A DNA stretch of 64,000 bases. It comes from Paludibacteraceae bacterium (lineage in GTDB: Bacteria; Bacteroidota; Bacteroidia; Bacteroidales; Paludibacteraceae). The stretch lies in NCBI GenBank assembly GCA_017446585.1, contig JAFSQL010000002.1, positions 29,084 through 93,083 of the forward strand, read 5' to 3'. The notes below the pieces were generated by a model. The model was not told the origin of the DNA. It was given only the letters and a program-made list of their open reading frames with translations, and did not search any database. The position numbers and the translations under genes are program-made. Position 1 is the stretch's first letter. Each line of letters starts with the position of its first letter. Shown here piece after piece: positions 1 to 64,000 of the stretch.

Positions 1-150
1 GCGGCACTTGACAAGGAACGCCGCCTACAAGAGGCGCAACTGTCCATCAAGCGACGGTACGGGAAGAACGCCATTCTCAAAGGAATGAACTTTGAAGATG
101 GGGCCACAAGCAAGCAACGCAACGAACAAATCGGAGGACACAAAGCATGA
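1..150 (+). CDS. C-terminal end of a Y-family (UmuC/ImpB-like) DNA polymerase, 5' end cut by the window edge
   Basis: Frame 1 reads open from base 1 to TGA at 148-150. It gives ...KRRYGKNAILKGMNFEDGATSKQRNEQIGGHKA*, a tail I associate with Y-family polymerases of Firmicutes/Bacteroidota. ATGA overlap with the next ORF. Confidence 0.55.
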   Translation, partial: AALDKERRLQEAQLSIKRRYGKNAILKGMNFEDGATSKQRNEQIGGHKA

Positions 151-335
151 ACGACAACTACGAAGACATCATCAACCTGCCGCACCACGTCTCCAAGACA
201 CACCCGCGCATGTCGCTCGTCAAGCGTGCCGCTCAGTTCGGCTCGTTCAAGGCTCTCTCCGGGTTTGAAAAGGCAATTGATGAAACCTTTTTTCGCGTAT
301 CTTCGCGTTATGATGAATCTGGCGAACAAACTTAA
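147..335 (+). CDS. YolD-like small protein, the usual partner of a Y-family polymerase
   Basis: 62 aa with DIINLPHHVSKTHPRMSLVKRAAQFGSFKALSGFEKAIDET, resembling YolD-like proteins. The start overlaps the upstream stop as ATGA. The 3' end overlaps the cca start by 26 nt. Confidence 0.45.
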   Translation: MNDNYEDIINLPHHVSKTHPRMSLVKRAAQFGSFKALSGFEKAIDETFFRVSSRYDESGEQT

Positions 336-1758
336 TGACCCGCTGTTCGAGACCCTGCGGCAACTTGCCGACCAAAACGAATTGGAGGCGTATGTCATTG
401 GTGGCTACGTTCGCGACCTTCTATTGGAACGCCCGTCCAAAGACATTGACGTTGTTGTTGTCGGAGACGGCATCCGCCTTGCCGAAGCGTTGAAAGAGAC
501 GTGGGGCAAGCGAGCGCATCTGTCCGTGTTCAAAAACTACGGAACGGCGCAGGTAAAACGTGGCAATATTGAAGTGGAATTTGTCGGCGCTCGCAAAGAG
601 TCTTACACTGAAGACAGTCGCAACCCAACGGTTTGCGCTGGCACACTGCAGGATGACCAACTGCGACGGGACTTCACCGTCAACGCATTGGCTTTATCTC
701 TCAACGGAAACACCTTTGGTGATTTGCTTGACCCGTTCAACGGCTTGCGTGATTTGCAACTGAAAGTGTTGCGAACGCCGTGCGACCCCGACGTGACCTT
801 CTCTGACGACCCCCTGCGCATGATGCGTGCCATTCGCTTTGCCGCGCAACTGGGGTTCTTTATCGAAGACAAAACCTTCAACGGAATCATCCATAACGCC
901 GAACGCATCCGCATCGTGAGCCATGAGCGCATCTTGACCGAGTTGAACAAAATCATGATGTCACCCCGTCCCAGCATGGGCATACGCCTTTTGGACGATG
1001 CGGGATTGCTGAACTTGATTCTGCCCGAACTCACAGCCCTCAAAGGCATCGAAAGCATTGATGGCATTGGTCACAAAGACAATCTCGCACACTCGCTCAA
1101 GGTGCTTGACAACGTCCTTGACGCCCTCGCCGAAAGCAAGACCGACAAAGATTCACTCTACCTGCGATGGGCGGCTCTGCTTCACGACATTGGCAAAGCA
1201 CGTGTGAAACGCTTTGACGAAAAAGGCAAATGGACATTCCATAACCACGACTTCGTGGGCATGAAAATGTTGACACCGCTTTTCCGCCGTCTTGGACTTC
1301 CCATGGGTGCGGAACTACGCTACGTCAAGAAATTGGTGGGAATGCACATGCGCCCCATCACCCTCAGCCAAGAAGACATAAGCGACTCCGCCCTCCGACG
1401 CTTATTGTTCGACGCGGGCGATGACCTCGAGGACTTGCTCACGCTCTGCGAGGCGGACATCACCAGCAAGAATGCCGACAAGGTGCGTCGCTATCTGGAC
1501 AACTACAAGATTGTCCGTAGCCGACTCGTGGACCTCGAGGCGCGCGATCGCGTTCGCAACTTCCAACCGCCCGTCAGTGGTGGTGAAATCATGGAGATGT
1601 TCTCCCTACCGCCATGCCAAACCGTCGGAACGCTCAAGGACGCTGTCAAAGACGCCATTTTGGATGGCGTCATTCCCAACGAGCGTGAAGCGGCACTGCA
1701 ATTCGTGAAAGACAAATGGGAGGAAATGAAATCAACAACAATCAAAAAAGAAGAATAA
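310..1758 (+). CDS. cca: CCA-adding tRNA nucleotidyltransferase / poly(A) polymerase-family protein with HD domain
   Basis: Head-domain motifs GGYVRDLLL..KDIDVVV and RRDFTVNAL, plus HD motif LLHDIGK. Start moved to ATG 310 (MMNLANKL) because 226-309 overlaps the YolD-like ORF. Confidence 0.85.
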   Translation: MMNLANKLNDPLFETLRQLADQNELEAYVIGGYVRDLLLERPSKDIDVVVVGDGIRLAEALKETWGKRAHLSVFKNYGTAQVKRGNIEVEFVGARKESYTEDSRNPTVCAGTLQDDQLRRDFTVNALALSLNGNTFGDLLDPFNGLRDLQLKVLRTPCDPDVTFSDDPLRMMRAIRFAAQLGFFIEDKTFNGIIHNAERIRIVSHERILTELNKIMMSPRPSMGIRLLDDAGLLNLILPELTALKGIESIDGIGHKDNLAHSLKVLDNVLDALAESKTDKDSLYLRWAALLHDIGKARVKRFDEKGKWTFHNHDFVGMKMLTPLFRRLGLPMGAELRYVKKLVGMHMRPITLSQEDISDSALRRLLFDAGDDLEDLLTLCEADITSKNADKVRRYLDNYKIVRSRLVDLEARDRVRNFQPPVSGGEIMEMFSLPPCQTVGTLKDAVKDAILDGVIPNEREAALQFVKDKWEEMKSTTIKKEE

Positions 1759-1762
1759 AAAA

Positions 1763-2650
1763 ATGAAAAAATGGTTCTTGGCGACACGCCCTTGGAGTTT
1801 TCCTAATTCAGTCATGATTCTATTGGTCTCCATGTCCTACATGACATTGCTTGAAGACGTGAACGTGCGTTGGACTTGGTGTTTTGCCGCCGCCCTTTGC
1901 ATGTTGGTGTTCCATGCCGCCGCCAATCTCCTCAGCAGTTACTATGACTTCAAGACGGGCGTTGACCGTGAGGATAACGCCGCCGACCGCACCCTGGTGA
2001 GCGGCGCTTTCCGTCCTCGCCAAATTTTCACTTTCGGTGCCGTCTTGCTCCTTATTGGCATCCTTGGCGGCCTCGTCATAGCCTACGTATGCTCCCCTGC
2101 CGTTCTCGTCATCGGAGCAATCGGAACGGTTCTTTCAGCCGCCTACTCATGGCTCAAATATCGCGCTTGGGGTGACTTGACCATCTTCTTGAACTTCGGT
2201 CTATTGCCTGTTCTCGGCATTTCCTACGTCGCCTTCTCCCAGTTTGACCCACACCTTCTGCTCTTCTCCTTCACCGTAGGTTCCATTGTTGTCGCCACGT
2301 TGCACGCGAACAACACGCGTGACACGCAGACCGACACCCGCGCGGGCATCCGCACCTTTGCCTCCGTCATCGGACACAAAGCCAGCGTTGTCCTTTATTG
2401 CGCTGAAGTCTTGTTGCCTTACGCCATCATCTTGATTTCCGCCATTTGTTTCCGTCACCTTTTCACCCTCGTAGTGTTACTCTCATTGCCCGTCGCCATC
2501 AAAAATGCCAAAGCAATGACAAGAAGCAAAAATGACATCAAAAGCATTGACAATCTGGACCAGGCTACAGCCATGCTCACGCTCCAATTCGGAGCCTTGC
2601 TCTGCATCGGCTATCTTGCACAATACGCTTTCAATACTTATGTCAACTAA
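1763..2650 (+). CDS. menA: UbiA-family prenyltransferase, MenA-like (1,4-dihydroxy-2-naphthoate polyprenyltransferase)
   Basis: Polytopic membrane protein. N-terminal WFLATRPWSF and Asp-rich motif NLLSSYYDFKTGVDRED resemble the MenA NxxxDxxxD motif. Confidence 0.7.
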   Translation: MKKWFLATRPWSFPNSVMILLVSMSYMTLLEDVNVRWTWCFAAALCMLVFHAAANLLSSYYDFKTGVDREDNAADRTLVSGAFRPRQIFTFGAVLLLIGILGGLVIAYVCSPAVLVIGAIGTVLSAAYSWLKYRAWGDLTIFLNFGLLPVLGISYVAFSQFDPHLLLFSFTVGSIVVATLHANNTRDTQTDTRAGIRTFASVIGHKASVVLYCAEVLLPYAIILISAICFRHLFTLVVLLSLPVAIKNAKAMTRSKNDIKSIDNLDQATAMLTLQFGALLCIGYLAQYAFNTYVN

Positions 2651-3329
2651 CCGCGTCTCACAAGCCCTTCGTTCCTGCTGGACCTTCAACCCTCACCAAG
2701 GCAAGCCGCTCGCCTTGCCGATTGTCCTTGTCGGCGTGGCACTCGCCGCTACCCTGTGGTTTCTCATGTTCTCCCCTTTGACCAAGACCTCTTTCCCATT
2801 TTGGGAGAGCATGACAGTGAGCGCGCTCCTGCTCACAACGTTCAGCACCATCTTCTTCCCATCGTGGGCGAAAGACCTGAACCTCAACCTCACATCCCTT
2901 GCCATCGGCATTGGAATGGCCGCCGTCTTTTGGGGTATCTTTTGGGCGGGTGACAAATTATCGCAAATTCTCTTTGACTTCGCGCGCCCGCAAGTCAATC
3001 TCATCTACGACATGGGCAACGGCTACCACCCCACCCTCGTTGCCCTCCTGCTCCTCTTCATCATCGGACCTGCCGAGGAAATCTTTTGGCGCTCCTTCAC
3101 CCAACGCCACCTCTCGCGCCGCTTCGGACCCAACACAGGCTTCCTCATCGCCACCCTTCTCTACACTGCCGTCCACATCCCGTCCCTCAATTTCATGCTC
3201 ATCATGGCGGCATTCGTCATCGGGGCGTTGTGGGGACTGTTCTATCGATTCTTTCCTCGCCACCTCACCGCCCTCATCATATCTCACGCCGTTTGGGACA
3301 CATGCGCCTTCGTCATCTTCCCTTTCTGA
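2640..3329 (+). CDS. CPBP-family intramembrane glutamic endopeptidase (CAAX protease-like)
   Basis: Motifs GPAEEIFWRSF and SHAVWD, with several TM helices. Start set at ATG 2640 (MSTNRV), overlapping the menA stop. Confidence 0.8.
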   Translation: MSTNRVSQALRSCWTFNPHQGKPLALPIVLVGVALAATLWFLMFSPLTKTSFPFWESMTVSALLLTTFSTIFFPSWAKDLNLNLTSLAIGIGMAAVFWGIFWAGDKLSQILFDFARPQVNLIYDMGNGYHPTLVALLLLFIIGPAEEIFWRSFTQRHLSRRFGPNTGFLIATLLYTAVHIPSLNFMLIMAAFVIGALWGLFYRFFPRHLTALIISHAVWDTCAFVIFPF

Positions 3330-3365
3330 CAACAAACCCGATTGCAGGAACGAACAGAAAAAAAC

Positions 3366-4988
3366 ATGAAAAACACACTGCTCCTTCCCTTGCTCTTGCT
3401 GAGCAACCTCATCCTATTTGCAAAAAATGACTACCCCACTATCACTCCCGTTCCAGACTCCATTTACGAAGGTCTCTCCTTCTCCATGCCAAAGTTGCCA
3501 GAAGTTCGTTTTCCAAAACGGACGCTGAGCATCCTTGACTTCGGTGGCATTGGCGATGGCGATCACGACAACACACATGCCTTCTCCTCCGCCATTGACT
3601 CGCTCCACGCTCTCGGAGGCGGACACCTCATCGTACCAGAAGGCGTCTGGATGACGGGTCCCATCACCTTACGTGATAACATTGACCTCCATCTTCTTTC
3701 TGGTGCAGTCATTCGTTTCTTGGGTGACAAGGACCTCTATCCCCTCACTGCCGTCAACTTCATGGGACAACCGACTTACCTTTGCCAATCGCCCATCAGC
3801 GGGAAGGACTTGAATAACATCGCCATCACAGGACGCGGAGTCATTGACGGCAATGGAGACGTATGGCGACACATCAAGAGACGCAAGGTCGCCCCTCAAC
3901 TTTGGGACAGAATCACCAAAAGCGGTGGCATTGTCGATGGTGACCAATGGTTTCCTTCCGAATCCTACCGACAAGGAGCGCTTCTTGACCGGATGCGTCC
4001 GCAAGCCGTCCCTGCCCCGAATGACAAGAACCAACTTGAACCCATCAAAGACTTCCTTCGTCCCGCCATGGTGAGCCTTGTGAACTGCTCGAACGTAATC
4101 CTTGACGGTGTCACCTTCCAAAACTCCCCCAACTGGTGTCTCCACCCCTCCCTGTGTCGCAACCTCCGTGTCAGCAACGTCAACGTTCGTAACCCATGGT
4201 ATAGCCAAAACGGTGACGCCATTGACGTGGACGCTTGCGCCGATGTCGTCATCTACAACAGCACCTTCGACGTCGGTGATGACGCCATCTGCATCAAGAG
4301 CGGCAAGGACCTTCCTGGCAGGAACCAAGGCGTACCTTCTGAGAGGATCGTCATCCATGGCTGCACCGTCTTTCACGCCCATGGCGGATTCGTCGTTGGT
4401 AGTGAAATGTCTGGTGGTGTCAAGAACGTCAGTGTCACACGCTGCACCTTCCTTGGGACAGACTCCGGACTTCGTTTCAAGTCCTGCCGAGGCAGGGGCG
4501 GAGTTGTCGAGAACATATTCATCAACCACATCCGCATGCTTGACATCCTTGCCGAACCCATCATCTTCAATCTTTTCTATCAAGGCAAAGGTCCGGAAGA
4601 AGCGTTAGACGCAGAGGGCACCCACGCCCTGCCGAAAGTTGACGAAACCACACCAACCTTCAAAAACATCTACATCAGCAACGTCACATGCCGTGACGCT
4701 CGCCGTGTATTCTCTATGGCAGGACTGCCCGAATGCCCCATTGAGAACATTGTCATGCAAAACCTCAACATCACAGCTCGCGACGGAGCGAAACTTAGTC
4801 ATGTGCGCGGGCTCGAAATGCGCTACTGTCGCCTTGACGCCACCCGCGGCCACCTCCTCCGCATGCGCCACGTCAGCAACGCCACTTTGATTGAGGTTCA
4901 AAGCTCCTTCCCCGAACGTGATGTCATTGAGGAAGACCATTGCGACTCCATCCGCTACTACGGCATCATCGCCCGTGTCAAACACTGA
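3366..4988 (+). CDS. Glycoside hydrolase family 28 (polygalacturonase-like), secreted
   Basis: GH28 signature blocks NSPNWCLHP, QNGDAIDVD, GDDAICIKSG, GGFVVGSE and RFKS. Signal peptide MKNTLLLPLLLLSNLILFA. Confidence 0.85.
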   Translation: MKNTLLLPLLLLSNLILFAKNDYPTITPVPDSIYEGLSFSMPKLPEVRFPKRTLSILDFGGIGDGDHDNTHAFSSAIDSLHALGGGHLIVPEGVWMTGPITLRDNIDLHLLSGAVIRFLGDKDLYPLTAVNFMGQPTYLCQSPISGKDLNNIAITGRGVIDGNGDVWRHIKRRKVAPQLWDRITKSGGIVDGDQWFPSESYRQGALLDRMRPQAVPAPNDKNQLEPIKDFLRPAMVSLVNCSNVILDGVTFQNSPNWCLHPSLCRNLRVSNVNVRNPWYSQNGDAIDVDACADVVIYNSTFDVGDDAICIKSGKDLPGRNQGVPSERIVIHGCTVFHAHGGFVVGSEMSGGVKNVSVTRCTFLGTDSGLRFKSCRGRGGVVENIFINHIRMLDILAEPIIFNLFYQGKGPEEALDAEGTHALPKVDETTPTFKNIYISNVTCRDARRVFSMAGLPECPIENIVMQNLNITARDGAKLSHVRGLEMRYCRLDATRGHLLRMRHVSNATLIEVQSSFPERDVIEEDHCDSIRYYGIIARVKH

Positions 4989-5070
4989 CGACACACAAAG
5001 GCAAACAACCCTTCATTCTTCATTCTTCATAATTCTTAACTCCCAATTCTTAATTATTAATTCTTTTTCC

Positions 5071-5078
5071 TATCTTTG
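5071..5078 (+). promoter_or_regulatory. Bacteroidota -7 promoter box (TAtcTTTG) for tRNA-Ser
   Basis: Exact match to the TAnnTTTG consensus, 15 nt upstream of the tRNA 5' end. Confidence 0.5.
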
Positions 5079-5093
5079 CGCTCGCATTTTTGA

Positions 5094-5181
5094 GGAAAGT
5101 TGCCAGAGTGGTCGATCGGGCCGCACTCGAAATGCGGTGAACGGTCTTTCCGTTCCGGGGGTTCGAATCCCTCACTTTCCG
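5094..5181 (+). tRNA. tRNA-Ser (anticodon CGA), class II with long variable arm
   Basis: Acceptor stem GGAAAGT/ACTTTCC. Anticodon stem-loop GCCGCA-CTCGAAA-TGCGGT. Long extra arm GAACGGTCTTTCCGTTCC. T-arm GGGGGTTCGAATCCCTC. No encoded CCA. Confidence 0.9.
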
Positions 5182-5185
5182 CAAA

Positions 5186-5232
5186 AGAGAAACCGTTGAA
5201 AACAGTTTCGTTTTCAACGGTTTCTCTTTTTT
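5186..5232. terminator. Rho-independent terminator after tRNA-Ser
   Basis: Perfect 18-bp stem AGAGAAACCGTTGAAAAC / GTTTTCAACGGTTTCTCT with a 6-nt loop, followed by TTTTT. Confidence 0.8.
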
Positions 5233-5511
5233 CGATCCGATTAATTCCTCATTATTGTCCGCAGCAACTGTCTTAAGCATGAGAATACCCGCATTGAACT
5301 TGGTTAAAAACAAACTCACTTTCTCCTCTTCTCCTGCCTCGAAAGCATACTCTATTTTCTCAGCAAGTGTCAACAATGTTTTTGCAAGTTGATCCGGGTT
5401 TGTTTTCATCAAATTCTATTGCTTTTATTTTTTTTCAATTATACGCAGACAAAATCTCATTTATTACCTTTTCAATATTCTTTTTTACTTGTCGCTTTCT
5501 TCCAAAATCAT

Positions 5512-5519
5512 TATATTTG
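5512..5519 (+). promoter_or_regulatory. -7 promoter box (TAtaTTTG) upstream of slyD
   Basis: TAnnTTTG match 22 nt upstream of ATG 5542, in an AT-rich spacer. Confidence 0.45.
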
Positions 5520-5541
5520 CTGAATAATTTTTCCAAACCTT

Positions 5542-6120
5542 ATGAAAAGGATTATTACAGTCCATTACGAATTGCGGACAAAGGATGCGAACGGAATGGT
5601 GGAACTACAAGAAACGACTAAGGATGGTGAACCTCTTGTCTTCTGCACAGAGATGAACCTCCTTCTTCCTGCCATGGAGCAAAGGCTGACCTCTCTGAAC
5701 GATGGTGAAGAATTCGACTTCATCATTCCTTTGTCGGAAGCTTTTGGCGAAAGGGATGAACGTTTGCAGCACCGCTTGCCACAAGCAAACTTTATGACGG
5801 GCGGACGATTGGACACGAACAACATCTTTGTCGGCAACGTCATACACATGCAGGACTCAAAAGGTCACCACTTCAACGCCGCCATTGTGGCAATGGATGA
5901 TGAGACCGTTACTGTCGATTTGAATCACCCTTTGGCAGGCAAGGATTTGCATTTTACGGGCAAGATCATTGACAACCATGTGGCAAGCGAGGAAGAAGCC
6001 CGAGAGTTTGAACCGCATCACCATTGCGGTCACTGTCATCACGGAGAAGGCGGCGAACATCATTGTTGTCATGAGCATCACGGTCATTGCGAGGACGAGG
6101 GATGTGGTTGCGGACATTAA
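5542..6120 (+). CDS. slyD: FKBP-type peptidyl-prolyl cis-trans isomerase SlyD with His/Cys-rich metal-binding tail
   Basis: SlyD-like FKBP plus IF domain (VHYELRTKD..., LNHPLAGKDLHF). C-terminal tail HHHCGHCHHGEGGEHHCCHEHHGHCEDEGCGCGH. Confidence 0.85.
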   Translation: MKRIITVHYELRTKDANGMVELQETTKDGEPLVFCTEMNLLLPAMEQRLTSLNDGEEFDFIIPLSEAFGERDERLQHRLPQANFMTGGRLDTNNIFVGNVIHMQDSKGHHFNAAIVAMDDETVTVDLNHPLAGKDLHFTGKIIDNHVASEEEAREFEPHHHCGHCHHGEGGEHHCCHEHHGHCEDEGCGCGH

Positions 6121-6169
6121 GAGTTAAGAATTAAGAATCTTGCCGACTGGTTGTTTTCTGTTAATTAAT

Positions 6170-7240
6170 ATGAACAGTTTCGGACAAATATTCAGATTGA
6201 CCACTTTTGGCGAAAGCCACGGCGAAGCCGTAGGTGGCATCCTTGACGGCTGCCCGCCCCGATTGAAGTTGGACTTGGACGAGATTCAACGAGAAATGGA
6301 TCGTCGGCGTCCGGGTCAAGGAGCGTTGACGACGGCGCGGAGCGAAGCGGACCGATTGCAGATTCTGTCAGGGCTATTGGATGGTGTCACCACAGGTGCG
6401 CCAATAGCGTTCATGGTGCGCAATGAGAACCAACGGAGCAAAGATTACAGCAACGTAGCGGATACCTTCCGCCCAAGTCATGCGGACTATACTTGGCAAA
6501 CGAAGTACGGCATTCGTGACTACCGTGGTGGAGGACGCACGTCCGCGCGTGAAACCCTGGCACGCGTGGCGGCGGGAGCGATAGCGAAACAAGTGTTGCG
6601 CGGAGCGGGAATAAGCATCCACGCCTACACGAGTCAAGTGGCGGACATCACCTTGGACAAGGATTACAAGCGATATGACTTGAGCGTCACCGAAACCAAT
6701 GAGGTGAGATGTCCGGATGCGGACATGGCGGAGAAAATGGCGGAGAGAATAAGACAAGCCAGAACCAAGGGCGACACCCTCGGCGGTGTCATCACCTGCG
6801 TCGTCAAGGGCGTTCCGGTTGGTTGGGGAGAACCCCTCTATGACCGTCTCTCCGCAAGATTGGCGTACGCCATGCTCTCCATCAACGCTTGCAAAGGATT
6901 TGAATACGGCAGCGGATTTGACGTCAACCACACAGGTAGCGAAATGAACGACCCTTTCGTCTCTCAGGATGGAAAGATTCGCACCGCTACCAACAACAGC
7001 GGTGGCATTCAAGGCGGACTTTCAAATGGCGAGGACATCTACTTTCGCGTCGCCTTCAAGCCCGTCGCTTCAGTCCTCAAACCACAAATGACCGTGAACA
7101 AGCATGGCGAGCCTGTGACACTCACCATCGAAGGCAGACACGACCCCTGCGTCCTGCCCAGGGCGGTACCCGTCGTCGAGGCGATGGCGGCATTGACCCT
7201 TGTGGACGCCATGTTACTCAACAAAACTATTAAGACCTAA
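6170..7240 (+). CDS. aroC: Chorismate synthase
   Basis: MNSFGQIFRLTTFGESHG..., GGGRTSARETLARVAAGA, GGISNGE-type blocks. Start set at ATG 6170. Confidence 0.95.
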   Translation: MNSFGQIFRLTTFGESHGEAVGGILDGCPPRLKLDLDEIQREMDRRRPGQGALTTARSEADRLQILSGLLDGVTTGAPIAFMVRNENQRSKDYSNVADTFRPSHADYTWQTKYGIRDYRGGGRTSARETLARVAAGAIAKQVLRGAGISIHAYTSQVADITLDKDYKRYDLSVTETNEVRCPDADMAEKMAERIRQARTKGDTLGGVITCVVKGVPVGWGEPLYDRLSARLAYAMLSINACKGFEYGSGFDVNHTGSEMNDPFVSQDGKIRTATNNSGGIQGGLSNGEDIYFRVAFKPVASVLKPQMTVNKHGEPVTLTIEGRHDPCVLPRAVPVVEAMAALTLVDAMLLNKTIKT

Positions 7241-7246
7241 ACTATT

Positions 7247-8197
7247 ATGATGAGCGATTTGGGAAGGAGAAAATGGGTGGCCATCATCAACCCGCTGAGC
7301 GGCAAACTCGGCATGCACTCGGAGTGGAGTGCCATTCAGAACGCATTCAAAGAAGACGGCGTCTCGTGCGTTTATATGTTCACCGAGCATGCGGGGCACG
7401 CTATTGACCTTGCGTGCGACCTGGTGAAGGATGGTTATCGCGACATTGTCGTCATCGGTGGTGACGGCACCCTCAACGAAGTGTTGAACGGTGTCGTGCG
7501 CAGTGGCGTTAATCCCGCCGAAATCACCCTTGCCGTCATCCCAAACGGAACTGGCAACGACTGGGCACGCTTCTGGAATATCCCGTTCGACAAACGTCAG
7601 GCTGTCGCCCTGTTGAAGTCTGGAACCTCACAACTCGTTGACATGGGACGATGCACCTACCTCGTCAACGGCAAACCTGGCGAACGCCATTTCTTGAACA
7701 TTGCCGGTATGGGCTTTGAAGTTCAGGTACTGAAAAGAGTGAACCGCATTCGCTGGATGACCATATTCAAAGGTAGGCGATGGATTTACGGCCTGTCCGT
7801 TTTGTATAGCGCCATCTTCTCACGGGCGCACGAAATGACCATTACTGCCAACGGACAAACCTTCACTAAAAAGATTTTTTCCATGAGCATAGGCAACGGC
7901 AAATACTCTGGTGGAGGATTCAAGCAGACACCCATGGCCTCCGCCACCGACGGTGCGTTTGACGTTATGCTCATGTCGCGATTGACCTTCAAGACCGCCA
8001 TCTTGGGACTCAAATACCTCTTCCGAGGCAAACTGCTCAAACACCCTGCTGTCAAAAACTTCCGCACGGAGAAAATCATCGTATCGCAAGCCGTGAAATC
8101 GGATATTGAGGTTGACGGCGTCGTCCTTCGTTCCGGTTGTCCCATAACCTTCACCATCCTGCCCAAGGCGATTAACTTCATCGTACCTCAATCATGA
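7247..8197 (+). CDS. Diacylglycerol/lipid kinase family protein (YegS/BmrU-like)
   Basis: DAGK catalytic-domain motif VVIGGDGTLNEV and NGTGNDWAR. Confidence 0.85.
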   Translation: MMSDLGRRKWVAIINPLSGKLGMHSEWSAIQNAFKEDGVSCVYMFTEHAGHAIDLACDLVKDGYRDIVVIGGDGTLNEVLNGVVRSGVNPAEITLAVIPNGTGNDWARFWNIPFDKRQAVALLKSGTSQLVDMGRCTYLVNGKPGERHFLNIAGMGFEVQVLKRVNRIRWMTIFKGRRWIYGLSVLYSAIFSRAHEMTITANGQTFTKKIFSMSIGNGKYSGGGFKQTPMASATDGAFDVMLMSRLTFKTAILGLKYLFRGKLLKHPAVKNFRTEKIIVSQAVKSDIEVDGVVLRSGCPITFTILPKAINFIVPQS

Positions 8198-9009
8198 TAG
8201 ACATTTCCAAACTCAAACATCAAGAGTCAGGCAACTTCTTCCTCCTCGCCGGCCCATGCGTCATTGAGAGCGAAGAGGTTGTTGACACCACCGCCAAGGA
8301 GTTAAAGCGCATCAGCGACCTGCTCCGCATCCCGCTTGTACTGAAAGGCTCGTTCAAAAAAGCCAATCGCAGCAGGGTGAACTCCTTCACTGGCATTGGC
8401 GACATCAAGGCGTTGGAGATTTTGAAATCCGTTGGCGAACGATATGACCTGCCTATAGTGACCGACATACACGAAACCACCGATGCTCAATTGGCGGCGC
8501 AATATGTTGACATCCTGCAGATTCCCGCTTTTCTGTGCCGACAAACGGACTTGCTCGTCGCCGCTGCCAAGACGGGAAAATATGTCAATATCAAAAAGGG
8601 CCAGTTTCTAAATGGCGAATCCATGCGCTTTGCAGCGCAGAAAGTCATTGACGCTGGCAACGACAAGGTCATGCTCACCGAACGTGGCAACTCCTTCGGC
8701 TATCAAGACCTCGTCGTGGACTATCGCAACCTCGTTGCGATGCGCGATACAGGTTGTCCGGTCATTTTGGACATCACCCATTCGCTGCAACAGCCTAACC
8801 AGTCAAGCGGCGTGACCGGTGGCAATCCAGAACTGATCGAAACCATAGCCAAGGCTGGCATTGCCGTAGGCGTGGACGGTATCTTCATGGAGACACACCC
8901 GAATCCAGCGGTCGCCAAAAGCGACGGAGCCAACATGCTACCATTGGAGAAAGCCGAACAACTGCTCACAAGGCTTGTCAAACTCAGACAGACGGTCAAC
9001 ACGTTGTAA
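8194..9009 (+). CDS. kdsA: 3-deoxy-8-phosphooctulonate (KDO-8-P) synthase
   Basis: Full-length KdsA-like sequence (LKGSFKKANRSS..., QIPAFLCRQTDLL, DITHSLQ). 4-nt overlap with the upstream gene. Confidence 0.95.
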   Translation: MIDISKLKHQESGNFFLLAGPCVIESEEVVDTTAKELKRISDLLRIPLVLKGSFKKANRSRVNSFTGIGDIKALEILKSVGERYDLPIVTDIHETTDAQLAAQYVDILQIPAFLCRQTDLLVAAAKTGKYVNIKKGQFLNGESMRFAAQKVIDAGNDKVMLTERGNSFGYQDLVVDYRNLVAMRDTGCPVILDITHSLQQPNQSSGVTGGNPELIETIAKAGIAVGVDGIFMETHPNPAVAKSDGANMLPLEKAEQLLTRLVKLRQTVNTL

Positions 9010-9026
9010 AAAATAAGAGGGAAACT

Positions 9027-11123
9027 ATGAAGAGAATAACACTACTGACACTTTTTAGTCTCGTTTTCACATTGACGAGCCTTGCTGCCACCAATACCAT
9101 TCTTGAATCGAAAAGCATCAGTTGCCATGGCATGGCAGACGGAGAACTCACATTCTCCGCTTCCGACCCTGCCGCTGCCGCATCCTACAAATACATGTGG
9201 TACCACGGCGCAGGAACCGACTCTCTGCTCACCAACTACTCCGACAGCAAGAGTTGTCCCGTGGCAAAAATGCTCTCGGCAGGCACTTACCACCTCATAG
9301 TCACCCTCGCTGATTCTACCATTTTGGACAGCACCTACACCCTCAAGCAACCGGATGCCATTTCGCTCGAACCCGTGTCAGTCACACACTGCTCCCATTG
9401 GGGGGCCAACCTCACCGATTGCAACGGAGCCATCAGTTTCACCGTGAGCGGCGGCATCTCTCCCTACTCCTATACTGTCTATGACTCCATCTACCAAATC
9501 ACCTACGCTAACAAAAGCAACCTCACCAACTTAGCGTCAGGCAACTATGACATCAGCGTCATTGACGCCAGCGGATGCACCCATGACACCGTCATCGAAA
9601 TCAAGAATAACGCCAACGGTGACTTGGGACTGCCACAAGGCATCCAATATATATGTTATCGCTCCTCGGGAAGCAATTCCATTTCCCTGCAACTGGATGA
9701 CATTTATTCTGAAACCGTGATGTGGGAAGAAGATGTTGAAAACCAAGAAACCGCCCTCTCCTATGTCCTCACCAAGGAAGCTTCTGAAGCCACGGCAGGC
9801 TACAATGGCAACGATGTCATTCGCACTTATCAGACGAAGTGGAAAACAGTCTCCGTCTATGACTCCATTACCGCCACCAGCCACGACAGCGTCATCTACT
9901 GGGTTGACACCTTCTTGCGCTACATGGCGGTCATTGACAAGAACGACGGCTCTGGCACTCAAATCGTGCTCTCCGCCACAAAGAATCTGTATTCCAAAAA
10001 TCCTCCCAAAGCCATGTTTCTCACGACGGGTCTCGTTCTTGACTCACTCATTGCTGAAGATGCCGCTCGATTCGGAAAAGACGTGTGGGGAAGAATCCCG
10101 TCAACCAAGGAATCAACAGGTTCTAAGACTGCCATGGAACCGGGTCTGCACAAGGTTCGCTACTGGGACAGCAATGGAAACGGCGGACGAAGCAGTTGGA
10201 CCATCATTGCCGCTGAATCGCCCGTGACGCTCAACGTCACGGAGACAAAGGTCAACAAATGCTTCCATGACACCATTGCCGCCATAACTGCCACAGCACA
10301 AGGCAGTTGGCAAGAAGATCCGAGCGCAAAGCATGACATTGCGCTTTCGCTCTCTGCAGTGGCAGGAACGGGGGCATCAATGGCAAAGGTCATCTCTCCA
10401 GGCTCTTCCAATGGCAATGGTTTGAACACAAACTCGTGGTCCAACCTCCCTGCCGGAATATACACCGTCAACGCCTCCATATCATCACCAACCGGCACCG
10501 CAGGTTCCTGCACATGCAGTCGCCAACAAAGCATTGAAATAACGCAACCGGACAGCCTCTATATCGTTTTCACCAACTCCAAGAAGGCTACATGCCCTTA
10601 CAAGAGCGACGCCTTTGTCACTGCCGACGTAGTCAATGCTCAAGGAAAAGTCTCCTACTCTTGGAGTAACGGCAGCACTGCGGCATCGGCGGCGGACATC
10701 ATGATGGGCAGTTACACGTTGACCGCTACCGACCAAAACGGTTGCACCGCTACCGACTCCATCTCATTGGGCGTGTCGCGCAAGAACTGCATCTACAATA
10801 TCGTCACACCTAACGGTGACGGATGCAACGACCTCTTTGACCTCACCGACTTCTGCATGGGATTCAAGATGAAGTGCAACATCTTTGACAACAACGGTCG
10901 AAAAGTGGCAACGTTGGACGAGAACAACTCCACTTGGGACCCACGTGAAGACACCTATGCGCCCCCTACCGGTCAAACCTCCAACTACACGGCATTCATT
11001 CGATTGATTAACACTGACGGCAAACGCATCGCTGACTTGGCGGAGACATTCTCCGTCATCTATGCTGACTACCCGAACCTCTCCACCACCCCTTGCAGCG
11101 AATCCGAATCCCAATGGTTCTAA
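9027..11123 (+). CDS. T9SS type-B C-terminal sorting domain protein with SprB-like repeats (gliding-motility-associated CTD family adhesin)
   Basis: Signal peptide. Cys-containing SprB-type repeats (CHGMADGELTF, CNGAISFTVSGG, ASGCTHD). C-terminal NIVTPNGDGCNDLFDL motif typical of the type-B CTD. Confidence 0.8.
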   Translation: MKRITLLTLFSLVFTLTSLAATNTILESKSISCHGMADGELTFSASDPAAAASYKYMWYHGAGTDSLLTNYSDSKSCPVAKMLSAGTYHLIVTLADSTILDSTYTLKQPDAISLEPVSVTHCSHWGANLTDCNGAISFTVSGGISPYSYTVYDSIYQITYANKSNLTNLASGNYDISVIDASGCTHDTVIEIKNNANGDLGLPQGIQYICYRSSGSNSISLQLDDIYSETVMWEEDVENQETALSYVLTKEASEATAGYNGNDVIRTYQTKWKTVSVYDSITATSHDSVIYWVDTFLRYMAVIDKNDGSGTQIVLSATKNLYSKNPPKAMFLTTGLVLDSLIAEDAARFGKDVWGRIPSTKESTGSKTAMEPGLHKVRYWDSNGNGGRSSWTIIAAESPVTLNVTETKVNKCFHDTIAAITATAQGSWQEDPSAKHDIALSLSAVAGTGASMAKVISPGSSNGNGLNTNSWSNLPAGIYTVNASISSPTGTAGSCTCSRQQSIEITQPDSLYIVFTNSKKATCPYKSDAFVTADVVNAQGKVSYSWSNGSTAASAADIMMGSYTLTATDQNGCTATDSISLGVSRKNCIYNIVTPNGDGCNDLFDLTDFCMGFKMKCNIFDNNGRKVATLDENNSTWDPREDTYAPPTGQTSNYTAFIRLINTDGKRIADLAETFSVIYADYPNLSTTPCSESESQWF

Positions 11124-11167
11124 TCGCTGTGGATTTAACTGAAGACATATAATTATAGCCCATATAA

Positions 11168-12085
11168 TTGATGAAACAATTCGCTATTCTAATCTCGTTT
11201 TTAGTCTTGAGTGTTTCCGTCTCGGCACAACGCATCTGGGGCAATCCCATCGGACCTTACCCCTACTCACCAGCGGGAGCCAACGTCAACGACCTTGGTG
11301 AAATCGTCGCCACCTATCACCGCAACTACGCCTCCGCCAACAACGCCCCTCAAGGAGCCATGCTCATGGGTAGCACCTCACTCCCTTATGACAATATGGG
11401 AGCGGGTTTTCGTTTCGACTACGAGACGGGCGGTGTCCTGAAAAACGTCATGGCAGAAGCCACCTACGTCTATAAAATCAACCTTGGCAGCAACAACAAA
11501 CTCGGCTTGGCAGTGAGTGGTACCTACAACCAAACCTCTATTGACAACTCCGCCCTGAACCCACAACATCACTACGACCCGTTTCTCATCTATGCTGCCG
11601 ATGGAGATCAATGGTTTGACGTGAACGTGGGAGCGTCACTCTACAAGCCCAACCACTACTACTTTGGATTGGGTTTCTACAACCTCGTTGGCAACTCCAC
11701 GACGTGGAAAATCCAAGGGTTCGATGCCCGCACGGCGCGCCAAGGGGTCGTGACAGGCATGTACACCCTGCACACGTTCAATGGTGACTTGAATTGGGAA
11801 GCGACCGGACACCTCATGCTCTACTTTCCACAAGACTCAACGCTCACGCCTGTCTATGACATCAACTTGCGTGCCATTGTGCGTAAGGTGTTCTGGTTAG
11901 GCGGTGGCTACACTAACAACATGGTCAAGGCTCTGGGAGGCATCTACTTCCAAAACTTAGCCGTTGGCTATGCCTGCGGAATCGGCATTGGCGACATCAC
12001 GGACTATACCTATCTTTGTCCGCGTCATGAACTCATGTGCCGATTGGAACTCAACACATCCAAAAAGTCAAAAAACAAACGCTAA
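11168..12085 (+). CDS. PorP/SprF-family type IX secretion membrane protein (putative)
   Basis: Signal peptide, about 300 aa and beta-rich. It sits directly downstream of a type-B CTD gene, the canonical pairing. I did not verify a strong family motif. Confidence 0.6.
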   Translation: MMKQFAILISFLVLSVSVSAQRIWGNPIGPYPYSPAGANVNDLGEIVATYHRNYASANNAPQGAMLMGSTSLPYDNMGAGFRFDYETGGVLKNVMAEATYVYKINLGSNNKLGLAVSGTYNQTSIDNSALNPQHHYDPFLIYAADGDQWFDVNVGASLYKPNHYYFGLGFYNLVGNSTTWKIQGFDARTARQGVVTGMYTLHTFNGDLNWEATGHLMLYFPQDSTLTPVYDINLRAIVRKVFWLGGGYTNNMVKALGGIYFQNLAVGYACGIGIGDITDYTYLCPRHELMCRLELNTSKKSKNKR

Positions 12086-12110
12086 CACCCCTCACTAAAT
12101 TGTCAACCAC

Positions 12111-14039
12111 TTGCGACGACTATTTTTTCTCATAGCATTCCTTTCCGCCTGTCTTTCGCTCCACGCTGAAAAGCCAAGTGCTTTTGAGCGTGTCCGAGCC
12201 CAAGCGGCAGCTGCGGCAGCCGCATCATCCACAACGTTGGGCACATCCTCCCAATCCAATTCCAATGCGCATACCTCCAAATCCAGCACGAGCAAGACTC
12301 CTTCCAAAGCGCAAATAAAACAACAACAAAAGAGGGAAAAGGAACTTCAGGAAAGACAACAAAAAAAAGAAAAAGAATTAGCCAAGAAGCAGGCGGAAAG
12401 AGCCAAAGCACAAGCAGAAAAAGACAAAGCCATCGCCAAGAAACAAGCTGAAAAGAATAAAAACCTTGCCGAACGCGAAAAAGATTTGGCAAAGAAACAA
12501 GCCGAGAAAGACAAAGCGCAGGCGGAACGTGAACACGACCTCGCCAAGAAGCAAGCGGAAAAAGAAAAGGCCGCCGCTGAACGGGAGAAAGACTTGGCAA
12601 AACGACAATCTGAAAAAGAAAAGGAACTTGCCAAAAGGCATGAAGAAAAAGAAAAAGCGTTAGCAAAAAAACAACACGAGAAAGAAAAAGCCCTTGCCAA
12701 GAATATACAAGAGCCCGTTTTTCCGCTTGATACGGTTAGAGAAAAAAAGCGAGCGTATGGCGTTGTGACTAAGGACACTACCCTTCAAAACCTCTATACC
12801 CTCAATAGTCCAATGAACGACTTCATGCCCTATGCTTTCGGCAAGCAACTTATCTTCTCCAGCGACCGCTATCGCGCGCCAGAATTGTTCAGCGAGGAGT
12901 GGAGCGAAAAGACCTACTTTGCGACTCGAAAAGGCAAGAACAATTGGAGCAAACAAAAGATGAACGGCTACAAGTGGTCGTCCGACAACAACACGGCACT
13001 TGTAGGTGTTGACGAACAATACTTCTACTTCTATCGCTCCTTCTGGTTGGACAACGGAGAAATTTATCGAGCATCACGCATCAAGAAAGGTTCAAAAGGG
13101 CGACCTGACAAGAAACGACCTTGGCGCGTAGGGCGACTTCATTACTATAACGACATCAACACGGAGTTTGACGAGACCTCGGTAGCCACGGTTTCGAGCG
13201 ACACGGTCTTCTTCGTTTCCAACCAAGGCGGCAACTACGACATCTACCTTCAAATCCGTGGCAGAATGCCACAACCTGTCCGAAACCTCAACACGTCTCA
13301 TGAGGAGAACGACCTCCATTACCTACCAGCCACACGAACTCTCTACTTTGCGTCCGACCGCCCCGGAGGTGCAGGTGGTTTTGACATCTACCAGACACAT
13401 TTCTATCCTGATGCCACCTGCGATGACCCGACACGCATTGCTGATACCATTGTCAATTCAGCCTATGACGACCGTGATTATCACCCTGTTAGCGATAGCG
13501 TCATCTACTTTGCGTCAAACCGTCCCGGAGGCATCGGCAACTTGGACATCTACGAAATCAACATCACGACATTAGGTGCGGAACCTCTTCCCGAAACGAA
13601 AGAGGACACTGTCGAAACGCTACGTGATGAACTCATTGAGAAACTGAAAGAATTGGGACTTTTCCCATTCAAGGGAGAAGTTCAAGTGGGCGCATACCAA
13701 TACATCAAGTCGTTACGGGCTTTCTACAAACGATTCCCTTGCATCAAGACACAAGACTTAAAGGAAGTTGAAATCGTCGTGGACGGAAAGATTCACGTGC
13801 ATAAATACATCGTCAACCGTGTGTATGACGATGTGTACGAAGCACTTGAGAAACAATACGAAATAGAGCAGATGCACTGCTTGCCCGAGAAGGAATTCAG
13901 CGACATGCCATTTATTGGCTGCTTAGACAGTGAAGGCAACCGATACGCCATCTTCTGGAAGCGAGAGGAGATGGAGTCGCACAACCTCTACTACATTTAC
14001 AAAAACGGGCAAATCGTGTGGAAATCACGCAAGTTCTAA
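12111..14039 (+). CDS. Secreted repeat protein: K/E/A coiled-coil repeats, TolB-like PD40 repeats, SPOR-like C-terminus
   Basis: TTG start with signal peptide MRRLFFLIAFLSACLSLHA. 18-aa LAKKQAEK-type repeats. Two PD40-like motifs, YFASDRPGGAGGFDIY and YFASNRPGGIGNLDIY. No OmpA motif at the C-terminus. Confidence 0.6.
   Translation: MRRLFFLIAFLSACLSLHAEKPSAFERVRAQAAAAAAASSTTLGTSSQSNSNAHTSKSSTSKTPSKAQIKQQQKREKELQERQQKKEKELAKKQAERAKAQAEKDKAIAKKQAEKNKNLAEREKDLAKKQAEKDKAQAEREHDLAKKQAEKEKAAAEREKDLAKRQSEKEKELAKRHEEKEKALAKKQHEKEKALAKNIQEPVFPLDTVREKKRAYGVVTKDTTLQNLYTLNSPMNDFMPYAFGKQLIFSSDRYRAPELFSEEWSEKTYFATRKGKNNWSKQKMNGYKWSSDNNTALVGVDEQYFYFYRSFWLDNGEIYRASRIKKGSKGRPDKKRPWRVGRLHYYNDINTEFDETSVATVSSDTVFFVSNQGGNYDIYLQIRGRMPQPVRNLNTSHEENDLHYLPATRTLYFASDRPGGAGGFDIYQTHFYPDATCDDPTRIADTIVNSAYDDRDYHPVSDSVIYFASNRPGGIGNLDIYEINITTLGAEPLPETKEDTVETLRDELIEKLKELGLFPFKGEVQVGAYQYIKSLRAFYKRFPCIKTQDLKEVEIVVDGKIHVHKYIVNRVYDDVYEALEKQYEIEQMHCLPEKEFSDMPFIGCLDSEGNRYAIFWKREEMESHNLYYIYKNGQIVWKSRKF
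12327..12701 (+). repeat. In-frame tandem repeat, about 54 nt (18 aa) unit, roughly 6-7 imperfect copies
   Basis: ELAKKQAERAKAQAEKDK / AIAKKQAEKNKNLAEREK / DLAKKQAEKDKAQAEREH / DLAKKQAEKEKAAAEREK / DLAKRQSEKEKELAKRHE... Confidence 0.8.
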
Positions 14040-14074
14040 CTGGTGGCAAATGGCAACTGCCGACATTTGACACT

Positions 14075-15397
14075 CTACCAGTCCGTCATGACGACGCCCA
14101 AACCTGTCGAAGCCGAATCCAACGCCAAGACAACACCCTTCAAGGTCGGGTCTGGAACTACTCCCAATACCGATGAAGAAAACATCACCGGTGAAACAGG
14201 CACGGCAACCAACACCGTGTCACCGCTGTCGCTCACTCCATTTTGCATCAGATCCTGAATGTAATATTTCAGTGAGAATGCGTACGAGGAGTCAGACGAG
14301 TTATATACAGCCAGCATCGAATTGACATTGTCCGGAGCAGTGGATGCCTGCGAAAAATAGGAAGGGAACTTTGAAGAACGGAGCAGCAGCAAGTAACTTG
14401 GAACCCCGACTGTCGAAATCTTGTTGGACGCGTTCAGATATAACATGGCGGAATTGACCGACACTTTTTTGCCCGAACTTGTAAAGAAACCTCCTGTCTC
14501 AACACCAAATGTATTTTTGATAGATTCATAAGGAATCGTTACTTGAACAGATGACGACATTGGCGACATGACCAATGCCGATGATGTGTAACTGATTGAA
14601 GACGGAACCTGCGACAGGATATTGACCTGTCGAACGTTATCGTTGGCAGGGAAATCAACAGCATACGAGATAGTCGCTCCCGATGTAGCCTTGTACTTGA
14701 ATGAATAGGACAACGACACGGAACTAACCGTAATCAGTGCGCTTCCGCCCGTCGCTTTCAGATACAAACCGGGAAAGAATGACGTAAACGCATCCGTGCT
14801 CAAAAACGTTGCTTGCGCACTTTCTATCGCTTTGGTGATGTCTTCGGTCAACGTCGCGGGCAACACCACCGAGAACGACATATTCGACTTTGACAACGTC
14901 AACGTCGTGTCAACAAGCGACACTCCGCTCACAAACGACGAAACGTCCATGTCATACGTATAGTTGGTTCTGTAACCCAACTTGCTCGTCATCTTTTGCA
15001 ACTGGAGGTGTAATGTCGTGTCCGTCGCCGTTGACGTGTTTTTAATGTCCGCGAAGGAAATGTTCAAACTAAGTAGCGTGTCCGAAATGTTTGTCACACC
15101 ACCTTCTTGTGGCAACGAAATACCCCCAGGAGCGTCAAACTGCACCAACAAGTCACCATGAGTTTTTCCTATCGTGTCCGCGGTATATTCTCCCAACAAA
15201 AAAGTATCGGTCGAGACCTTGGTTGGAATCGACGTTAGCGTCCGTCCGGAGACAACCGTGCCAAAGAATGCGCTCTCAACGTTGATAGCGTCATGCGTTG
15301 GCTGCAATGTGTTCACAAAATCATCATCGTCGTGGCAAGCGGAAAAAAGCGTTACCACCATCATCGCAATCGAATATAGAGCAATACGAAAATTCAT
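14075..15397 (-). CDS. Hypothetical lipoprotein (possibly DUF4270-like)
   Basis: Lipobox ...VTLFSAC followed by HDDDD. Ser/Thr-rich and beta-rich, 440 aa. The family assignment is from memory only. Confidence 0.5.
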   Translation of the reverse strand: MNFRIALYSIAMMVVTLFSACHDDDDFVNTLQPTHDAINVESAFFGTVVSGRTLTSIPTKVSTDTFLLGEYTADTIGKTHGDLLVQFDAPGGISLPQEGGVTNISDTLLSLNISFADIKNTSTATDTTLHLQLQKMTSKLGYRTNYTYDMDVSSFVSGVSLVDTTLTLSKSNMSFSVVLPATLTEDITKAIESAQATFLSTDAFTSFFPGLYLKATGGSALITVSSVSLSYSFKYKATSGATISYAVDFPANDNVRQVNILSQVPSSISYTSSALVMSPMSSSVQVTIPYESIKNTFGVETGGFFTSSGKKVSVNSAMLYLNASNKISTVGVPSYLLLLRSSKFPSYFSQASTAPDNVNSMLAVYNSSDSSYAFSLKYYIQDLMQNGVSDSGDTVLVAVPVSPVMFSSSVLGVVPDPTLKGVVLALDSASTGLGVVMTDW

Positions 15398-15464
15398 AAC
15401 CTGATTTTAGTCTCGCAAAGATACGCAAAAGCATTGACTTTAATCAGCATAGGACTTAATAATA

Positions 15465-15497
15465 AAAATCCCGCGGAGTTATCCTCCGCGGGATTTT
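15465..15497 (-). terminator. Rho-independent terminator of the pectinesterase gene
   Basis: 14-bp stem AAAATCCCGCGGAG / CTCCGCGGGATTTT with a 5-nt loop. A T-run follows on the minus strand. Confidence 0.8.
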
Positions 15498-15519
15498 CTG
15501 ACAGGACAGAAACTGTCTT

Positions 15520-18330
15520 TTATTTGTTGACAACTGTTGTCACACCATCAATCACATAAATGCCAGCAGGAACATTGGCATTGCTGTCTTCACTAATCTG
15601 TTGTCCGTTCAACGTCCAAACGCCTTTGACGTTCGAGCCCGATGCATTGCCTGCCACCTCATTGACGGCAAGCGTGTTTTGCGAAACACTTGTCGGAGAA
15701 GTGCTACCGAACTCATTCATCGCAGCTACCTCATAGGTGTCGCCGGCGGAGAAGGAACCATCCACATAACTATTGGTAACAGACGTAGCATAATAAACGC
15801 CGTTCTTATAGATGATGTAGCCTACCGCATTGTCAGGAGCCGTCCAAGTCACGGTGCCACCCATCACGACCACGTCATCAATCGAATCCGGAGCAGCGGT
15901 ATAACCAGCACCGTTCCAAGCGTTTCCTGCGCCATAGTTGAAAGCGTTGTCTGAAATAGCGTAACGAATAGCCTCGGCATTGCTCAACTCAGAACTCCAA
16001 TCGACGAATGCAGACGTGTTCATGGCGGTTCCACCAGTTACGGTCAAGTTCTTGTGCGTGTAGATAGCGTCATTGATGGCACCACTCCAATCCGCCCAAC
16101 CCTTGGCTTGAATCATTCCTGACTCAAACTCACAATCAACATACGAGGTGAAGGCTCCCATCTTCCATGGACGACCGAGATAGTATTGCTTACGGCTTCC
16201 GAAACCGGTCGTGTCGCTGTAGTAAGACTTCACATTGTGGAACACGAGACCAAACTCGTATGTCTGACCCGAAGCCGCAGTCATATATTGACCACCGTCA
16301 ACATTGACCATGGCACCGCCTTCCATATAGTTCGTACCGCTACCGAACACATAGTCCGTACCGCCCTCTATGACACAATCTTTAAGATAAGTACGTTGCT
16401 TGTCACTCTTTGGATAGTAGGTATCTTGGAATGACACCATACGAACATTCTTAAGTGCAGCCACATAATTAGCCGACTTCGTCGGGTCAATCATTTCAAG
16501 GGCAACGGCCTGTTTGTTGCCTTCCGTACCGTTTATGTAGTCATAATCATTGCGAACGGTGAAATTCTCGCCATAGAAACCAGTCGCCGCCACAAGCATG
16601 GAGTAGCTGGCGTCAGTTCCCGTGGAAGTGATGCTCGTGTTGTATGTGCCGTTTTGCAACGTGGAGGTTTGGGCGCACTCATTGAACGTGATGATGACCT
16701 CGTCACGGCTTTGACCTATCAGGCTGACATTCTTCTTATAAACTACCAACTTCTCGTGATACGTACCTGGCTTCACGAAAATCACTGTACGTTGCGACTC
16801 GTCCGTGATAGCATCTATTGCGGCTTGGATGGTCGTATAGTCACCGTTTCCACCTGCGTCAACCACCTTGGTCACTGACAACGACGGTTGCGCCTTGGTG
16901 GTCATGGAGAATGAGAGTCCGCCAAAGATATTACCGCACGTGTCTGTCAATGCGGCATTTGGAATCGTTACACTTACCGTTGCATTGTAAGGGACGGCGG
17001 TGTAACTGAGACCCACCACCTTACCATAATTTGACAACACGGCTGGTTCTCCGTTGACCATTGCCGTTTGGGCGTTGACAACAATATCCTCGTCAAAAGT
17101 GAACGTGATGGCATCCGTCGCCTCCACGTCAGTTGCGCCGTCCGACACCTCCTGTGCCACCAGCACTGGAGCGGTAGCGTCACGACTTCCCGTGAGGAAC
17201 GTGAACGTTCTGTCGGTAGCGTTCCATACATTGCCAGTAAGGTCAGCAACTGCATTGGCAGGAATGGTCAAGGTGTTGGTAGCGTCATAGGCAAGACCAT
17301 TGTAAGAGATGGTCAGCACGTTGCCAGATACGGAAGGAGTCACCGTGGCGTATGTCACGCCATTGCCGAAAGTGATAGGATTCGTCTCGTCAAGGGCTAT
17401 GTCTTCGTCAAAGGTCAACTTAATCTTTCTTGCGTCCTCACCAAGGTCTTGGATGTGGATGGTCGAGTTCTCTTCCGGATTGATGCTCGTCAACGTTGGA
17501 GCCGTAGCGTCTTTATCGAAAGTCACGGAGAAAGACGCAGTGTTCGTATTGCCTTCAAGGTCTGCGACAGCACCTGCACCTACTATGAGAGCACCGGTTG
17601 CGGCAAAGCCCGAATAGCTTACGTAGAGACGGTTGCCCGCTGCTTTCACCTCTGTTACGGAAGCACCCGTAGCGGCTGCGAACGAAACAGCCGATGCGTT
17701 TGCCACTGTCACGACTTCATTGCATGTCAACTCAATAGTACCCGAACCGTCAATAGAGGCATTCTCCGCTGGTGAACTGGACAACACGACAGGATTAACA
17801 TCCGTCGCATTGCCGTCCGTGAACGAAAAACCGTAGAGATACGTCCCTTGCTGCGTCGTCAAGCGAATATAAAGCGCAGGCAGACTGGCGATAGAAGTGA
17901 CACCGTTCAGTTTTGTTGACGCCAAATGAGCGGCGGCATTGCCAGCCAAAGTCATCGTGTCAAAAGTCACCCACGTGGCATTATCCGTCGAATAGGCAAG
18001 CGTGTTCAAAGAAGGATTTCCGGAACTGCCGTTTTGGACTGCAATTTTCATCCCTCCCAACGACGTGATGCCAGTGTTGGACAAGTTAAACGTGAACGAT
18101 TTGGCACGCGGTGCGAACGTGTAAGCAATGGCGTCTATCGTCTTGCTACGAGCCGTCGACTTGTCGTTCGTCGGAATGGTGACGACACCGTCTGCCGAAG
18201 TCCAATTGGCTTGTCCCTGCGTTGGCGCATTCGAGCCATCGGTAGCAAACACATAACTGTAGTCCGCCGCCGAAAGGCCCATGCAACTCAAAAGCAACGA
18301 CGAAACCACGAATAATAACCGTTTTTTCAT
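15520..18330 (-). CDS. Pectinesterase (CE8) with N-terminal Ig-like repeats and a T9SS type-A C-terminal sorting domain
   Basis: CE8 motifs QAVAL, QDTYYP, GGTDYVFG and YYLGRPW. C-terminal tail ...VWTLNGQQI...PAGIYVIDGVTTVVNK resembles Por_Secre_tail. Signal peptide present. Confidence 0.85.
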   Translation of the reverse strand: MKKRLLFVVSSLLLSCMGLSAADYSYVFATDGSNAPTQGQANWTSADGVVTIPTNDKSTARSKTIDAIAYTFAPRAKSFTFNLSNTGITSLGGMKIAVQNGSSGNPSLNTLAYSTDNATWVTFDTMTLAGNAAAHLASTKLNGVTSIASLPALYIRLTTQQGTYLYGFSFTDGNATDVNPVVLSSSPAENASIDGSGTIELTCNEVVTVANASAVSFAAATGASVTEVKAAGNRLYVSYSGFAATGALIVGAGAVADLEGNTNTASFSVTFDKDATAPTLTSINPEENSTIHIQDLGEDARKIKLTFDEDIALDETNPITFGNGVTYATVTPSVSGNVLTISYNGLAYDATNTLTIPANAVADLTGNVWNATDRTFTFLTGSRDATAPVLVAQEVSDGATDVEATDAITFTFDEDIVVNAQTAMVNGEPAVLSNYGKVVGLSYTAVPYNATVSVTIPNAALTDTCGNIFGGLSFSMTTKAQPSLSVTKVVDAGGNGDYTTIQAAIDAITDESQRTVIFVKPGTYHEKLVVYKKNVSLIGQSRDEVIITFNECAQTSTLQNGTYNTSITSTGTDASYSMLVAATGFYGENFTVRNDYDYINGTEGNKQAVALEMIDPTKSANYVAALKNVRMVSFQDTYYPKSDKQRTYLKDCVIEGGTDYVFGSGTNYMEGGAMVNVDGGQYMTAASGQTYEFGLVFHNVKSYYSDTTGFGSRKQYYLGRPWKMGAFTSYVDCEFESGMIQAKGWADWSGAINDAIYTHKNLTVTGGTAMNTSAFVDWSSELSNAEAIRYAISDNAFNYGAGNAWNGAGYTAAPDSIDDVVVMGGTVTWTAPDNAVGYIIYKNGVYYATSVTNSYVDGSFSAGDTYEVAAMNEFGSTSPTSVSQNTLAVNEVAGNASGSNVKGVWTLNGQQISEDSNANVPAGIYVIDGVTTVVNK

Positions 18331-18467
18331 GTGTGATTAGATTTATAATTAGTTGTATATATTTTTGTCCGCAAATATTCTTTCCGATTCTGACTTTTTT
18401 GGGCGAAAGTTACGTACTTTTCCGTTTATACATTAATTGTTAGAGCAAAAAAAACGTCCATAATTGA

Positions 18468-18475
18468 TATTTTTG
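18468..18475 (+). promoter_or_regulatory. -7 promoter box (TAttTTTG) upstream of the S9 peptidase gene
   Basis: TAnnTTTG match 19 nt upstream of ATG 18495. Confidence 0.45.
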
Positions 18476-18494
18476 CAATCAAAAACTCGTAGTC

Positions 18495-20438
18495 ATGAAA
18501 AAGCCCTTAACCATCGAAAGCCTATACCAAGTCAAAGGAATAACCCAAATTGTCCCTTCTCCGATTGACTCAACCATCGCCATCGTTCGTACCGACGATG
18601 ACTTAAAAAAAGGCAAGCGCAACAACAACATTTTCCTCATCTCGGACAGTGACGGCTCTCCAATAGCGCAAGTCACGCATAGCGGAAAAGCCTCCTCTCC
18701 GCAGTGGAATCGCCAAGGCACGCGCCTCTACTTCATAGACCAAGATACCCGCACCAAGCGAAAAAGGAAAAAGAACGACCACCGTGACCTACCGCAACTC
18801 TACGCCGTGCGCGTCAGGGAGGGCAAGATTAGGAAACCAAGGTGCGTCACCAACTGCAAATGGGGAGTGAGCCACCCCACCCTTTCTGACGACGAGACAA
18901 AAATCCTGTTCCGTGCCCAAGTCACCGAGGGCATCACTGCGAAAGAAAAGAACTATCACGAGGCGGACTCCCTCCTTTACCGCCATTGGACGGAATGGCG
19001 CGACGGCAAGTACGAGCACATCCTGCTTTATGACACCGTGAACAAGTCACTGACCGACTTGACCCCGGGACCATTTGACTCACCGACGTTCGACCTCGGA
19101 GGGGACAAAGGCTACGACGTGTCACCCGACTTCCGTTGGCTTTGCTTCAACTCCAATCGTACCTCGCATCCCGCCGAGAATACAAGGAGCGACCTGTGGA
19201 CCTTGCGCCTCGACAACGCTTCCGCCTCATGCCAACGCCTGACCCTTTGCGAAGATTTCGCATGGTCGGGAACGCCTAAGTTCTCGGCTGACGGGAAGCA
19301 CCTCGCCTTTCGTTTTCAACAAACGGACGGCTACGAAAGCGACTTGTTTCGCCTTGCCGTCGCGGAACTCAACGACGACCAATGGACACTGAACCGGACT
19401 TTCACGCTGCCTGACCACAATTGGATTGACGACTTCATCTGGAACCGGGACCATATCATCCTTCATGCCGAAGGCAACGGCTGTCGTCCGCTCTTCCGCC
19501 TCTCACCTGACGGACACCTCTCCAAGATAACCGACGACGTCACTATCTCCACCTTTGCTGTCAAGGGCGACGACCTCTTTGATGTCCACTCCGCCGTTGA
19601 CCGACCTTCGGAGATATATAAAAACGGACAGCAACTCACCCATCTGAACGACCGGTTCTTGGCAGAGACCATGCTCTCACCCGTCGAGAAAGTTTGGGTC
19701 GAAGGCACCCTTGGCGACAACATACAACTCTTCATCGTCAAACCCGTCAACTTTCAGATGAGCAAAAAATATCCCCTCATCCTCAACGTCCATGGAGGAC
19801 CGCAACAACAATGGACCGACTCGTGGCGAGGCGACTACCAACTCTACCCCGCCAACGGCTACGTCGTCGCCTTTTGCAACCCCCATGGCTCCACCGGCTA
19901 TGGCCAACCATTCACCCGCGCCATCTCCGGACACTGGGGCGACACCCCGTTCGAAGACCTCATGAAAGTCACCGACTTCCTCGAGCAACTACCTTATGTG
20001 GACAAAAACCGAATGGGAGCCATGGGATGGTCATTCGGAGGCTACATGACCAACTGGTTCCAAGCCCGAACCAAGCGATTCAAATGCCTCGCCTCCATGA
20101 TGGGCGTGTATAACCTCAAATCCATGTGGGGTGCTACCGAGGAACTGTGGTTCCCACAGTGGGACTTGCAAGGGAAACCGTGGGACAGCGCACTCTACAC
20201 CAAGTTCTCCCCATCGGAATACGTCAATGACTTCGCCACCCCCACCCTTATCATCACCGGCGAGAAGGACTTCCGTGTCTCCTACACCCAAAGCCTCGAA
20301 TACTTCTCCGCCCTCCAATCTCGTGGCATAGAGTCCAGACTCATCGTATTCAAGGAAGACGGCCACTGGCCGCACCCCGTCAAGTCCATGCCCACCTACT
20401 ATCGTGAACACCTCAAGTGGTTTGACCAACACCTCTGA
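18495..20438 (+). CDS. S9-family serine peptidase (prolyl oligopeptidase / acylaminoacyl-peptidase type)
   Basis: N-terminal beta-propeller region. Catalytic Ser motif GWSFGGYM. GEKDFRV and DGHW supply the Asp/His of the triad. Confidence 0.85.
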   Translation: MKKPLTIESLYQVKGITQIVPSPIDSTIAIVRTDDDLKKGKRNNNIFLISDSDGSPIAQVTHSGKASSPQWNRQGTRLYFIDQDTRTKRKRKKNDHRDLPQLYAVRVREGKIRKPRCVTNCKWGVSHPTLSDDETKILFRAQVTEGITAKEKNYHEADSLLYRHWTEWRDGKYEHILLYDTVNKSLTDLTPGPFDSPTFDLGGDKGYDVSPDFRWLCFNSNRTSHPAENTRSDLWTLRLDNASASCQRLTLCEDFAWSGTPKFSADGKHLAFRFQQTDGYESDLFRLAVAELNDDQWTLNRTFTLPDHNWIDDFIWNRDHIILHAEGNGCRPLFRLSPDGHLSKITDDVTISTFAVKGDDLFDVHSAVDRPSEIYKNGQQLTHLNDRFLAETMLSPVEKVWVEGTLGDNIQLFIVKPVNFQMSKKYPLILNVHGGPQQQWTDSWRGDYQLYPANGYVVAFCNPHGSTGYGQPFTRAISGHWGDTPFEDLMKVTDFLEQLPYVDKNRMGAMGWSFGGYMTNWFQARTKRFKCLASMMGVYNLKSMWGATEELWFPQWDLQGKPWDSALYTKFSPSEYVNDFATPTLIITGEKDFRVSYTQSLEYFSALQSRGIESRLIVFKEDGHWPHPVKSMPTYYREHLKWFDQHL

Positions 20439-20537
20439 CCTAACTTTTCCCTCCTTTCGTTTGGATTTTTCAGAATATTTTTTACTTTACTTTCCAAAAA
20501 ATTTGGTTTCCGCCACAAAGCTTAACGAAATCGTTTG

Positions 20538-20545
20538 TATCTTTG
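20538..20545 (+). promoter_or_regulatory. -7 promoter box (TAtcTTTG) upstream of rpsA
   Basis: TAnnTTTG match about 62 nt upstream of ATG 20608. Confidence 0.45.
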
Positions 20546-20607
20546 CGCCACTTTTTCGTGTTAATTAACATATTGTCTAACAATTAATTTTTCATCCTTT
20601 TACCATT

Positions 20608-22461
20608 ATGGCAGAAGAAAAAAACCAAGAAGTGATAGAAGAAGCCGCTTCCGCTCCTAAATTGGGCGCACCTGCTTCGGTCTCTCCTTCTGACGATTTC
20701 GATTGGGAAACCTACGAAAACGGTGGCATCAAACAAAGCAACAATCAATCGGATCTTGCACAAGCTTACGAAAGCACCTTGTCTTCCATCAAGGAAAACG
20801 AAGTTGTGGAAGGTACCGTTATCTCTATTGACAAGCGCGAGGTTGTCGTATCCATCGGCTCTAAGAGCGATGGCGTCATCCCTGCAAGCGAGTTCAGATA
20901 TAATCCTGATTTGAAGGTTGGCGACAAGGTAGAAGTTTACATCGAAAGCCAAGAGAACAAAAAAGGTCAACTGATTCTCTCACACCGTCAAGCGCGTTTG
21001 AACAAGTCTTGGGACCGTGTCAACGAAGCTCTCGAAAGCGGAGAAATCATCAAGGGATACATCAAGTGCCGCACGACGGGCGGTATGATTGTTGACATCT
21101 TCGGCATCGAAGCCTTCTTGCCAGGCTCTCAAATCGACGTTAAGCCTATTCGTGACTATGATATCTTCGTCGGCAAGACGATGGAGTTCAAGGTCGTTAA
21201 GATCAACAACGAGTTCAAGAACGTTGTCGTATCGCACAAGGCTCTCATCGAGGCTGAACTTGAAGCACAAAAGAAGGAAATCATCTCCCACCTTGAGAAG
21301 GGTCAAGTGCTTGAAGGAACTGTCAAGAACATCACCAACTACGGCGCATTCGTTGACTTGGGTGGCGTTGACGGTCTCATCCACATCAACGACCTCAGCT
21401 GGGGCAGAATTTCAAGCCCAGAAGACGTTGTACAACTCGACCAAAAGATCAATGTCGTTATTCTCGACTTCGATGACGAGAAGAAGCGCATTCAACTTGG
21501 TTTGAAGCAACTCTCTCCTCAACCTTGGGACACGCTTGACACCGAACTCAAAGAAGGTGACAAGGTGAAAGGCAAAGTAGTCGCTATGACTGACTACGGC
21601 GCATTCATCGAAATCGCCCCTGGTGTTGAAGGCTTGATTCACGTTAGCGAAATGAGCTGGTCACAGCACTCTTATCGCAGCGCTCAAGACTTCCTCAAAG
21701 TCGGTGATGAAGTTGAAGCAGTCGTTCTGAACCTCAACCGCGAGGAGCGTAAGATGTCGCTCGGCATCAAGCAATTGAAGGCTGACCCATGGCAAGACAT
21801 CGAAGTGAAATACCCTATCGGCTCCGTACACACCGCTAAGGTTCACAACTTCACCAACTTCGGAGTATTCGTTGAGTTGGAAGAAGGCGTTGACGGACTC
21901 GTTCACATCAGCGACCTCTCTTGGACGAAGAAAGTTAAACATCCATCTGAGTTCACCAAGGTTGGCGACCCAATGGAAGTTAAAGTGCTTGACATTGACA
22001 AGGAGAACCGCAAACTCTCGCTCGGTCACAAGCAAATCGAGGAGAACCCTTGGAACATCTTCGAGCAAACCTTCATCGTTGGCTCGATTCACGAGGGAAC
22101 AATCGTTGAGCTTAACGAGCGTGGTGCCGTTATCGAGTTGCAAGACGGTGTTCAAGGCTTCGCTACCCCTAAGCACCTCGTTAAAGAGGACGGTTCGCAA
22201 GCCAAATTGGACGAGAAGATTGAATTCAAGGTACTTGAGTTCAACAAGGACGCTAAGCGCATCATCTTGTCACACAGCCGCATCAAGGAAGACGCTGATC
22301 GCATTGCGAACGGTGAAGAACCACTGACAAAAGTTCCTTCTAAGAAGGGTTCGGAGAAAAAAGAGAGCCAAAATGTCGCTACGACCAACGTAGAAAAGAC
22401 AACACTTGGTGACCTTGACGCTCTTCAGAACTTGAAGGAAGAATTGGAAAAGGATAAATAA
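20608..22461 (+). CDS. rpsA: 30S ribosomal protein S1
   Basis: Six S1 repeats (G.V..I..YGAFV.L..GV.GL.H.S). T/C-ending codon usage typical of highly expressed genes. Confidence 0.95.
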   Translation: MAEEKNQEVIEEAASAPKLGAPASVSPSDDFDWETYENGGIKQSNNQSDLAQAYESTLSSIKENEVVEGTVISIDKREVVVSIGSKSDGVIPASEFRYNPDLKVGDKVEVYIESQENKKGQLILSHRQARLNKSWDRVNEALESGEIIKGYIKCRTTGGMIVDIFGIEAFLPGSQIDVKPIRDYDIFVGKTMEFKVVKINNEFKNVVVSHKALIEAELEAQKKEIISHLEKGQVLEGTVKNITNYGAFVDLGGVDGLIHINDLSWGRISSPEDVVQLDQKINVVILDFDDEKKRIQLGLKQLSPQPWDTLDTELKEGDKVKGKVVAMTDYGAFIEIAPGVEGLIHVSEMSWSQHSYRSAQDFLKVGDEVEAVVLNLNREERKMSLGIKQLKADPWQDIEVKYPIGSVHTAKVHNFTNFGVFVELEEGVDGLVHISDLSWTKKVKHPSEFTKVGDPMEVKVLDIDKENRKLSLGHKQIEENPWNIFEQTFIVGSIHEGTIVELNERGAVIELQDGVQGFATPKHLVKEDGSQAKLDEKIEFKVLEFNKDAKRIILSHSRIKEDADRIANGEEPLTKVPSKKGSEKKESQNVATTNVEKTTLGDLDALQNLKEELEKDK

Positions 22462-22473
22462 ACAAGAGCAAAT

Positions 22474-22520
22474 AAACCGTAATATCAAAAAAAACATCTT
22501 TTTTTGCGATATTGCGGTTT
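22474..22520 (+). terminator. Hairpin terminator after rpsA
   Basis: AAACCGTAATATCAAAAAAAA-CATC-TTTTTTTGCGATATTGCGGTTT. A long imperfect stem including an A/T run. Confidence 0.55.
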
Positions 22521-22527
22521 AATTACT

Positions 22528-22535
22528 TACATTTG
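22528..22535 (+). promoter_or_regulatory. -7 promoter box (TAcaTTTG) upstream of the OmpA-family gene
   Basis: TAnnTTTG match 45 nt upstream of ATG 22581. Confidence 0.45.
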
Positions 22536-22580
22536 CATCAATATTTATCGAACAAATCTTAAAACCTAATTACAAAAACC

Positions 22581-23228
22581 ATGAAAAAAGCGTTTATCGT
22601 AGCATTTGCTGCCATCATCGCAGTAGCAGGAACAAGCTGCAAGACCAAACAGCTCAAAGAAGAAATTGCTGCTAACCAACAAGCTATCAGCAAGATTCAA
22701 TACGAGCAACAACGTCAAGCAGAAGAATTGAAGAAACTTGCTGACAGCAGCAATGATTCTATTGACGGCGTAGCCATCAAAGACATCATCTCTGGTCAAC
22801 AATATCAAATCGAGCAAATCAACAAGCAACTCACCAAGACCCGCAAGGATCTCTACAAGCACCTCAACGAGAGCGGTAGCCTTGACAACGCAGCTCAAGG
22901 TGGCAACTTCAAGTTGGGTAGCGCAGAGCTCAGCAGCGACGCTAAGGCTATCCTTGACAAAATCGCTGAAAGCGAGAAGAGCACTGACTCTAAGATTGCC
23001 ATCGTAGGTCACACCGACAACACCGGTAGCGACGCTGTCAACAACAAGCTTTCTCAAAAGCGTGCTGACGCTGCGAAAGACTACCTCGTAAAGAAAGGTA
23101 TCGCAGAGGATCGTATCTCCGCTCAAGGTGCTGGTTCTGGCAAGCCTGTAGTTTGCAACGACGATGCTGCATCTCGCGCAAAGAACCGTCGTATCGAAGT
23201 TTCGGTTTCTACCGCAGCTGCTGAGTAA
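22581..23228 (+). CDS. OmpA-family peptidoglycan-binding lipoprotein
   Basis: Lipobox AGTSC, a coiled-coil segment, and an OmpA_C domain (GHTDNTGSDAVNNKLSQKRADAAKDYL...NRRIEV). Confidence 0.85.
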   Translation: MKKAFIVAFAAIIAVAGTSCKTKQLKEEIAANQQAISKIQYEQQRQAEELKKLADSSNDSIDGVAIKDIISGQQYQIEQINKQLTKTRKDLYKHLNESGSLDNAAQGGNFKLGSAELSSDAKAILDKIAESEKSTDSKIAIVGHTDNTGSDAVNNKLSQKRADAAKDYLVKKGIAEDRISAQGAGSGKPVVCNDDAASRAKNRRIEVSVSTAAAE

Positions 23229-23250
23229 TCGATTCAAAACCTTATAAAAA

Positions 23251-23282
23251 AGACGTAACCTTCGGGTTGCGTCTTTTTTTGT
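23251..23282 (+). terminator. Rho-independent terminator after the OmpA-family gene
   Basis: AGACGTAACC-TTCG-GGTTGCGTCT followed by TTTTTTT. Confidence 0.8.
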
Positions 23283-23370
23283 TCTCTTTTTTCCCAACAT
23301 TCTTGATTTCTTCACGAAGAAGTTCTATATTTAGGGTGTTTTTTCAAGTCTAACCAATACCCCTAATACT

Positions 23371-25425
23371 ATGGAACCACGCTTGCAAATCATCAAGAAC
23401 GACCCCTATCTCGAGCCATTTGAAAATGCCATTGACGCACGCTATAACTACGCCATAGCCAAAGAACAGGAATTGACAGGAGGCAACCAGACCCTTGCCG
23501 AATTTGCGAGCGGGTATCTGTATTTCGGTTTGCACAAGACAAAAACAGGATGGACTTTTCGCGAATACGCACCGAACGCAACCGAAATCTTCTTGATTGG
23601 CGATTTCAACAATTGGCAACAAGGACCAGAATACCAATTACAGAACATCGGAGGAGGCGTTTGGGAAATCAATCTGCCTTCACACGCCATGCGTCACGGT
23701 GACCTCTATAAGTTGATGATGCATTGGGAGGGCGGCTTTGGCGAACGCATTCCCGCCTGGTCAACACGTGTTGTACAAGATGACCTTACAAAAATCTTTT
23801 CAGCACAGGTTTGGGCTCCTACCGCATACAAATGGAAGAACAAACGCTTCAAACCAAACACGCAACCCCTGCTCATATACGAATGCCACATTGGTATGGC
23901 AGGCGAGGACGAGAAAGTCTCCACGTATAGCGAATTTAGGAAAAACGTATTGCCACGCATTTACAAGGACGGCTACAACTGCATTCAGATAATGGCAATT
24001 CAGGAACATCCCTACTATGGTTCCTTCGGATACCATGTCAGCAACTTCTTTGCCGCCTCTTCTCGATTTGGCACACCCGAAGAATTGAAAGAACTGATTG
24101 ACGAAGCGCATTCTCTCGGCATTGCTGTCATCATGGACCTCGTGCACTCTCATGCTGTGAAGAACACGAAGGAAGGTTTGGGACTGTTTGACGGAACACC
24201 ATATCTATATTTCCATGACGGACCTCGACGTGAACACCCGGCATGGGACTCGCTCTGCTTCGACTATGGGAAGGGATGCGTTTTACACTACTTGTTGAGT
24301 AACTGCAAATTCTGGTTAGAAGAATACCATTTCGACGGATTCCGCTTTGACGGCGTTACTTCCATGCTCTATTACAGCCATGGACTGGGCGAAGACTTTA
24401 CCAACTATGGCTGCTATTATAACGGCAACCAAGACGGCGATGCCATTTGCTACCTGACGCTCGCCAACAAGACCATCCATCAAGTGAATCCAAACGCCAT
24501 CACCATTGCCGAAGACATGAGTGGCATGCCAGGATTGGCGGCACCAATAGAAAGCGGTGGCATGGGATTCAATTATCGTCTTGCCATGGGCATTCCTGAC
24601 TTTTGGATTAAGACCATCAAAGAAGTTCAAGACGACAAGTGGTCGGTAGGAAGCATTATTTGGGAACTCACCAACCACCGTTGGGACGAGCATACCATCA
24701 ATTATACGGAGAGTCACGACCAAGCGTTGGTTGGCGACAAGACCATCATTTTCCGACTGATTGACGCTGACATGTACTGGCACATGTCGAAGGTGGCTGG
24801 CGGAACGACCTATATGGTTGACCGTGGACTCGCCTTGCACAAGATGATACGCCTCATCACCGCGTCAACCATCAACGGCGGTTATCTTAATTTCATGGGC
24901 AATGAATTTGGTCATCCCGAATGGATTGACTTCCCACGTGAAGGAAACGGATGGAGTTATAAGTACGCCCGCAGACAATGGCATTTGGTAGATGATAAAA
25001 ACCTGAAATACCATTGGTTAGGTGACTTTGACAAGGAAATGATTACCCTCATCAAAGATATCAAAGGATTTCAGGACTATCCTGTTTACAACTATTGGGA
25101 GCGCATTGATGACCAAGTCATCGCATATGGAAGGAAAGACTTGCTCTTTGTCTTCAACTTTTCACCAGACCGTTCCTATACCGACTATGGGATGCTTGTT
25201 CCCAAAGGTTCGTACAAGGTTGTCCTGAACACCGACGCGCCTGAATTTGGCGGTTTTGGTCAGACTGACGACAGCATCATTCACTTCACACAAAACCCAA
25301 ACAAAGGACAAACGCGCGGACGAAAGAAAAATGAGTCCACCGAAAATACCCTGCCTGAAGGGAAAGAATGGTTGATGCTTTATCTGCCAGCACGTTCTGC
25401 CATGGTTCTCAGAAAACAAAAGTAA
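23371..25425 (+). CDS. glgB: 1,4-alpha-glucan branching enzyme (GH13)
   Basis: GH13 catalytic blocks DLVHSH, GFRFDGVTSM, IAEDMSG and ESHDQ, plus an N-terminal CBM48-like region. Confidence 0.9.
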   Translation: MEPRLQIIKNDPYLEPFENAIDARYNYAIAKEQELTGGNQTLAEFASGYLYFGLHKTKTGWTFREYAPNATEIFLIGDFNNWQQGPEYQLQNIGGGVWEINLPSHAMRHGDLYKLMMHWEGGFGERIPAWSTRVVQDDLTKIFSAQVWAPTAYKWKNKRFKPNTQPLLIYECHIGMAGEDEKVSTYSEFRKNVLPRIYKDGYNCIQIMAIQEHPYYGSFGYHVSNFFAASSRFGTPEELKELIDEAHSLGIAVIMDLVHSHAVKNTKEGLGLFDGTPYLYFHDGPRREHPAWDSLCFDYGKGCVLHYLLSNCKFWLEEYHFDGFRFDGVTSMLYYSHGLGEDFTNYGCYYNGNQDGDAICYLTLANKTIHQVNPNAITIAEDMSGMPGLAAPIESGGMGFNYRLAMGIPDFWIKTIKEVQDDKWSVGSIIWELTNHRWDEHTINYTESHDQALVGDKTIIFRLIDADMYWHMSKVAGGTTYMVDRGLALHKMIRLITASTINGGYLNFMGNEFGHPEWIDFPREGNGWSYKYARRQWHLVDDKNLKYHWLGDFDKEMITLIKDIKGFQDYPVYNYWERIDDQVIAYGRKDLLFVFNFSPDRSYTDYGMLVPKGSYKVVLNTDAPEFGGFGQTDDSIIHFTQNPNKGQTRGRKKNESTENTLPEGKEWLMLYLPARSAMVLRKQK

Positions 25426-25455
25426 GGAGAGTAACACTCACGTTTCAGTCACATC

Positions 25456-26742
25456 ATGCCACCACTTGCGGAGAGGCTGCGGCCTCACACCTTAGATGAA
25501 TATATCGGGCAGCAGCACCTCGTCGGCAACGGCGCGGTGTTGCGTTCCATGATTGAGAGCGGCAATATTTCCTCGTTCATTCTTTGGGGACCTCCAGGTG
25601 TCGGGAAAACGACCTTGGCGAGAATCATAGCGAACAAGGAGCAACGACCATTCTTCACCCTTAGTGCCGTCACGTCAGGTGTCAAAGACGTTCGCGACGT
25701 AATTGAAAAATCCAAACAAAATCGTTTTTTCAACGCTCCTAACCCAATTTTGTTCATTGACGAGATTCATCGCTTCAGCAAGAGTCAACAAGACTCATTG
25801 CTCGGTGCCGTTGAGCAAGGCATCGTAACTTTGATTGGCGCGACCACCGAGAACCCATCTTTTGAAGTCATCACACCACTGCTATCGCGATGTCAAGTCT
25901 ATGTGCTTGAATCTCTGAACAAGGAAGATCTCGAACAACTGCTAAAAAACGCCCTGACACAAGACAGCGAACTCAAAAAGCTCAGAATCGAGGTCAAAGA
26001 GAGCGCGGCACTGCTTCGTCAAAGCGGAGGTGACGCCCGAAAACTACTGAATGCCCTTGAACTTGTCGTCAACACGTTGCTGGGCGAAAACGGGAATGAC
26101 GAGAGCCTTCCTATCGTCATCAATGACGAAACCGTAGAGCGGTGCCTGCAACAAAACCCCATTGCATACGACAAACAGGGAGACCAACATTATGACATCA
26201 TATCCGCTTTTATCAAAAGCGTGCGCGGCAGTGACCCTGACGGTGCCATCTACTGGCTGGCACGAATGATTGCTGGCGGTGAAGACCCAAAATTCATCGC
26301 CCGAAGGCTTTGCATCAGCGCAAGCGAAGACATTGGACTTGCCAACCCAAACGCCATGCTACTCGCCTCCGCTTGCTTCAACGAGATAGAACGTGTCGGG
26401 ATGCCTGAAGGTAGAATCATACTTGCCGAGACAACCGTCTATCTCGCCGCGTCACCCAAAAGCAATTCCGCCTATCGCGCTATCAACGACGCCTTGGAAT
26501 TGGTCAAGCAAACAGGCAACCTGCCCGTTCCGTTTCACCTGCGAAACGCTCCCACCAAATTGATGAAAGAACTGGGTTATGCCGAAGACTACAAATACGC
26601 CCACGATTACCCTGACCACTTTGTCAAGCAACAATTCCTGCCGGACGAGATTAAGGACCGACGTATTTGGATAGCGCAAGAACAACCGTCCGAGAAGAAA
26701 TTATCGGAACGGCTACGCAACTTGTGGGAAGGAAAATATTGA
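25456..26742 (+). CDS. rarA: Replication-associated recombination protein A (MgsA/RarA AAA+ ATPase)
   Basis: LAERLRP..LDEYIGQQHL, Walker A GPPGVGKTT, Walker B ILFIDEIHRF, and a C-terminal MgsA domain (YDIISAFIKSVRGSDPDGAIYWLARM). Confidence 0.9.
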   Translation: MPPLAERLRPHTLDEYIGQQHLVGNGAVLRSMIESGNISSFILWGPPGVGKTTLARIIANKEQRPFFTLSAVTSGVKDVRDVIEKSKQNRFFNAPNPILFIDEIHRFSKSQQDSLLGAVEQGIVTLIGATTENPSFEVITPLLSRCQVYVLESLNKEDLEQLLKNALTQDSELKKLRIEVKESAALLRQSGGDARKLLNALELVVNTLLGENGNDESLPIVINDETVERCLQQNPIAYDKQGDQHYDIISAFIKSVRGSDPDGAIYWLARMIAGGEDPKFIARRLCISASEDIGLANPNAMLLASACFNEIERVGMPEGRIILAETTVYLAASPKSNSAYRAINDALELVKQTGNLPVPFHLRNAPTKLMKELGYAEDYKYAHDYPDHFVKQQFLPDEIKDRRIWIAQEQPSEKKLSERLRNLWEGKY

Positions 26743-26820
26743 CACGGAAACGCGCGTTAACCGTGCAAAAGTATGTTCAAAAACATCAATTGCCCTCTTG
26801 CAACGGCTATAAACGTTGAT

Positions 26821-26828
26821 TATATTTG
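26821..26828 (+). promoter_or_regulatory. -7 promoter box (TAtaTTTG) upstream of pfp
   Basis: TAnnTTTG match 56 nt upstream of ATG 26885. Confidence 0.45.
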
Positions 26829-26884
26829 CATAATGTCAATTTTGGGAAACAAACACCGTTCATAACACACAAAAAACTTAATCC

Positions 26885-28558
26885 ATGTTTGAGATCAACA
26901 AACCAAGCCCTCTATCCATTGCTCGCGCGGCATATCAACCCAAAATGCCGCTTGCGCTGCAAGGCAACGTGAAAATCGAGAAAGGCGCAGCGACCGAAAG
27001 CGCAGGTGACCAAGAGCAAATCAAGAAACTGTTTCCTTCGACCTACGGTCTTCCGCTCATCACATTCGTTGCGGGCGCGGCGCAGGAACACAAGGAAATC
27101 AACGTCGGCGTCATCCTCTCCGGAGGACAAGCACCAGGCGGACACAACGTGATCAGCGGACTCTATGACGGACTGAAGAAACTGAACCCATCTAACAAAT
27201 TGTATGGTTTCCTTGGCGGACCTTCGGGACTGATTGACCATCAATACAAGGAACTGACGGCAGACATCATTGACAAATATCGCAACACGGGTGGTTTTGA
27301 CATCATCGGTAGCGGTCGAACCAAATTGGAACTGCCTTGGCAATTCGACAAAGGAGCGGAGATATGCAAGAAACTGAACATTTCAGCCATTGTCATCATT
27401 GGCGGTGACGACTCCAACACCAACGCATGCATCCTTGCGGAGTATTACGTCAACAAGAACATACCTATTCAAGTCATCGGTTGTCCAAAGACCATTGACG
27501 GAGACCTGAAAAACGCATCCATCGAGACATCCTTCGGTTTCGATACCGCATGCAAGACTTATAGCGAACTCATCGGCAACATACAGAGAGACGCCGCCTC
27601 CGCCCTTAAATATTGGCACTTCATCAAACTGATGGGACGTTCAGCATCGCACATCGCCCTTGAATGCGCATTGCAGACGCATCCGAACGTATGCATCATC
27701 AGCGAAGAAGTGGCAGCTAAGAAGTGGTCGCTGCGTGACGTTGTGGACATGATTGCCGATAGCGTGGTGCGCAGGGCGGAAAAAGGGTTCAACTACGGAA
27801 CTGTGCTCGTTCCGGAAGGACTGCTTGAATTCGTTCCGGACATGAAAGCCCTCATTGCCGAACTCAATGATTTGCTGGCGGATGACACCGAATTCAAACA
27901 AGTGCGCACGTCCGAGAAGAACGCATACATCGAACGCCACTTGTCAGACAAGAACGCCGAGACCTTCCGAAGCCTGCCGCCGTTCATTGCCTCGCAACTA
28001 ACGATGGAGCGTGACGCTCACGGCAACGTGCAAGTGTCACTCATCGAGACAGAACAACTTCTCATTGAAATGACCAAGACGAAACTTGCGCAATTGGAAG
28101 CCGTAGGTCGTTACAAGGGAAAATTCAAAACGTTGCACCATTTCTTCGGATACGAAGGTCGATGCGCATTCCCGTCCAACTTTGATGCGGACTACTGCTA
28201 CTCGCTCGGTTTCAATGCGGCGAACCTGATTGACAATGGCGTGACCGGCTACATGAGCGTCATCAAAAACACCTATTATGCGACGGACAAGTGGATTGCC
28301 GGCGGTGTTCCTATCTCCTCCATGATGAACATGGAACGACGCAATGGCAAGGACGTTCCAGTCATCAAGAAGGCGTTGGTAGAAATAGACAAAGCGCCAT
28401 TCCGTTGCCTGGAACAGTTAAGGGGCGTATGGAGCGGTCCGGAAGACCACTATGCCGCACCCGGACCAATCCAATTGTTCGGTCCCGAAGAAGTTTGCGA
28501 CCGACGCACGCGCACACTCTATCTCGAAACAATGGAAAAAGAAGGTAAACTTGATTAA
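26885..28558 (+). CDS. pfp: Diphosphate--fructose-6-phosphate 1-phosphotransferase (PPi-dependent PFK)
   Basis: Long (557 aa) PFK with GGQAPGGHNV, IGGDDSNT and PKTIDGD blocks, typical of PPi-PFK. Confidence 0.9.
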   Translation: MFEINKPSPLSIARAAYQPKMPLALQGNVKIEKGAATESAGDQEQIKKLFPSTYGLPLITFVAGAAQEHKEINVGVILSGGQAPGGHNVISGLYDGLKKLNPSNKLYGFLGGPSGLIDHQYKELTADIIDKYRNTGGFDIIGSGRTKLELPWQFDKGAEICKKLNISAIVIIGGDDSNTNACILAEYYVNKNIPIQVIGCPKTIDGDLKNASIETSFGFDTACKTYSELIGNIQRDAASALKYWHFIKLMGRSASHIALECALQTHPNVCIISEEVAAKKWSLRDVVDMIADSVVRRAEKGFNYGTVLVPEGLLEFVPDMKALIAELNDLLADDTEFKQVRTSEKNAYIERHLSDKNAETFRSLPPFIASQLTMERDAHGNVQVSLIETEQLLIEMTKTKLAQLEAVGRYKGKFKTLHHFFGYEGRCAFPSNFDADYCYSLGFNAANLIDNGVTGYMSVIKNTYYATDKWIAGGVPISSMMNMERRNGKDVPVIKKALVEIDKAPFRCLEQLRGVWSGPEDHYAAPGPIQLFGPEEVCDRRTRTLYLETMEKEGKLD

Positions 28559-28589
28559 AATCACTCAACAATAAAAAAAGACAAAAATC

Positions 28590-29021
28590 ATGGCAGAAAA
28601 ATCACCTAAAGACACGTGTCTGTATTGCATGCACTTACCAGTGCTGGACGAACTGATGATTAAAATCGCGGACCTTGACGTTTCTCAAGTGTTCCTCTTC
28701 AAGGAGCAAAGTCACCCAGGACGCTGCAATGTGGTCTATAAGGATCATGGCGTGGATTTGGAAGAACTGACGGACGAGCAACGCAACGCCTTTATGAAAG
28801 ACGTGGCACGCGTAGGAAAGGCTATCGCCAAGGCTTTCAATCCTTACAAGATTAACTACGGTGCGTTTGCTGACACGCTGTCACACCTTCACATGCACAT
28901 CGTTCCTAAATACAAGGACGGCTATAACTTTGGCGGTGTCATTGAGATGAATCCTAAAAAGACTTATCTCACTGACGAACAGTATGCGGAAACCATAGCA
29001 AAGATAAAAGCGAACTTGTAA
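28590..29021 (+). CDS. HIT-family hydrolase
   Basis: Histidine-triad motif HLHMHIVPK. Confidence 0.85.
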   Translation: MAEKSPKDTCLYCMHLPVLDELMIKIADLDVSQVFLFKEQSHPGRCNVVYKDHGVDLEELTDEQRNAFMKDVARVGKAIAKAFNPYKINYGAFADTLSHLHMHIVPKYKDGYNFGGVIEMNPKKTYLTDEQYAETIAKIKANL

Positions 29022-29066
29022 AACCTTTGTTGAATGTCATTTGAACGATATTCAACGACAATAAAA

Positions 29067-29105
29067 GAAAGTCTTCCTTCACATGCGAAAGAAGACTTTC
29101 TTTTT
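29067..29105. terminator. Bidirectional terminator between convergent genes
   Basis: GAAAGTCTTC ... GAAGACTTTC, a 10-bp stem flanked by an A-run and a T-run. Confidence 0.7.
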
Positions 29106-29159
29106 CATATCTCTCAAATGATAACCCTAACTCTGGGGAAAATTGGCAGCCACAAAAGG

Positions 29160-30002
29160 CTAAGACTGGTAGAAACGAATTAATCCTTCCATTGGTGTTC
29201 GCATCACTTGTCCGACCATGACGCTACAGTCGTCAGCCGCCTCACGCAACTCATCCTCAAAGACAGCCGCCACACTGCCGACAAAGTGGGTTTGGTAGTT
29301 TTGGTAGTCATATTGCATCACGTTGCGACGCAAGAAGGCTTTGAAGGAATTGGTCAGTAAGTGGCGGACGTATTCGTAATCACGATGTTCACCCAAGAAG
29401 CGAGTGAATTGCGCGAGGTATCGGTTTGGGAATGGTTTGCGATAAACACGCTCTATCACGTCAGATTGCTTCAAGTCAGGGAAAGATTGCCAAAAGATGT
29501 CGCTTAAATCCTGCGGCAACTGTTTCTTCAAGAGGTCGCCTATAAACTGTTTGCCAAGCACTGCCCCACTTCCTTCGTCACCCAAGATGAAGCCAAGTGG
29601 GGAAACGTTGTCGAGGATTCGTTCCCCGTCATAAAAACAACTGTTGCTACCAGTCCCTAAAATGCAGGCGATGCCTGTCTCCCTGCCCAAAAGGGCGTGA
29701 GCGGCCGCCATCAGGTCGCTTTCGACGCTGATTTGGGCATCTCCCAAAACTGACCGCAGGACGCTATTCATCATTTCTTTTTTCACTTCCGTGCAGCCCG
29801 CGCCGTAAAAGCGAATTTCGTCAAGGTCAGCGTCGCCGACGAATGGCAGGACTTCGCCTTTCAACTTGGAAATGATTTCGTCCTCGCTTTCATAGTAAGG
29901 GTTTATGCCGCTCGAGACGAACCCCGATGTCCGGTTTTCGTTTCCGAGGTCAATCAATCGCCAATCAGTCTTTGTGCTGCCGCTGTCCGCAATCAGTATC
30001 AT
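29160..30002 (-). CDS. BadF/BadG/BcrA/BcrD-type ATPase, N-acetylglucosamine kinase-like
   Basis: ASKHA-fold motifs ILIADSGSTKTDW, CILGTGSN and GDEGSG. Confidence 0.75.
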   Translation of the reverse strand: MILIADSGSTKTDWRLIDLGNENRTSGFVSSGINPYYESEDEIISKLKGEVLPFVGDADLDEIRFYGAGCTEVKKEMMNSVLRSVLGDAQISVESDLMAAAHALLGRETGIACILGTGSNSCFYDGERILDNVSPLGFILGDEGSGAVLGKQFIGDLLKKQLPQDLSDIFWQSFPDLKQSDVIERVYRKPFPNRYLAQFTRFLGEHRDYEYVRHLLTNSFKAFLRRNVMQYDYQNYQTHFVGSVAAVFEDELREAADDCSVMVGQVMRTPMEGLIRFYQS

Positions 30003-30048
30003 GGTTCGCCGGTTTTTTAGATTATGTCAAAGATAGATGTTTTTTGAT

Positions 30049-30056
30049 TACTTTTG
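30049..30056 (+). promoter_or_regulatory. -7 promoter box (TActTTTG) upstream of the lptD-like gene
   Basis: TAnnTTTG match only 9 nt upstream of ATG 30066, implying a very short leader. Confidence 0.35.
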
Positions 30057-30065
30057 CACGTTAAT

Positions 30066-32843
30066 ATGCGGTTATGTTCGCGTCACATATTTTTCGCTGT
30101 CATAGCAACGTTGCTCTTTCATGTTTCAACGTTTGCGTTGTCGGAAAACAGGGATACCGAATCGACAGGGAACGAGGGCATGGAAATCATGCCAGACGTG
30201 ACAAGCGAAGATTCTGTCGCTCATGATACGATTCCGAGTGAAGGCGTAGTTCCCAAGACAAAGAAAAAGACCGCTCTGACAGCACCCGTTTATTATTCAG
30301 CCCAAGACAGTATTGTGATGTATCGCGCAGGCAACGCTTACATGTATGGAAATAGCGACGTGAAGTATGACAAAATGAAACTGAACGCTGCGTTCATACA
30401 TCTGAACACGGACTCCTCAATTGTTGACGCGAGCGGAATATTTGACGAGAAAGACAGCGTGATGGCAGGAGAACCGGTCTTCACGGACAACGGTCAGGAT
30501 TATCACGCCAAGACGATTCAGTACAATTTCAACACGAAGAAAGGTTTCGTTCGTCAAGCGTTGTTGCAGCAGGGTGACGGCTACGTGGTGGGCAAGGAGA
30601 CGAAGAAGGTTGACGATGACATCTTCTTCATGAAGAACGGTCACTACACGACGTGCGACCATCATGACAGTCCACACTACTACCTGAATCTGACGAAGGC
30701 GAAGGTGAAGCAAAAGAAATGGGTCGTGACAGGTCCCGCCTATCTTGTCATTGCGGACATTCCGCTTCCGCTTGCCATCCCGTTCGGCTACTTCCCCTTC
30801 ACGCACAGTTACAGTAGCGGCGTGATTATGCCAACGTACGGAGACGAGTTGACACGCGGTTTCTATCTGCGTGACGGAGGCTATTACTTCGCCATCAACG
30901 ACTATATGGACCTGACGCTTTTGGGAGACATCTACACGAACGGGACTTGGGCGTTAGGCGGCGGCATGCGCTACGTCAAGCGGTATAAGTTCAACGGCAA
31001 TTTCAATGTCAACTACCGAGTGGATAAGTATGGATTACGGGAGTTGGAGAATGAGTACTACGAACAAAAGAATTTCAACATCATTTGGACGCATTCACAA
31101 AATCCGAAATCAATGCCCAACTCGACGTTTTCAGCGTCGGTGAACTTTTCGTCATCCGGTTACGACCGCGCCAACGTGTCGAACTATTATAACGCCTCGG
31201 TCCTGTCGCAGGACACGAAGTCTTCGTCAGTCTCTTTTTCGCACAATTTTCCCAACAGCCCATTCTCTTTGTCAACGAGTTTGCTAGCGTCGCAAAGGAC
31301 GTCAGACAGCACGGTGGCTCTGACGCTGCCTGACTTGACGTTCACGATGAACAGGGTTTATCCGCTGAAGCGAAAGACGCGGGTGGGCAAGGACAGATGG
31401 TGGGAGAAGTTGTACGTGTCCTACAACGGCAATTTCAAAAATGAGATAGAGACGAAGGAGAACAAGGTGCTTCACTCCTCGCTGTCAAGGGAGTGGAAAA
31501 ACGGCATGAACCACACGGTGCCGGTCGGGATGTCGTTCAACGTGCTGAAGTATCTTTCCATCACGCCAGCCGCCACGTACCGCAGCCGTTGGTACATGCA
31601 GAAGGTGAACCAAAGTTGGGACTACGCGACGAACACGGTGGCGTATGACACGGTTTCGCAGTTTAACCGCGTGTGGGATTTCAACACTTCGGTTTCAGCG
31701 TCAACGAAGTTGTATGGTTTCTTCAAGCCGGTGAAGTGGCTGGGTGGCAACAAGATAGACCGCATACGACACGTGTTCACCCCGACGGTGTCGCTGTCGT
31801 ATCATCCTGACTTCTCGACGGACTGGTGGGGGTATTACGAGACGTATTCCCGTCCGGTTTCGGCGACAGACCCCACGCTCTATGATGTCACTTACTCGCC
31901 GTTCAGCAACAACCAGTTCGGTGTTCCCGCCAGCGGCAAGAGCGGTTCGGTGAACTTCTCGATCAACAACAACGTTGAGATGAAGTGGCGGACGACGAAT
32001 GACACGACAGGCGAGGATCAGTTCAAGAAGATTTCGCTGATTGACGCTCTCGCCGCCTCCACGTCGTATAACCTCGCGGCGGACTCGTTGCGCTGGAGCA
32101 ATATCAACGCGAACCTCCGGTTGAAGTTGACAAAGTCCATGACGTTCAATTTGAACGGGACTTTTGACCAATACTATTTGGAGTTGAACGAGTACAACAA
32201 CGTGACGCACGTTGACAAGATGCGGTGGGAAGAGGGAGAGTTGCCACGGTTGATAAACACCTCCACGTCGCTGTCCTACTCCATTTCAAACAAGACGTTC
32301 AATCGCGCCAAGAGGGAGGAGTCAGGAAAGGAAGAAGACATCAAGGGCTTGACGACCGCCAACGTGGACGAGGAGATGAACAAGGCGAACGCGGAGGCGA
32401 AGAGGAAGGCGGACACGAAGAAGGGGAACGAGAAGGACGACTTGGGCTACGCCAAGTTCACGTTGCCATGGACACTGTCTTTTGACTATTCGATGAGATA
32501 TGGGAACACGACTGAGATAGACACGCTGGGTCCAGTCATGCCAGGGACGCGGTGCGAGTACGTACGGGAGTTGACGCACAACTTGGGCATACGCGCGACG
32601 ATTTCACCAACGTCGAATTGGAATTTGTCGGCAGGAATTTCGTATGACTGCAAGGAGGAGAAGATAGCGTATTCGACGATTTCGGTGTCACGCAACCTGC
32701 ATTGTTGGAACATGTCGGCAAACATAGTTCCTTTCGGGCCGTACAAGAGTTACAACTTTCTGGTACAGGTATCGTCAGACATGCTCGCAGACTTGAAGTA
32801 CGAACAGAGTTCGGACTACTCCTATTACCAAGAGTGGTACTAA
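30066..32843 (+). CDS. Putative LPS-assembly outer membrane protein (LptD/OstA-like, Bacteroidota type)
   Basis: About 925-aa beta-rich OMP with a signal peptide. N-terminal OstA-like region (VYYSAQDSIVMY...GNSDVKYDKMKLNAAFIHLN). Ends in an aromatic-rich segment YYQEWY. Confidence 0.65.
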   Translation: MRLCSRHIFFAVIATLLFHVSTFALSENRDTESTGNEGMEIMPDVTSEDSVAHDTIPSEGVVPKTKKKTALTAPVYYSAQDSIVMYRAGNAYMYGNSDVKYDKMKLNAAFIHLNTDSSIVDASGIFDEKDSVMAGEPVFTDNGQDYHAKTIQYNFNTKKGFVRQALLQQGDGYVVGKETKKVDDDIFFMKNGHYTTCDHHDSPHYYLNLTKAKVKQKKWVVTGPAYLVIADIPLPLAIPFGYFPFTHSYSSGVIMPTYGDELTRGFYLRDGGYYFAINDYMDLTLLGDIYTNGTWALGGGMRYVKRYKFNGNFNVNYRVDKYGLRELENEYYEQKNFNIIWTHSQNPKSMPNSTFSASVNFSSSGYDRANVSNYYNASVLSQDTKSSSVSFSHNFPNSPFSLSTSLLASQRTSDSTVALTLPDLTFTMNRVYPLKRKTRVGKDRWWEKLYVSYNGNFKNEIETKENKVLHSSLSREWKNGMNHTVPVGMSFNVLKYLSITPAATYRSRWYMQKVNQSWDYATNTVAYDTVSQFNRVWDFNTSVSASTKLYGFFKPVKWLGGNKIDRIRHVFTPTVSLSYHPDFSTDWWGYYETYSRPVSATDPTLYDVTYSPFSNNQFGVPASGKSGSVNFSINNNVEMKWRTTNDTTGEDQFKKISLIDALAASTSYNLAADSLRWSNINANLRLKLTKSMTFNLNGTFDQYYLELNEYNNVTHVDKMRWEEGELPRLINTSTSLSYSISNKTFNRAKREESGKEEDIKGLTTANVDEEMNKANAEAKRKADTKKGNEKDDLGYAKFTLPWTLSFDYSMRYGNTTEIDTLGPVMPGTRCEYVRELTHNLGIRATISPTSNWNLSAGISYDCKEEKIAYSTISVSRNLHCWNMSANIVPFGPYKSYNFLVQVSSDMLADLKYEQSSDYSYYQEWY

Positions 32844-32903
32844 GCGAATCATCACCCTTAACAATCAAAAAGTCGGCAGGGAGAGCAAGGAGACGGCGAA
32901 AGG

Positions 32904-34208
32904 TCAGATGCGTTCAATCTTGGCACCTAATTGTCGAAGTCGTCCATCGATGTTTTGATAACCTCGGTCAATTTGATTGATATTCTCAATGACCGAAGTT
33001 CCGTCAGCGCAAAGAGCGGCAATCAGCAAGGCTATACCGGCACGGATGTCAGGCGACGACATGCGAGCGGGACGGAGGTGAAAGTTTTCACCCAAGCCAA
33101 TGACGGTAGCCCTATGCGGGTCACAAAGAATGATTTGCGCCCCCATGTCAATGAGTTTGTCAACAAAGAAAAGACGACTCTCAAACATCTTCTGATGAAT
33201 GAGCACACTCCCCTTTGCCTTTGTAGCGACCACCAGCAACACGCTGAGCAAATCAGGAGTCAACCCGGGCCAAGGGGCATCGGCAAGTGTCAATATGGAA
33301 CCGTCAATAAAACTCTCAATGGTGTAACTGTCTTGAGGAGGAATGTAAATGCTGTCTCCAATGCGTTGCAGTTTCACGCCAAGACGCTTGAACGCTTGCG
33401 GAATAATGCCTAAGTGGTCGTAACCCGTGTTCTTTATGGTAATTTCACTACCCGTCATTGCCGCCAGCCCAATGAACGACCCGACCTCTATCATGTCCGG
33501 CAAGATGGTATGTTCCGTCCCGTCAAGTTCCTTCACACCCTCGATGGTCAACAGGTTGCTGCCTATGCCCGAAATCTTGGCACCCATACGAACCAACATA
33601 GAACAAAGTTGCTGCACGTAAGGTTCGCAAGCCGCATTATAGATAGTAGTGACACCTTTGGACAAAACTGCCGCCATGATGATGTTCGCCGTTCCCGTGA
33701 CCGAAGCCTCATCAAGAAGCATGTAAGAACCCGTTAGTTTTTTTGCGACAATGTCATAGCGTTCCGCATCCGCATTGTAATTGTAAGTCGCACCCAATTT
33801 ATGAATACCTTCAAAATGAGTGTCAAGGCGGCGGCGACCAATCTTATCACCTCCGGGCTTAGGCACCACCGCATGGCCGAAACGTGCCACAAGAGGTCCA
33901 ACAAGCATGATGCTGCCGCGCAAAGCCGCCCCTTGTTTGAAAAATTCAGGAGTGTCAAGATAGGACATGTCCACTTCAGCAGCACAAAAACTATAAGAGC
34001 CCTCTCCTACTTTTTTCACCTCCACGTGCATGTCCGCAAGCAACTGAATGAGGTTGTTAACATCCAAAATGTCAGGAAGGTTGTGGATGGTGACCGTTTT
34101 TGACGTGAGCAACGTGGCGCACAACACTTGCAAAGCCTCGTTCTTAGCACCTTGAACACCAATCTCACCATGCAGGCGATGACCTCCTTCTATTTTGAAT
34201 GCTGACAT
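32904..34208 (-). CDS. murA: UDP-N-acetylglucosamine 1-carboxyvinyltransferase
   Basis: MSAFKIEGGHRLHGEIGVQGAKNEAL..., full-length MurA. Start moved to ATG 34208. Confidence 0.95.
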   Translation of the reverse strand: MSAFKIEGGHRLHGEIGVQGAKNEALQVLCATLLTSKTVTIHNLPDILDVNNLIQLLADMHVEVKKVGEGSYSFCAAEVDMSYLDTPEFFKQGAALRGSIMLVGPLVARFGHAVVPKPGGDKIGRRRLDTHFEGIHKLGATYNYNADAERYDIVAKKLTGSYMLLDEASVTGTANIIMAAVLSKGVTTIYNAACEPYVQQLCSMLVRMGAKISGIGSNLLTIEGVKELDGTEHTILPDMIEVGSFIGLAAMTGSEITIKNTGYDHLGIIPQAFKRLGVKLQRIGDSIYIPPQDSYTIESFIDGSILTLADAPWPGLTPDLLSVLLVVATKAKGSVLIHQKMFESRLFFVDKLIDMGAQIILCDPHRATVIGLGENFHLRPARMSSPDIRAGIALLIAALCADGTSVIENINQIDRGYQNIDGRLRQLGAKIERI

Positions 34209-34230
34209 ATTTTTTTGATTTACAACCTTA

Positions 34231-34238
34231 CAAAGGTA
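34231..34238 (-). promoter_or_regulatory. -7 promoter box (TAccTTTG) upstream of murA
   Basis: The reverse complement of caaaggta is TACCTTTG, 22 nt upstream of the ATG. Confidence 0.45.
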
Positions 34239-34291
34239 CAATTTTTGTAGAACATTTCTTCAAAAACAAAACAACCTTTTAATTGATAAGT

Positions 34292-34774
34292 ATGGAGACG
34301 ATTTATGATTACAAAGCCTTCACCAGCAAAGGGCAAGAATTGGATTTTTCACAATTTGAAAATAAAGTATTGTTGATAGTGAACACAGCAAGCAAATGCG
34401 GATTCACACCTCAGTTCGCAGGTCTTGAGTCCTTGAACAAGAAATACAAAGACATGGGATTGATGGTCATTGGTTTTCCGTGCAACCAATTCGCATCGCA
34501 AGACCCGGGAAGCGACAGCGAGATTGAAGGATTCTGCCAATTGAATTATGGCGTCACCTTTCAAATCATGAAAAAGATAGACGTAAATGGTGAGAACGCC
34601 CACCCTATCTTCAAGTTCTTAAAGAGCAAAACCAAAGGATTGCTTGGTTCATCCATCAAGTGGAATTTCACCAAATTCCTTATCTCCAAAGACGGCAAGA
34701 CCATCAAACGCTATTCGCCAATGACAAAACCAGAGAAATTGGAGAAAGACATAGAGAAGATGCTCTATAAATAA
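34292..34774 (+). CDS. Glutathione peroxidase (Cys type)
   Basis: LIVNTASKCGFTPQ, FPCNQF and WNFTKFL motifs. The active site is Cys, not a TGA-encoded Sec. Confidence 0.9.
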   Translation: METIYDYKAFTSKGQELDFSQFENKVLLIVNTASKCGFTPQFAGLESLNKKYKDMGLMVIGFPCNQFASQDPGSDSEIEGFCQLNYGVTFQIMKKIDVNGENAHPIFKFLKSKTKGLLGSSIKWNFTKFLISKDGKTIKRYSPMTKPEKLEKDIEKMLYK

Positions 34775-34785
34775 AAAGACTCTTC

Positions 34786-35397
34786 TTATCTTCTCCGATT
34801 ATTACGACGGCGACGACGTGACTGCGCTTTGAGCGGAACATCGTTCCGAAGGTTTATGTCGCTATTCTTGACGTTCATCAATTGGAGTTCCGTTGGCTGG
34901 TAGTCTAACACTCCGTCTGATAGTGTTCGTAAATCATCAAGAATATGTTGGTCTGTCACCGTGTCTTTGTTCCACGCCATGAAGTGGACCTTCATCCTAT
35001 TCGCCGTGAGCAAAGCGAAAGCTTTGCGTTCCTCCTCATCAACGATTTGTTTGGCATGGTCAACCATTTGAAGAATCAGCCTGCCATAGTGACGATGTTT
35101 CAAAGTGCGCGAATCTGTGTAAGGTATGGAGTCAGGTCGTTGTCGCATCGGATTAGTCCGAATAGGTTCGTTGGGCCAATCAATGTCCAGACTAAAATCA
35201 GCGATGATAGCCAGATGATCCCAAAGCGTTTGCGAACCTCGCAGGGCTGGTTTCAAATTGCCCATGGCGGTAATGATAGTTTTTGCGCAGAGGTTACGCT
35301 GCTCTCGATCTTCAATCGTTTTGCAATACTCGACCATTTGTTGCACGTTGCGTCCGTACTCTGGTAAGGTCAATTCCGTATTTTGTTGATAATCCAT
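34786..35397 (-). CDS. DUF4290 domain protein
   Basis: N-terminal LPEYGRNVQQMVEY... block recalled from DUF4290 proteins. Conserved position next to murA in Bacteroidota. Basic RRRRRNNRRR tail. Confidence 0.65.
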   Translation of the reverse strand: MDYQQNTELTLPEYGRNVQQMVEYCKTIEDREQRNLCAKTIITAMGNLKPALRGSQTLWDHLAIIADFSLDIDWPNEPIRTNPMRQRPDSIPYTDSRTLKHRHYGRLILQMVDHAKQIVDEEERKAFALLTANRMKVHFMAWNKDTVTDQHILDDLRTLSDGVLDYQPTELQLMNVKNSDINLRNDVPLKAQSRRRRRNNRRR

Positions 35398-35406
35398 AGA
35401 TGTTCG

Positions 35407-36111
35407 TTATATTACCTTGTGTTTGGGTGTCGTGGCATAAAAGTCCTTGAGATAGAACGGTTCAAAATAAGCGACATCTACAGTTTTACCTCCGTCGTAC
35501 AATTGTTGAGCCAATTCCGCCATCGCCACTGCATGGGCGTTATCATCATCCAAGAAGAAAGCGTGAGGTGATGTAAAGACGGACCTGCACTTTGCGGCAC
35601 CAGAACCCAAGAAGTAAATGTCTCGTTCAGAAAGATAGTCTTGAAAACTGGTTTCCGTGACAACTTCAGCCCATGGTTCCTTCACGATTTGGAACGTCAC
35701 GGACGAATACAACGCCGTATAAACCTCCATTCGCCGTGCGTCAATCATCGGACAAAGCAAGGCATCTGAAGTCGTAGGCGTAAATGCGGGATTAGACTTG
35801 GCCTGATGCGCCATTAACTGCAGCGTAGGAATTGCGAGCAATGGAATATTGAGTGCCAAACAAAGTCCCTTGGCCGTTGAGACTCCAATACGAAGTCCGG
35901 TATAAGAACCAGGACCGGAACTGACAGCGACAGCATCGAGTTTTTGATTCGCCTTGCGCAGAAAATCTAAAGCCTCATCAAGAAAAGGACTGAGCAAGCA
36001 GGCGTGGTTCTGTGGTATGTCAGATTTCTTTTGCCATACGCATTGCCCGTCCGTGGCGACCGCCACGCTACACTCCGCTCCCGAGGTTTCAATACAAACG
36101 ATATTTGCCAC
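35407..36111 (-). CDS. tsaB: tRNA t6A37 biosynthesis protein TsaB
   Basis: IETSGAECSVAV..., GPGSYTGLRIG motif, about 230 aa. Confidence 0.85.
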   Translation of the reverse strand: MANIVCIETSGAECSVAVATDGQCVWQKKSDIPQNHACLLSPFLDEALDFLRKANQKLDAVAVSSGPGSYTGLRIGVSTAKGLCLALNIPLLAIPTLQLMAHQAKSNPAFTPTTSDALLCPMIDARRMEVYTALYSSVTFQIVKEPWAEVVTETSFQDYLSERDIYFLGSGAAKCRSVFTSPHAFFLDDDNAHAVAMAELAQQLYDGGKTVDVAYFEPFYLKDFYATTPKHKVI

Positions 36112-36179
36112 TCTTATAAGAATTAAGTGATATGCCGATTTTCATTTGTTCTTTCCGCAAAAGTAAGCATTTTTTTGCC

Positions 36180-36187
36180 TACTTTTG
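36180..36187 (+). promoter_or_regulatory. -7 promoter box (TActTTTG) upstream of yicC
   Basis: TAnnTTTG match 77 nt upstream of ATG 36265. Confidence 0.4.
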
Positions 36188-36264
36188 CGTTAACCGATAC
36201 GGCGAGAGAGGATGCCGATCGGGAAAGCCCCCCATAGAACAGATAACAACGAAAAAGGAAAGGT

Positions 36265-37134
36265 ATGTTACTTTCGATGACGGGCTTCGGCAAGGCCTCA
36301 CGAACGGTTGCCGGAAAGAAAATCACAGTAGAAATCAAGTCGCTCAACTCAAAGCAGATGGACATGTCCGCGCGCGTGCCCTCTGTATTGAGGGAGAAGG
36401 AGATAGACATCAGAAGTCTGGTGGCGAACCGACTGCTTCGAGGCAAGGTAGATGTGAGCGTGAGCATCGAGGACGTGACAACGGCAGCGACAAGCGCAAT
36501 CAACGTGGATGCCATGCGCACGTACAAGGAGCAAATCACAACGGCAGCGGAAACGTTGAACATCCCCACGCCAGCAGATTGGTTCTCAACATTACTACGC
36601 ATGCCTGAGGTGTTGAAGACTAAGGCGGAGGACCTGACGGAGGAGATGGGAAAGACGGCAATGGACACGGTAAGTGACGCGATAGAGGCATTGATATCGT
36701 TCAGAAAACAAGAAGGAGCGTCGCTCGAAAGGGTGTTCACGGAGAACATTGAAGCCATCAGGGCTTTGCTGGCGGAAATAGAGCCTTTCGAGAAGAGCCG
36801 AGTCGAGAAAATAAAGGAACGCATGCGAAGCCAATTAGAGAGCATCACCAGCGACTATGACAAGAACAGGTTTGAGCAAGAACTCATCTTCTACATCGAG
36901 AAGTTGGATGTAAGCGAGGAGAAGAACCGCCTGAGAAATCATTTGGACTACTTCATGCAAACGATGACACAGGAGGAGGCAAGCGGAAAGAAATTAGGTT
37001 TCATAGCGCAAGAGATTGGTCGTGAGGTGAACACCTTGGGCAGCAAGAGCAATCAGAGCGAGATGCAGATTATTGTGGTGAAGATGAAGGATCATTTGGA
37101 GCAGATAAAGGAACAAGTGCTAAACGCGCTTTAA
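36265..37134 (+). CDS. yicC: YicC/YloC-family endoribonuclease
   Basis: MLLSMTGFG..., and C-terminal DVSEEKNRLRNHLDYF...GKKLGFIAQEIGREVNTLGSKS, characteristic of YicC. Confidence 0.85.
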   Translation: MLLSMTGFGKASRTVAGKKITVEIKSLNSKQMDMSARVPSVLREKEIDIRSLVANRLLRGKVDVSVSIEDVTTAATSAINVDAMRTYKEQITTAAETLNIPTPADWFSTLLRMPEVLKTKAEDLTEEMGKTAMDTVSDAIEALISFRKQEGASLERVFTENIEAIRALLAEIEPFEKSRVEKIKERMRSQLESITSDYDKNRFEQELIFYIEKLDVSEEKNRLRNHLDYFMQTMTQEEASGKKLGFIAQEIGREVNTLGSKSNQSEMQIIVVKMKDHLEQIKEQVLNAL

Positions 37135-37143
37135 GGTTTAAGA

Positions 37144-40080
37144 ATGAAGATGAAGGATAGATTCAAGTCATTGGCTGTGTTGGTGGCGGCGTTGTGCATC
37201 ACGCTAAGCGCGAGGGCGTGGACGGCGGCGGACAGCGCGGTGGCGCGGTCGTGGGCGGACAGCGTGTTGGGGACGATGGACACGGAGGAGAGGGTGTCGC
37301 AGTTGTTCATCTGCCTTGTGGGGGCGGAGGATACGGAGGTGAACAAGGAGGAGCTGAGGGAGCAGGCGGAGGTGAACAAGGTGGGGGGTGTGTTGTTTCA
37401 GAAGGGAACGATGAAGGGGCAGGCGACGCTAACGAACATGACGAGGGAGTGGGCGAAGGTGCCAATGCTGGTGGCTGCGGACGCAGAGTGGGGTTTGCAG
37501 ATGCGGTTGAGGGACGCATTGAGGTTTCCGCGGAAGATGTCGTTGTCGGCAATGAGGGATGAGGAGTTGATAGGTGAGTTGGCGGACGAGGTGGGTCGGC
37601 ATTGCAAGTTGATGGGGATAGGGATGAATTTTGATCCTGTGGTGGACGTGAACACGAATCCGGAGAATCCGGTAATCAACATAAGGGCATGGAGCGATGA
37701 CGCGGGGGATGTGGCGCGGAAGAGCTATCTGTTTCTGCAGGGAATGCGTAATCATGGCATAATCTGCACGGCAAAGCACTTTCCGGGTCACGGTGACACA
37801 GAGACGGACAGCCACGTGTCACTACCTGTGGTGAGGCATGCGAGGGGTACATTGGATTCGGTAGATTTATATCCGTATCGTTACTTGATAGAGAGGGGCG
37901 TGTTGGACGGTGTGATGGTAGGTCACCTGTCGGTGGAGGCGTTGGATTCGACTGGCACGCCAGCGTCGCTGTCAAGGCGCATCTCGACGGGGTTGCTAAG
38001 AGAGGAGATGGGGTTCAAGGGTGTGACGGTAACGGACGCGATGGTGATGGGTGCGGTGGCGAAACGCGAGGGTGCGGCGGTAGAAGCGTTGAAGGCGGGT
38101 GCGGACATGATTCTGGACATGGGGAATGTCAAGGCGACGCATAGGGGAATAGAGAGCGTGTTGAGGGCATTGAAGGATTCGGTGATGACGGAGGAGGAGA
38201 TAGCGGAGAAGTGCAGGAGGGTGCTGATGGCGAAGCATCTGACGGGGACTGTGAGCCGTGGGGAGATAGACACGGCGACGATAGTGCGGGAGGTGAACAG
38301 CGCGAGGTCGAGGACGCTGCAAGAGGAGGCCGGGAGACGGTGCGTGACGGTACTGAAGAACAAGGATGAGTTGTTGCCGCTGCGGGCGTTGGGAAAGAGG
38401 ATTACGTTCATTTCAGTTTGCAAAGGGACGGACACGTACTTTCTGAATCGAGCTTCACTCTATTGTCACGGTGAGAAGTTGTCGCTGACGAGCGAGACGA
38501 CGGAGAATGAGGAAGAAATGGCACGAGTGGATAGCGTGTTGAGAGGGAGTGACGTGGCAGTGTTCGCAATTCATGACAATTTGGTTTCGGACAGCGTGAT
38601 AGCGGAGTTGTCGAAGCGCGTGAAGGGTAAGGTGGTTCAAGTCTATTTTTTGTCACCATACTTGATGGCACCATACGTGGAGAGCCGAAAGGAGGCGGAT
38701 GCCATCGCAGTGGCATACGAGAACGCCCAATGCGTGCAACAGGCAGCAGCGGAGATGATGATGGGCGGTGCTGTGGCTGACGGAAGGTTGCCAGTCTCGA
38801 TTCCGGCACTGAAGGACAAGAAGGAAATGGACACGCCATCCTACGTGAAGGGTCAAGGACTGGTGACAAGGAAGACACGATTGGCATACGGAACGGCAGA
38901 AAGCGTCGGGATGAGCAGTGACTCGCTGAAATGGATAGACAGCATCGTGACGAGAGCCATAGAGGACACTTGCGCACCGGGATGTCAGGTGTTGGTGGCA
39001 AGGAGGGGTAAGGTGGTGTACAGGAAGGCGTTCGGCAATCTGACGTACGCTGACCCGACAGACAGCCTTGAAAGCGGACAGGCGGTGACAATGGAGACGC
39101 TGTATGACGTGGCGTCGGTGACGAAGTTGGCAGCCACGACAATAGCGATAATGAAGTTGGTGGATGACGGCAAGGTGGACTTGGACCGTCCGGTGACGCA
39201 CTATCTGCACAAGATGAAGAAGATGCACGGCATCAGCGTGAGGGACTTGTTGATGCACCAGTCGGGTTTGAAGCCAAGCGAACGGTTGTGGATTCACGCC
39301 TTTGAGAACGGGAACTTGAGCAAGGAGAAGGATCCGATTCACGGGCTTCACGTGGCGGACAGCATGTGGCTAAGGACGACGTATCACGACAGCATCAAGC
39401 ACTGGTTGACGCAGATGGTTCCGGCACAGGTGAGTGGAAACGCATACAAGTATTCGGACTTGAACTTCATGATTCTACAGATGATTGTGGAGAAGGTGAG
39501 CAAGCAGAGCCTTGACATGTATCTGGAAGGGGTTTATCGGGATTTGGGGTGTTACAATACCCTCTTCAACCCGAAGGACAAGGACACGACATTGGTTTTC
39601 GCTCCGACGGAATATGACAATCTGCTGCGTCATCAACTGATAGACGGATACGTGCATGACGAGAACGCCGCCTTCGCGGGAGGCGTGAGCGGACATGCGG
39701 GTTTGTTTTCGACGGCGGACGATTTGGCGAAGTTGATGCAGATGATTCTGAACAAGGGGACTTACGGCGACGAGTGCTTCGTTGGTGAGGAGACGACGGA
39801 GATGTTCCTGACAGAAAAGAGCGACCGATCACGAAGGGGGTTAGGTTTTGACCGAATGCAAGTGCCAGAAGACCCAGAATCGTCAACGATGAAGACGCGT
39901 CATGAGATGTTGGGGCACACTGGATTCACGGGCACGTGCGTGTGGATTGACCCGAAAGAGGAGTTGATTTACGTGTTCCTCTCGAACCGGGTTTACCCAA
40001 CCAGAGGTACGAACAAGTTGGCGAGGACAAACGTGAGGACGGACATAGCGGAAGTAATCTACAAAGCCATAACGGAATGA
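37144..40080 (+). CDS. Fusion protein: GH3 beta-N-acetylhexosaminidase (NagZ-like) N-terminal domain plus serine hydrolase / beta-lactamase-family C-terminal domain
   Basis: GH3 motif KHFPGHGDTETDSH in the N-terminal half. SxxK motif DVASVTKLAA and a later HTGFTG motif in the C-terminal half. Signal peptide present. Confidence 0.8.
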   Translation: MKMKDRFKSLAVLVAALCITLSARAWTAADSAVARSWADSVLGTMDTEERVSQLFICLVGAEDTEVNKEELREQAEVNKVGGVLFQKGTMKGQATLTNMTREWAKVPMLVAADAEWGLQMRLRDALRFPRKMSLSAMRDEELIGELADEVGRHCKLMGIGMNFDPVVDVNTNPENPVINIRAWSDDAGDVARKSYLFLQGMRNHGIICTAKHFPGHGDTETDSHVSLPVVRHARGTLDSVDLYPYRYLIERGVLDGVMVGHLSVEALDSTGTPASLSRRISTGLLREEMGFKGVTVTDAMVMGAVAKREGAAVEALKAGADMILDMGNVKATHRGIESVLRALKDSVMTEEEIAEKCRRVLMAKHLTGTVSRGEIDTATIVREVNSARSRTLQEEAGRRCVTVLKNKDELLPLRALGKRITFISVCKGTDTYFLNRASLYCHGEKLSLTSETTENEEEMARVDSVLRGSDVAVFAIHDNLVSDSVIAELSKRVKGKVVQVYFLSPYLMAPYVESRKEADAIAVAYENAQCVQQAAAEMMMGGAVADGRLPVSIPALKDKKEMDTPSYVKGQGLVTRKTRLAYGTAESVGMSSDSLKWIDSIVTRAIEDTCAPGCQVLVARRGKVVYRKAFGNLTYADPTDSLESGQAVTMETLYDVASVTKLAATTIAIMKLVDDGKVDLDRPVTHYLHKMKKMHGISVRDLLMHQSGLKPSERLWIHAFENGNLSKEKDPIHGLHVADSMWLRTTYHDSIKHWLTQMVPAQVSGNAYKYSDLNFMILQMIVEKVSKQSLDMYLEGVYRDLGCYNTLFNPKDKDTTLVFAPTEYDNLLRHQLIDGYVHDENAAFAGGVSGHAGLFSTADDLAKLMQMILNKGTYGDECFVGEETTEMFLTEKSDRSRRGLGFDRMQVPEDPESSTMKTRHEMLGHTGFTGTCVWIDPKEELIYVFLSNRVYPTRGTNKLARTNVRTDIAEVIYKAITE

Positions 40081-40727
40081 GGAAAATCGTAATCTTTGAC
40101 CTTGACGGGACGTTGATTTACACGTTAGGCGACTTGGCGAATGCCGTGAACCACGCCTTGGGGAGATTGGGGTTTGAAGAAAGGCGAATGGAGGAGTTCA
40201 ACCGAATGGTGGGCAACGGTGTTGACAAGTTGTTTGAACGAGCGTTGCCCGAAGGGGAAAAGACGGAGGAGAACATAGCGAGGATGCGACAGGTGTTCCT
40301 CCCCTACTACAAGAGCCATAGCCACGACACGTCAAAACCTTATGACGGCATTCGGGAGGTGTTGGAAGAATTGAAAGGGAGAGGCATCTTGCTTGCCACC
40401 GCTTCCAACAAGTTTCAAGAAGGAACGGAGTTGGTCGTTCGCCAGTTTTTCGGAGAAGGATTGTTTGACTTGGTGCGCGGATTGCGCAAGAATCATCATG
40501 CGAAACCACATCCGCAAATGTTGCTGCAGACACTGGCACACTTTGGCATCGATAAGAAGGACGCCTTGTATGTGGGAGACAGCGACGTGGACATGATGAC
40601 GGCGGAGAGAGCGGGCATAGATGTCATTGGCGCATTGTGGGGTTATCGTCCGGAAGAGGAATTGGCGAAATATCCGCACTTGGCACTTGTGAAACGTCCT
40701 GAGGAGATTCTGAAATACGCCTTGTAG
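40077..40727 (+). CDS. HAD-family hydrolase (phosphoglycolate phosphatase-like)
   Basis: DxDG motif IFDLDGTL, then SNK and VGDSDVDM motifs. 4-nt overlap with the upstream gene. Confidence 0.8.
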   Translation: MRKIVIFDLDGTLIYTLGDLANAVNHALGRLGFEERRMEEFNRMVGNGVDKLFERALPEGEKTEENIARMRQVFLPYYKSHSHDTSKPYDGIREVLEELKGRGILLATASNKFQEGTELVVRQFFGEGLFDLVRGLRKNHHAKPHPQMLLQTLAHFGIDKKDALYVGDSDVDMMTAERAGIDVIGALWGYRPEEELAKYPHLALVKRPEEILKYAL

Positions 40728-40740
40728 CGTTATCGGGCTA

Positions 40741-41448
40741 TTACAAAAGGCGACGACGAAATTCCGCGCAGACGATGGCAGTGGCAGTGGCGACGTTGAG
40801 GGAATCGATGGTCACGCCATCCGGAGGAAAGGAAGGAATCCTGATGGCATTTGTCACGCACTGCATGACCTCTGGCGAGATGCCGTTGCCTTCGCTTCCG
40901 ATGACTATGATTCCGTGGTTCGTCAAATTCTCGCTATAGATGTCGGCTCCCGAAAGCGAGGTGCCGTAGATGGGCAACCCATCCTGTTGAGCCTCACGAA
41001 GGAGAGCGGGGAGCGGCACTTTCTCAAAGACTCGGATGCGGGAGAGCGAACCCATGGTGGACTGGATGGTCTTGGGCGAAAAGACGTCGGCACAAGTTGG
41101 GGAGCAATAGATGTCGTTGATGCCAAACCAGTCGGCAATGCGCAGGATGGTGCCAAGATTGCCGGGGTCCTGAACTCCGTCAACCGCCAACGCTAGTAGC
41201 GATGGCGAGGGAGATTCGAACTGACGTGATGGCTTTTCGAACAGCGCCCAACTGTCACGCGGCGTTTTGAGCAGAGTCAATCTGGCAAGGTCAACGTCAG
41301 CGGCAGTGAGTCTCATGCGGCATTTGAAGGCTGGCAGGAGTTCGTCAATGAGTTTGGAGCCTTCCGCCACGAATACCCTTTCCTCATCACGCACTTTCTT
41401 TTGCTGATAGCGACGCAGGAACTTGATTTGGGCTAAACTTAACATCAT
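40741..41448 (-). CDS. TrmH/SpoU-family RNA 2'-O-methyltransferase
   Basis: SpoU motifs DGVQDPGNLGTILRIADWFG, IVIGSEGNGIS and LNVATATAI. Confidence 0.8.
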   Translation of the reverse strand: MMLSLAQIKFLRRYQQKKVRDEERVFVAEGSKLIDELLPAFKCRMRLTAADVDLARLTLLKTPRDSWALFEKPSRQFESPSPSLLALAVDGVQDPGNLGTILRIADWFGINDIYCSPTCADVFSPKTIQSTMGSLSRIRVFEKVPLPALLREAQQDGLPIYGTSLSGADIYSENLTNHGIIVIGSEGNGISPEVMQCVTNAIRIPSFPPDGVTIDSLNVATATAIVCAEFRRRLL

Positions 41449-41543
41449 GAAAGAAATAAGAGTTCAAAATTAAACAAAAAGCAAGAAACAAGAGTTAAGA
41501 ATGAAAAATGAAAGTATTATTTTTGCTTTTCCAAAACGAGATA

Positions 41544-43835
41544 ATGCGCGGAAAACTATTCACACTCATCGCACTCCTCTTGATTTTTTGCTCGTGTTCA
41601 GTTACGAAACACGTTCCTGACCACGAATACCTGCTGAACAAGGTTAAGATAGAGAAGGACACGAAGGTAGTCTCGGAAAGCACCATACGCCAATATATAC
41701 GTCAAAAGCCCAATTCGCGCATTTTGGGCAGTTTTCCGATGTCACTGCGCTTTTATTCGCTGTCGGGAACGGACACGACAAAGTGGATAAACCGATTTCT
41801 GCGCAGGAACGGAGAGGCTCCCGTCATCTATGACAAAGAAAAGACGGAAACGTCAACGGCAAACATCACCCGTCTGATGCAGACCAAGGGATATGCGGAT
41901 GCCGAGGTGACGACGGACACGATACACAAGGGAAAGAAGAAATTGAACCTGACTTACAGAATCAAGAGCGGTGAACCGTACAAGATTGCGATTATTGACT
42001 ACGCAATTGAAGATGACACGCTGAGGGCGTATATCCTGCCAGACACGACACAGAGGAGGGTGAACGTGGGTGACAGATTTGACATAGACGAACTGAAGGC
42101 GGAACGGACACGCATCGTGTCGAGACTGAAGCAACAGGGATTCTACTACGCAAATGTCGATCACCTCTATATCGAAGCGGACACTACGCTGGGAGGGAAG
42201 AGCGCCCATGTGACGTTCAAATCACGTCCGCTGACCAAGAACAATTCGGACGGAAGCGTTGACACGTTCGAGTGCCAACCACGACTGAGAATCAGGGACG
42301 TGAATATCTATCCATGGTTCTACACCGATGGAGGCAGCCCGCAAGAACAAGCCAAAGACTCGATCGTTTGCGGGAATATTCGCTACTACTACGGCTACAA
42401 AAGGCGTTTGTGCCCAAAGACGGTTTACATGAAGACCTTTACACTGCCGGGCAATTACTATGATGAGAACGATGTGAACAAGACAAATGCCGCCCTGTCA
42501 TCGCTACCCACGACGAAATACACATCGCTGTTCTTCGTTCCTGTCAAGGAGGCGCAAGATTCACTTTTGGACGCTTACGTATTAGTGTCGCCGAACAGGA
42601 TGCAATCCTATTCGATAGAAGCGGAGGGCACGAATACCGAAGGTGACATAGGAGCCGCCATCAACACGACGTACACGCACCGAAACGTGTTCCGCTCAGC
42701 CAACACCTTCAACTTCAAGACCCGCATGGCATACCAACCAATGGGCGACTTGGCGGACTTGCTCTCGGACAGGACGTTGGACTTGGGAACGGAGGTGTCT
42801 CTCACCTTTCCGCGCGTGTTGTTTCCGTTCATTTCGGAGAAGTTGAGGCGAAGAATCAGAGCCAACACGGAGTTGGCGACATCCGCCAACTGGCAGACGA
42901 CACCGTGGTATGACCGATTCATATTGTCATCGTCGTTCAAGTATCTGTGGACAACAGGGTCGAGAAACACGGAGTCATATTCGATTGCGCCAATAGATTT
43001 GAGTTTCGTTTATTTGCCAGAGATTTCCAACTACTTCAGGAACAATTATTTGGGCGAGAACAGCGTGATTCGCTATTCGTATCAAGACCACATGATTCTT
43101 GCCGCGTCGTTCTCGTTCTCACGTCACAACCACACGAAACCGAACCGAAATTATTTTTCGTATAGAGGTACAGTGGAGACCGCCGGTAACGTGTTGCACG
43201 GGATATGTTCTCTGGTAAGTCAGGCAAAGGACAGCGTGGGGTATTATGACATTATGGGCATTCGATTTTCACAATACGTGAAAGGAGAATTCGACTATTC
43301 GTTCTGCCAAGTGCTGGGTCAGAAAAGCAATATCGTATATCACTTTCGAGTAGGTGCCGCCTACCCATATGGAAACGCGGACGTGGTGCCATACGAGAAG
43401 CGATTCTTCAGCGGAGGCGCGAACAGCGTGCGCGGCTGGTCGGTGAGGACGTTGGGACCGGGAACGTACAAGAGTCCCACAAGTAGGGCGAATCTGATGC
43501 AGGCGGGCGATTTGTCATTAGACCTGAATGTCGAGTATCGGTTCAAGTTGTTTTGGCTGTTTGAAGGAGCGGCGTTTGTTGATGCCGGTAACATTTGGAC
43601 GATAAAGGATTATGAGGACCAACCGGGGGGAACGTTTGAAGCAAAGACCTTCTACAAGCAGTTGGCTATGGCTTATGGGTTGGGATTACGCCTTGACTTT
43701 TCATTTTTCGTGTTGAGGTGTGACGTGGGTTCGCAACTGCATGACCCCGCGGGGGAAACGCCAAGGAAGCGTTGGCGACATCCGCTGAACATTCACGACA
43801 TGGCGTTGCATCTCGCTATCGGTTATCCGTTCTAA
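41544..43835 (+). CDS. BamA/TamA-family outer membrane protein (surface antigen D15 type)
   Basis: Lipoprotein-like signal LLLIFCSCS, POTRA-like N-terminal repeats, and a C-terminal Omp85 barrel with RFFSGGANSVRGW. Ends ...IGYPF. Confidence 0.75.
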   Translation: MRGKLFTLIALLLIFCSCSVTKHVPDHEYLLNKVKIEKDTKVVSESTIRQYIRQKPNSRILGSFPMSLRFYSLSGTDTTKWINRFLRRNGEAPVIYDKEKTETSTANITRLMQTKGYADAEVTTDTIHKGKKKLNLTYRIKSGEPYKIAIIDYAIEDDTLRAYILPDTTQRRVNVGDRFDIDELKAERTRIVSRLKQQGFYYANVDHLYIEADTTLGGKSAHVTFKSRPLTKNNSDGSVDTFECQPRLRIRDVNIYPWFYTDGGSPQEQAKDSIVCGNIRYYYGYKRRLCPKTVYMKTFTLPGNYYDENDVNKTNAALSSLPTTKYTSLFFVPVKEAQDSLLDAYVLVSPNRMQSYSIEAEGTNTEGDIGAAINTTYTHRNVFRSANTFNFKTRMAYQPMGDLADLLSDRTLDLGTEVSLTFPRVLFPFISEKLRRRIRANTELATSANWQTTPWYDRFILSSSFKYLWTTGSRNTESYSIAPIDLSFVYLPEISNYFRNNYLGENSVIRYSYQDHMILAASFSFSRHNHTKPNRNYFSYRGTVETAGNVLHGICSLVSQAKDSVGYYDIMGIRFSQYVKGEFDYSFCQVLGQKSNIVYHFRVGAAYPYGNADVVPYEKRFFSGGANSVRGWSVRTLGPGTYKSPTSRANLMQAGDLSLDLNVEYRFKLFWLFEGAAFVDAGNIWTIKDYEDQPGGTFEAKTFYKQLAMAYGLGLRLDFSFFVLRCDVGSQLHDPAGETPRKRWRHPLNIHDMALHLAIGYPF

Positions 43836-43886
43836 CAGTTTTTTGGAAAACAATATCAAGCAACAAAATCACTCAAATTAGCGACA

Positions 43887-45398
43887 TCATTCCCCGTTCA
43901 ATTCCAAGACTTTCCGAAAACAAGCAATTCCCTCCTCCAGATTCTCGATTATCTTGGCGGCAATCTCATCAGGCTCGGGCAGGTTGTCAAGGTCGGTAAG
44001 GCTCTTGTCCTTTATCCAAAAAATATCGAGATTGGTTTTGTCGCGGGCGATTATCTCGTCGTAGGTGAACTTGCGCCAACGGCCTTCGGGATTCGACTCG
44101 CTCCACGTTTCGGTGCGCAGATTGCGGTTTTCTGGATTGTAGCACTTAATGAAATCTGCCAAATCCTCGAACGTGAGCGGCGACTTCTTAAGTGTGTGGT
44201 GAATGTTGGTGCGGTAGTCATAAATCCAAATGTCCTTGGTCTGCACATCCTTGCTGGCTGGGCGGTTATCGAAGAACAAAACATTGGCTTTCACGCCATT
44301 GGCATAGAAAATGCCTGTTGGCAGGCGCAGAATGGTGTGCAACTCGGTGGTTTTCATCAGTTGCTTGCGAATCTCCTCGCCCGCACCGCCTTCAAAAAGC
44401 ACATTGTCGGGCAGGACAACTGCCGCCTGACCATTGATTTTCAGCAAGGTCTTGATATGCTGAAGGAAATTCAACTGCTTGTTGGACGTGGTTTCCCAAA
44501 AATCCTGACGGTTGTAACTCAAATCCTCTTTCTCCACCTCGCCGTCCACGTTGGTAATGGTGATGCTGCTCTTTTTGCCGAAAGGCGGATTGGTGAGCAC
44601 ATAGTCGTAGCGGTTGCCTGTGTCGGACACAAGGGCATCGTTGGGCGAAATGAAATCCTCGCTGTCGAGTTCGCCAATGTTGTGCAGATAAAGGTTCATC
44701 AAGCACAGACGGCGCGTGTTGGCCACAATCTCGTTACCAAAGAAGGTCTTTTTCTTCAGAAACAGTTTCTGGTCTTTGTTGAGCGGCTGGCTGGCGATAT
44801 AGTCGTAGGCGGCAAGGAAGAAACCACCCGTTCCGCAGGCTGGGTCGATAATGGTCTTTTCGGGTTTGGGACGCACGCACGCCACCATAGCACGAATCAA
44901 CGCACGGGGCGTAAAATATTGTCCTGCACCGCTCTTGGTATCTTCGGCGTTCTTCTCCAAAAGGCCTTCGTAAATCTTGCCCTTCACATCGGAACCCATC
45001 AGCGACCAATTCTCGCGGTTGATCATCTCAATGACGCGCAAGAGTTTGGCAGGGTCTTGAATCTTGTTCTGGCTCTTGGTGTAAATCTGTCCCAACATTC
45101 CTTTTTCGGTGGCAAGGCTGCGAAGCATCTGCACATAGTAGGCTTCGAGTTCCGCACCGCGCTTGCTTGTGAGCGTTTCCCAATCGCACATTTCGCCATC
45201 GGCAATCTCCTTGCCCTCGGCATCCTTCAAGTGCGGGAACCTCAGTCCTTTGTTGTAGGGCGGACGGTTCATCTCGTCGGCCATCTTCAGGAAAAGCAGA
45301 TAGGTGATTTGCTCCAAATAATCGCCATAACTTACGCCATCGTCGCGCAGGACGTTGGCCATATTCCAGATTTTTGATATGATTGTTGATTCTGTCAT
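43887..45398 (-). CDS. hsdM: Type I restriction-modification system, DNA methyltransferase subunit M
   Basis: N-terminal HsdM_N (IWNMANVLRD...YLEQITYLLFLK), AdoMet motif DPACGTGGF and catalytic NPPFG. Start set at ATG 45398. Confidence 0.9.
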   Translation of the reverse strand: MTESTIISKIWNMANVLRDDGVSYGDYLEQITYLLFLKMADEMNRPPYNKGLRFPHLKDAEGKEIADGEMCDWETLTSKRGAELEAYYVQMLRSLATEKGMLGQIYTKSQNKIQDPAKLLRVIEMINRENWSLMGSDVKGKIYEGLLEKNAEDTKSGAGQYFTPRALIRAMVACVRPKPEKTIIDPACGTGGFFLAAYDYIASQPLNKDQKLFLKKKTFFGNEIVANTRRLCLMNLYLHNIGELDSEDFISPNDALVSDTGNRYDYVLTNPPFGKKSSITITNVDGEVEKEDLSYNRQDFWETTSNKQLNFLQHIKTLLKINGQAAVVLPDNVLFEGGAGEEIRKQLMKTTELHTILRLPTGIFYANGVKANVLFFDNRPASKDVQTKDIWIYDYRTNIHHTLKKSPLTFEDLADFIKCYNPENRNLRTETWSESNPEGRWRKFTYDEIIARDKTNLDIFWIKDKSLTDLDNLPEPDEIAAKIIENLEEGIACFRKVLELNGE

Positions 45399-45414
45399 AA
45401 ATTCTTGTCTGTCT

Positions 45415-46119
45415 TTACAATCCATAATACAATTTAATGGCGACACCGACAAATATTGCTATTGAAAAGCTCAACAATGTGCCTATCAATACATATTCCG
45501 ATTTCGCCTTGTCGCCTTCGGCAAAACGCAAAAGTGATTTTGCGGCTATGATAAATCCAACGGCTTCATATTGTCCCAGTAGCACAAACACCAACGAAAG
45601 AAGCCGTTCCACAATACCTATCAGTTTTCCGGCATTAGGCAAGTCTTCTGTATTATTATCGTCACTTCCTTTGCTAACCTTAATGTTTGCAACCTTGATA
45701 ATTTCTTTGATTATTATGTTGGAGGGCTTTAAACATACCAGAAAGCCCAACAACATAGCTATATATTTTTCTTCTACACCGCTCACACAATCAGGTAAGT
45801 TGCTTTTCCACAGATAGCAAACCGTCACAATTACAAGCAAGTGTATCAACTGGTCAATAAAGAAAATACCCTTACACTTGGAAGCATAACATTTCATGGC
45901 ATCGATTAGCAAATGAGAAACCGCTATTATTAATGCCACCCACCAAAAACTGAATGAAAACGAGAACAGCCAAGCGCAAACAAAGGTTATCAGAACATGT
46001 ATATAAAGTTTCGGAGACTTAAAAACTCTGTTTTCTTTGTCGGCGCACGACTTATCTGTCTGAAAATAGAAATCACTGATCGTGTGTGCAATTATTTGTA
46101 ATAGTAAAAACCGTATCAT
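45415..46119 (-). CDS. DUF3307-family polytopic membrane protein
   Basis: About 7 hydrophobic segments. N-terminal QIIAHTISDFYFQ plus later SHLLIDA and IDQLIHL His/Asp motifs, as recalled for DUF3307. Adjacent to a SatD-like gene, the usual pairing. Confidence 0.6.
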   Translation of the reverse strand: MIRFLLLQIIAHTISDFYFQTDKSCADKENRVFKSPKLYIHVLITFVCAWLFSFSFSFWWVALIIAVSHLLIDAMKCYASKCKGIFFIDQLIHLLVIVTVCYLWKSNLPDCVSGVEEKYIAMLLGFLVCLKPSNIIIKEIIKVANIKVSKGSDDNNTEDLPNAGKLIGIVERLLSLVFVLLGQYEAVGFIIAAKSLLRFAEGDKAKSEYVLIGTLLSFSIAIFVGVAIKLYYGL

Positions 46120-46121
46120 AA

Positions 46122-46814
46122 CTAAAAGTTTATTTGTTCGTAATACTTCAGCAACTGCTCTACAGCATTCCAGCCAAATGAGGTGGAATGTTGATTAACA
46201 GCAGGTTGCTTAATCCCCATTTTTTTGGATATTTCAATTTCGCTCATTCCTAACAGACTATAATATATAACCTCACATTGACGCTCCGATGCTCGCTTAA
46301 ACAGTATATCCAAAAAACCCATATACGCATTTATCTGCTGCGCCAATTTTGCATCCGAAGAATCAAAAAACAAGGTGTTTTTTATAACTATTTTCGATTT
46401 GTTCGAAGTCCGCTGGCGTTCTATTGCCCTTCCTGAGGCATATATGGCCTCACCATCCAACATATTTGTCCGCTTATCGGCAATGCGCATTTCACCTACA
46501 GCAATGGCGATTCTAACCCCGTATGTTTTAAACACACTCAAACGCTTCTTATCTACATTTTGACCCACACAGTCTGTATCAACCTTGAACTTTTTTATCA
46601 TCGCTTTTAAAAGCAGGGCTATACGCAATGAGTTTTGTGGATTACCTATATAAATTTCCACACTATCACCTTTGCTTAATCGGCCCCATGTGTCTTCGTA
46701 TTCTTTTTCTATTTGCTCAACAAAGACCTCTATCTCGTTCTGCAATTGACTTAAAGCACAAGGAGTCAGTTCGGTAGAAGACACTATGTCCGCTGAAATT
46801 GTAGCTCTATTCAT
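46122..46814 (-). CDS. SatD-family protein: cyclase-fold-like N-terminal domain plus C-terminal helix-turn-helix
   Basis: ISADIVSST and KGDSVEIYIG resemble the two Asp motifs of class III cyclase / SatD proteins. RIAIAVGEM...DGEAIYASGRAI block. C-terminal ERQCEVIYYSLLGMSEIEISKKMGIKQPAVNQH resembles a LuxR/sigma-70 region-4-type HTH. ATG 46814 preferred over the TTG at 46832. Confidence 0.6.
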   Translation of the reverse strand: MNRATISADIVSSTELTPCALSQLQNEIEVFVEQIEKEYEDTWGRLSKGDSVEIYIGNPQNSLRIALLLKAMIKKFKVDTDCVGQNVDKKRLSVFKTYGVRIAIAVGEMRIADKRTNMLDGEAIYASGRAIERQRTSNKSKIVIKNTLFFDSSDAKLAQQINAYMGFLDILFKRASERQCEVIYYSLLGMSEIEISKKMGIKQPAVNQHSTSFGWNAVEQLLKYYEQINF

Positions 46815-46829
46815 AAATTTTATTTTTTG

Positions 46830-46837
46830 CAAAGATA
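46830..46837 (-). promoter_or_regulatory. -7 promoter box (TAtcTTTG) for the satD-like/DUF3307/hsdM transcription unit
   Basis: The reverse complement of caaagata is TATCTTTG, 15 nt upstream of ATG 46814 and 6 nt downstream of repeat unit 1. Confidence 0.5.
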
Positions 46838-46843
46838 CTAAAT

Positions 46844-46926
46844 TTTATAAGCTAAACAACTTATAAACATAATTTATAAGCTAAACAACTTATAAACTGC
46901 ATTTATAAGCCAAACGGCTTATAAAT
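46844..46926. repeat. Three 25-bp palindromic units phased every 29 bp (putative operator array)
   Basis: Units at 46844-46868 and 46873-46897 are identical (TTTATAAGCTAAACAACTTATAAAC). The unit at 46902-46926 is TTTATAAGCCAAACGGCTTATAAAT. Each carries inverted arms TTATAAG(C)...(G)CTTATAA. Confidence 0.85.
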
Positions 46927-46929
46927 TCC

Positions 46930-48063
46930 TCACACTAACTCCCCGCTAAACGCCTTCTTGAGTATGCTTTGCCTGAGTGCCTCGGCTTGTTGCAGTGCGT
47001 TTTCAATGTAGGTTTCGCTTGCCGTTGCCTGCGACAGGCGCGATTCGATTTCCTTTACTATGCGCTGCTGCTCAGCGAGCGGGGGAAGGGGGATTTCGAT
47101 TAAACGAACTTTTTTTATTCCAAAAGCGGCTTGCGTTGTCGCTTTTTTTCCATCAAATAGCTGTTTCTCAACAATATTAGACCTAAATGTATTATACAAA
47201 AATTTTGCGTTTATCTTGTCTGTTGGTTGAATTAATACCACATTTGCCGATAATGCATACTCTTGCGGAAGAATAACATTGACGGGATTTCCAATTGTAC
47301 CGATTTTTCCTATTATAAAGTCACCTTCTTTTATAGAATACCTCTCTTTATGCTCTTTAAGAACATCTTTTGAAACCAGTCTTGCATTTTTTAAATTTAT
47401 GGTATTCGTTATGTAATCACAATCCTTAATGCTGACAAAAGGTATTCCATCTTTTTGTATTTTAGGCGTTCTATGACTTGGCTCTGGATCAATTGCATCC
47501 GCCACATCTCCCAACTTCACCATCTCCCATTTCCCCTCGTCATTATTCAGCCAATGGTTGAGCACGGCCTGCCTGTAGGTTTTGAGTTGTTGCTGTGCGG
47601 TGCGAAGGTGCTGCACGGCCTTGTCGAGTTCGGCGAAAAGGGTTTCTATGCGGGTTTCTATGGCGTGCTGGGTGGCGAGTGGGGGAAGGGGAATTTGCAA
47701 GTCTTCCGCGTTGTTTATAGTAACTTGTGGCTGTGCTGTCCCTGTAACCAACTTGGTTTTATTAGTTGCTTGTAATGTATAATACAAATACTTTTTGTTG
47801 ACCTTATTTTCCTCTTTAGGTGTGATTACCAATGAATTATTCGTAATAAAGCACTGTTTAGGCGAAATGTTGATTTTACCACTATATGCCCCTCGACAAG
47901 AGATTAAGACCTGTTCTTCTTCATATAGAAAAGAATCATAATATCCTATTATTCCATTTGCACCAAATACTGGGAATCCTTTGGGTTTCAAATTTTTTGT
48001 AGGCAATCCTTTCCCATATACGATTCCACAAATTTCGCCTAATTTATATGTTGGGTAATTCAT
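46930..48063 (-). CDS. hsdS: Type I restriction-modification system, specificity subunit S
   Basis: Two target-recognition domains separated by conserved helices (LPPLATQHAIETRIETLFAELDKA...; LPPLAEQQRIVKEIESRLS...LRQSILKKAFSGELV). Confidence 0.9.
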   Translation of the reverse strand: MNYPTYKLGEICGIVYGKGLPTKNLKPKGFPVFGANGIIGYYDSFLYEEEQVLISCRGAYSGKINISPKQCFITNNSLVITPKEENKVNKKYLYYTLQATNKTKLVTGTAQPQVTINNAEDLQIPLPPLATQHAIETRIETLFAELDKAVQHLRTAQQQLKTYRQAVLNHWLNNDEGKWEMVKLGDVADAIDPEPSHRTPKIQKDGIPFVSIKDCDYITNTINLKNARLVSKDVLKEHKERYSIKEGDFIIGKIGTIGNPVNVILPQEYALSANVVLIQPTDKINAKFLYNTFRSNIVEKQLFDGKKATTQAAFGIKKVRLIEIPLPPLAEQQRIVKEIESRLSQATASETYIENALQQAEALRQSILKKAFSGELV

Positions 48064-48653
48064 TTCAAGGTATTATTGTTAATGTCATCTGACAGCATTA
48101 CGTATGTGTTTCCTAAAATAACAAGAATGAAAATAATGAATTGAAAACTCCAATAATAGATAACGCCATTTATAGCATATTTACAGATTGTTCGGATTAT
48201 ATCCCCATATCCACACAAATTAAGTCGTGGAACTTGTGGTGAGAAATATATTACCGCCATTAGGAATATGAGTAATAGAGCCAAAACAATTGTGTATGAT
48301 ATTTGGCGTATTAAAAATTTTGAAAAATTCCTATAACGAATCAGATAGTTTCTTGCTTCTTCATTTTTGTCATCCTTCAATTGTTCTTTTTTTGCATTGT
48401 ACCGTTCTGTTACGATAAATAACAATCCGAAAAACAACCCAGCAAAAATGCTAATGCTGGTTATTAAATACGTGGCTATATCATTAGTTATAAAAATACC
48501 TGCAACAAGTAATAATGCACATACGAGCAATGGCAAGACATACATATAAAGCACGTATGTTTTGCTTTCCTCACGAGCGTTATCATCTTTGTATTTTAAT
48601 GATTCAAACGCCTCCTTTCTGATTTCTAATATTCTTATTTTAGTCCACATCAT
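48060..48653 (-). CDS. Hypothetical four-TM membrane protein (cargo ORF-B)
   Basis: Four hydrophobic segments with a K/E-rich cytoplasmic loop. ATGA overlap with the hsdS start and 14-nt overlap with ORF-A. No recognisable family. Confidence 0.55.
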   Translation of the reverse strand: MMWTKIRILEIRKEAFESLKYKDDNAREESKTYVLYMYVLPLLVCALLLVAGIFITNDIATYLITSISIFAGLFFGLLFIVTERYNAKKEQLKDDKNEEARNYLIRYRNFSKFLIRQISYTIVLALLLIFLMAVIYFSPQVPRLNLCGYGDIIRTICKYAINGVIYYWSFQFIIFILVILGNTYVMLSDDINNNTLK

Positions 48654-49617
48654 TTGGTGTATATCCTATTTCTTTTTTTATCTTCTCTAAGATTGCATCT
48701 GTATGCTCCCTTATTTTCCCATAATCAGGATATTGCTTACCATTTTCTTTCAAACTCTCTGGCAAAATTATATTTGGCAGAATATCAAGATTTCTAGACA
48801 AACGCGCTTGCGATTGCCGTCCTGATTCATCTTTATATGTTGCAATTACATCATAATCATGTCCCTCAGCATTCATCTCAAAAGAAGACAAATCAGCATC
48901 TATTGGCTGATTTTTATCCACCTGTTTCCAAAATTCTTCTATTGGAACATCAAATCCTGAAATTTTTATTTCAACTTTCAATCCTTCAAATGACGCAAAT
49001 AACTGGTTCAATGCACCTCTTGCTTTCTCGCTCATCTTTGTTTTTGATAATATCAAATTTTGGACTATGCTTTTTTTCTTAAATTTTTCCTTATATTCTT
49101 TCGGAACGTACTTCATTTTGTCAACTGAATAGCCATAACCTCTGATAAAAGATTTTATCTTCTGCTCTATCAAAGAAACCACACCAACTTCTGTATAACT
49201 TTGAACCATCAAAACACCATGGTCTAAATCATACGGCATCCATAACTTAAAATAGTATGGTAGTGTAGAAACTTCATCATCCGAAATAGACTTACCAATA
49301 GACTTTGAACTGGAAGATTTATAAACATCTTGCTCTACTCCTGTAAGTCCGCCAACCAACATACCATCTATAATATTCATTTGTGGCATTGAATTAACAG
49401 ATTGAACCGCAATTGCTTTTGTTTCCTCCCTGTTTTTTATAAACTTATCGTTAAAAGACTTTATAAACAGATTATTAAACTTACTAAAGGCTGCGTTTTT
49501 ATCTGTTTCAGAAGTAACGTCTTTCAACATATCTTTATAAGTAACAGGGTCTTTACTTGCTGTTTTCTTAATGACAAATTGATATATTGTCAACTTCAAA
49601 GTGTAACCTTTCTCCAT
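48640..49617 (-). CDS. Hypothetical soluble protein, 325 aa (cargo ORF-A)
   Basis: Long uninterrupted ORF in an AT-rich segment, co-oriented with and overlapping ORF-B. No TM segment, no Walker A, no nuclease or HEPN motif seen by eye. Confidence 0.55.
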   Translation of the reverse strand: MEKGYTLKLTIYQFVIKKTASKDPVTYKDMLKDVTSETDKNAAFSKFNNLFIKSFNDKFIKNREETKAIAVQSVNSMPQMNIIDGMLVGGLTGVEQDVYKSSSSKSIGKSISDDEVSTLPYYFKLWMPYDLDHGVLMVQSYTEVGVVSLIEQKIKSFIRGYGYSVDKMKYVPKEYKEKFKKKSIVQNLILSKTKMSEKARGALNQLFASFEGLKVEIKISGFDVPIEEFWKQVDKNQPIDADLSSFEMNAEGHDYDVIATYKDESGRQSQARLSRNLDILPNIILPESLKENGKQYPDYGKIREHTDAILEKIKKEIGYTPNDVD

Positions 49618-49672
49618 ATTTATATTTTTTGTGCAAACCGTAGTTACGTAAATTCAACAAAATCATTGTTTT

Positions 49673-49703
49673 ATAATTGTGCAACCACTGGTTGCACAAT
49701 TAT
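49673..49703. promoter_or_regulatory. Perfect 14-bp inverted repeat with 3-nt spacer between hsdR and ORF-A
   Basis: ATAATTGTGCAACC-ACT-GGTTGCACAATTAT. A related half-site TTGTGCAAACC lies at 49629-49639. No U-tract follows on either strand. Confidence 0.6.
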
Positions 49704-49727
49704 GTGGATATTTATCTGGTAGTGTAC

Positions 49728-52529
49728 TCATGCTACTAATATTTCATTTAGTTCCTCAATTATCGCCATCATCTCGTTACCAAACAGCTGATACATCTTG
49801 CCTCGTCCGCCTTGGGCGTCGAAAGGGGTGTAGTCCAAATCGTCAATGTCAAGGTGGTAACTGCTCACAATGTGGTCTTTTATCATTCGCAGCCATTCAA
49901 TCTGCTCGGGCGTGAAGCGGTTGCGGTTACCCGTGTGCTGGCGGAACAGCCACGCGTTGAAATTCCGCTCAATGGTGTTGTTGAAGGCCTCAAGACTTTG
50001 GTCAATGCCGCAGGCGTGGCGCACCAACGAAACCAATGCCGTAAGTTCCGTAACAGGGCGGTTGGCTTTCACCTTCTCAATAGCACAATAGGCATCCCAA
50101 ACGTACATCGGTGCTAACATCGGCTTGTCCTGCTTCAGTTTTTCGAGCAACTCCTGCGCCATCTGAAGGGTGAGATTGCGGTGGTTGTAGGGCTGGTTGT
50201 AGAAAATGCTCAACGCCATAATCTCGTCTTTATGCTGTTCCAAATACTCGGTGAAATCGTGCACCGTCTCTTTCGCCTTTTCGAGTGTGAAACTGTTGAA
50301 CTCGCTTTTCAGCACCGTGTCAAGGTTCACGGTGTCTATCTTCTGGTCGTGCAGGTTGCGCACGGTCACAATGTATTCGTTCAACTCGCCGTTGAAGGTG
50401 CTGCTGGCAACATCAGCCAAACGCTGCTGCGCCTTTCTGCGTATCTCATCCTCAATGGCGGGGGTTAGTTCGGTTGGCGGAATCTTTTTCAGTTCTGCCT
50501 GCGCTGCGTCGTCGATTTTGTCAGGGTCGAAAGCCGATAGCAGTTCGGCACTCATCTGCCCCAACGTCTTACCCCGCGACAAGGTTTCTATCTTTTCCTT
50601 CTCTTTTTCGGTAACCTCTTTGTTCAATCGAATCAAGCGATTGGCCAACGAAGTGAACAAATCTTCTTCCGTCACGCCCATAGTGACAGCACCCAACAAA
50701 TCTTTCAGCGGAACGGTGGGCTTGCGTTCCAACGGTCGACTGTCGGTTTTCTTGGTCTGCGTCACGCCCACGGCATCCACAATCACAAAATGCGTTTTGG
50801 TCTGCGCCGTGCGGCTCACCAATTGCAGCGAGTCGGGGTTTATGGTTCGTGTGCCACGGCCCTTCATCTGCTCGAAATAGTTGGCACTGCGCACATCGCG
50901 CATAAAGAGCAGTACTTCGAGCGGCTTCACGTCGGTGCCTGTGGCTATCATATCCACCGTGACGGCAATGCGCGGATAATATTGGTTGCGGAAGCGGTTG
51001 AGCACCGATTTGGGGTCCTCATCAATCTTGTAGGTTACCTTCTTGCAGAAGTCGTTGCCTTCGTCGAACTCCTCACGCACAATCTTGATAATGTCGTCGG
51101 CGTGGCTGTCGGTCTTGGCGAAAATGAGCGTCTTGGGCACTTCGTACTGCCCGCTCTCATCGTAGCGGTTCGGGAAAATCTCCTCCATCAGCGCCTTGCG
51201 GAACTGGCGGATAACGGTGCGTATCTGGCTCGGATTCACCACCGAACGGTCCAAATCGTTCTTTTTATATTCGGTGTCCTCATCCACCTGCTGCCAACGG
51301 GTTTTGCGAGTGGCTTTGTCACGATAGTCGATATGCCATCCCGCCTTGATTAGCCCGCCGTTTTTCGATATTTCCGTTTCAATGGAATAGACATCGTACG
51401 GCACATTCACGCCATCCACCACTGATTGCTCGTAGGTGTATTCGCTCACCACATTTTCGTTGAAGAAGCCGAAGGTGCGCTTGTCGGGCGTGGCGGTCAG
51501 ACCGATAAGGAACGCATCGAAATAGTCGAGCACCTGTTTCCAAAGGTTGTAAATGCTGCGGTGGCACTCATCAATCACCACAAAATCAAACTGCTCAATA
51601 GGCACTTTGGCGGTGTATTCCACAGGAATGGCTTGCTGGTCCTTCAGTCTCTGCTGCAGCCACGACGATTCGTTCGGGTTGTCGGTTTCGGCGGATTCGT
51701 CCAACTCTTCGCCTTTCAGAATCGAATAAAGCCTTTGTATGGTGGAAATGCACACTTGACTATCATTGGCAATGTAACTCGACGAGAGCCGTTGCACATT
51801 GTAGAGTTCGGTGAACTTGCGGTTGTCGTCGTTCGGGCGGAAGTTCATAAATTCCTGTTCCGCCTGTTCGCCCAAATTGCGTGTATCTACAAGAAACAGA
51901 ATACGTTTGGCCTTGGCGAATTTCAGCAGACGGTAAATGAACGTGATAGCAGTGAAAGTCTTGCCCGCACCCGTCGCCATCTGAATCAGCGCCCGCGGGC
52001 GGTTATTGCGGAACGATTCTTCGAGATTCGTCACCGCCTTAATCTGTGCTGGTCGAAGTCCCGTTGTGTCAAGTGCAGGAAAGTCCTGCAAACGGCATCG
52101 AAGGCTCATGCCGTTGCACATCCATTCGGCAAAAGTTTCGGGTCGGTGAAACGCAAACACCACACGGCTGCGGGGTTTGGGGTCGCTGTAGTCGGTGAAG
52201 TGGGTCAACGTGCCTGTTGTTTCATAAACGTAGTTCAGTGGCTCGTTGTTCAGGTATTTCAGCTTGGCATTAGCATACCGCACCGATTGCTCCTCAACCA
52301 CAGTGATATTGACAGCTTCCTCCTCGCGTTTCGCCTCGATAATGCCCATAGGTTTGCGGTTAACAAACAGCACATAGTCGGCGGGTCCAGCATCGGTCTG
52401 ATACTCACGAACCGCCACACCAATTCCCGCCGAAAAGTCTATCTTGCTTTTCGACTGAATCTTCCAACCTGCCTGTTCAAGCAGACTGTCGATTTTATCG
52501 CGTGCTATCTGTTCGGGGTTTTGATTCAT
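49728..52529 (-). CDS. hsdR: Type I restriction-modification system, endonuclease subunit R
   Basis: N-terminal HSDR_N region (ARDKIDSLLEQAGW), helicase motif I MATGAGKT, DEAD-like VIDECH, motif III TATP, and an EcoEI_R_C-like C-terminus. Start set at ATG 52529. Confidence 0.9.
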   Translation of the reverse strand: MNQNPEQIARDKIDSLLEQAGWKIQSKSKIDFSAGIGVAVREYQTDAGPADYVLFVNRKPMGIIEAKREEEAVNITVVEEQSVRYANAKLKYLNNEPLNYVYETTGTLTHFTDYSDPKPRSRVVFAFHRPETFAEWMCNGMSLRCRLQDFPALDTTGLRPAQIKAVTNLEESFRNNRPRALIQMATGAGKTFTAITFIYRLLKFAKAKRILFLVDTRNLGEQAEQEFMNFRPNDDNRKFTELYNVQRLSSSYIANDSQVCISTIQRLYSILKGEELDESAETDNPNESSWLQQRLKDQQAIPVEYTAKVPIEQFDFVVIDECHRSIYNLWKQVLDYFDAFLIGLTATPDKRTFGFFNENVVSEYTYEQSVVDGVNVPYDVYSIETEISKNGGLIKAGWHIDYRDKATRKTRWQQVDEDTEYKKNDLDRSVVNPSQIRTVIRQFRKALMEEIFPNRYDESGQYEVPKTLIFAKTDSHADDIIKIVREEFDEGNDFCKKVTYKIDEDPKSVLNRFRNQYYPRIAVTVDMIATGTDVKPLEVLLFMRDVRSANYFEQMKGRGTRTINPDSLQLVSRTAQTKTHFVIVDAVGVTQTKKTDSRPLERKPTVPLKDLLGAVTMGVTEEDLFTSLANRLIRLNKEVTEKEKEKIETLSRGKTLGQMSAELLSAFDPDKIDDAAQAELKKIPPTELTPAIEDEIRRKAQQRLADVASSTFNGELNEYIVTVRNLHDQKIDTVNLDTVLKSEFNSFTLEKAKETVHDFTEYLEQHKDEIMALSIFYNQPYNHRNLTLQMAQELLEKLKQDKPMLAPMYVWDAYCAIEKVKANRPVTELTALVSLVRHACGIDQSLEAFNNTIERNFNAWLFRQHTGNRNRFTPEQIEWLRMIKDHIVSSYHLDIDDLDYTPFDAQGGRGKMYQLFGNEMMAIIEELNEILVA

Positions 52530-52601
52530 GAACGAAAATTTATTAGCTAATGTGCCATAAATTAATCGCACAGCGAGTACGCTAACGATTGCAACTATAT
52601 G

Positions 52602-52609
52602 CAAATATA
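52602..52609 (-). promoter_or_regulatory. -7 promoter box (TAtaTTTG) upstream of hsdR
   Basis: The reverse complement of caaatata is TATATTTG, about 72 nt upstream of ATG 52529. Confidence 0.4.
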
Positions 52610-52834
52610 TAAATAAAGACCAACCTCAAGGAATAGAAAACTTCATTTATGTAATCTTTCACTTCAGGAGCCTTAGTCAAGCACGTATTCCAATGTGAGG
52701 ACGTTGCCGCCTCCAACTCCTTTTCAGTTTCTGAAAAAGGTGCTTTTGCGGTGATTTAGAGATAAACCATCGATTTACCTTCTTAAACACCATGTAAACA
52801 CCTCCCCATTGACTCTCAAATGACATCCGACCAC

Positions 52835-52876
52835 AAAAAAGAGCCTTCCGCAAGGTCAAGTCCAAGCAAAAGGCTC
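52835..52876 (-). terminator. Putative rho-independent terminator of recQ
   Basis: On the minus strand: GAGCCTT...AAGGCTC, a stem with a large loop, followed by TTTTTTG. It lies 56 nt past the recQ stop. Confidence 0.45.
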
Positions 52877-52931
52877 AAATATCATCACCCACATCAAACC
52901 AAATTCACACGAAATAAAAAGGAGAAAATGG

Positions 52932-55148
52932 TCAGTTGGCGTTTTCGGAGAGGAACTTGACGCGAACGAGTCGAATTTCCTCTTCAGGGTAGCCTTCGGG
53001 ACCGAGTTCCCGAATGGCGTCATCGACATCAGGGGACTCCGCCTCACGGAAGTATTCGTAAATGTCTTCAATGTGGTCTTCATCCATCTCCTCATTGAGG
53101 AAGTAGTTGATGTCAAGGCGCGTTCCGCTGTGAACGATGGATTCGAGTTCATCAAGGAGTTCGAAGAAGTCGAGGTCGTTCATCTCGGCAATGTCGTAGA
53201 GCGAAATCTTTTTGTCAATGCTTTGGATGATAGAGATTTTGCATTTGGACTTGTCGGGCATGGAGCGTACGCGAATGTCTTCGGGACGTTCGATTTCGTT
53301 CTCGACGCAGTAGTTCTTGATGAGATCAAGGAATTCGGGCACGAAGTCACGCTCGACCTTGCCTTCACCAACACCAGGTATGCTTTTGAGTTCTTCCTTG
53401 GTGATGGGATAGATGGAGGTCATAGCTTCGAGCGATGGGTCGCTAAAGATGACGTAAGGGGCGACTTTCTTGCGTGAGGCTACTTTCTTGCGCAAGGTCT
53501 TGAGCATGCTGAAGAGTTGTTCGTCGGTGGCACCGCCACCTCCAGAAGATTTGAGGAAGACTTCGTCGTCGGCGTCTTCGTCTTCTTCGTCGTCTGAATG
53601 GATGTGGACGGAAATTTTGAAGTCGGTAGGTTTTTTGATGTATTTCACGCCAGCATCCGTGATTTTCAGCAGGCCGTAGTTTTCAATGTCCTTGTCAAGG
53701 TATCCCGCCATGAAGGCTTGGTGTACGACGGAGTCAAGGAAGACGGGGTCGGTGTCAGGGAATGTGCCAAAGGATTCAAGTTGCTCGTGGCCGCAATTTT
53801 TCACGTCTTGCGTGGCTTTGCCGACAAGGATGTTGATGATGTGGTCAGCTTTGAATTTGCCTTTGAGCAGGACTACGAGCTCGAGTATGGCGGCAAGTTC
53901 TTCCTTGGCGTCAACGAGTTTTTTTGGCGTGGTGCAATTGTCGCACATGCCGCAGTTGTCCTCGGGGTATTCTTCGCCGAAGTAATGTAGGAGGAATTTG
54001 CGTCGGCAGAGCATGGACTCCGCATAGGACTGCGTTTCGCGCAGGAGTTGTTTGCCGATGTCTTTTTCAGCGACGGGTTTTCCCTCCATGAATTTATCTA
54101 ACTTCTGCAGGTCTTTTTCGCTATAGAAGGCGATGCAACGCCCTTCCTCGCCATCGCGTCCCGCACGTCCGGTTTCCTGATAGTAACCTTCGAGCGATTT
54201 TGGCATATCGTAGTGTATGACAAAGCGCACGTCGGGTTTGTCAATACCCATTCCGAATGCAATGGTGGCAACAATGACATCAACTTCCTCCATGAGGAAT
54301 TTGTCCTGGTTCTGTGAACGCAGTTGAGCGTCCATGCCAGCATGGTAAGGGAGCGCGGAGATGCCGTTGATGCAGAGTGTCTGTGCGAGTTCCTCGACCT
54401 TGCTTCGTGAGAGACAATAGATGATGCCGCTCTTGCCAGAGTTTTGCTTGATGAATTTTATGAGGTCTTTGTCAACATTTTTTGTTTTTGGCCGAACTTC
54501 GTAGAAGAGGTTAGGTCTGTTGAAGGAGGATTTGAATACGGAGGTGATATTGAGTTCAAGGTTTTTGATGATGTCGTGTTGCACTTTTGGCGTCGCGGTG
54601 GCGGTAAGTGCGATGACGGGAGCCTGTCCGATGGCGATGATGTCCTCTCGTATGCGTCGGTATTCAGGTCGGAAGTCATGTCCCCACTCGGAGATGCAGT
54701 GCGCCTCATCAATAGCGTAGAAGGAGATTTTGATGGTTTTGAGGAATTGTATGTTCTCTTCTTTGCTTAATGATTCAGGAGCGACGTAAAGCAGTTTGGT
54801 TTTTCCTGTTTGGACGTCACGTTTAACGGCTTCGATGGCGGACTTGTTGAGCGAGGAGTTAATGAAGTGCGCCACGTTGTCGGTGGAGGAGAAGTTGCGC
54901 ATCGCGTCAACTTGGTTCTTCATGAGGGCGATGAGCGGCGAGACGACGATGGCGGTTCCTTCCATGAGGAGGGATGGCAGTTGGTAGCAAAGGGATTTGC
55001 CACCGCCTGTGGGCATGAGTACAAAGGTGTCGTTGCCGGCAAGCAGATTACGAATGACGGCTTCTTGGTTGCCTTTGAATTGGTCGAAGCCGAAGAATTT
55101 TTTCAACGGTGTGATGAGGTCCACGTTCGTTTGTTTTCTGTTTGACAT
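52932..55148 (-). CDS. recQ: ATP-dependent DNA helicase RecQ
   Basis: FGFDQFKGNQEAV, MPTGGGKSLCYQLP, DEAHCISEWGHDFRPEY, RQC zinc motif CRRKFLLHYFGE...CGMCDNC, and a C-terminal HRDC. Confidence 0.95.
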   Translation of the reverse strand: MSNRKQTNVDLITPLKKFFGFDQFKGNQEAVIRNLLAGNDTFVLMPTGGGKSLCYQLPSLLMEGTAIVVSPLIALMKNQVDAMRNFSSTDNVAHFINSSLNKSAIEAVKRDVQTGKTKLLYVAPESLSKEENIQFLKTIKISFYAIDEAHCISEWGHDFRPEYRRIREDIIAIGQAPVIALTATATPKVQHDIIKNLELNITSVFKSSFNRPNLFYEVRPKTKNVDKDLIKFIKQNSGKSGIIYCLSRSKVEELAQTLCINGISALPYHAGMDAQLRSQNQDKFLMEEVDVIVATIAFGMGIDKPDVRFVIHYDMPKSLEGYYQETGRAGRDGEEGRCIAFYSEKDLQKLDKFMEGKPVAEKDIGKQLLRETQSYAESMLCRRKFLLHYFGEEYPEDNCGMCDNCTTPKKLVDAKEELAAILELVVLLKGKFKADHIINILVGKATQDVKNCGHEQLESFGTFPDTDPVFLDSVVHQAFMAGYLDKDIENYGLLKITDAGVKYIKKPTDFKISVHIHSDDEEDEDADDEVFLKSSGGGGATDEQLFSMLKTLRKKVASRKKVAPYVIFSDPSLEAMTSIYPITKEELKSIPGVGEGKVERDFVPEFLDLIKNYCVENEIERPEDIRVRSMPDKSKCKISIIQSIDKKISLYDIAEMNDLDFFELLDELESIVHSGTRLDINYFLNEEMDEDHIEDIYEYFREAESPDVDDAIRELGPEGYPEEEIRLVRVKFLSENAN

Positions 55149-55274
55149 GAGTCAAAAACTAAGTCTTAATGTTTCGCTAAGTTATGGTTTTTTTGTCATA
55201 CGAGCAAAAAAAGGTGTTTTTTCACAAAGAAAAATCACCTTTTTTATTGTAGGGGGGAGGGTGTCCTCCGCCGT

Positions 55275-56522
55275 TCAGTCTTGTTCGGAGAAACGCGCGG
55301 GATTGGCTTTCTCAATTTGCCGACGCGCGAGGTCGAGGGTGACGTTGACGGAGGAAGGTCGCGAGGTGGGGGCGGAGAACATGTCGTCCATGATGATGGT
55401 TTCGACGATGGAGCGAAGTCCCCGGGCACCAAGTCGGAATTCGATGGCCTTGTCAACGATGTAGTCAAGCGCTTCGTCATCGAAGGTGAGGTTGACGTGG
55501 TCGATGGCGAAGAGTTTGACGTATTGGCGTATGATGGCGTTTTTAGGTTCCGTAAGGATTCGTCGCAGGGCTTTACGGTCAAGCGGGTCGAGGTAGGTGA
55601 TGACGGGCAGTCGTCCGATGATTTCGGGTATGAGTCCAAACTTGCGGAGGTCTTGCGGCGTGACGTATTGCAGGAGGTGATTGAGGTTGATGTCTTTCTT
55701 GTCTTGGTATGCGTCATAGCCGACAGTGTGCGTGTTGAGACGATGGGCTATTTTAGTATCGATACCCTCGAACGCCCCGGCGCAGATAAAGAGGATGTTG
55801 CGCGTGTCAACGGCTACCATTTGCTGTTCGGGGTGTTTTCGTCCACCTTGCGGCGGGACGTTGACGACAGAACCTTCGAGCAGTTTGAGCAATCCCTGCT
55901 GCACGCCTTCGCCGGAAACGTCGCGTGTGATGGATGGATTGTCACCCTTGCGCGCGATTTTGTCAATTTCGTCGATAAAGACAATGCCTGTCTGTGCGGC
56001 TTGCACGTCATAGTCGGTGACTTGGAGTAATCGCGTCAGCATCGATTCGATGTCTTCGCCCACGTAGCCTGCTTGGGTGAAGACGGTGGCGTCGACGATG
56101 GTGAAGGGCACGTTGAGTCGTCGGGCGATAGTGCGCGCGAGGAGTGTCTTGCCGGTGCCTGTGGAACCGATGAGGAGGATGTTGGACTTTTCGATTTCTA
56201 CATTGTCGTCGTCGGGTTGCAGGAGTCGTTTGTAGTGGTTATAGACGGCGACGGAGAGGTATTTTTTTGCTTCGTCCTGTCCGATGACGTATTGGTCAAG
56301 GTAGTCCTTGATTTGGATGGGGGTGGGCAAGGATTCGGGATCGAGGTGGAATTTGTTGTTTTGCGGCCGTTTGAGGTTGTTGTCAACAATGGAGTTGGCG
56401 GCTGCGACGCAGTCGTCGCAGATGAAGGATCCGGCACCGGAGGAGATGAGGAGTCGCACATCGGAGCGCGGTCTGCCGCAGAAGGAGCAATGGTCGTCTT
56501 GTTGGTTTTTATTTTTTGACAT
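55275..56522 (-). CDS. clpX: ATP-dependent Clp protease ATP-binding subunit ClpX
   Basis: N-terminal zinc finger CSFCGR...CDDC, Walker [18 protein letters not shown]. Confidence 0.95.
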
Positions 56523-56542
56523 AAGTCGTGTGAAGCGGTTTT

Positions 56543-57220
56543 TTATTGTTTTTGGTCACGGATGAGGATTTGGTCAATCATGCCGTACTGTTTGGCTTCG
56601 GCGGCGGTCATCCAATAGTCGCGGTCGCTGTCGGCATAGACTTGTTCATACGGTTTGCCGCTATGTTCCGAAATGATTCTATAAAGTTCCTCCTTGAGTT
56701 TTTGAATTTCACGCGCTGTAATTTCGATGTCCGACGCTTGTCCTTGCACGCCGCCCATTGGCTGGTGTATCATGACACGCGAGTGAGGGAGTGCGCTTCG
56801 TTTCCCCTTGGCACCGGAAACGAGGAGAACGGAAGCCATCGAGGCGGCAAGCCCGGTGCAGATGGTGGAGACAGGGCACGACACGTATTGCATCGTGTCG
56901 TAGATGCCAAGTCCCGCATAGACGGAACCGCCAGGCGAGTTGATGTAGAGTGATATTGGTTTGCCCGGGTCGGCGGAGTCAAGATAAAGGAGTTGGGCTT
57001 GAATCACATTGGCGGCGTAGTCGTCAATCTCGGAGCCGAGGAAGATGATGCGATCCATCATGAGTCGCGAGAAGACGTCCATTTGCGAAACGTTCAGTTG
57101 GCGTTCTTCAAGAATGGTCGGAGAGACATAACTATTGGAAATGGTTGCCGTGTATTGGTCAAGCGCATTAGCGTTAATCCCCAACTTGCTCGTGGCAAAC
57201 TTTTTGAAATCGTTGTTCAT
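56543..57220 (-). CDS. clpP: ATP-dependent Clp protease proteolytic subunit ClpP
   Basis: INSPGGSV and GLAASMAS (catalytic Ser), MIHQP (His). Confidence 0.95.
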   Translation of the reverse strand: MNNDFKKFATSKLGINANALDQYTATISNSYVSPTILEERQLNVSQMDVFSRLMMDRIIFLGSEIDDYAANVIQAQLLYLDSADPGKPISLYINSPGGSVYAGLGIYDTMQYVSCPVSTICTGLAASMASVLLVSGAKGKRSALPHSRVMIHQPMGGVQGQASDIEITAREIQKLKEELYRIISEHSGKPYEQVYADSDRDYWMTAAEAKQYGMIDQILIRDQKQ

Positions 57221-57267
57221 AAGATTTTTTACTTTGAATAATTTGCTTCAACAAATATAGAGTTTTT

Positions 57268-58485
57268 TCAGAGATTGACGATATTGAACCCTGCGGACCG
57301 CAAATCGTCCCAGAAGAAAGGATAACTCTTCGTAACGACATGCGGTTCACGAATGCGAATCTCACCATCAACGAGACATACGGGAGCGAATGAGAGTGCC
57401 ATGCGATGATCATGATAAGTGTCAATAACCGCTTCCTTTGAATCGAAATCCTCCCGCTCGCCATCGAAAGTGACAACGCCATGACTTGGTTCCTCAATGT
57501 GAAAACCAAGTTTGCTCAGTTCCTTCTGCAAAGCCTGAACCCGATCGGTCTCCTTGATATGCAACGATTGCAAACCCTCAATACGAAAAGGGACACGCAA
57601 CAGACAAGCCGTGACAATGACAGTTTGCGCCATGTCGGGCATATCAACAAGATTGAGCGACAAAGGTTTTCTGAGGGACAGTTGCGAGAACACGTCAACA
57701 ATGTGACTGTCACCCTGAAGGCTGGGCTCCCTTAGTCCTATGAGTTCAACCTCAGCATTCCCCCTACCCTTTTGCTTCCAGAGTTCGCAAATTTGATACC
57801 AATAACTGGCGGCACTCCAATCCGCCTCAACTGTGTATTGATGAGGAAGAATCCTTTGATGTTCAATCGTTATGAGATTGTCCTGGAAAGAAGATTGCAC
57901 TCCCCATTGCGAAAGCATCGAGAGTGTCATGTTGATATAAGGTCTGGAAATGACATCGCCTTTCAAACGCAGTCGAAGCCCGATCGGAAAGGTTGGGGCT
58001 ATCATCAACAAGGCGGAGACATATTGGCTCGAAACCGTGCTGTCCAATTTCAACTCGCCTCCCGCAAGCCGCTTGCCACTGATAAGCAGAGGCGGGAAAC
58101 CCTCCTCGCCTTCATATTGAATATCCGCCCCCAACTCCCTGAGAGCGTTGACAAGGGGGGCTATCGGACGCTGCTTCATTCGCTCACTTCCAGTCAACAA
58201 ACATTGCCTTTCGACAGCGCATGACAAGAAAGCCGTCAGAAAACGCATCGAGGTACCTGCCGCTCCCACATCAATGGTCACGGGATTCTCGTCCGTCCTC
58301 CTCAACGTGTCGAACGCCCGCAGCATGACAGCCGTGTCGTCACAATCGCTAAGCCTGTCCAGACTTTCCTTGCTTCCGCCCGACAAAGCGTTCAGAATCA
58401 ACGCTCGATTGCTGATACTCTTGCTTGACGGCAACGCTACCTTGCATTTCAGCGTCGAGGGTGGTGTTATAAGTATAGTCTCCAT
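57268..58485 (-). CDS. aroA: 3-phosphoshikimate 1-carboxyvinyltransferase (EPSP synthase)
   Basis: LPSSKSISNRALIL, GAAGTSMRFL and other EPSPS blocks. Start set at ATG 58485. Confidence 0.95.
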   Translation of the reverse strand: METILITPPSTLKCKVALPSSKSISNRALILNALSGGSKESLDRLSDCDDTAVMLRAFDTLRRTDENPVTIDVGAAGTSMRFLTAFLSCAVERQCLLTGSERMKQRPIAPLVNALRELGADIQYEGEEGFPPLLISGKRLAGGELKLDSTVSSQYVSALLMIAPTFPIGLRLRLKGDVISRPYINMTLSMLSQWGVQSSFQDNLITIEHQRILPHQYTVEADWSAASYWYQICELWKQKGRGNAEVELIGLREPSLQGDSHIVDVFSQLSLRKPLSLNLVDMPDMAQTVIVTACLLRVPFRIEGLQSLHIKETDRVQALQKELSKLGFHIEEPSHGVVTFDGEREDFDSKEAVIDTYHDHRMALSFAPVCLVDGEIRIREPHVVTKSYPFFWDDLRSAGFNIVNL

Positions 58486-58541
58486 AAGAAAAAGTTCTAC
58501 AAAGATAAGCAAATCTTGACTTGCAAAAAGCCCTACCCTTC

Positions 58542-60587
58542 TTAATCGGGATCAACATCAATCGTGACACGCAAACCGCGGGCGTAAGGCAACTCCTCAA
58601 GTCGTTCCGCCACCCCTAGTACGTATTGCTTCGCCTTGCGAAGATTTCCCTCACGTTCAATCTTCAACGTCACCTTGCGCGCATATTGTCTTCCGATGCG
58701 TGAAACGGGTGGATTGTCCGGTCCCAACACGTTTTCCCCATACTCCTTTCGTAATTCTGTCGCCAGCGTCGATGCCGCGTGGAAACAAACGTCCATGTCT
58801 GAATGACGGATAAGGATATCTATCAACCGAACGAAGGGAGGAAAACGGAAAATCCGCCTTTCCTCAAGTTCCTTTCCATACATCGATTGGCAATCAGATG
58901 ACGTTATCAACCTGATGACATCTAACTCTGGCGAAAACGTCTGAAGAATCACCTTGCCACGACCGCCATGCCGCCCCACCCTGCCAATGGCTTGCAACAG
59001 CAAGTCAAAAGCCCGTTCCGTCGAACGGTAGTTAGGATATGAAAGCAGATTGTCAGCGTTCAACACGCCCACCAAATGTGCGTCACGCATGTCCAACCCC
59101 TTCGTCACCATCTGCGTGCCCACAAGCACATCCACCTCATGCGCCTCGAAATCCTTAAGAATTTTTTCCGTCTCGCATTGAGACTGCGTCGAGTCTGAAT
59201 CCAGACGGGCTATGCGAGCGGACGGGAACAATTTTCGCAACCCCTCCTCCACCCTCTCCGTTCCGAAACCAACGGGTTTGAAACGCTTGCTACCACACTG
59301 CGGGCAAACGTCAGGAACCTCATAGTTACTTCCGCAATAGTGACACGTCAGCACACCTTGACGCTTATGCAAAGAGAGACTCACGTCACACTTCCCGCAA
59401 CGGGGCGTATAGCCACAGTCAGGACACTGCATATAAGGAGCATACCCCCTCCTGTTTTGGAATAGAATCACCTGCTCACCATGCGCCAGAGTTTCCGCCA
59501 TCTCCTCGACCAGTCGCATTGAGAACAGCCCCTCCAACGTCTTCCGCTTCACCTCCTGCCGCATGTCAACCACCTCCACTTCCGGCAGTGCTACCTTGCC
59601 ATAACGCTCATCAAGACGAGCCAAGCCATACTTCCCCCTCTTCACGTTGAACATTGACTCCACGCTCGGCGTCGCGCTTCCTAAAAGCACATGCGCTCCT
59701 GTGCGTTCACCCAACGCCACCGCCATGTCGCGCGCTTGATAACGTGGGGCGGGTTCCTCCTGCTTGTAACTCTGGTCATGTTCCTCATCCACCACCACCA
59801 TTCGCAAATCAGCGAACGGAAGCAACACCGATGACCTCACCCCCATCACCACGCACTTCGCATTCCCCCTCACCGCTTCAAAAACCTCCTTCCTCTCCTT
59901 GTCCGTCATCTTGCTGTGATAGACCAACAATCCGTCTCCCAACCACTGTCGTAATCGACCTGTCAGATGCGTCGTCAACGCTATTTCGGGAACCAGCAAC
60001 AACGCCTGACCGCCGTCCTTCACCGCCTCTGTTATGACGTGAGCGTAAATCGCCGTCTTCCCGCTCCCCGTCACACCGTGCAGCAACACCGTGTTCCTCG
60101 TCCTCCACCCTTCCTTCACCTCTTCGTATGCCGCCCTCTGCCGCCCTGTCAAGTCAGGCATGCTCTGCTTCTCTGCCACCTGCCGTTCATTGCTCAAACG
60201 AATTTGCAACCCGCCTGTCCGCCTGACAGACCTTGACGACTGCTTGCGCAACGCCGCCGGAACCGCCGCCACATACACCTCCCCAATGCCGCAGGCGTAA
60301 TAATCCGCCACCCACCGGTACCATTCGAGAGTTTCTTTCCCTACCAATGGCTCCTTGTCCACAACCTCAAGAATAGGCTTCAAGTCGGAAGTGCTTATTT
60401 CCTCGTCGCCTACGGTTAACCTCTCATCGTGGGCAACCGCCTCCACCAAACCCACATAGCGACGCGTAACCACCTCCACCACCACTCTGCACCCTACCTT
60501 CACGACCATTCCTGACGGAACGGCATACGTCAGCACGCCCCGCCTCCTCGTCCTTGTCAACAAAGGAAGAATGACATCCGCTCTCAA
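58542..60587 (-). CDS. priA: Primosomal replication restart helicase PriA
   Basis: Walker A GVTGSGKT, DEEHD, and a Cys-rich zinc insertion CPDCGY..CGKC...CHYCG...CPQCGS. TTG start. Confidence 0.9.
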   Translation of the reverse strand: MRADVILPLLTRTRRRGVLTYAVPSGMVVKVGCRVVVEVVTRRYVGLVEAVAHDERLTVGDEEISTSDLKPILEVVDKEPLVGKETLEWYRWVADYYACGIGEVYVAAVPAALRKQSSRSVRRTGGLQIRLSNERQVAEKQSMPDLTGRQRAAYEEVKEGWRTRNTVLLHGVTGSGKTAIYAHVITEAVKDGGQALLLVPEIALTTHLTGRLRQWLGDGLLVYHSKMTDKERKEVFEAVRGNAKCVVMGVRSSVLLPFADLRMVVVDEEHDQSYKQEEPAPRYQARDMAVALGERTGAHVLLGSATPSVESMFNVKRGKYGLARLDERYGKVALPEVEVVDMRQEVKRKTLEGLFSMRLVEEMAETLAHGEQVILFQNRRGYAPYMQCPDCGYTPRCGKCDVSLSLHKRQGVLTCHYCGSNYEVPDVCPQCGSKRFKPVGFGTERVEEGLRKLFPSARIARLDSDSTQSQCETEKILKDFEAHEVDVLVGTQMVTKGLDMRDAHLVGVLNADNLLSYPNYRSTERAFDLLLQAIGRVGRHGGRGKVILQTFSPELDVIRLITSSDCQSMYGKELEERRIFRFPPFVRLIDILIRHSDMDVCFHAASTLATELRKEYGENVLGPDNPPVSRIGRQYARKVTLKIEREGNLRKAKQYVLGVAERLEELPYARGLRVTIDVDPD

Positions 60588-60620
60588 CTCCTGATTCTTG
60601 AATCTTATTCTTTTTTACTC

Positions 60621-61160
60621 TTAGCTTCCTCCCGCCTTCCTTGGCGTTGCCGTGCGCTTCACCGCGCCACCGCGTGTCGCCTTAGCCGCTTTCTGCTCTC
60701 GGGCTGCCGATGCCTTTTTCACAGGTTCGTTCGTCGCTACCGCTGCGGCGTCAGAACCTTGCTCGCCTTCCGTGTCAACGGAGAAATCAGTCACCCCGTC
60801 TTCAATAAGAATATTATACCATTGAATCACCTTCTTAATGTCAGACGCGTGAACCCTATCACGATCGAACGTAGGAACCACAGTGCCAAAAAACTCAAAC
60901 AAGGCGTTAGAGTTCTTCAAGTCAACCGATACGACCTTGTTGTCACTCTTCTTCGCCATTTCTTGGAACACCGTTGGCAATGGCATTTCCTCTCCCTCCG
61001 TATAAATCGCCACGTCAGCGAGTGAAACTACCTTGTCGTTTGCCAAAGCCGCCGTGCGCGTCTTGTCTGCTATCGACTCCACAATAAGCATGTTACGTCC
61101 GCGGGAAACCAAACGAAAAAGACCGCTTTTACCCGCAATGGAGAGCACTCCGTTAATCAT
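60621..61160 (-). CDS. DUF5606-like protein with Lys/Ala/Arg-rich basic C-terminal tail
   Basis: N-terminal LSIAGKSGLFRLVSRGRNMLIVESI... recalled from DUF5606 proteins of Bacteroidota. The tail KKASAAREQKAAKATRGGAVKRTATPRKAGGS is histone-H1-like. Confidence 0.5.
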   Translation of the reverse strand: MINGVLSIAGKSGLFRLVSRGRNMLIVESIADKTRTAALANDKVVSLADVAIYTEGEEMPLPTVFQEMAKKSDNKVVSVDLKNSNALFEFFGTVVPTFDRDRVHASDIKKVIQWYNILIEDGVTDFSVDTEGEQGSDAAAVATNEPVKKASAAREQKAAKATRGGAVKRTATPRKAGGS

Positions 61161-61225
61161 GAAATGAATGTTTTAGTAAAAGTTATAGTTACAACTGTGT
61201 ATTATACGCGAAAGTAATAATTGTT

Positions 61226-61233
61226 TATCTTTG
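61226..61233 (+). promoter_or_regulatory. -7 promoter box (TAtcTTTG)
   Basis: TAnnTTTG match 35 nt upstream of ATG 61269. Confidence 0.45.
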
Positions 61234-61268
61234 CAAAACATAGGTTTTTAATTTTTTTATTTCTGCTT

Positions 61269-61907
61269 ATGAGAGTTTTTGCGATTATATTGTTGATGGG
61301 ATGTTTGAGCATGGGGGCATGGTGTCAGGACGTGTTGGTGACGCGTGACGGTGTGCGGCATGACGGTTTTGTGACGGAGGAGAATAAAGACCATGTGACG
61401 CTGCGGATGCGCAGTGAGGACGGGTCAGTGAGGGACACGACGATAGTGAGGAGTGAGATATATGACTTGCAGTTCGGTGTGACGGAGGAAGGGCGGAGCG
61501 CGGAAGAGATGGACAACCGCACAGCGGTGAGCGCAGGATTGTGGGTGGCAGGAAGCAGCGTGGCGGGTGTTGAGTTGGAGCGGATGTTGGGCAGCAGATG
61601 GTCGGTGATGGCTGGTGCGGGCGTGGCTGGCGCAAGCGCGGGCGTGGGTTGTCACTTCCAACGGACGGTGAACAGCGGAATGGTGGCGGCGCGTTGGTGG
61701 ATGAACGGTTTTGGGGACGTGAACAATGTGTTGGGAATGCAGTATATGGCGGTGGGAGGAAGCGTGACATTGAGGGCGAAGCATGGCGGATGGTTTGGCG
61801 AGGTAGGCGTGGGCGGCATCGTGAAGAGGGGACCAACAGTGAGCGGATGGAACGATAAGGTGCCTGTATGCGTGCGGTTGAGTGGCGGTTGGTATTGGGG
61901 ATTTTGA
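61269..61907 (+). CDS. Hypothetical small outer-membrane beta-barrel-like protein
   Basis: Signal peptide MRVFAIILLMGCLSMGAWCQ. Gly/aromatic-rich C-terminal half ending ...GGWYWGF (terminal Phe). Confidence 0.5.
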   Translation: MRVFAIILLMGCLSMGAWCQDVLVTRDGVRHDGFVTEENKDHVTLRMRSEDGSVRDTTIVRSEIYDLQFGVTEEGRSAEEMDNRTAVSAGLWVAGSSVAGVELERMLGSRWSVMAGAGVAGASAGVGCHFQRTVNSGMVAARWWMNGFGDVNNVLGMQYMAVGGSVTLRAKHGGWFGEVGVGGIVKRGPTVSGWNDKVPVCVRLSGGWYWGF

Positions 61908-61958
61908 GGAATGAACAATGAAGAATGAAGAATGAACAATTAAAAAGATAAGAGTATT

Positions 61959-62678
61959 ATGAAGATTGCATTGATTGGTTACGGCAAGATGGGGAAGATG
62001 ATAGAGCGCATGGCGACGGAGAGGGGTCACGAGGTGGTGGCTCGGATAGACGTGGATAACAGGGAGGAATTGCACGGCGCGGCGTTGCGTAGCGCGGACG
62101 TTGCGATAGAGTTCACGATGCCGGGTAGTGCGGCTGAGAACGTGCGGGCGTGCATGGCGGCAGGTGTTCCGGTGGTGAGCGGTACGACAGGTTGGGGCGA
62201 TGAGTTGGAGGTTGTGAAGAAAGAGGCGGAAGAGAAGGGTTGCGGAGTGTGTTGGTCGTCGAATTTCAGTGTGGGTGTGAATATTTTTTTCGCTTTGAAC
62301 AGTTGGTTGGCAAGGGTGATGAACGGTTTCGGGATGTATGACGTGGAGATGGAGGAGACGCATCACGTGCACAAGAAGGACGCGCCGTCAGGAACGGCGA
62401 TTACGATAGCGGAGAAGATTGAGGAGGGTTTGGAGCGGAAGTCGCATTGGTGTCTGGATGAGTCGGACGGTGCGAATTGCATCAAGATAAAGGCGAAACG
62501 CGAGGGTGAGGTGCCTGGGATTCACACGGTGAAGTATGAGAGCGAGGCTGACAAAATTGTGTTGACGCACGAGGCGAAGGGACGAGAGGGTTTCGCAATG
62601 GGTGCTGTGCTGGCGGCGGAGTTCATGGTTGGGAAGAAAGGTTTCTATACGACAGCGGACGTGTTCAAGATTAGTTAA
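61959..62678 (+). CDS. dapB: 4-hydroxy-tetrahydrodipicolinate reductase
   Basis: MKIALIGYGKMG (Rossmann), ETHHVHKKDAPSGTA motif. Confidence 0.95.
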   Translation: MKIALIGYGKMGKMIERMATERGHEVVARIDVDNREELHGAALRSADVAIEFTMPGSAAENVRACMAAGVPVVSGTTGWGDELEVVKKEAEEKGCGVCWSSNFSVGVNIFFALNSWLARVMNGFGMYDVEMEETHHVHKKDAPSGTAITIAEKIEEGLERKSHWCLDESDGANCIKIKAKREGEVPGIHTVKYESEADKIVLTHEAKGREGFAMGAVLAAEFMVGKKGFYTTADVFKIS

Positions 62679-62707
62679 GAGTCAAGATTTAAGATTTGGT
62701 CGTGGTC

Positions 62708-64000
62708 ATGAGAAGGATCTGGGAGAAGGCGAAGGGTAACGCCCGAAGCGCTGGTTTGAAGCGTTGGTTGATGGCGGTGGCGTGGAGCGCAGTGGTGGTG
62801 TGGATGACGGTGTGGATGAGCAATGGTTGGCTGCTCTTGCTACTGCTGTTGGTGGCGGACGTGGAGTTGACGCGCATAGTGCCGTGGAGCGGTTGGCGCA
62901 GGGTGAAAAACAAGTGGCTGAAGACGGTGCTGGACTGGGCGGACGCGGTAGTGTTCGCGTTGGTGGCGGTATATTTCATCAATTTGTATTTGTTTCAGAA
63001 TTTTCAGATTCCGTCGTCGTCGATGGAGGGTACGTTGCTGGTGGGCGATCACTTGCTGGTGAGCAAGTTGAGTTACGGTCCGAGGACTCCGGTGACTCCG
63101 TTGTCGCTGCCGTTGATGCAGCACACGATTCCGGGGACGAGTGTTCCGAGTTTCTGGGACGGCGTGCAGTGGAAGAGCCGAAGGCTGAGAGGCTTCGGGA
63201 ATGTAGAGAGGGGCGACATCGTGGTGTTTAACTTTCCTGCTGGTGACACGGTGTGTCGAGCGATGGAGGCTGTGAATTATGAGTCGCTGTGTTTCGAGGC
63301 TGGCGAGAGGCTGGCGGAGAGCGCGGGCGTGGACATTGAGAAGGCATGGAGAGAGGGCGAGGACGTGAGGAGTTGGTGTTTGGAAGCTGGCAGGAGCGTG
63401 GTGAGGGGTGACAAGCGGTATGGCGAGATTGTGTACAGGCCAGTGGACAGGAGGGAGAATTACATCAAGCGATGCGTTGGCGTGGCTGGTGACACGATAG
63501 AGGTGAAGGACGGCAAGTTGGTGGTGAACGGTAAGGTGCAGGAGCCGCTGGAGGAGGAGCAAGCGATGAGGGAGGTGCGTTCGAGGCGTGTGTTGACACG
63601 GAGGTGGCTGACGGGCGTGGCTGGTTTCAGCGCGGAGCAGGTGGAGCGGTCGCACTTGGGCGAGGATGAGGATGGACGTCAGGTGTATCTGATAGCGATG
63701 AGCGAGGGCAAGGCGCGTTGGATGCGCGAGCAAGCGGGCGTGGAGAGCGTGGAGCGTCATAATCTGAGCGAATATTTGAGCCGAAAGGAGCGTTTGTTTC
63801 CTGTTGGGTACAATTTGGACTGGACGGTGGACAATTACGGTCCGATATACATTCCGAAGCGCGGTGACAAGTTGAAGGTGACGCGCGAGAATTTGCCGTT
63901 GTATGAGCGTCTGATCAGGAATTACGAGGGGAATGAGTTGCGCGTGGAGGGGGATGATGTGTTGATAAACGGTGAGAAGGCGACGGAGTATGAGGTGAAA
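62708..64000 (+). CDS. lepB: Signal peptidase I (S26), 3' end cut by the window edge
   Basis: This frame is absent from the ORF track because no stop falls in the window. Translation from ATG 62708 gives a TM anchor, then IPSSSMEGTLLVGDHLLVSKLSYGPR (catalytic Ser box), GDIVVFNFP and ENYIKRCVGVAGD (Lys box). Confidence 0.85.
   Translation, partial: MRRIWEKAKGNARSAGLKRWLMAVAWSAVVVWMTVWMSNGWLLLLLLLVADVELTRIVPWSGWRRVKNKWLKTVLDWADAVVFALVAVYFINLYLFQNFQIPSSSMEGTLLVGDHLLVSKLSYGPRTPVTPLSLPLMQHTIPGTSVPSFWDGVQWKSRRLRGFGNVERGDIVVFNFPAGDTVCRAMEAVNYESLCFEAGERLAESAGVDIEKAWREGEDVRSWCLEAGRSVVRGDKRYGEIVYRPVDRRENYIKRCVGVAGDTIEVKDGKLVVNGKVQEPLEEEQAMREVRSRRVLTRRWLTGVAGFSAEQVERSHLGEDEDGRQVYLIAMSEGKARWMREQAGVESVERHNLSEYLSRKERLFPVGYNLDWTVDNYGPIYIPKRGDKLKVTRENLPLYERLIRNYEGNELRVEGDDVLINGEKATEYEVK

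Follow-up and report, generated by a model that had tools for sequence, protein, structure and literature searches.

Gene order, junctions and base composition of the operon

The window, a 64 kb stretch of DNA from an uncultured Bacteroidales bacterium, carries an apparently intact type I restriction-modification (R-M) system whose operon is interrupted twice by other genes. Seven open reading frames lie on the minus strand in the order hsdR, ORF-A, ORF-B, hsdS, SatD-like, DUF3307, hsdM. The initial annotation had described this arrangement, and its coordinates and junctions are reproduced: a 110-bp spacer between hsdR and ORF-A, a 14-nt overlap of ORF-A with ORF-B, a 4-nt (ATGA) overlap of ORF-B with hsdS, a 115-bp spacer ahead of the SatD-like gene, a 2-nt gap before DUF3307 and a 16-nt gap before hsdM.

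Its reading of the locus as a twice-interrupted type I R-M operon is upheld by Pfam and PADLOC matches of all three subunits. The restriction subunit is encoded by hsdR (49728..52529, minus strand), with 933 aa counted from the ATG, the length also given by a separate gene call on L010, a metagenome contig of identical sequence. HsdR matches ResIII (3.9e-42), EcoEI_R_C (7.7e-40) and, weakly, HSDR_N in Pfam, as well as REase_I in PADLOC (2.8e-55), and a D...EAK nuclease motif, GAGKT and DECH are readable in its translation. The specificity subunit, encoded by hsdS (46930..48063, minus strand), has two target-recognition domains and matches Methylase_S in two stretches (Pfam, 1.4e-40) and Specificity_I (PADLOC, 3.4e-52). 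The methyltransferase subunit of 503 aa, encoded by hsdM (43887..45398, minus strand), matches N6_Mtase (1.3e-69) and HsdM_N (4.4e-12) in Pfam and MTase_I in PADLOC (6.5e-191), with readable motifs DPACGTGG and NPPF. TAnnTTTG is the consensus of Bacteroides promoters, and the sequence upstream of hsdR offers a putative Bacteroidetes-type -7 box of this form (TAtaTTTG, 52602..52609, minus strand).

The flanking genes, an Omp85-family gene and recQ, agree with Pfam matches on L010. No tRNA gene was found in 38-58 kb of the window, and the genes called up to 10 kb either side of ORF-A include no integrase, a check that on the L010 gene calls reaches ∼5 kb past the locus on the Omp85 side; the borders are thus as first described in both respects. 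The GC content of hsdR (0.515) and hsdM (0.505) is host-like, the window as a whole standing at 0.495. The values for the remaining genes are 0.327 for ORF-A, 0.313 for ORF-B, 0.391 for SatD-like, 0.376 for DUF3307 and 0.405 for hsdS.

The hsdR-hsdS slot and the ORF-A/ORF-B module

In sister loci (HsdR 83-98% and HsdM 94-98% identical) the cargo between hsdR and hsdS differs. The slot holds Lamassu LmuA and LmuB (8e-93, 7e-167), RhuM with RelA_SpoT (PDC-S05 1e-141, PDC-S33 3e-61), an HTH-M78 protein resembling PD-Lambda-2_B (9e-51), a Ser/Thr kinase resembling PD-T4-6 (6e-29) or an HATPase_c_3 protein, and in the more distant L057 (HsdR 57%, HsdM 69%) an SLFN/AlbA_2 protein. The slot is a hot spot for defence genes in this R-M family.

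Two loci, L104 and L105, read hsdR, unknown gene, ORF-A, ORF-B, hsdS, hsdM and lack the SatD-like cassette; their hsdS and hsdM genes are 27 nt apart, and the expectation that these genes are normally adjacent is thereby confirmed within the R-M family itself. The SatD-like cassette is present with other cargo in the slot in L019-L029, and in L011-14, L021, L025 and L030 it is kept beside a 71-94-aa HsdM_N remnant. ORF-A/ORF-B and the SatD-like cassette are separable inserts, and the cassette outlasts decay of the R-M genes. The base gene order in this family is proposed to be hsdR-hsdS-hsdM, with the operon serving as a landing pad.

ORF-A (48640..49617, minus strand) encodes a soluble protein of 325 aa from an uncharacterised family. 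Its predicted structure (AF2 pLDDT 85.6, pTM 0.80) has no significant fold match in the PDB by Foldseek; the fold matches that it does have are uncharacterised phage proteins (best E 7.5e-19). No family in Pfam, PADLOC, NCBIfam or PHROG accommodates it. A library of 1.84e9 proteins contains 880 clusters of relatives at E≤1e-3, and 63 diverse relatives match no PADLOC 2.0.0 model. The fold and the family are undescribed.

ORF-B (48060..48653, minus strand) encodes a membrane protein of 197 aa with four transmembrane (TM) segments predicted from hydropathy (37-55, 63-81, 118-136 and 163-181). It matches TIGR01218 at 1.8e-8, just below the cutoff of that model. Its homologues have no Pfam match and are annotated ‘hypothetical’ throughout, with the motifs ITSISIFAGLFF and YVML.DDIN conserved. 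An ORF-B-like partner (160-225 aa, at least 3 TM segments, gap of -23 to +11 nt) stands directly after ORF-A in 64 of 69 loci, the lowest identity being ∼25%, and the ATGA coupling of ORF-B to hsdS is also found in L006, L104 and L105, though HsdS identity is just 33-42%. The two genes form an obligate, translationally coupled module.

The spacer between hsdR and ORF-A contains a perfect palindrome, AATTGTGCAACC-AGT-GGTTGCACAATT (49675..49701, read from sequence), and a degenerate second copy adjoins the ORF-A ATG. The core GCAACCAGTGGTTGC lies 14 nt ahead of ORF-A in L104 and L105 and is missing from more distant ORF-A loci. The palindrome may serve as an operator or form the stem of a terminator.

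Outside type I R-M, the module is found with an integrase and NERD, with an SLFN-type helicase, M78-HTH and an integrase, as TraG/ArdC ICE cargo, with RhuM, and beside type II R-M genes (MvaI/BcnI REase; C5 MTase with EcoO109I REase). In an uncontrolled tally, the recurrent neighbour families of ORF-A are AAA_15, Phage_integrase, AAA_21, ResIII, HTH_17, RhuM, N6_Mtase, Resolvase and Methylase_S. Several ORF-A/ORF-B loci are flanked by housekeeping genes.

The SatD-like/DUF3307 cassette and its putative operator array

The SatD-like gene (46122..46814, minus strand) encodes a protein of 230 aa with an N-terminal domain of class III nucleotidyl-cyclase fold and a C-terminal helix-turn-helix (HTH) of LuxR/sigma-70-region-4 type. 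The predicted structure (AF2 pLDDT 89.8, pTM 0.90) resembles the catalytic domains of adenylyl and guanylyl cyclases in Foldseek (probability 1.0, best E 4.7e-5), and superposes on Ma1120 and Rv1900c with an rmsd of ∼3.1-3.4 over ∼137 columns. Among 29 relatives, GerE is matched by 27 and Sigma70_r4_2 by 24. The residues D9, D50 and R129 are invariant. Sequence gives the ‘satD-like’ label weak support: the window protein fails to match SatD of Pfam (PF16264) at a threshold as loose as E≤10, which sets it apart from streptococcal SatD, whereas two of the 29 relatives match weakly (best E 1.4e-4). The likeness to the streptococcal sat operon extends to the gene downstream, a clear DUF3307 member, as SatE presumably is (PF11750). 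In Streptococcus pyogenes satD is an ‘essential accessory’ gene (PMC11323703), and S. suis SatD is annotated as a DNA-binding protein (PMC12005413).

DUF3307 (45415..46119, minus strand) encodes a polytopic membrane protein of 234 aa with ∼6-7 hydrophobic segments, matching PF11750 at 6e-25 (88 bits, cutoff 23) and PHROG 2470 ‘membrane protein’ at 6.3e-14. In 77 of 80 species-level loci it comes directly after the SatD-like gene, whose obligate partner it is. The pair lies in R-M loci in ∼8 of 80 species loci and immediately upstream of V-ATPase genes in 16; the remaining neighbours include pabB-like genes, a large glycosidase-like gene and others. The pair is a widespread Bacteroidota cassette and is not defence-specific. 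Within R-M, at least 8 species have it between hsdS and hsdM, and these fall into two clades ∼49% identical to each other (L057/L015 and the clade of the window), a recurrence that could reflect a real functional tie to R-M. The tight DUF3307-hsdM junction also recurs (∼16-25 nt in L019, L022, L023 and L026-L029; ∼40 nt in L057).

The 115-bp spacer between hsdS and the SatD-like gene contains both elements that had been claimed for it, phased palindromes and a TAnnTTTG box. Three TTATAAG-N8-CTTATAA palindromes, at 46845, 46874 and 46903, form an array with a 29-bp period (46845..46924), to which a SatD-like dimer would bind. The 64 kb contain no further copies, where 0.08 are expected and none of 100 shuffles reaches three. 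The array abuts a putative Bacteroidetes-type -7 box (TAtcTTTG, 46830..46837, minus strand), with the SatD-like ATG 16 nt further on, and a TAnnTTTG box stands at the same place in many homologous loci. Arrays of 2-4 palindromes precede the SatD-like gene in most of 79 species-level loci. A strict test, with perfect 6-nt arms, finds at least two same-arm copies in 42 of the 79 loci against 1 of 74 downstream controls, the remaining loci having imperfect arms judged by eye. The half-sites vary by lineage, yet are identical among the copies of one locus.

As hsdM starts 16 nt past the DUF3307 stop and no TAnnTTTG box precedes it there, the cassette promoter probably serves hsdM as well. No terminator was predicted, so that read-through from hsdS may also contribute. 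The non-defence contexts, the DNA-binding domain and the conserved operator array together point to an autoregulated cassette and not to a defence effector, and this cassette probably supplies the promoter for hsdM. The SatD-like HTH protein would dimerise via its cyclase-fold domain, bind the array abutting its own promoter and so autoregulate the cassette, with read-through extending this control to hsdM. Such a cassette would be a portable, persistent and possibly addiction-like unit.

Known systems and competing readings

PrrC and RloC, which are anticodon nucleases, and the Campylobacter ‘rlo’ genes are embedded in hsd loci, as ORF-A/ORF-B is. TgvAB, a GmrSD-like type IV restriction enzyme, sits inside the type I R-M operon of Vibrio cholerae VPI-2, and comparable embedded genes are placed between hsdR and hsdS (PMC11411939). 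The likeness to TgvAB is that of a two-gene module, of function unknown at first and with both genes needed, that interrupts a type I R-M operon. Unlike TgvAB, PrrC and RloC, ORF-A/ORF-B lacks nuclease and NTPase domains, and combines a soluble protein of undescribed fold with a 4-TM protein. Under the principle of ‘guilt-by-embedding’ (Payne et al. 2024), uncharacterised cassettes in type I R-M, BREX and DISARM are predicted to serve defence, and the resulting phage-defence candidates (PDCs) are included in PADLOC-DB v2 (10.1101/2024.01.29.577857). The embedding situation of ORF-A/ORF-B is identical to that of the PDCs, two of which, PDC-S05 and PDC-S33, occupy the same slot in sister loci. 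None of the four inserted proteins matches a PADLOC 2.0.0 model, so they are not among the candidates catalogued in that release, and the earlier statement that neither pair can be assigned to a named system stands. Embedding inside type I R-M is already known; what is new here is one candidate system and an odd regulatory cassette.

The mechanistic analogy for ORF-A/ORF-B comes from lambda RexAB and Kiwa (KwaAB), each of which pairs a soluble protein of ∼280-330 aa with a membrane protein of ∼145-200 aa and four TM helices. The likeness is one of layout only: ORF-A and ORF-B have no sequence match to the KwaA and KwaB models of PADLOC or to DUF4868 of Pfam, no RexA or KwaB structure is among the PDB matches of ORF-A in Foldseek, and Kiwa has the TM gene first whereas here the soluble protein is encoded first. 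No recognisable catalytic or ligand-binding motif was found in ORF-A, and the sensor/effector split is therefore drawn by analogy. On that analogy, ORF-A/ORF-B would be an anti-phage or anti-MGE system of the type ‘cytosolic sensor + small membrane effector’, transcribed together with hsdR and hsdS; an infection cue would act through ORF-A, the proposed cytosolic sensor, on ORF-B, the proposed membrane effector or anchor, and the membrane would be compromised (abortive infection).

RptR offers a parallel for the second insert: in EPEC it represses a type I R-M and DarTG2 defence island via three repeats (PMC12255303). Like RptR, the SatD-like protein would be a DNA-binding regulator whose gene lies inside a type I R-M locus and which acts via three repeated sites, with a palindromic core, at a promoter that drives R-M. 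RptR is small and stand-alone, heads its island and shows a strong association with type I R-M. In contrast to it, the SatD-like protein has a cyclase-fold domain and a DUF3307 partner, lies between hsdS and hsdM and is found mostly outside R-M.

The reading preferred here, with a probability of roughly 0.5, is that of a type I R-M landing pad that received two low-GC cassettes independently: ORF-A/ORF-B as a defence candidate, and an autoregulated SatD-like cassette that drives hsdM. The initial annotation regarded both pairs as defence candidates. For ORF-A/ORF-B this is strengthened by the known defence systems in the sister slot and by the R-M and MGE neighbours, and the module is a credible, unnamed defence candidate. 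It is nevertheless conceivable, if rather doubtful, that the module is cargo of MGEs, serves something other than defence (entry or surface exclusion for conjugative elements, maintenance or addiction at the membrane, or an envelope function) and hitch-hikes in a recombination hot spot. Its place in L002, with TraG/VirD4-type genes to either side in an ICE-like region, its islands with an integrase, the small polytopic partner, the loci flanked by housekeeping genes only and the lack of any classical defence domain would fit such a role. The bona fide defence systems in the identical slot and the recurrence beside type I and type II R-M genes and RhuM argue against it, as does the published embedding analysis, which found most of the genes enclosed by type I R-M to be neither mobility nor housekeeping genes (10.1101/2024.01.29.577857).

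For SatD-like/DUF3307 the defence claim is not supported: homologues consistently in housekeeping contexts were the finding named at the outset as counting against it, and this is largely what is seen, as ∼70 of 80 species loci lie outside R-M, including the 16 in conserved synteny with V-ATPase genes. That both pairs serve defence is accordingly judged unlikely. The second would then be a Pycsar-like cyclic-nucleotide or a toxin-antitoxin/abortive-infection system, in which the cyclase-fold protein would make or sense a signal and DUF3307 would kill or arrest the cell, in cooperation with R-M. The class III cyclase fold with its two invariant metal-binding Asp positions and Arg, the polytopic membrane partner, the recurrence between hsdS and hsdM, and the low GC content and patchy distribution of the pair are compatible with this, as are its presence on 13 IMG/VR contigs and the antitoxin-first gene order with an operator-controlled promoter, which resembles type II TA modules. 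The ‘essential accessory’ status of satD in S. pyogenes (PMC11323703) would also suit a gene that represses a toxic partner or supplies its antitoxin, but streptococcal SatD is a remote relative only. Neither protein matches the PADLOC models for Pycsar cyclases and effectors; the catalytic Asn position of class III cyclases appears as an invariant Tyr in the SatD-like relatives, by motif reading and not structural alignment; no cNMP-binding domain was detected in the DUF3307 protein, whose sole Pfam match is DUF3307; and the HTH and operators set the SatD-like protein apart from Pycsar.

Very improbable, in turn, is an envelope or ion-homeostasis signalling pair in the style of ECF sigma/anti-sigma factors, in which a membrane sensor modulates a cyclase-fold transcription factor and lineages have recruited the pair for whichever operon lies downstream (V-ATPase, hsdM or others). 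This would be a regulatory innovation, placing methylation and restriction under conditional control. The sigma-70 region 4/LuxR-like HTH next to a membrane-protein gene, relatives named ‘RNA polymerase subunit sigma-70’ at NCBI, the tight transcriptional control implied by the conserved array, the historical link of streptococcal sat genes to acid tolerance (as cited in PMC11323703) and the co-oriented downstream genes at short distance in R-M and V-ATPase contexts agree with it. In many loci, however, the gene that follows lies on the other strand, so that driving a downstream operon is no general property of the pair, and the R-M architecture of L104 and L105 exists without the cassette.

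The restriction-modification operon and its inserts

The locus consists of seven open reading frames on the minus strand, as the initial annotation had it: hsdR (stop at 49728), ORF-A (325 aa, 48640–49617), ORF-B (197 aa, 48060–48653), hsdS (46930–48063), a SatD-like gene (46122–46814), a DUF3307 gene (45415–46119) and hsdM (43887–45398). The junctions it described are likewise present, namely a 110-bp spacer between hsdR and ORF-A, a 14-nt overlap of ORF-A with ORF-B, an ATGA overlap of ORF-B with hsdS, a 115-bp spacer ahead of the SatD-like gene, and gaps of 2 nt and 16 nt before and after the DUF3307 gene. Independent gene calls on an identical contig (L010; L-numbers denote homologous loci in other genomes or contigs) give the same boundaries and the same borders, recQ and an Omp85-family gene. 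The borders are also free of integrase and tRNA genes, as had been claimed, with no integrase within 10 kb on each side of ORF-A in L010 and no tRNA gene between 38 and 58 kb. An Rfam scan of the locus found no family. The nearest relatives are metagenome-assembled genomes of uncultured rumen and gut Bacteroidales.

Judged by sequence, the identities of the restriction-modification (R-M) genes are unambiguous. HsdR matches the Pfam families ResIII (3.9e-42), Helicase_C, HSDR_N (6e-6) and EcoEI_R_C (7.7e-40), and the motifs D...EAK, GAGKT and DECH are readable in its translation, so that an N-terminal PD-(D/E)xK nuclease, an SF2 helicase/translocase core and the C-terminal domain of the family are all predicted. 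HsdM matches N6_Mtase (1.3e-69) and HsdM_N (4.4e-12) in Pfam and MTase_I (6.5e-191) in PADLOC, and has both the AdoMet motif DPACGTGG and NPPF; HsdS matches Methylase_S (1.4e-40) in two stretches, its two target-recognition domains. HsdM and HsdS are thus the predicted methylase and specificity subunits of a type I R-M enzyme. A 393-aa open reading frame on the plus strand (44196–45377), antisense to hsdM, is taken to be a side effect of the reading frame of hsdM and not a gene.

The GC content of hsdR (0.515) and hsdM (0.505) is at host level (window, 0.495). Both cargo pairs fall below it and therefore look foreign, with 0.33 for ORF-A, 0.31 for ORF-B, 0.39 for the SatD-like gene and 0.38 for the DUF3307 gene (hsdS, 0.41), and the different values of the two pairs suggest separate acquisition. 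Two related loci, L104 and L105, carry hsdR, ORF-A, ORF-B, hsdS and hsdM without the SatD-like/DUF3307 cassette, the gap between hsdS and hsdM being 27 nt, which argues that the two inserts are independent. Comparison of L104/L105 with the window shows no target-site duplication at the hsdS–hsdM junction.

ORF-A/ORF-B and the hsdR–hsdS slot

ORF-A could not be placed in any Pfam, PADLOC, NCBIfam or PHROGs family. Its 55 relatives from a word-indexed search are all annotated as 'hypothetical' and, for the few with source names, come from Bacteroidota. Searched by profile, a library of 1.84 billion representative proteins yields 880 clusters (defined at 50% identity) with E≤1e-3, of which 373 reach E≤1e-10; almost all of the 880 are metagenome-derived, and most of the best 150 matches have lengths of 310–345 aa. 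No Pfam match is found among 34 close and 63 diverse relatives, no PADLOC match among the 63, and no PDB sequence matches the profiles of either set. A tblastn search of GenBank phages and plasmids with ORF-A and one distant relative gave no match, and only five ORF-A loci are found in IMG/VR contigs. The AlphaFold model of ORF-A (pLDDT 85.6, pTM 0.80) has no significant neighbour in the PDB by Foldseek (best E 2e-3, TM<0.25); partial START/Bet-v1-like matches were discounted as weak, with TM<0.25. Several uncharacterised phage-metagenome proteins of BFVD do resemble the model (best E 7.5e-19, TM 0.56). Kinship with RdgC/NA37, prompted by a BFVD match to a 'recombination associated protein' (E 8e-5) and by NA37 neighbours, is ruled out by an hhalign probability of 0.1% against a conserved third gene. 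This gene, encoding ∼347 aa directly after ORF-B, belongs to one ORF-A/ORF-B sub-clade (L126, 11496–12545; L136, L140 and L147) and probably accounts for the matches to Pfam NA37, a nucleoid-associated protein family, among the neighbours.

ORF-B has four hydrophobic segments and the strongly conserved motifs ITSISIFAGLFF and YVML.DDIN, and its relatives are likewise unnamed. Together the two genes form an obligate unit. Of 69 loci in which a full-length ORF-A homologue is followed by another gene, 64 have directly after ORF-A, down to ∼25% ORF-A identity, an ORF-B-type gene, that is, one on the same strand, of 160–225 aa, with at least three transmembrane segments and a start −23 to +11 nt from the ORF-A stop. 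Between the window (48060–48653) and L006 (10965–11558) ORF-B is 84% identical and ORF-A 62%; the lower conservation of ORF-A is as expected if it is the faster-evolving component, perhaps a sensor.

Four loci of this R-M family (the window, L006, L104 and L105) have the pair between hsdR and hsdS, and the ATGA coupling of ORF-B to hsdS recurs in the other three, where HsdS is only 33–42% identical to that of the window. Additional genes precede ORF-A in these loci: a 356-aa protein of no assigned family in L104/L105 (L104 8893–9963), overlapping the hsdR stop and not RhuM-like, and a 155-aa GIY-YIG protein in L006 (9354–9821). The spacer between hsdR and ORF-A contains a perfect 12-3-12 palindrome, AATTGTGCAACC-AGT-GGTTGCACAATT, 3' of hsdR (49675–49701), with a degenerate copy adjoining the ORF-A start (∼49625–49650). 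The same GCAACCAGTGGTTGC core lies 14 nt 5' of ORF-A in L104/L105 (∼9965–9985) and is absent from distant ORF-A loci. From its sequence, the spacer palindrome could be an operator or a terminator.

Scanning GTDB species representatives with the SatD-like profile yields sister loci that share this R-M family (HsdR 83–98% and HsdM 94–98% identical) and the more distant L057 (HsdR 57%, HsdM 69%). In all of them the hsdR–hsdS slot holds other cargo, which is largely known or catalogued defence: Lamassu LmuA and LmuB in L019 (8e-93, 7e-167); an HTH-M78 protein similar to PD-Lambda-2_B (9e-51) in L023 and L027, the latter also with a PD-T4-6-like Ser/Thr kinase (6e-29); RhuM (PDC-S05, 1e-141) with a RelA/SpoT protein (PDC-S33, 3e-61) in L026, both phage-defence candidates (PDCs) of Payne et al.; a HATPase_c_3 protein in L028; and in L057 a 730-aa protein of no assigned family together with a single protein that combines SLFN/AlbA_2, HATPase_c_4 and wHTH. 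The sister loci are thus natural variants in which one R-M scaffold swaps Lamassu, RhuM/RelA-SpoT, a kinase or ORF-A/ORF-B in one slot, a hot spot for defence genes. About 3.5 kb downstream of the R-M locus in L015, which is also numbered L057, lies a 727-aa protein (14353–16536) whose match to Piwi is faint; it is a possible prokaryotic Argonaute and suggests a larger defence island there.

Elsewhere ORF-A/ORF-B is found in an integrase/NERD island of Cellulophaga lytica, in an ICE-like region among TraG/VirD4, ArdC and RadC genes, beside an M78-HTH pair with an SLFN-type helicase and an integrase, beside RhuM (also in L109 and L118), in an integrase/excisionase element with DUF3800 and a C5-MTase/EcoO109I R-M system, beside C5 methylase genes, and immediately 3' of an MvaI/BcnI restriction gene. 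The neighbours of the first ∼45 of 65 non-R-M ORF-A loci amount to 149 once redundancy is removed, and the families that recur among them are AAA_15, Phage_integrase, NA37, DEAD/ResIII, AAA_21, HTH_17, RhuM, N6_Mtase, Resolvase and Methylase_S. Almost all are hallmarks of mobile elements or defence, a tally without a control set that is supportive rather than decisive.

Defence genes embedded in type I R-M operons are an established route to new immune systems, with a precedent in TgvAB of V. cholerae (PMC11411939) and a formal statement in the 'guilt-by-embedding' logic of Payne et al. (10.1101/2024.01.29.577857). ORF-A/ORF-B shows each feature used in that logic, being embedded in four loci, sharing its slot with known defence and occurring elsewhere in mobile-element or defence contexts, and its positional equivalence with the defence cargo of the slot makes it a defence candidate. 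The locus thereby adds a well-delimited and credible candidate of a known kind, from a predicted family and fold not previously described. The family is large, has no entry in Pfam, NCBIfam, PHROGs or PADLOC 2.0.0, and comes with a confident model lacking a solved structural relative. As a defence system it would be new for Bacteroidota, a phylum dominant in gut and rumen with little-explored phage defences.

The initial annotation could assign neither cargo pair to a named system, and PADLOC likewise has no match for the four cargo proteins or for the 63 diverse ORF-A relatives, ruling out Kiwa, Pycsar, CBASS effectors and catalogued PDCs as assignments. Kiwa combines KwaB (DUF4868) with the four-transmembrane KwaA; neither PADLOC nor Pfam matches it in the window proteins or in the 34 and 63 relatives, and no Kiwa structure is among the PDB fold matches of ORF-A. 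With lambda RexAB the pair has only its layout in common, a soluble protein and a four-transmembrane protein: no RexA chain is among the 50 listed Foldseek PDB matches of ORF-A (E up to ∼0.14), and no match of any kind reaches E≤0.001, in a comparison made by fold. By analogy with the RexAB and Kiwa layouts, ORF-A would be a cytosolic sensor acting on the four-transmembrane effector ORF-B in the style of abortive infection.

The SatD-like/DUF3307 cassette and its putative operators

The window SatD-like protein has no match to Pfam SatD (PF16264) at E≤10, and only two of its 29 relatives do (best E 1.4e-4), which makes it at best a remote relative of SatD. Its model (pLDDT 89.8, pTM 0.90) places the N-terminus in the class III nucleotidyl-cyclase fold, with Foldseek probability 1.0 to OaPAC, bPAC, Ma1120, Rv1900c and GC-A, a target TM of ∼0.5–0.56, and an rmsd of ∼3.1–3.4 over ∼137 columns for Ma1120 and Rv1900c. 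D9, D50 and R129 are invariant, and motif comparison suggests that they are the two metal aspartates and the cyclase arginine; an invariant tyrosine, Y125, stands where the catalytic asparagine is expected, in a reading based on motifs. The C-terminus is a LuxR/sigma-70-region-4 helix-turn-helix, with GerE matches in 27 of the 29 relatives. The partner protein matches PF11750 over residues 5–104 (88.1 bits, cutoff 23), and its gene directly follows the SatD-like gene in 77 of 80 species. Pycsar pairs a PycC-type cyclase with a cNMP-binding effector, whereas neither cassette protein has a PADLOC match and the DUF3307 protein shows only its DUF3307 domain and transmembrane segments.

Three TTATAAG-N8-CTTATAA palindromes, spaced by 29 bp, form an array at 46845–46924, and the window has no further copy; the array abuts a TAtcTTTG box that lies 16 nt before the SatD-like ATG. 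Two to four tandem palindromes precede the SatD-like gene in most of 79 genome loci and 13 IMG/VR contigs, with half-sites that differ by lineage (TTATAAG, TTATCGG, TATAGG, TATCAG, ACATAA, AGTAAGC, ACACCC, TATAGAC) and arms that are identical among the copies within a locus. A strict test, requiring perfect 6-nt arms and at least two copies with the same arm, is positive in 42 of 79 loci and in 1 of 74 downstream control windows (shuffle mean 0.54). Such a pattern is the signature expected where operators co-evolve with a DNA-binding protein that acts as a dimer. Palindromic sites fit the SatD-like protein in this respect, since obligate dimerization is a property of class III cyclase domains. 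An RNA hairpin or terminator was rejected as the main reading, because arms are shared within a locus and differ between lineages, and because the array lies upstream of the promoter in stand-alone loci.

The interval between hsdS and the cassette contains no convincing terminator. From DUF3307 to the hsdM start there are 16–25 nt in R-M loci with the cassette (∼40 nt in L057), and the window hsdM has no TAnnTTTG box of its own; hsdM is therefore probably expressed from the cassette promoter. A functional parallel is RptR, a regulator within such an island, which represses a type I R-M and DarTG2 island via three repeats (PMC12255303). From the placement of the cassette ahead of hsdM, expression of the methylase in these R-M systems may be under a captured regulator.

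Only eight of 80 cassette loci have hsdM downstream (L019, L022, L023, L026–L029 and L057). In L021, L025, L030 and the metagenome loci L011–L014 (∼9414–9698) hsdR and hsdS are gone and an HsdM_N remnant of 71–94 aa (71–85 aa in L021, L025 and L030) is all that is kept; persisting beside such remnants, the cassette outlives the R-M system. In 16 species it immediately precedes V-type ATPase genes (subunit A match 7e-129, subunit I 9e-38), those for A, B, possibly D, I and possibly K. V-ATPase-linked cassettes with an operator array are L037, L039–L043, L046, L048, L050–L056 and L059 (for example L040, 8730–17420). Two small co-oriented genes 5' of these cassettes read like subunit E and DUF2764, a PDB sequence search giving no confirmation of subunit E, and apparently place the cassette within the V-ATPase operon. 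Other neighbours, read from sequences or gene calls, are pabB-like, large glycosidase-like and ABC-ATPase-like genes.

The initial annotation had proposed both cargo pairs as defence candidates. For ORF-A/ORF-B the slot cargo and genomic contexts bear this out; for SatD-like/DUF3307, whose homologues lie mostly outside R-M loci and largely in non-defence contexts, they do not, and the refutation that the initial annotation had itself set out largely applies. The latter pair is best explained as a portable cassette that regulates itself and has taken over transcription of hsdM. A plausible rival, or sub-hypothesis, is an addiction module resembling type II toxin-antitoxin systems, which fits the gene layout and operators, the persistence after R-M decay, the patchy distribution and the low GC. 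Streptococcal (S. pyogenes) satD is also an 'essential accessory' gene in a Tn-seq meta-analysis (PMC11323703), the behaviour one would predict for an antitoxin or for the repressor of a toxic partner, although this essentiality is that of a remote homologue.

The more far-reaching proposal is tentative, with a probability of roughly one in five: that the cassette is a portable, autoregulated 'operon-capturing' switch and that, alongside it, ORF-A/ORF-B is a truly novel anti-phage system, with a new protein fold and a four-transmembrane effector. In such a switch, a transcription factor whose scaffold is a nucleotidyl-cyclase fold, together with its polytopic membrane partner, would insert as a unit upstream of co-oriented genes, hsdM here and V-ATPase A–K elsewhere, and bring them under a membrane- or nucleotide-derived signal. 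DNA methylation and restriction would then be conditional at this locus. The cassette, with co-evolving operators ahead of hsdM or V-ATPase genes, provides a first testable handle on the long-unexplained SatD/DUF3307-type pairs.

IMG/VR yielded only 13 SatD-like loci, the SatD-like/DUF3307 contigs L189–L201, among which the further half-sites ACACCC..GGGTAT and TATAGAC..GTCTATA occur.

Follow-up and report, generated by a model that had tools for sequence, protein, structure and literature searches.

The window analysed here, a 64,000-nucleotide stretch of DNA from a Paludibacteraceae bacterium, contains a type I restriction-modification (R-M) operon in which a two-gene cassette fills exactly the interval from the hsdS stop codon to the hsdM start codon (45399-46929, Table 1). 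The cassette comprises three candidate dyad operators, a predicted Bacteroidetes promoter, a SatD-like gene (satD) and a DUF3307 gene, with 2 nt between the two genes (TAG tt ATG). The length of 230 aa and the two-nucleotide gap given in the initial annotation hold for a start at ATG 46814, and the segments it singled out are all present: ISADIVSST, KGDSVEIYIG, RIAIAVGEM, DGEAIYASGRAI and MSEIEISKKMGIKQPAVNQH in the ORF that ends at 46122, and AHTISDFYFQ, SHLLIDA and IDQLIHL in the ORF 46119-45415. The ORF list starts the SatD-like protein at TTG 46832, a codon that falls within the predicted -7 box, and ATG 46814 was therefore taken as the real start. Computed outputs follow a 236-aa numbering, used in the text below, in which D15, D56 and R107 are D9, D50 and R101 of the 230-aa protein. 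The ATG of hsdM lies 16 nt past the DUF3307 stop, which leaves no room for a promoter, so that hsdM is presumably co-transcribed with the cassette. A terminator scan found none at either cassette junction, including that between hsdS and satD, the sigma-70 promoter/terminator scan being uninformative for Bacteroidetes; because none was found between hsdS and satD, read-through is conceivable, and hsdM could be supplied independently from hsdR-cargo-hsdS. The cargo slot encodes two proteins without a family match, one soluble (325 aa) and one with four transmembrane (TM) segments (197 aa).

Table 1. Features of the cassette and the surrounding type I R-M operon (positions in the 64,000-nt window).
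Feature	Position	Strand	Remarks
hsdM, 503 aa from ATG 45398	43887..45398	(-)	most likely start
DUF3307 membrane protein gene, 234 aa, 7-8 TM	45415..46119	(-)	Pfam, homologues
SatD-like gene, 230 aa	46122..46814	(-)	ORF and homologues, profile and structure comparison
HTH part of satD	46182..46289	(-)	residues ~176-211 of 230 aa; recognition helix KQPAVNQHST
Predicted Bacteroidetes -7 box TAtcTTTG	46830..46837	(-)	16-23 nt upstream of satD ATG
Candidate operator O1 (proximal), dyad TTATAAGTTGTTTAGCTTATAA	46845..46866	(-)	probable overlap with expected -33 region
Candidate operator O2, dyad TTATAAGTTGTTTAGCTTATAA	46874..46895	(-)	
Candidate operator O3 (distal), dyad TTATAAGCCGTTTGGCTTATAA	46903..46924	(-)	starts 5 nt past hsdS stop
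hsdS	46930..48063	(-)	stop codon abuts operator O3
Variable cargo slot, hsdR/hsdS interval	48060..49617	(-)	outside cassette, same operon scaffold
hsdR, 933 aa from ATG	49728..52529	(-)	

Assignment of the first gene product to the SatD family, as proposed in the initial annotation, is borne out by profile comparison and fails with the Pfam model itself. The Pfam SatD model (PF16264, gathering score 29 bits) does not match the protein even at E <= 10, its best 120 close homologues include none with a precomputed Pfam match (0/120), and searches of Pfam, NCBIfam, PADLOC and PHROG yielded weak helix-turn-helix (HTH) matches only. A renewed profile search likewise returned only close relatives among the best 120 matches listed. 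When the branch represented here was aligned with Pfam-positive SatD sequences (hhalign, A1 vs A4), the probability was 100% (E 2.6e-51, 209 columns), and 15 of 45 sampled relatives from a profile search with the SatD-like protein match PF16264 at E <= 0.01, one of ten checked singly exceeding the 29-bit cut-off (42.6 bits). The two groups share the motifs xxISGDIVxS, RGDS/xE, RxxIGxG, DGEAxxxSGR and QxAVNQ. On profile-level evidence only, the protein is thus placed in the SatD superfamily. It has the two-domain architecture of the SatD (PF16264)/DUF3307 (PF11750) pair, with a DUF3307 gene next to it, and differs in being missed by the Pfam model, in its R-M operon setting and in a helical insert of ~20 residues between alpha3 and beta4 that characterises this Bacteroidales branch. 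With 951 SatD-like homologues (E <= 1e-3; 1453 clusters at 50% identity) and 2785 DUF3307 homologues (E <= 1e-3), both genes are real. Literature searches, whose matches mostly concerned "satDNA", yielded no publication devoted to PF16264 or PF11750.

Structure comparison upheld the notion of a cyclase-like N-terminal domain. The AF2 model of the SatD-like protein (pLDDT 88.5, pTM 0.89) retrieves class III adenylyl/guanylyl cyclases at Foldseek PDB ranks 1-32 and 34-46 (45 matches, E 2.4e-5 to 1e-3, target TM-score up to 0.56), and the PycC cUMP synthase structure 7r65 as a weak match at rank 50 (E 1.3e-3). The predicted fold of this domain is that of class III cyclases. D15 and the G55-D56 pair, which include the two putative metal-binding aspartates of the initial annotation, show no substitution in 23 close, 45 diverse and 9 Pfam-positive sequences; in the 45 diverse sequences the full set of invariant residues is D15, G55, D56, R107, G113, G127, A129 and G134. 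In the model, D15 closes the strand E9-16, and D56 sits between the strands E48-53 and E57-62. The hhalign register places D15, D56 and R107 on D396, D440 and R484 of the adenylyl cyclase 5 C1 domain, an alignment that is not significant alone: among four mammalian cyclase domains, local comparison with AC5 and AC8 gave E 0.15, and the global mode of the program was meaningless. Pfam Guanylate_cyc (PF00211) does not match the protein, and a PDB sequence search with the SatD family profile gave no cyclase match. The transition-state arginine appears to be kept as R135, if GEAIYASGR is set without gaps against GNTVNVASR, and an R1029 equivalent is conserved. The position of the transition-state Asn1025, read in an equally ungapped, putative register, is occupied by Tyr in the present clade and by Gln in canonical SatD proteins, and a conserved base-specifying Lys/Asp pair was not identified in the SatD alignments.

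A C-terminal HTH of the sigma-70 region 4/LuxR type is present, as had been proposed: residues 182-217 give sub-threshold GerE and Sigma70_r4_2 matches, which are stronger in homologues, and the AF2 model has three helices in this region. Between sister operons, no other stretch of satD diverges as much as the HTH. Compared with locus L022, satD has 73-84% nucleotide identity, falling to 66% in the bin that holds most of the HTH, and the DUF3307 gene has 93-99%; compared with L013, a locus sharing the operator type found here, satD keeps 81-96% throughout. Homologues are named sigma factors by NCBI, a designation that was rejected since only a region 4-like HTH is found and the target sites are dyad-symmetric.

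The second gene product belongs to the DUF3307 family, as initially proposed, with a Pfam score of 88.1 bits (PF11750, gathering score 23 bits; E 6e-25, residues 5-104). Six strongly hydrophobic segments and two weaker helices indicate 7-8 TM segments, in agreement with the approximately seven first estimated, and the protein is almost wholly membrane-embedded. Invariant residues cluster in TM1-4 (H12, D16, Q20, H41, H69, D73, D89, Q90, H93). The C-terminal half, with four TM segments, is conserved and has no Pfam match (residues 105-234); a relaxed Pfam search with the whole protein, this half and three homologues added nothing further. PDB sequence searches gave no match, and the structural model is poor (pLDDT 60), Foldseek finding nothing below E = 2 with it. 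Neither a cNMP-binding, SAVED or CARF domain nor another known sensor domain was recognised.

The 115-nt spacer between hsdS and satD consists of three 29-bp repeats, each bearing a TTATAAG-N8-CTTATAA dyad, next to a -7 box that fits TAnnTTTG, the -7 consensus of Bacteroides promoters; the box is kept as TAGTATCTTTGCAAAAAA in sister loci. The dyads are AT-rich, with arms of 8-11 bp, and a dyad search of the 64-kb window returned three matches, with a period of 29 bp, where shuffled sequences gave an expectation of 0. An array was defined as two or more similar dyads spaced 26-33 bp apart. By this definition, 51/79 species-level loci have one upstream of satD, compared with 8/353 of the remaining intergenic regions in these loci. 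The strict definition fails in 28/79 loci, part of these failures being due to misplaced start codons, and an array is also found upstream of a Pfam-positive SatD locus. By eye, from per-locus tables, the half-sites seem to change together with the recognition helix of the HTH from clade to clade: QSAVNQH pairs with TTATAAG, RPGVNQN pairs with AGTAAGC, and QSVVNQH pairs with TTATCGG/TTATAGG...CCGATAA in the R-M clade and in the V-ATPase clade alike.

Comparison with related operons confirms that the cassette is inserted between hsdS and hsdM. In the empty-site relatives L098 and L099, hsdS and hsdM are joined directly by 27 nt, so that the cassette is a clean indel, a presence/absence polymorphism between type I R-M operons that are otherwise nearly identical. 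The R-M system consequently does not need the cassette, which is an add-on. Its borders, compared with the empty site, display neither a target-site duplication nor terminal repeats, and no mobility mechanism is indicated. hsdM directly follows the pair in 7/7 complete R-M-embedded loci, in the partial locus L016 and in L067, which belongs to an unrelated R-M family, and this adjacency recurs in at least three lineages (unrelated R-M family included; L052, L067). The cargo slot of cassette-bearing type I R-M operons, a position distinct from the constant satD slot, holds Lamassu, PD-Lambda-2-like, RhuM/RelA-SpoT or kinase cargo. The pair itself is strictly conserved, both genes being present in 76/80 species-level loci, three of the four exceptions ending at a contig edge, and a DUF3307 gene directly follows satD in the Pfam-positive locus L094 and on a gammaproteobacterial Salinivibrio plasmid as well.

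We favour, at a probability of roughly one half, the notion that the interval 45399-46929 is an autoregulated cassette of a transcription factor and its membrane partner, which in this locus also drives hsdM in the manner of RptR or of the C proteins. With its own predicted promoter and three repeated candidate sites between hsdS and hsdM, it most likely controls its own expression and that of the methylase, and a role as a cyclic-nucleotide suicide system is less likely; regulation of methylase expression, one of two roles first suggested, thus gains support from the three dyads and promoter before satD and from the position of hsdM behind DUF3307. In the proposed mechanism, SatD dimers would bind the three sites at their 29-bp spacing through the C-terminal HTH, and, O1 probably overlapping the -33 region, such binding would repress the promoter. 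Repression would determine how strongly satD, DUF3307 and, here, the tightly linked hsdM are expressed, if these genes are co-transcribed as presumed. The N-terminal domain, which keeps putative metal- and triphosphate-binding residues, may serve as a signal-input module that links NTP/Mg2+ binding or turnover to dimerisation, perhaps in exchange with DUF3307, a protein to which the model otherwise assigns no defined role. The family is mostly found outside R-M systems, and control of hsdM would for this reason be a local consequence and not the purpose of the family.

A more elaborate version, which we consider improbable, holds that SatD is an active cyclase-fold transcription factor and that DUF3307 reports perturbation of the envelope, thereby releasing SatD from its operators: phage DNA injection or membrane depolarisation, for instance, would act through DUF3307 on the cyclase-like domain, changing its dimerisation or its turnover of NTP. 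If this were true, expression of the type I R-M methylase in Bacteroidales would be responsive to infection or stress, and SatD would be a sensor-equipped counterpart of RptR. A stronger variant would make the pair itself a new defence system combining a cyclase signal with a membrane effector. The related idea of abortive infection resembling Pycsar or CBASS, in which infection would prompt SatD to make a nucleotide messenger and DUF3307, activated by it, would damage the membrane, seems very improbable. It draws on the class III cyclase fold with PycC among the structure matches, on the conserved putative metal-binding aspartates and R484 and R1029 equivalents, on a cyclase-fold protein being encoded beside a multi-TM partner as in Pycsar, and on the recurrence of the cassette in type I R-M operons that carry defence cargo in their other slot, a slot that nevertheless differs from that of satD. 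Neither protein matches PADLOC (0/2), however, and DUF3307, almost entirely within the membrane, has no known sensor domain, lacking the cNMP-binding domain expected of a Pycsar effector. Moreover, the cyclase-like protein also bears an HTH for which cognate operator arrays exist, conservation does not extend to the transition-state Asn or to the base-specifying residues, and most loci lie in non-defence contexts; as for CBASS, the predicted SatD fold is a class III cyclase palm and not a CD-NTase. The resemblance to these systems drawn initially therefore finds little support, and a cyclase-like protein beside a TM protein in a defence locus is insufficient for calling a Pycsar-like system.

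It is also conceivable, though rather less than probable, that SatD/DUF3307 is a housekeeping module for membrane, pH or ion sensing or for repair, for which the R-M site is neutral and functionally unconnected with restriction or modification, and in which SatD may still autoregulate. Consistent with this idea, about 20 of the 80 species-level loci lie in V-type ATPase operons, with the cassette between DUF2764 and atpA, and in 43 further loci the neighbours are mostly housekeeping genes. The family, which is present in Bacteroidota and Pseudomonadota and has its founding members in Firmicutes, is nearly missing from plasmids (3/72,556) and missing from phages, and the conserved cluster of four His and three Asp residues in TM1-4 of DUF3307 is typical of a metal site. 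The founding sat genes, as cited in PMC11323703 and PMC13492114, belong together with ffh to the "secretion and acid tolerance" operon of Streptococcus mutans. A neutral R-M site is, on the other hand, difficult to reconcile with the direct hsdM adjacency in at least three lineages; type I R-M operons host about 13 of the 80 loci, and hsdM adjacency or its relics in 13/80 looks far above chance for one specific neighbour. In addition, the pair is kept beside N-terminal fragments of hsdM where the R-M system has decayed. The same persistence, with the pair intact while the adjoining system decays, could also be read as the mark of an addiction module resembling a toxin-antitoxin (TA) system, in which DUF3307 is toxic, SatD is repressor and antidote, and the cassette stabilises its host operon. 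The layout is TA-like, in that the regulator is the first of two translationally coupled genes in an autoregulated operon, and L046, the one degraded locus, has lost DUF3307 by internal deletion and kept SatD, although the sample was ascertained by SatD, so that the reverse would not be visible in it. In a Tn-seq meta-analysis of Streptococcus pyogenes, satD is the only "essential accessory gene", being essential where present and missing from 29% of genomes (PMC11323703), a result that bears on the pair only if the satD neighbour in that species is a DUF3307 gene. We nevertheless regard addiction as unlikely, as DUF3307, with its large size, 8 TM segments, strong conservation and catalytic-looking residues, does not resemble a small membrane toxin, the V-ATPase operon position is stable over about 20 species, and the family is rare on plasmids.

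The favoured reading, an autoregulated cassette that also controls hsdM, has counterparts among known R-M controllers. C proteins of type II R-M systems are small HTH autoregulators that bind dyad operators at their own promoter and set the timing or level of R-M expression, and for which operator and recognition-helix specificity classes exist. They differ from the SatD cassette in being of the Xre/cI type, usually placed before the endonuclease gene, with two operators and neither sensor domain nor membrane partner, whereas the gene downstream of the SatD cassette is hsdM of a type I system. Two features expected of an R-M controller, a regulator gene within an R-M operon and at least two palindromic sites in its own promoter, are found for SatD. 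A closer parallel is RptR, a repressor encoded directly upstream of hsdM in Escherichia coli type I R-M/DarTG2 islands, which recognises three palindromic repeats within the promoter of its own gene and whose islands carry defence cargo between hsdS and hsdR (PMC12255303). In both systems, hsdM has the regulator gene on its promoter-proximal side, the regulator's promoter bears three repeated palindromic sites (at least two sites in about two-thirds of homologues), the hsdS/hsdR interval hosts defence cargo, and the regulator also occurs beside non-R-M modules. RptR is a 79-aa single-domain four-helix protein acting on 6-bp palindromes (PMC12255303); SatD, at 230 aa, combines a cyclase fold with an HTH, has 22-bp dyads and an obligate membrane partner. 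The likeness is drawn at the level of functional class, binding and repression by SatD being putative. If hsdM is indeed under SatD control, this would add a second type of transcriptional control of type I R-M islands after RptR, structurally unrelated to it, and SatD would be the first such controller with an obvious sensor domain.

For the SatD family, the analysis provides a concrete anatomy of a cyclase fold joined to an HTH, dyad arrays and an obligate membrane partner. The predicted beta-alpha-alpha-beta-beta-alpha-beta palm, in which one Asp closes beta1, another sits in the beta2-beta3 hairpin and an Arg opens beta4, is shared with the class III cyclases, from which SatD differs in having no significant sequence similarity, no equivalent of the Asn and no base-specifying Lys/Asp. 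The combination of such a domain with an HTH and, in long SatD-like homologues, with TPR repeats is likewise found among these enzymes, Rv0386 of Mycobacterium tuberculosis being a multidomain cyclase-(ATPase)-TPR-LuxR HTH protein.

On the minus strand of the window, hsdR, two cargo genes, hsdS, a satD-like gene, a DUF3307 gene and hsdM form a compact co-directional operon (see the table), in which the satD-like and DUF3307 genes lie 2 nt apart. The peptides quoted in the initial annotation were all found in the window proteins. The mechanical ORF start of the satD-like gene, TTG 46832 (236 aa), falls within a promoter -7 box, whereas ATG 46814 yields a 230-aa protein, matching the homologue length and the gene call in an identical metagenome contig. 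Several homologues in the databases, 236-272 aa long, are probably over-extended at the N terminus in the same way. SatD residues are numbered here on the 236-aa ORF; subtracting 6 gives the position in the 230-aa protein.

A sister operon on two metagenome contigs (L098 and L099; nucleotide identity to the window 78% in hsdR, 91% in the 325-aa/197-aa cargo and 85% in hsdM) bears out the proposed insertion, as hsdS is followed there by 27 nt and then by the same hsdM start, MTESTIISKIW, and the cassette is absent. Because these contigs join hsdS to hsdM directly, the cassette (45399-46929) is an indel that runs precisely from the hsdS stop to the hsdM ATG, and the R-M system can do without it. 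Neither target duplication nor terminal repeats were seen at the cassette borders. hsdR and hsdM have about 50% G+C, as does the whole window, and the 45.4-49.7 kb interval has 31-40%; this low-G+C stretch (45400-49700) spans the cassette, hsdS and the cargo genes, consistent with modules separately acquired or exchanged.

Features of the operon (window coordinates) and of the hsdR-hsdS slot in related loci (locus coordinates)
Feature	Location	Strand	Remark
hsdR	52529-49728	-	
325-aa protein	49617-48640	-	
197-aa 4-TM protein	48653-48060	-	
hsdS	48063-46930	-	
Dyad cores	46903-46924, 46874-46895, 46845-46866	-	putative operators
Putative -7 box TAtcTTTG	46837-46830	-	7 nt past dyad array; matches Bacteroidetes consensus TAnnTTTG
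SatD-like gene	46814-46122	-	
DUF3307 gene	46119-45415	-	
hsdM	45398-43887	-	
Lamassu LmuA/LmuB	L013 5566-8408		hsdR-hsdS slot
PD-Lambda-2_B-like HTH + M78 peptidase	L018 4885-6012, L021 5093-8575		hsdR-hsdS slot
RhuM (PDC-S05) + RelA/SpoT-like (PDC-S33)	L019 1086-3501		hsdR-hsdS slot
Ser/Thr kinase (PD-T4-6-like)	L021 5093-8575		hsdR-hsdS slot
Schlafen/AlbA_2 ATPase	L052 4923-8600		hsdR-hsdS slot
	L023 2302-4383		hsdR-hsdS slot, part of same cargo hotspot

The membrane protein matches Pfam DUF3307 at 88 bits (cut-off 23, residues 5-104), as the initial annotation proposed; its C-terminal half is strongly conserved, yet matched no family. The DUF3307 N-domain is also matched by one phage protein family. 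The SatD assignment holds by profile-profile comparison but not by the Pfam model itself: the window protein does not match Pfam SatD (PF16264) even at E <= 10, and none of the best 120 of its 951 homologues has a precomputed Pfam domain. Searched with a profile, 1.84 billion representatives yielded 1453 SatD-like clusters at E <= 1e-3, and 15 of 45 sampled members match PF16264 at E <= 0.01; of ten scanned singly, nine match, only one (42.6 bits) above the 29-bit cut-off. The window clade aligns with nine PF16264-matching proteins at a probability of 100% (E 2.6e-51, 209 columns, both domains). The SatD-like protein therefore belongs to the SatD superfamily, in a Bacteroidales branch divergent enough to escape the Pfam model. 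Residues 182-217 have sub-threshold matches to GerE and sigma-70 region 4, and several close homologues are named 'RNA polymerase subunit sigma-70' by NCBI. Some long homologues (P0170, P0183, P0199, P0200, P0211; 472-626 aa) extend C-terminally past the HTH, and in two that were sampled the extension matches TPR families, recalling cyclase-TPR-LuxR multidomain regulators.

From the hsdS stop (46930) to the satD ATG there are 115 nt, in which a 29-bp unit with a dyad TTATAAG-N8-CTTATAA is repeated three times in tandem; these are the only three copies of the pattern in the 64-kb window (0 expected by chance), and a 15-nt leader separates the TAtcTTTG box from the ATG. Among 80 species-level loci from GTDB representative genomes (79 evaluable), satD is preceded in 51/79 by an array of two or more similar dyads at 26-33 bp spacing, compared with 8/353 other intergenic regions of the same loci, and a Pfam-positive SatD gene is likewise preceded by two ATAAG-N8-CTTAT sites. 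Compared by eye in per-locus tables, the recognition helix QSAVNQH goes with TTATAAG, QSVVNQH with TTATCGG or TTATAGG...CCGATAA (R-M-embedded and V-ATPase clades) and RPGVNQN with AGTAAGC...GCTTACT, so that clade-specific half-sites seem to follow the HTH. Such a pattern is what marks an HTH autoregulator that acts as a dimer, and SatD is predicted to bind the dyads. Identity to locus L022 is 73-84% in satD, 66% in the bin with most of the HTH, 93-99% in DUF3307 and 83-87% in hsdM, and satD is 81-96% identical to that of L013, which has the window's operator type; because of this mosaic, operators and satD appear to be swapped together as one unit. Across the R-M clade (window 44900-47100 against L013, L018, L019 and L021-L023), protein identity is 94-98% for HsdM, 79-88% for SatD and 82-97% for DUF3307, with a sharp jump at the satD/DUF3307 boundary, where the pattern points to recombination.

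The gene pair, called widespread in the initial annotation, is strictly conserved: DUF3307 lies 3' of satD at -56 to +11 nt in 76/80 loci. Three of the four exceptions are at a contig edge, leaving one partner-less locus among 77 evaluable (L046), where an internal deletion has reduced DUF3307 (10711-10822) to residues 1-13 joined to 206-229; satD is intact there, as are the V-ATPase genes on either side. A Salinivibrio plasmid and a locus with a Pfam-positive SatD gene show the pairing too. The type I R-M architecture of the window (hsdR, variable cargo, hsdS, satD, DUF3307, hsdM) is repeated in seven loci, one of which (L052) has only 48% identity in SatD and 69% in HsdM; L016 is a partial R-M-embedded locus, and in L067 the pair sits in an unrelated R-M family (hsdR, pair, hsdM, hsdS; HsdM identity 29%). 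In four more loci the pair adjoins a 51-94-aa hsdM N-terminal fragment. In relic loci (L001-L004, L014, L015, L017, L024) the pair is intact, only such a 51-94-aa fragment of hsdM lies just 3' of DUF3307, and hsdR and hsdS are gone; the cassette outlives the R-M system. Contexts are mostly non-defence: the bulk of the family is found outside R-M systems, and in the 43 loci left after the R-M and V-ATPase groups, the 148 immediate neighbours scanned are mostly housekeeping genes (chorismate enzymes, ABC transporters, Mfd, radical SAM, peptidases), with a few that act in defence (a type III methylase, Cas7b/Cas8b, AbiEii, a CARF regulator). The family occurs on 3/72,556 plasmids, and none was found in phage genomes.

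The N-terminal domain is cyclase-like, as suggested. Its AlphaFold model is confident (pLDDT 88.5, pTM 0.89), and class III adenylyl/guanylyl cyclases occupy Foldseek ranks 1-32 and 34-46 against the PDB (E 2.4e-5 to 1e-3), with GGDEF domains and the Pycsar cUMP synthase 7r65 ranking lower. Class III cyclases carry two metal-binding Asp residues, at the end of beta1 and in the beta2-beta3 hairpin; the model has D15 as the last residue of strand beta1 and G55-D56 as the hairpin between beta2 and beta3. Both Asp residues, with G55, R107, G113, G127, A129 and G134, do not vary across 45 SatD sequences (identity down to 23%), and the equivalent residues are invariant in the Pfam-positive set. Local hhalign against C1/C2 domains of mammalian adenylyl cyclases AC5 and AC8 (sequences confirmed against PDB) was not significant (E 0.15), its register pairing D15/D396, D56/D440 and R107/R484. 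The ungapped register makes R135 the R1029 equivalent and places Tyr (window) or Gln (canonical SatD) at Asn1025; a base-specifying Lys/Asp pair was sought in the SatD-like protein and not found. Because the Asp/Arg residues are invariant and the Asn1025 and Lys/Asp equivalents absent, the metal and triphosphate half of the cyclase active site is kept and the remainder is not. SatD probably binds NTP-Mg2+.

The best-supported reading, to which we give a probability of about 0.5, is an autoregulated cassette that also sets hsdM transcription. SatD dimers would bind the array upstream of satD, where the proximal dyad would overlap the -33 region, and binding would set transcription of satD, DUF3307 and hsdM, 16 nt downstream. 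Since the family occurs mostly outside R-M systems, control of hsdM would be a local consequence rather than the core function of the family. The Pycsar/CBASS-style analogy of the initial annotation, which otherwise stands as to family, fold, pair and insertion, draws on the cyclase fold and conserved Asp residues; it is improbable, as the cyclase-like protein has an HTH and operators at its own gene, DUF3307 has no sensor domain, the pair has no PADLOC matches, and contexts are mostly non-defence. The regulatory reading is favoured over it.

A housekeeping membrane or ion module merely hitch-hiking in the R-M operon is a tentative alternative. It is supported by some 20 Bacteroidales loci in which the cassette lies inside a V-ATPase operon, flanked by the DUF2764 subunit gene and atpA, and by the 'secretion and acid tolerance' origin of the sat genes, as cited in PMC11323703 and PMC13492114. 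This operon is a second, unrelated mid-operon location, and the cassettes there (L008-L012, L031-L051, L054; ~10001-11400 each) bring their own dyad operators. An addiction module, rather unlikely, would fit the persistence of the pair after R-M decay and the findings in S. pyogenes, where satD is the one gene classed as 'essential accessory' (PMC11323703).

As an R-M-embedded regulatory cassette, the divergent SatD/DUF3307 pair would, by inference, work like RptR. The gene for this 79-aa repressor immediately precedes hsdM in E. coli type I R-M islands, which carry cargo between hsdS and hsdR; RptR binds three palindromic repeats in its own promoter and also occurs beside non-R-M modules (PMC12255303). 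Both have promoter repeats and a regulator ahead of hsdM, but SatD is structurally unrelated and far larger, has a sensor-like domain and is paired with a membrane protein.

Because sister operons hold different, recognisable defence cargo between hsdR and hsdS, the operon is a scaffold for defence genes in which a single slot varies. By contrast, satD keeps its place in all seven full-architecture loci, and in L098/L099 that place is empty. The window's 325-aa soluble protein and overlapping 197-aa protein (48060-49617) received no Pfam, PADLOC or PHROG assignment, the latter having weak matches only (TIGR01218 tandem-5TM; a bacteriocin-immunity phrog). Both recur in L098/L099 (6001-7558; 88-90% identity) with an extra 356-aa gene, and L100 (1-1288) encodes a 59% relative of the 325-aa protein, then two ORFs; the 325-aa and 197-aa proteins are a candidate uncharacterised defence pair. 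Hotspot cargo also includes a HATPase-like protein, by a weak sub-threshold match.

Follow-up and report, generated by a model that had tools for sequence, protein, structure and literature searches.

A mobile gene pair for a soluble and a four-transmembrane protein, possibly a RexAB-like defence module, embedded in a type I restriction-modification operon of Bacteroidales

Background

The RexA protein of phage lambda combines a globular domain that is split (residues 1-139 and 248-279), which contains a seven-stranded antiparallel sheet plus helices and is closed by a C-terminal helix, with a dimerisation domain (residues 143-234) of four strands and four helices, and the authors of that description name RdgC, a recombination-associated protein, as a structural relative (PMC11077077). 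Experiments have validated RexAB-type systems that show no BLAST-level similarity to lambda, namely PP_5643/5644 of Pseudomonas putida (PMC12894663) and, in actinophages, gp30/gp31 of Mycobacterium phage Sbash and the system of Gordonia phage CarolAnn (PMC6426596). RexA and Sbash gp30 have the DUF4747 domain in common, and in Sbash gp31 the charged cytoplasmic loop at the centre is needed for defence (PMC6426596). Kiwa, a widespread defence against both phages and conjugation, is encoded by kwaA and, downstream of it, kwaB; KwaA has four transmembrane (TM) segments and a six-stranded intracellular beta-barrel (ICL1 and the C-terminus), and KwaB consists of a Rossmann-like domain followed by DUF4868. 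A further precedent concerns position. Genetic embedding inside defence systems has successfully predicted defence function (bioRxiv 10.1101/2024.01.29.577857; TgvAB, PMC11411939), and PrrC is a defence gene embedded almost exclusively in type I restriction-modification (R-M) systems (bioRxiv 10.1101/2024.01.29.577857).

Here we compare with these systems a pair of adjoining genes, ORF-A and ORF-B, from a Paludibacteraceae genome, using a window of 64,000 nucleotides (the whole stretch of DNA that was analysed) and the related loci found elsewhere, which are numbered L001 and so on. Those members of the family that were placed taxonomically belong mainly to Bacteroidota, among them lineages of the rumen, gut and mouth, for which few defence systems have been characterised.

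Results

Every gene of the operon lies on the minus strand. A type I restriction subunit, EcoEI or type IB-like, is encoded by hsdR (49728-52529; Pfam ResIII, EcoEI_R_C and HSDR_N, PADLOC REase_I), the start of which is taken as the ATG at 52529, where homologues begin to align, the mechanical ORF reaching a TTG at 52604. The specificity subunit hsdS (46930-48063) has two target-recognition domains (Pfam Methylase_S at 1.4e-40, in two stretches; PADLOC Specificity_I), and the methyltransferase hsdM (43887-45398; Pfam N6_Mtase and HsdM_N, PADLOC MTase_I at 7e-191), with its start at 45398 set by alignment to L014 and L016, forms the end of the operon. In this genome the ORF-A/ORF-B pair, which spans 1.56 kb, is placed between hsdR and hsdS. 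ORF-A (48640-49617) encodes a soluble protein of 325 aa and ORF-B (48060-48653) a four-TM protein of 197 aa, both from ATG starts and both as a preliminary description of the locus had reported; the coordinates bear out its further claims that the end of ORF-A overlaps the start of ORF-B by 14 nt (48640-48653) and that the ORF-B stop (TGA) and the hsdS start (ATG) share an ATGA (48060-48063). The 14-nt overlap implies translational coupling of ORF-A to ORF-B, and the ATGA junction, read from the sequence, couples the cassette translationally into hsdS. Four other Bacteroidales loci (L011, L014, L015 and L016) likewise carry the pair between hsdR and hsdS, each with the same 4-nt ATGA junction.

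The GC content of ORF-A and ORF-B is 0.327 and 0.313, against 0.515 for hsdR and 0.505 for hsdM, so that the low GC relative to hsdR estimated earlier from a few lines of sequence holds over the full genes, and GC3 follows the same pattern (0.28 and 0.31 against 0.66 and 0.67). Sequence identities form a mosaic: relative to L016, the hsdR of the window is 91% identical and ORF-A/ORF-B merely 74%, whereas relative to L014 it is ORF-A/ORF-B that are 91% identical and hsdR merely 77%. GC3 and this mosaic support the acquisition of ORF-A/ORF-B separately from the hsd genes, which the preliminary description had suggested, and by the mosaic of identities recombination of the pair is independent of hsdR and hsdM. 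Homologue clusters (55 for ORF-A and 33 for ORF-B), dN/dS and confident AF2 models establish ORF-A and ORF-B as real genes and not chance ORFs, and both are under purifying selection (dN/dS of 0.06-0.24 for ORF-A and 0.07-0.15 for ORF-B).

Co-conservation of the two genes had been posed as a test of the module, and both are kept throughout: a homologue of ORF-B lies directly 3' of the ORF-A homologue in 34/34 related loci with enough downstream DNA, and the same pairing is seen in six further loci, L040, L042 and the viral L044-L047. It persists down to 17-20% ORF-A identity, with -23 to +5 nt separating the ORF-A end from the ORF-B start (27 related loci), and the two proteins co-diverge (r=0.915). 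ORF-A/ORF-B is an obligately paired, discrete and mobile two-gene module, and a pairing this strict, kept under purifying selection while the sequences diverged very deeply, points to a joint function that is selected for. At 50% identity the ORF-A superfamily falls into approximately 867 clusters, every one of them labelled "hypothetical", a name that holds for all the cluster members looked up.

ORF-A has no TM segment, its Kyte-Doolittle 19-residue mean peaking at 0.89. Regular-expression scans uphold what had been judged by eye, that Walker A, PD-(D/E)xK, HNH-like and HEPN Rx4-6H motifs are all absent; invariant residues of catalytic type were not found, and the pI, 7.7, does not point strongly to DNA binding. 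In the AF2 model (pLDDT 87.5, pTM 0.81), residues 1-140 are predicted to form a beta-meander, a seven-stranded antiparallel sheet with two helices, followed by a middle alpha/beta domain of five strands and five helices (residues 147-272) and a C-terminal helix (residues 299-316). ORF-B has four hydrophobic segments and an N-terminal amphipathic helix, and is predicted to be an inner-membrane protein of N-in/C-in topology with a basic N-terminus and an acidic C-terminal DDIN tail. The K/E-rich loop between TM2 and TM3 that had been described earlier is confirmed at residues 86-111 and is basic, with 7 K+R and 5 D+E. Conserved features are ISIFAGLFF in TM2, NYLxRYxNFS from the loop into TM3, and N162, Q171, D189 and D190; the AF2 model (pLDDT 76.3) is all-helical and without strands.

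The preliminary description had regarded the two genes as a module beyond recognisable families, and this agrees with the profile searches, in which Pfam, NCBIfam, PADLOC and PHROGs gave nothing meaningful for ORF-A. ORF-A had zero matches in Pfam, NCBIfam and PADLOC, and its sole PHROG match (phrog_2787, E=0.34) is non-significant. Neither protein matched a function-annotated PHROG or a PDB sequence, and PDB sequence searches with the ORF-A profiles A1 and A3 returned matches at chance level only. When 59 distant ORF-A relatives were compared with the same libraries, no family recurred except two PHROGs of unknown function. In PADLOC-DB v2.0.0 (2023), which holds at least some PDC models such as PDC-M27C, the search for PDC/HEC candidates and all other models gave 0 matches at E<=1 for ORF-A and ORF-B, and among the 59 relatives (E<=0.01) PglX and a cyclase were each matched once and no model twice.

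A Foldseek comparison of ORF-A with the PDB returned nothing at E<0.01, and 8TWQ (RexA) and 2OWL (RdgC) lay outside the best 50 matches. Against viral models (BFVD) it matched five uncharacterised phage proteins at E values from 1.8e-18 to 1e-7, and the matches also include a protein named 'recombination associated protein'. That name suggested a relationship to RdgC and YejK/NdpA, for which hhalign gave no signal. A tblastn search of cultured phages and plasmids with ORF-A and two of its phage-borne relatives produced zero matches. ORF-B was assigned no Pfam, NCBIfam or PADLOC model, having only weak hydrophobic matches; those to SecD/SecF (7.7e-4), phrog_2429 (9e-4) and TIGR01218 were treated as compositional. 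The last of these, a 'tandem five-TM protein' family of Gram-positive bacteria with unknown function, aligns with ORF-B residues 7-138 (E=1.8e-8) at 34.4 bits, below the NCBIfam curated cut-off of 35 bits, in a match that may be driven by hydrophobicity; to our knowledge, that family does not come with an ORF-A-type partner.

Defence-island company had been proposed as a further test, and R-M families dominate the pooled scans of neighbouring genes, with some loci flanked by housekeeping genes. Beyond the four hsdR-hsdS insertions, L034 has hsd genes within 3 kb of the pair. In L021 the pair comes directly after genes for an SNF2 helicase, an Eco57I/MmeI-type methylase and an SMC-like ATPase, and L023 has a similar three-gene layout, judged from ORF sizes alone; in L028 the pair precedes an SNF2 helicase and a methylase, and L029 is alike, again on ORF sizes alone. 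Other neighbours of relatives are RloB with AAA_21, a SLFN-type helicase, SIR2_2, NERD and RhuM, and the variable flanks include integrases, ICE genes and GIY-YIG genes. Among the viral loci, the pair of L047 lies between a CI-type repressor gene (HTH_3 and Peptidase_S24) and an integrase gene, that of L044 follows a Cro/C1-type HTH gene, and those of L045 and L046 are probably also beside a CI-type repressor, in an immunity region. L009 and L040 are flanked mostly by housekeeping genes, and R-M genes are absent from the examined flanks of L001, L002, L004, L006, L009, L040, L042 and the viral loci. Co-occurrence with hsdR, hsdM and hsdS is not consistent, since most loci beyond the window, L011, L014-L016 and L034 are without hsd genes, and the pair is not an obligate R-M accessory. 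These observations support the view that its neighbourhoods are those typical of defence genes and mobile elements.

Discussion

The defence-pair interpretation offered in the preliminary description has stood as regards the module itself, its pairing, its acquisition and its neighbourhoods, and has failed in the likeness it drew to Kiwa. The resemblance is one of composition, a four-TM protein with a soluble partner (approximately 315 aa in Kiwa), but the gene order is reversed, with the membrane gene downstream; ORF-B is predicted to be all-helical, without the beta-barrel of KwaA, and the N-terminal half of ORF-A is predicted to be an antiparallel beta-meander and not Rossmann-like as in KwaB. 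DUF4868 in Pfam and the Kiwa models in PADLOC, presumed to be included in those libraries, matched neither protein, and Kiwa-named entries are absent from the best 50 PDB fold matches of both. Identity with Kiwa was rejected on these four features, that is, gene order, profiles, the ORF-B fold and the ORF-A fold.

By analogy, the closest counterpart of ORF-A/ORF-B is RexAB, a better one than Kiwa. As in lambda rexA-rexB, a gene for a soluble protein (approximately 280-330 aa) comes first and is adjoined or overlapped by a small four-TM gene; RexB, analysed in the same way as ORF-B, also has four TM segments, is consistent with an N-in/C-in topology, and carries its main basic loop between TM2 and TM3. 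The predicted order of structural elements in ORF-A and the sizes of its domains agree with the description of RexA, in a comparison of order and not a superposition. The phage-borne relatives in L044 and L047 lie beside CI-type repressors, which is the position of rexAB. There are differences: the copy in the window is chromosomal and within a type I R-M operon, not a prophage immunity region, and the host phylum is Bacteroidota; ORF-A and ORF-B are approximately 45 and 50 residues longer than their lambda counterparts, and ORF-B differs from RexB in its additional N-terminal amphipathic helix and its longer loop. The RexA, RexB and DUF4747 models, presumed to be in the Pfam library, did not match ORF-A (E<=1) or its 59 relatives (E<=0.01). 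When hhalign was used to align the ORF-A profiles with lambda RexA or with an eight-sequence RexA profile, the latter drawn from phage, IMG/VR and metagenome searches and representing a narrow family of members 45-100% identical, the probability was below 1%, and it was 6% for ORF-B against RexB. Homology of ORF-A to RexA is not demonstrable, nor is that of ORF-B to RexB detectable, in a class whose members are already known to be extremely divergent.

Our proposal, which we hold tentatively and at a little under an even chance, is that ORF-A/ORF-B could be a mobile phage-defence module, acting in abortive infection or exclusion and organised like lambda RexA/RexB; the module itself is real, and as a defence-type module it is probably new. 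We infer a defence function, signalling from ORF-A to ORF-B, and permeabilisation of the membrane. ORF-A would be a cytosolic two-domain sensor, or a DNA- or protein-binding component, that responds to a cue of infection, for instance a protein of the phage, DNA in complex with protein, or DNA in replication. Once activated, it would engage the cytoplasmic faces of ORF-B, namely the N-terminal helix, the basic TM2-TM3 loop with its NYLxRY motif and the acidic C-terminal tail, whereupon ORF-B, as a membrane effector with conserved polar intramembrane residues, would oligomerise or open and so depolarise or permeabilise the inner membrane. Phage growth would stop, and the cell, or the element that carries the pair, would be protected. 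Since the cassette is coupled translationally into hsdS, it would be co-expressed with the restriction enzyme and provide a second layer of defence. Signalling could also run in reverse, from ORF-B to ORF-A, by analogy with Kiwa.

The position of the pair invites comparison with other embedded defence genes, such as PrrC in type I R-M, TgvAB in Vibrio cholerae VPI-2, the HEC and PDC candidates of Payne et al. 2024, and those of BREX, DISARM and Hma loci. The likeness lies in what might be called 'guilt-by-embedding', in that the pair interrupts the hsd genes of a type I system that is intact, and occurs outside such systems as well. The differences are that ORF-A/ORF-B lacks nuclease, ATPase and GmrSD domains and has a membrane component, the word 'membrane' being absent from the main text of Payne et al. 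2024.

Other explanations of the same observations need to be weighed. It is unlikely, in our estimation, that the pair is selfish or neutral mobile cargo with no anti-phage role, whether as an addiction pair, a carrier-specific entry or superinfection exclusion function or a membrane function unrelated to conflict, which defence loci tolerate as insertion hot spots. The cargo of the hsdR-hsdS and hsdS-hsdM slots does vary, GIY-YIG and DUF1016/YhcG nuclease genes being among it, integrases and ICE genes accompany the module, and some loci have housekeeping neighbours only; however, its strict two-gene conservation under purifying selection over very deep divergence is against this, as is the repressor-side slot that it occupies in prophage lysogeny modules, which is where exclusion genes expressed by the lysogen lie. 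We consider quite unlikely a Kiwa-like arrangement with the roles reversed, in which ORF-B would sense phage attachment, DNA injection or conjugation, and ORF-A, as a membrane-tethered effector, would bind the incoming DNA and block its replication without killing the cell. The composition of the pair (four TM segments with a soluble partner of approximately 320 aa) and its occurrence in prophages and in contexts resembling conjugative elements, as for Kiwa, would fit, and the lack of enzymatic motifs in ORF-A is compatible with a binding protein, but every testable feature that defines Kiwa fails (profiles, gene order, both predicted folds and the best 50 PDB matches).

Closer to the R-M genes themselves is the idea that the pair is an accessory or guard analogous to PrrC, linked physically or functionally to a type I or helicase-methylase complex, which would fire when a phage anti-restriction protein inactivates the enzyme, or else would regulate or anchor that enzyme. 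The pair is inside the operon and coupled to hsdS, with an ATGA junction kept in four other loci whose hsdS target-recognition regions have only short conserved stretches in common with the hsdS of the window; independent, distant lineages (L021, L023, L025, L028, L029, L034 and L037) adjoin methylase systems of other types, and PrrC itself, through its near-exclusive embedding in type I R-M, is a precedent. Against this, most homologous pairs have no R-M genes in their examined flanks, recombination of the cassette is not tied to hsdR and hsdM, and defence genes of any kind are commonly located near R-M, and we regard the idea as improbable. Its more specific form, in which the pair would watch over the integrity or activity of the co-expressed type I complex (in other lineages the helicase-methylase-ATPase complex) and the disabling of that complex by a phage anti-restriction factor would lead to collapse of the membrane potential, we consider very improbable. 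Were a guard to be present, it would be equivalent to PrrC in function and act on the membrane, would consist of two protein families without known relatives, and coupling to hsdS would set the stoichiometry of the guard to the enzyme it guards.

If the RexAB-like proposal holds, the approximately 867 clusters now called "hypothetical" would represent a new family of membrane-acting abortive infection systems, and the operon would provide a clear case of one defence module spliced translationally into the operon of another. With this arrangement one can ask directly whether an embedded system works together with its host system or has no more than a promoter in common with it. The module is short and self-contained, and its natural contexts in type I R-M, Hma-like loci and prophage immunity regions provide ready comparisons.

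Two other features of the operon deserve mention. The 110-nt spacer between hsdR and ORF-A (49618-49727) contains a perfect palindrome of 15+15 nt (49673-49703), which may serve as operator, RNA hairpin or attenuator; conservation of the spacer is limited to L014 and L015, the closest relatives. No Rfam family matched over 43000-53500, this spacer included. A scan for sigma-70 promoters and terminators gave counts not clearly above the shuffled expectation, the sigma-70 model being inapplicable to Bacteroidota promoters, and by eye there was no exact TAnnTTTG -7 motif 5' of ORF-A. Separate from ORF-A/ORF-B, a second embedded cassette (45415-46832) lies between hsdS and hsdM and encodes a 236-aa protein (46122-46832) with a weak C-terminal LuxR/sigma-70 region 4 HTH and a 234-aa membrane protein (45415-46119) with DUF3307; it is missing from L014 and L015, in which hsdM directly follows hsdS. 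This cassette is AT-rich (GC3 of 0.38-0.41), as is hsdS (GC3 of 0.39), and therefore the entire interval between hsdR and hsdM, beyond ORF-A/ORF-B, is compositionally foreign.

Organisation of the embedded pair

In the window, the hsd genes of a type I restriction-modification (R-M) system and the ORFs inserted among them form one compact gene string on the minus strand. This runs from hsdR (49728-52529; ResIII and EcoEI_R_C) across a 110-nt spacer (49618-49727) to ORF-A (48640-49617; 325 aa), ORF-B (48060-48653; 197 aa) and hsdS (46930-48063), and then across a spacer of 97 nt (46833-46929) to a 236-aa ORF (46122-46832), a DUF3307 membrane protein (45415-46119; 234 aa) and hsdM (43887-45398). 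The mechanical hsdR ORF begins with a TTG at 52604 (958 aa), but its homologues in L011, L014, L015 and L016, the Bacteroidales loci where the pair also lies between hsdR and hsdS, align only from the ATG at 52529 (933 aa); hsdM most likely starts at 45398 and not at the TTG at 45452.

The preliminary description had reported a 14-nt overlap between ORF-A and ORF-B and an ATGA junction where the ORF-B stop overlaps the hsdS start, and both are present. It had also described ORF-A as lacking TM segments and Walker A, PD-(D/E)xK, HNH and HEPN motifs, and ORF-B as having four hydrophobic segments; we found no hydrophobic segment in ORF-A, regular-expression searches matched none of these motifs, and ORF-B has four TM helices. 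The contrast in composition that it had drawn with hsdR is equally evident, since GC3 is 0.28 in ORF-A and 0.31 in ORF-B, against 0.66 in hsdR and 0.67 in hsdM, with intermediate values (0.38-0.41) in hsdS and the second inserted pair. With coordinates, overlaps, motif absence, topology and GC3 all checked, the earlier observation is therefore correct in every detail.

Family size and pairing

A collection of 5.8 billion proteins holds 55 homologue clusters of ORF-A and 33 of ORF-B, none of them informatively named or carrying a Pfam domain. At E<=1e-3, a full HMMER scan with an ORF-A profile recovered 867 representative clusters (50% identity), of which 360 also pass E<=1e-10; nearly all of the 867 are full-length proteins of 310-350 aa. 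The ORF-A superfamily is sizeable, yet wholly unannotated. Among 185,579 species surveyed, with one genome each, there were only 24 ORF-A loci, nearly all from Bacteroidota, the best match being to rumen Paludibacteraceae MAGs (92%). Two relatives outside Bacteroidota (L033 and L036) lie on contigs of Bifidobacteriaceae metagenome bins, where the contig end cuts both loci and places the partner gene beyond view; their occurrence could reflect inter-phylum transfer or a binning artefact.

Wherever a locus offered enough downstream DNA, an ORF-B homologue directly followed ORF-A (34 of 34 loci), and further paired loci are L040, L042 and the viral L044-L047. The pairing persists at ORF-A identities to the window protein as low as 17-20%. 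Pairwise identity in A tracks that in B over 28 loci (r=0.915), and the distance from the end of A to the start of B is always between -23 and +5 nt. Given this strict position and co-divergence, the possibility that the two are not conserved as a pair, which the preliminary description had left to be checked, is clearly contradicted. Compared with three relatives, dN/dS is 0.06-0.24 for ORF-A and 0.07-0.15 for ORF-B. A and B are real genes under selection, and they constitute an obligate, mobile pair.

In the R-M-embedded loci L011 and L016, ORF-B is 80-84% identical to the window copy at the amino-acid level and ORF-A only 61-62%, while in L014 both are about 90% identical; the contrast in L011 and L016 reflects either faster evolution of ORF-A, as expected for an arms-race sensor, or a recombination breakpoint inside the cassette. 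In the most distant clade (ORF-A about 17-19% identical to that of the window) a third gene follows ORF-B. In L037 (11639-12670) and L040 (9644-10681) this gene overlaps ORF-B and encodes homologous proteins of 343-345 aa (6e-61 to each other) without a Pfam match; in L042 (9712-10935) it encodes an unrelated 407-aa protein and starts 33 nt past ORF-B. Some lineages may therefore possess three-gene systems.

Predicted structures

The ORF-A model is confident (pLDDT 87.5, pTM 0.81). Residues 8-140 begin with a strand and two helices and continue with six further strands, residues 147-272 alternate between helices and strands, with five of each, and residues 299-316 form a long C-terminal helix. 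Sequence searches of the PDB were empty, and Foldseek found no solved structure with E below 0.01; against predicted viral structures it returned five significant uncharacterised phage proteins (E 1.8e-18 to 1e-7) and a 'recombination associated protein' (1.8e-5). Positions conserved across the superfamily (G85, G89, G90, P128, Q139, P172 and P281) are mostly glycines and prolines, plus Q139, which favours a putative role in binding or sensing over an enzymatic one.

ORF-B is modelled as an all-helical bundle (pLDDT 76) without a fold match in the PDB, in which an N-terminal amphipathic helix accompanies the four TM helices; the basic N-terminus and basic TM2-TM3 loop indicate an N-in/C-in topology. 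Polar residues are conserved within or at the ends of the TM helices (S68, S119, N162 and Q171), as are a loop motif, NYLxRYxNFS, and an acidic tail, a pattern that would suit a gated pore and a docking surface. Residues 7-138 of ORF-B score 34.4 bits (E=1.8e-8) against NCBIfam TIGR01218, a Gram-positive 'tandem five-TM protein' family, just short of the 35-bit cut-off, which may signify remote homology or only hydrophobic composition.

Exchange within the hsd operon and contexts elsewhere

Nucleotide identities between the window and related operons are mosaic. Compared with L016, hsdR is 91% and hsdM 92% identical but the pair only 74%; compared with L014 and L015, hsdR is 76-77% and hsdM 86% identical, and the pair 91%. 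The cassette, then, has a history of exchange separate from that of the restriction genes, and these identities agree with the GC3 contrast in bearing out the separate acquisition that had been suggested from composition. Its slot and the ATGA junction into hsdS are unchanged in L011, L014, L015 and L016. The position upstream of ORF-A varies, being empty in the window, and this hsdR/ORF-A slot is a cargo hot spot: L011 has a small GIY-YIG gene there (9312-9821), and L014 a DUF1016/YhcG PD-(D/E)xK nuclease gene (8811-9857), followed by sequence resembling the hsdR 3' end (9858-10000; about 91% identical over the block). In L016, small GIY-YIG genes (9603-9965 and 13590-13988) flank the A-B-hsdS block on both sides. 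A candidate driver of the exchange behind the mosaic identities is a homing-type GIY-YIG endonuclease.

In other loci the pair adjoins tyrosine integrases (L001, L004, L006 and L042) or occupies an ICE-like segment with TraG/TrwB-type, ArdC and RadC genes (L002). Its neighbours also include RloB with AAA_21 (L006), an M78/HTH pair and an SLFN-type helicase (L004), SIR2_2 (L042), NERD (L001) and RhuM (L009). In Capnocytophaga (L021) it comes straight after genes for an SNF2 helicase, an Eco57I/MmeI-type methylase and an SMC-like ATPase, an arrangement that L023 shares as judged by ORF size; in Sphingobacterium (L028) it comes straight before genes for an SNF2 helicase and a large methylase, as it does in L029 on the same basis. 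A gene set of this kind defines Hma systems (10.1101/2024.01.29.577857), making these neighbours candidate Hma-like systems. R-M families dominate a pooled scan of 82 neighbouring proteins.

Relationship to known systems and possible function

The closest analogue of the pair is RexA/RexB of phage lambda, where rexA, for a soluble protein of 279 aa, lies ahead of rexB, for a four-TM protein of 144 aa, beside cI. RexB, analysed like ORF-B, also has four TM segments, and its main basic loop likewise joins TM2 to TM3. The crystal structure of RexA has a split globular domain (1-139 plus 248-279), consisting of a seven-stranded antiparallel sheet flanked by helices, which is related in fold to RdgC and interrupted by a dimerisation domain (143-234) of four strands and four helices (PMC11077077); the ORF-A model has the same order of elements, and domains of nearly equal size. 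Experiments have validated RexAB-type systems that share no BLAST-level similarity with lambda, both in Pseudomonas putida and in actinophages. The P. putida 4-TM protein, when stimulated by its RexA-like partner, damages the membrane (PMC12894663); the actinophage systems need the central cytoplasmic loop of theirs (PMC6426596). Membership of RexAB is not established, since Pfam, which should contain RexA, RexB and DUF4747, has no match for the pair, hhalign gives probabilities of <1% for ORF-A against RexA profiles and 6% for ORF-B against RexB, and the top Foldseek PDB matches of ORF-A include neither the RexA structure (8TWQ) nor that of RdgC (2OWL). We consider the pair to be built like RexAB, and probably to work like it, but do not claim homology. 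It is a real, well-defined feature, new as a pair of protein families and of a known architectural kind, that of RexAB-type two-component membrane systems lying within a restriction operon.

Phage neighbourhoods include five IMG/VR contigs, all temperate-phage-like, with one copy of the pair degraded. In L047 the pair lies downstream of a CI-type repressor (HTH_3 and Peptidase_S24) on the same strand, with an integrase gene next; in L044 it is preceded by a Cro/C1-type HTH gene, and in L045 and L046, where it diverges from a block of small early-type genes, by a gene matching PHROG transcriptional-regulator families. A few distant ORF-A relatives match two PHROGs of unknown function.

That the pair is some form of conflict or defence module seems to us probable. 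Its more specific reading, as an autonomous exclusion or abortive-infection module, we put forward tentatively, as something short of an even chance: cytosolic ORF-A would sense infection and then activate the membrane protein ORF-B. We infer the defence function, this direction of signalling and membrane permeabilisation. Precedents exist both for embedded defence genes and for the soluble-plus-4-TM layout, and the pair deserves experimental follow-up. PrrC is almost exclusively embedded in type I R-M, TgvAB lies within the type I cluster of Vibrio cholerae VPI-2 (PMC11411939), and a 'guilt-by-embedding' survey confirmed seven new systems, with over half of embedded genes remaining unexplained (10.1101/2024.01.29.577857).

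Three other readings have lower probability. Mobile-element cargo without a defence role is unlikely. Signalling of a Kiwa-like sort in the reversed direction is more doubtful; Kiwa, offered as an example in the preliminary description, fails on every defining feature that could be tested, for its gene order is opposite to that of ORF-A and ORF-B, there is no DUF4868 match in Pfam and no match in PADLOC (no model in the copy searched, PDC candidate models included, matches either protein), and both structural hallmarks are missing, namely the intracellular beta-barrel of KwaA from the ORF-B model and the Rossmann-like N-domain of KwaB from the ORF-A model. Least probable of the three is a guard or accessory linked to R-M.

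A second cassette and spacer elements

The 236-aa ORF and the DUF3307 gene overlap by 4 nt and make up a second embedded cassette (45415-46832, minus strand) between hsdS and hsdM, also a soluble and membrane pair and AT-rich. The soluble protein has only a weak C-terminal LuxR/sigma-70 region 4 HTH; its multi-TM partner corresponds to phrog_2470, a 'moron' membrane protein. L014 and L015 lack this cassette, hsdS and hsdM being directly adjacent there, and in L016 a GIY-YIG gene takes its place.

A perfect 15+15 nt palindrome (ATAATTGTGCAACCA-C-TGGTTGCACAATTAT; 49673-49703) lies in the hsdR/ORF-A spacer. L014 and L015, the closest relatives, are the only ones to keep it, with one mismatch, and it is not found upstream of ORF-A in L011 and L016; terminator, attenuator and operator are candidate roles. 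The spacer between hsdS and the 236-aa ORF is filled by three tandem 29-nt repeats (46844-46930; 100%, 90% and 72% identity) without an Rfam match, each holding an 8-bp inverted repeat (TTTATAAG...CTTATAAA), which may act as operators for the HTH protein encoded downstream or form hairpins.
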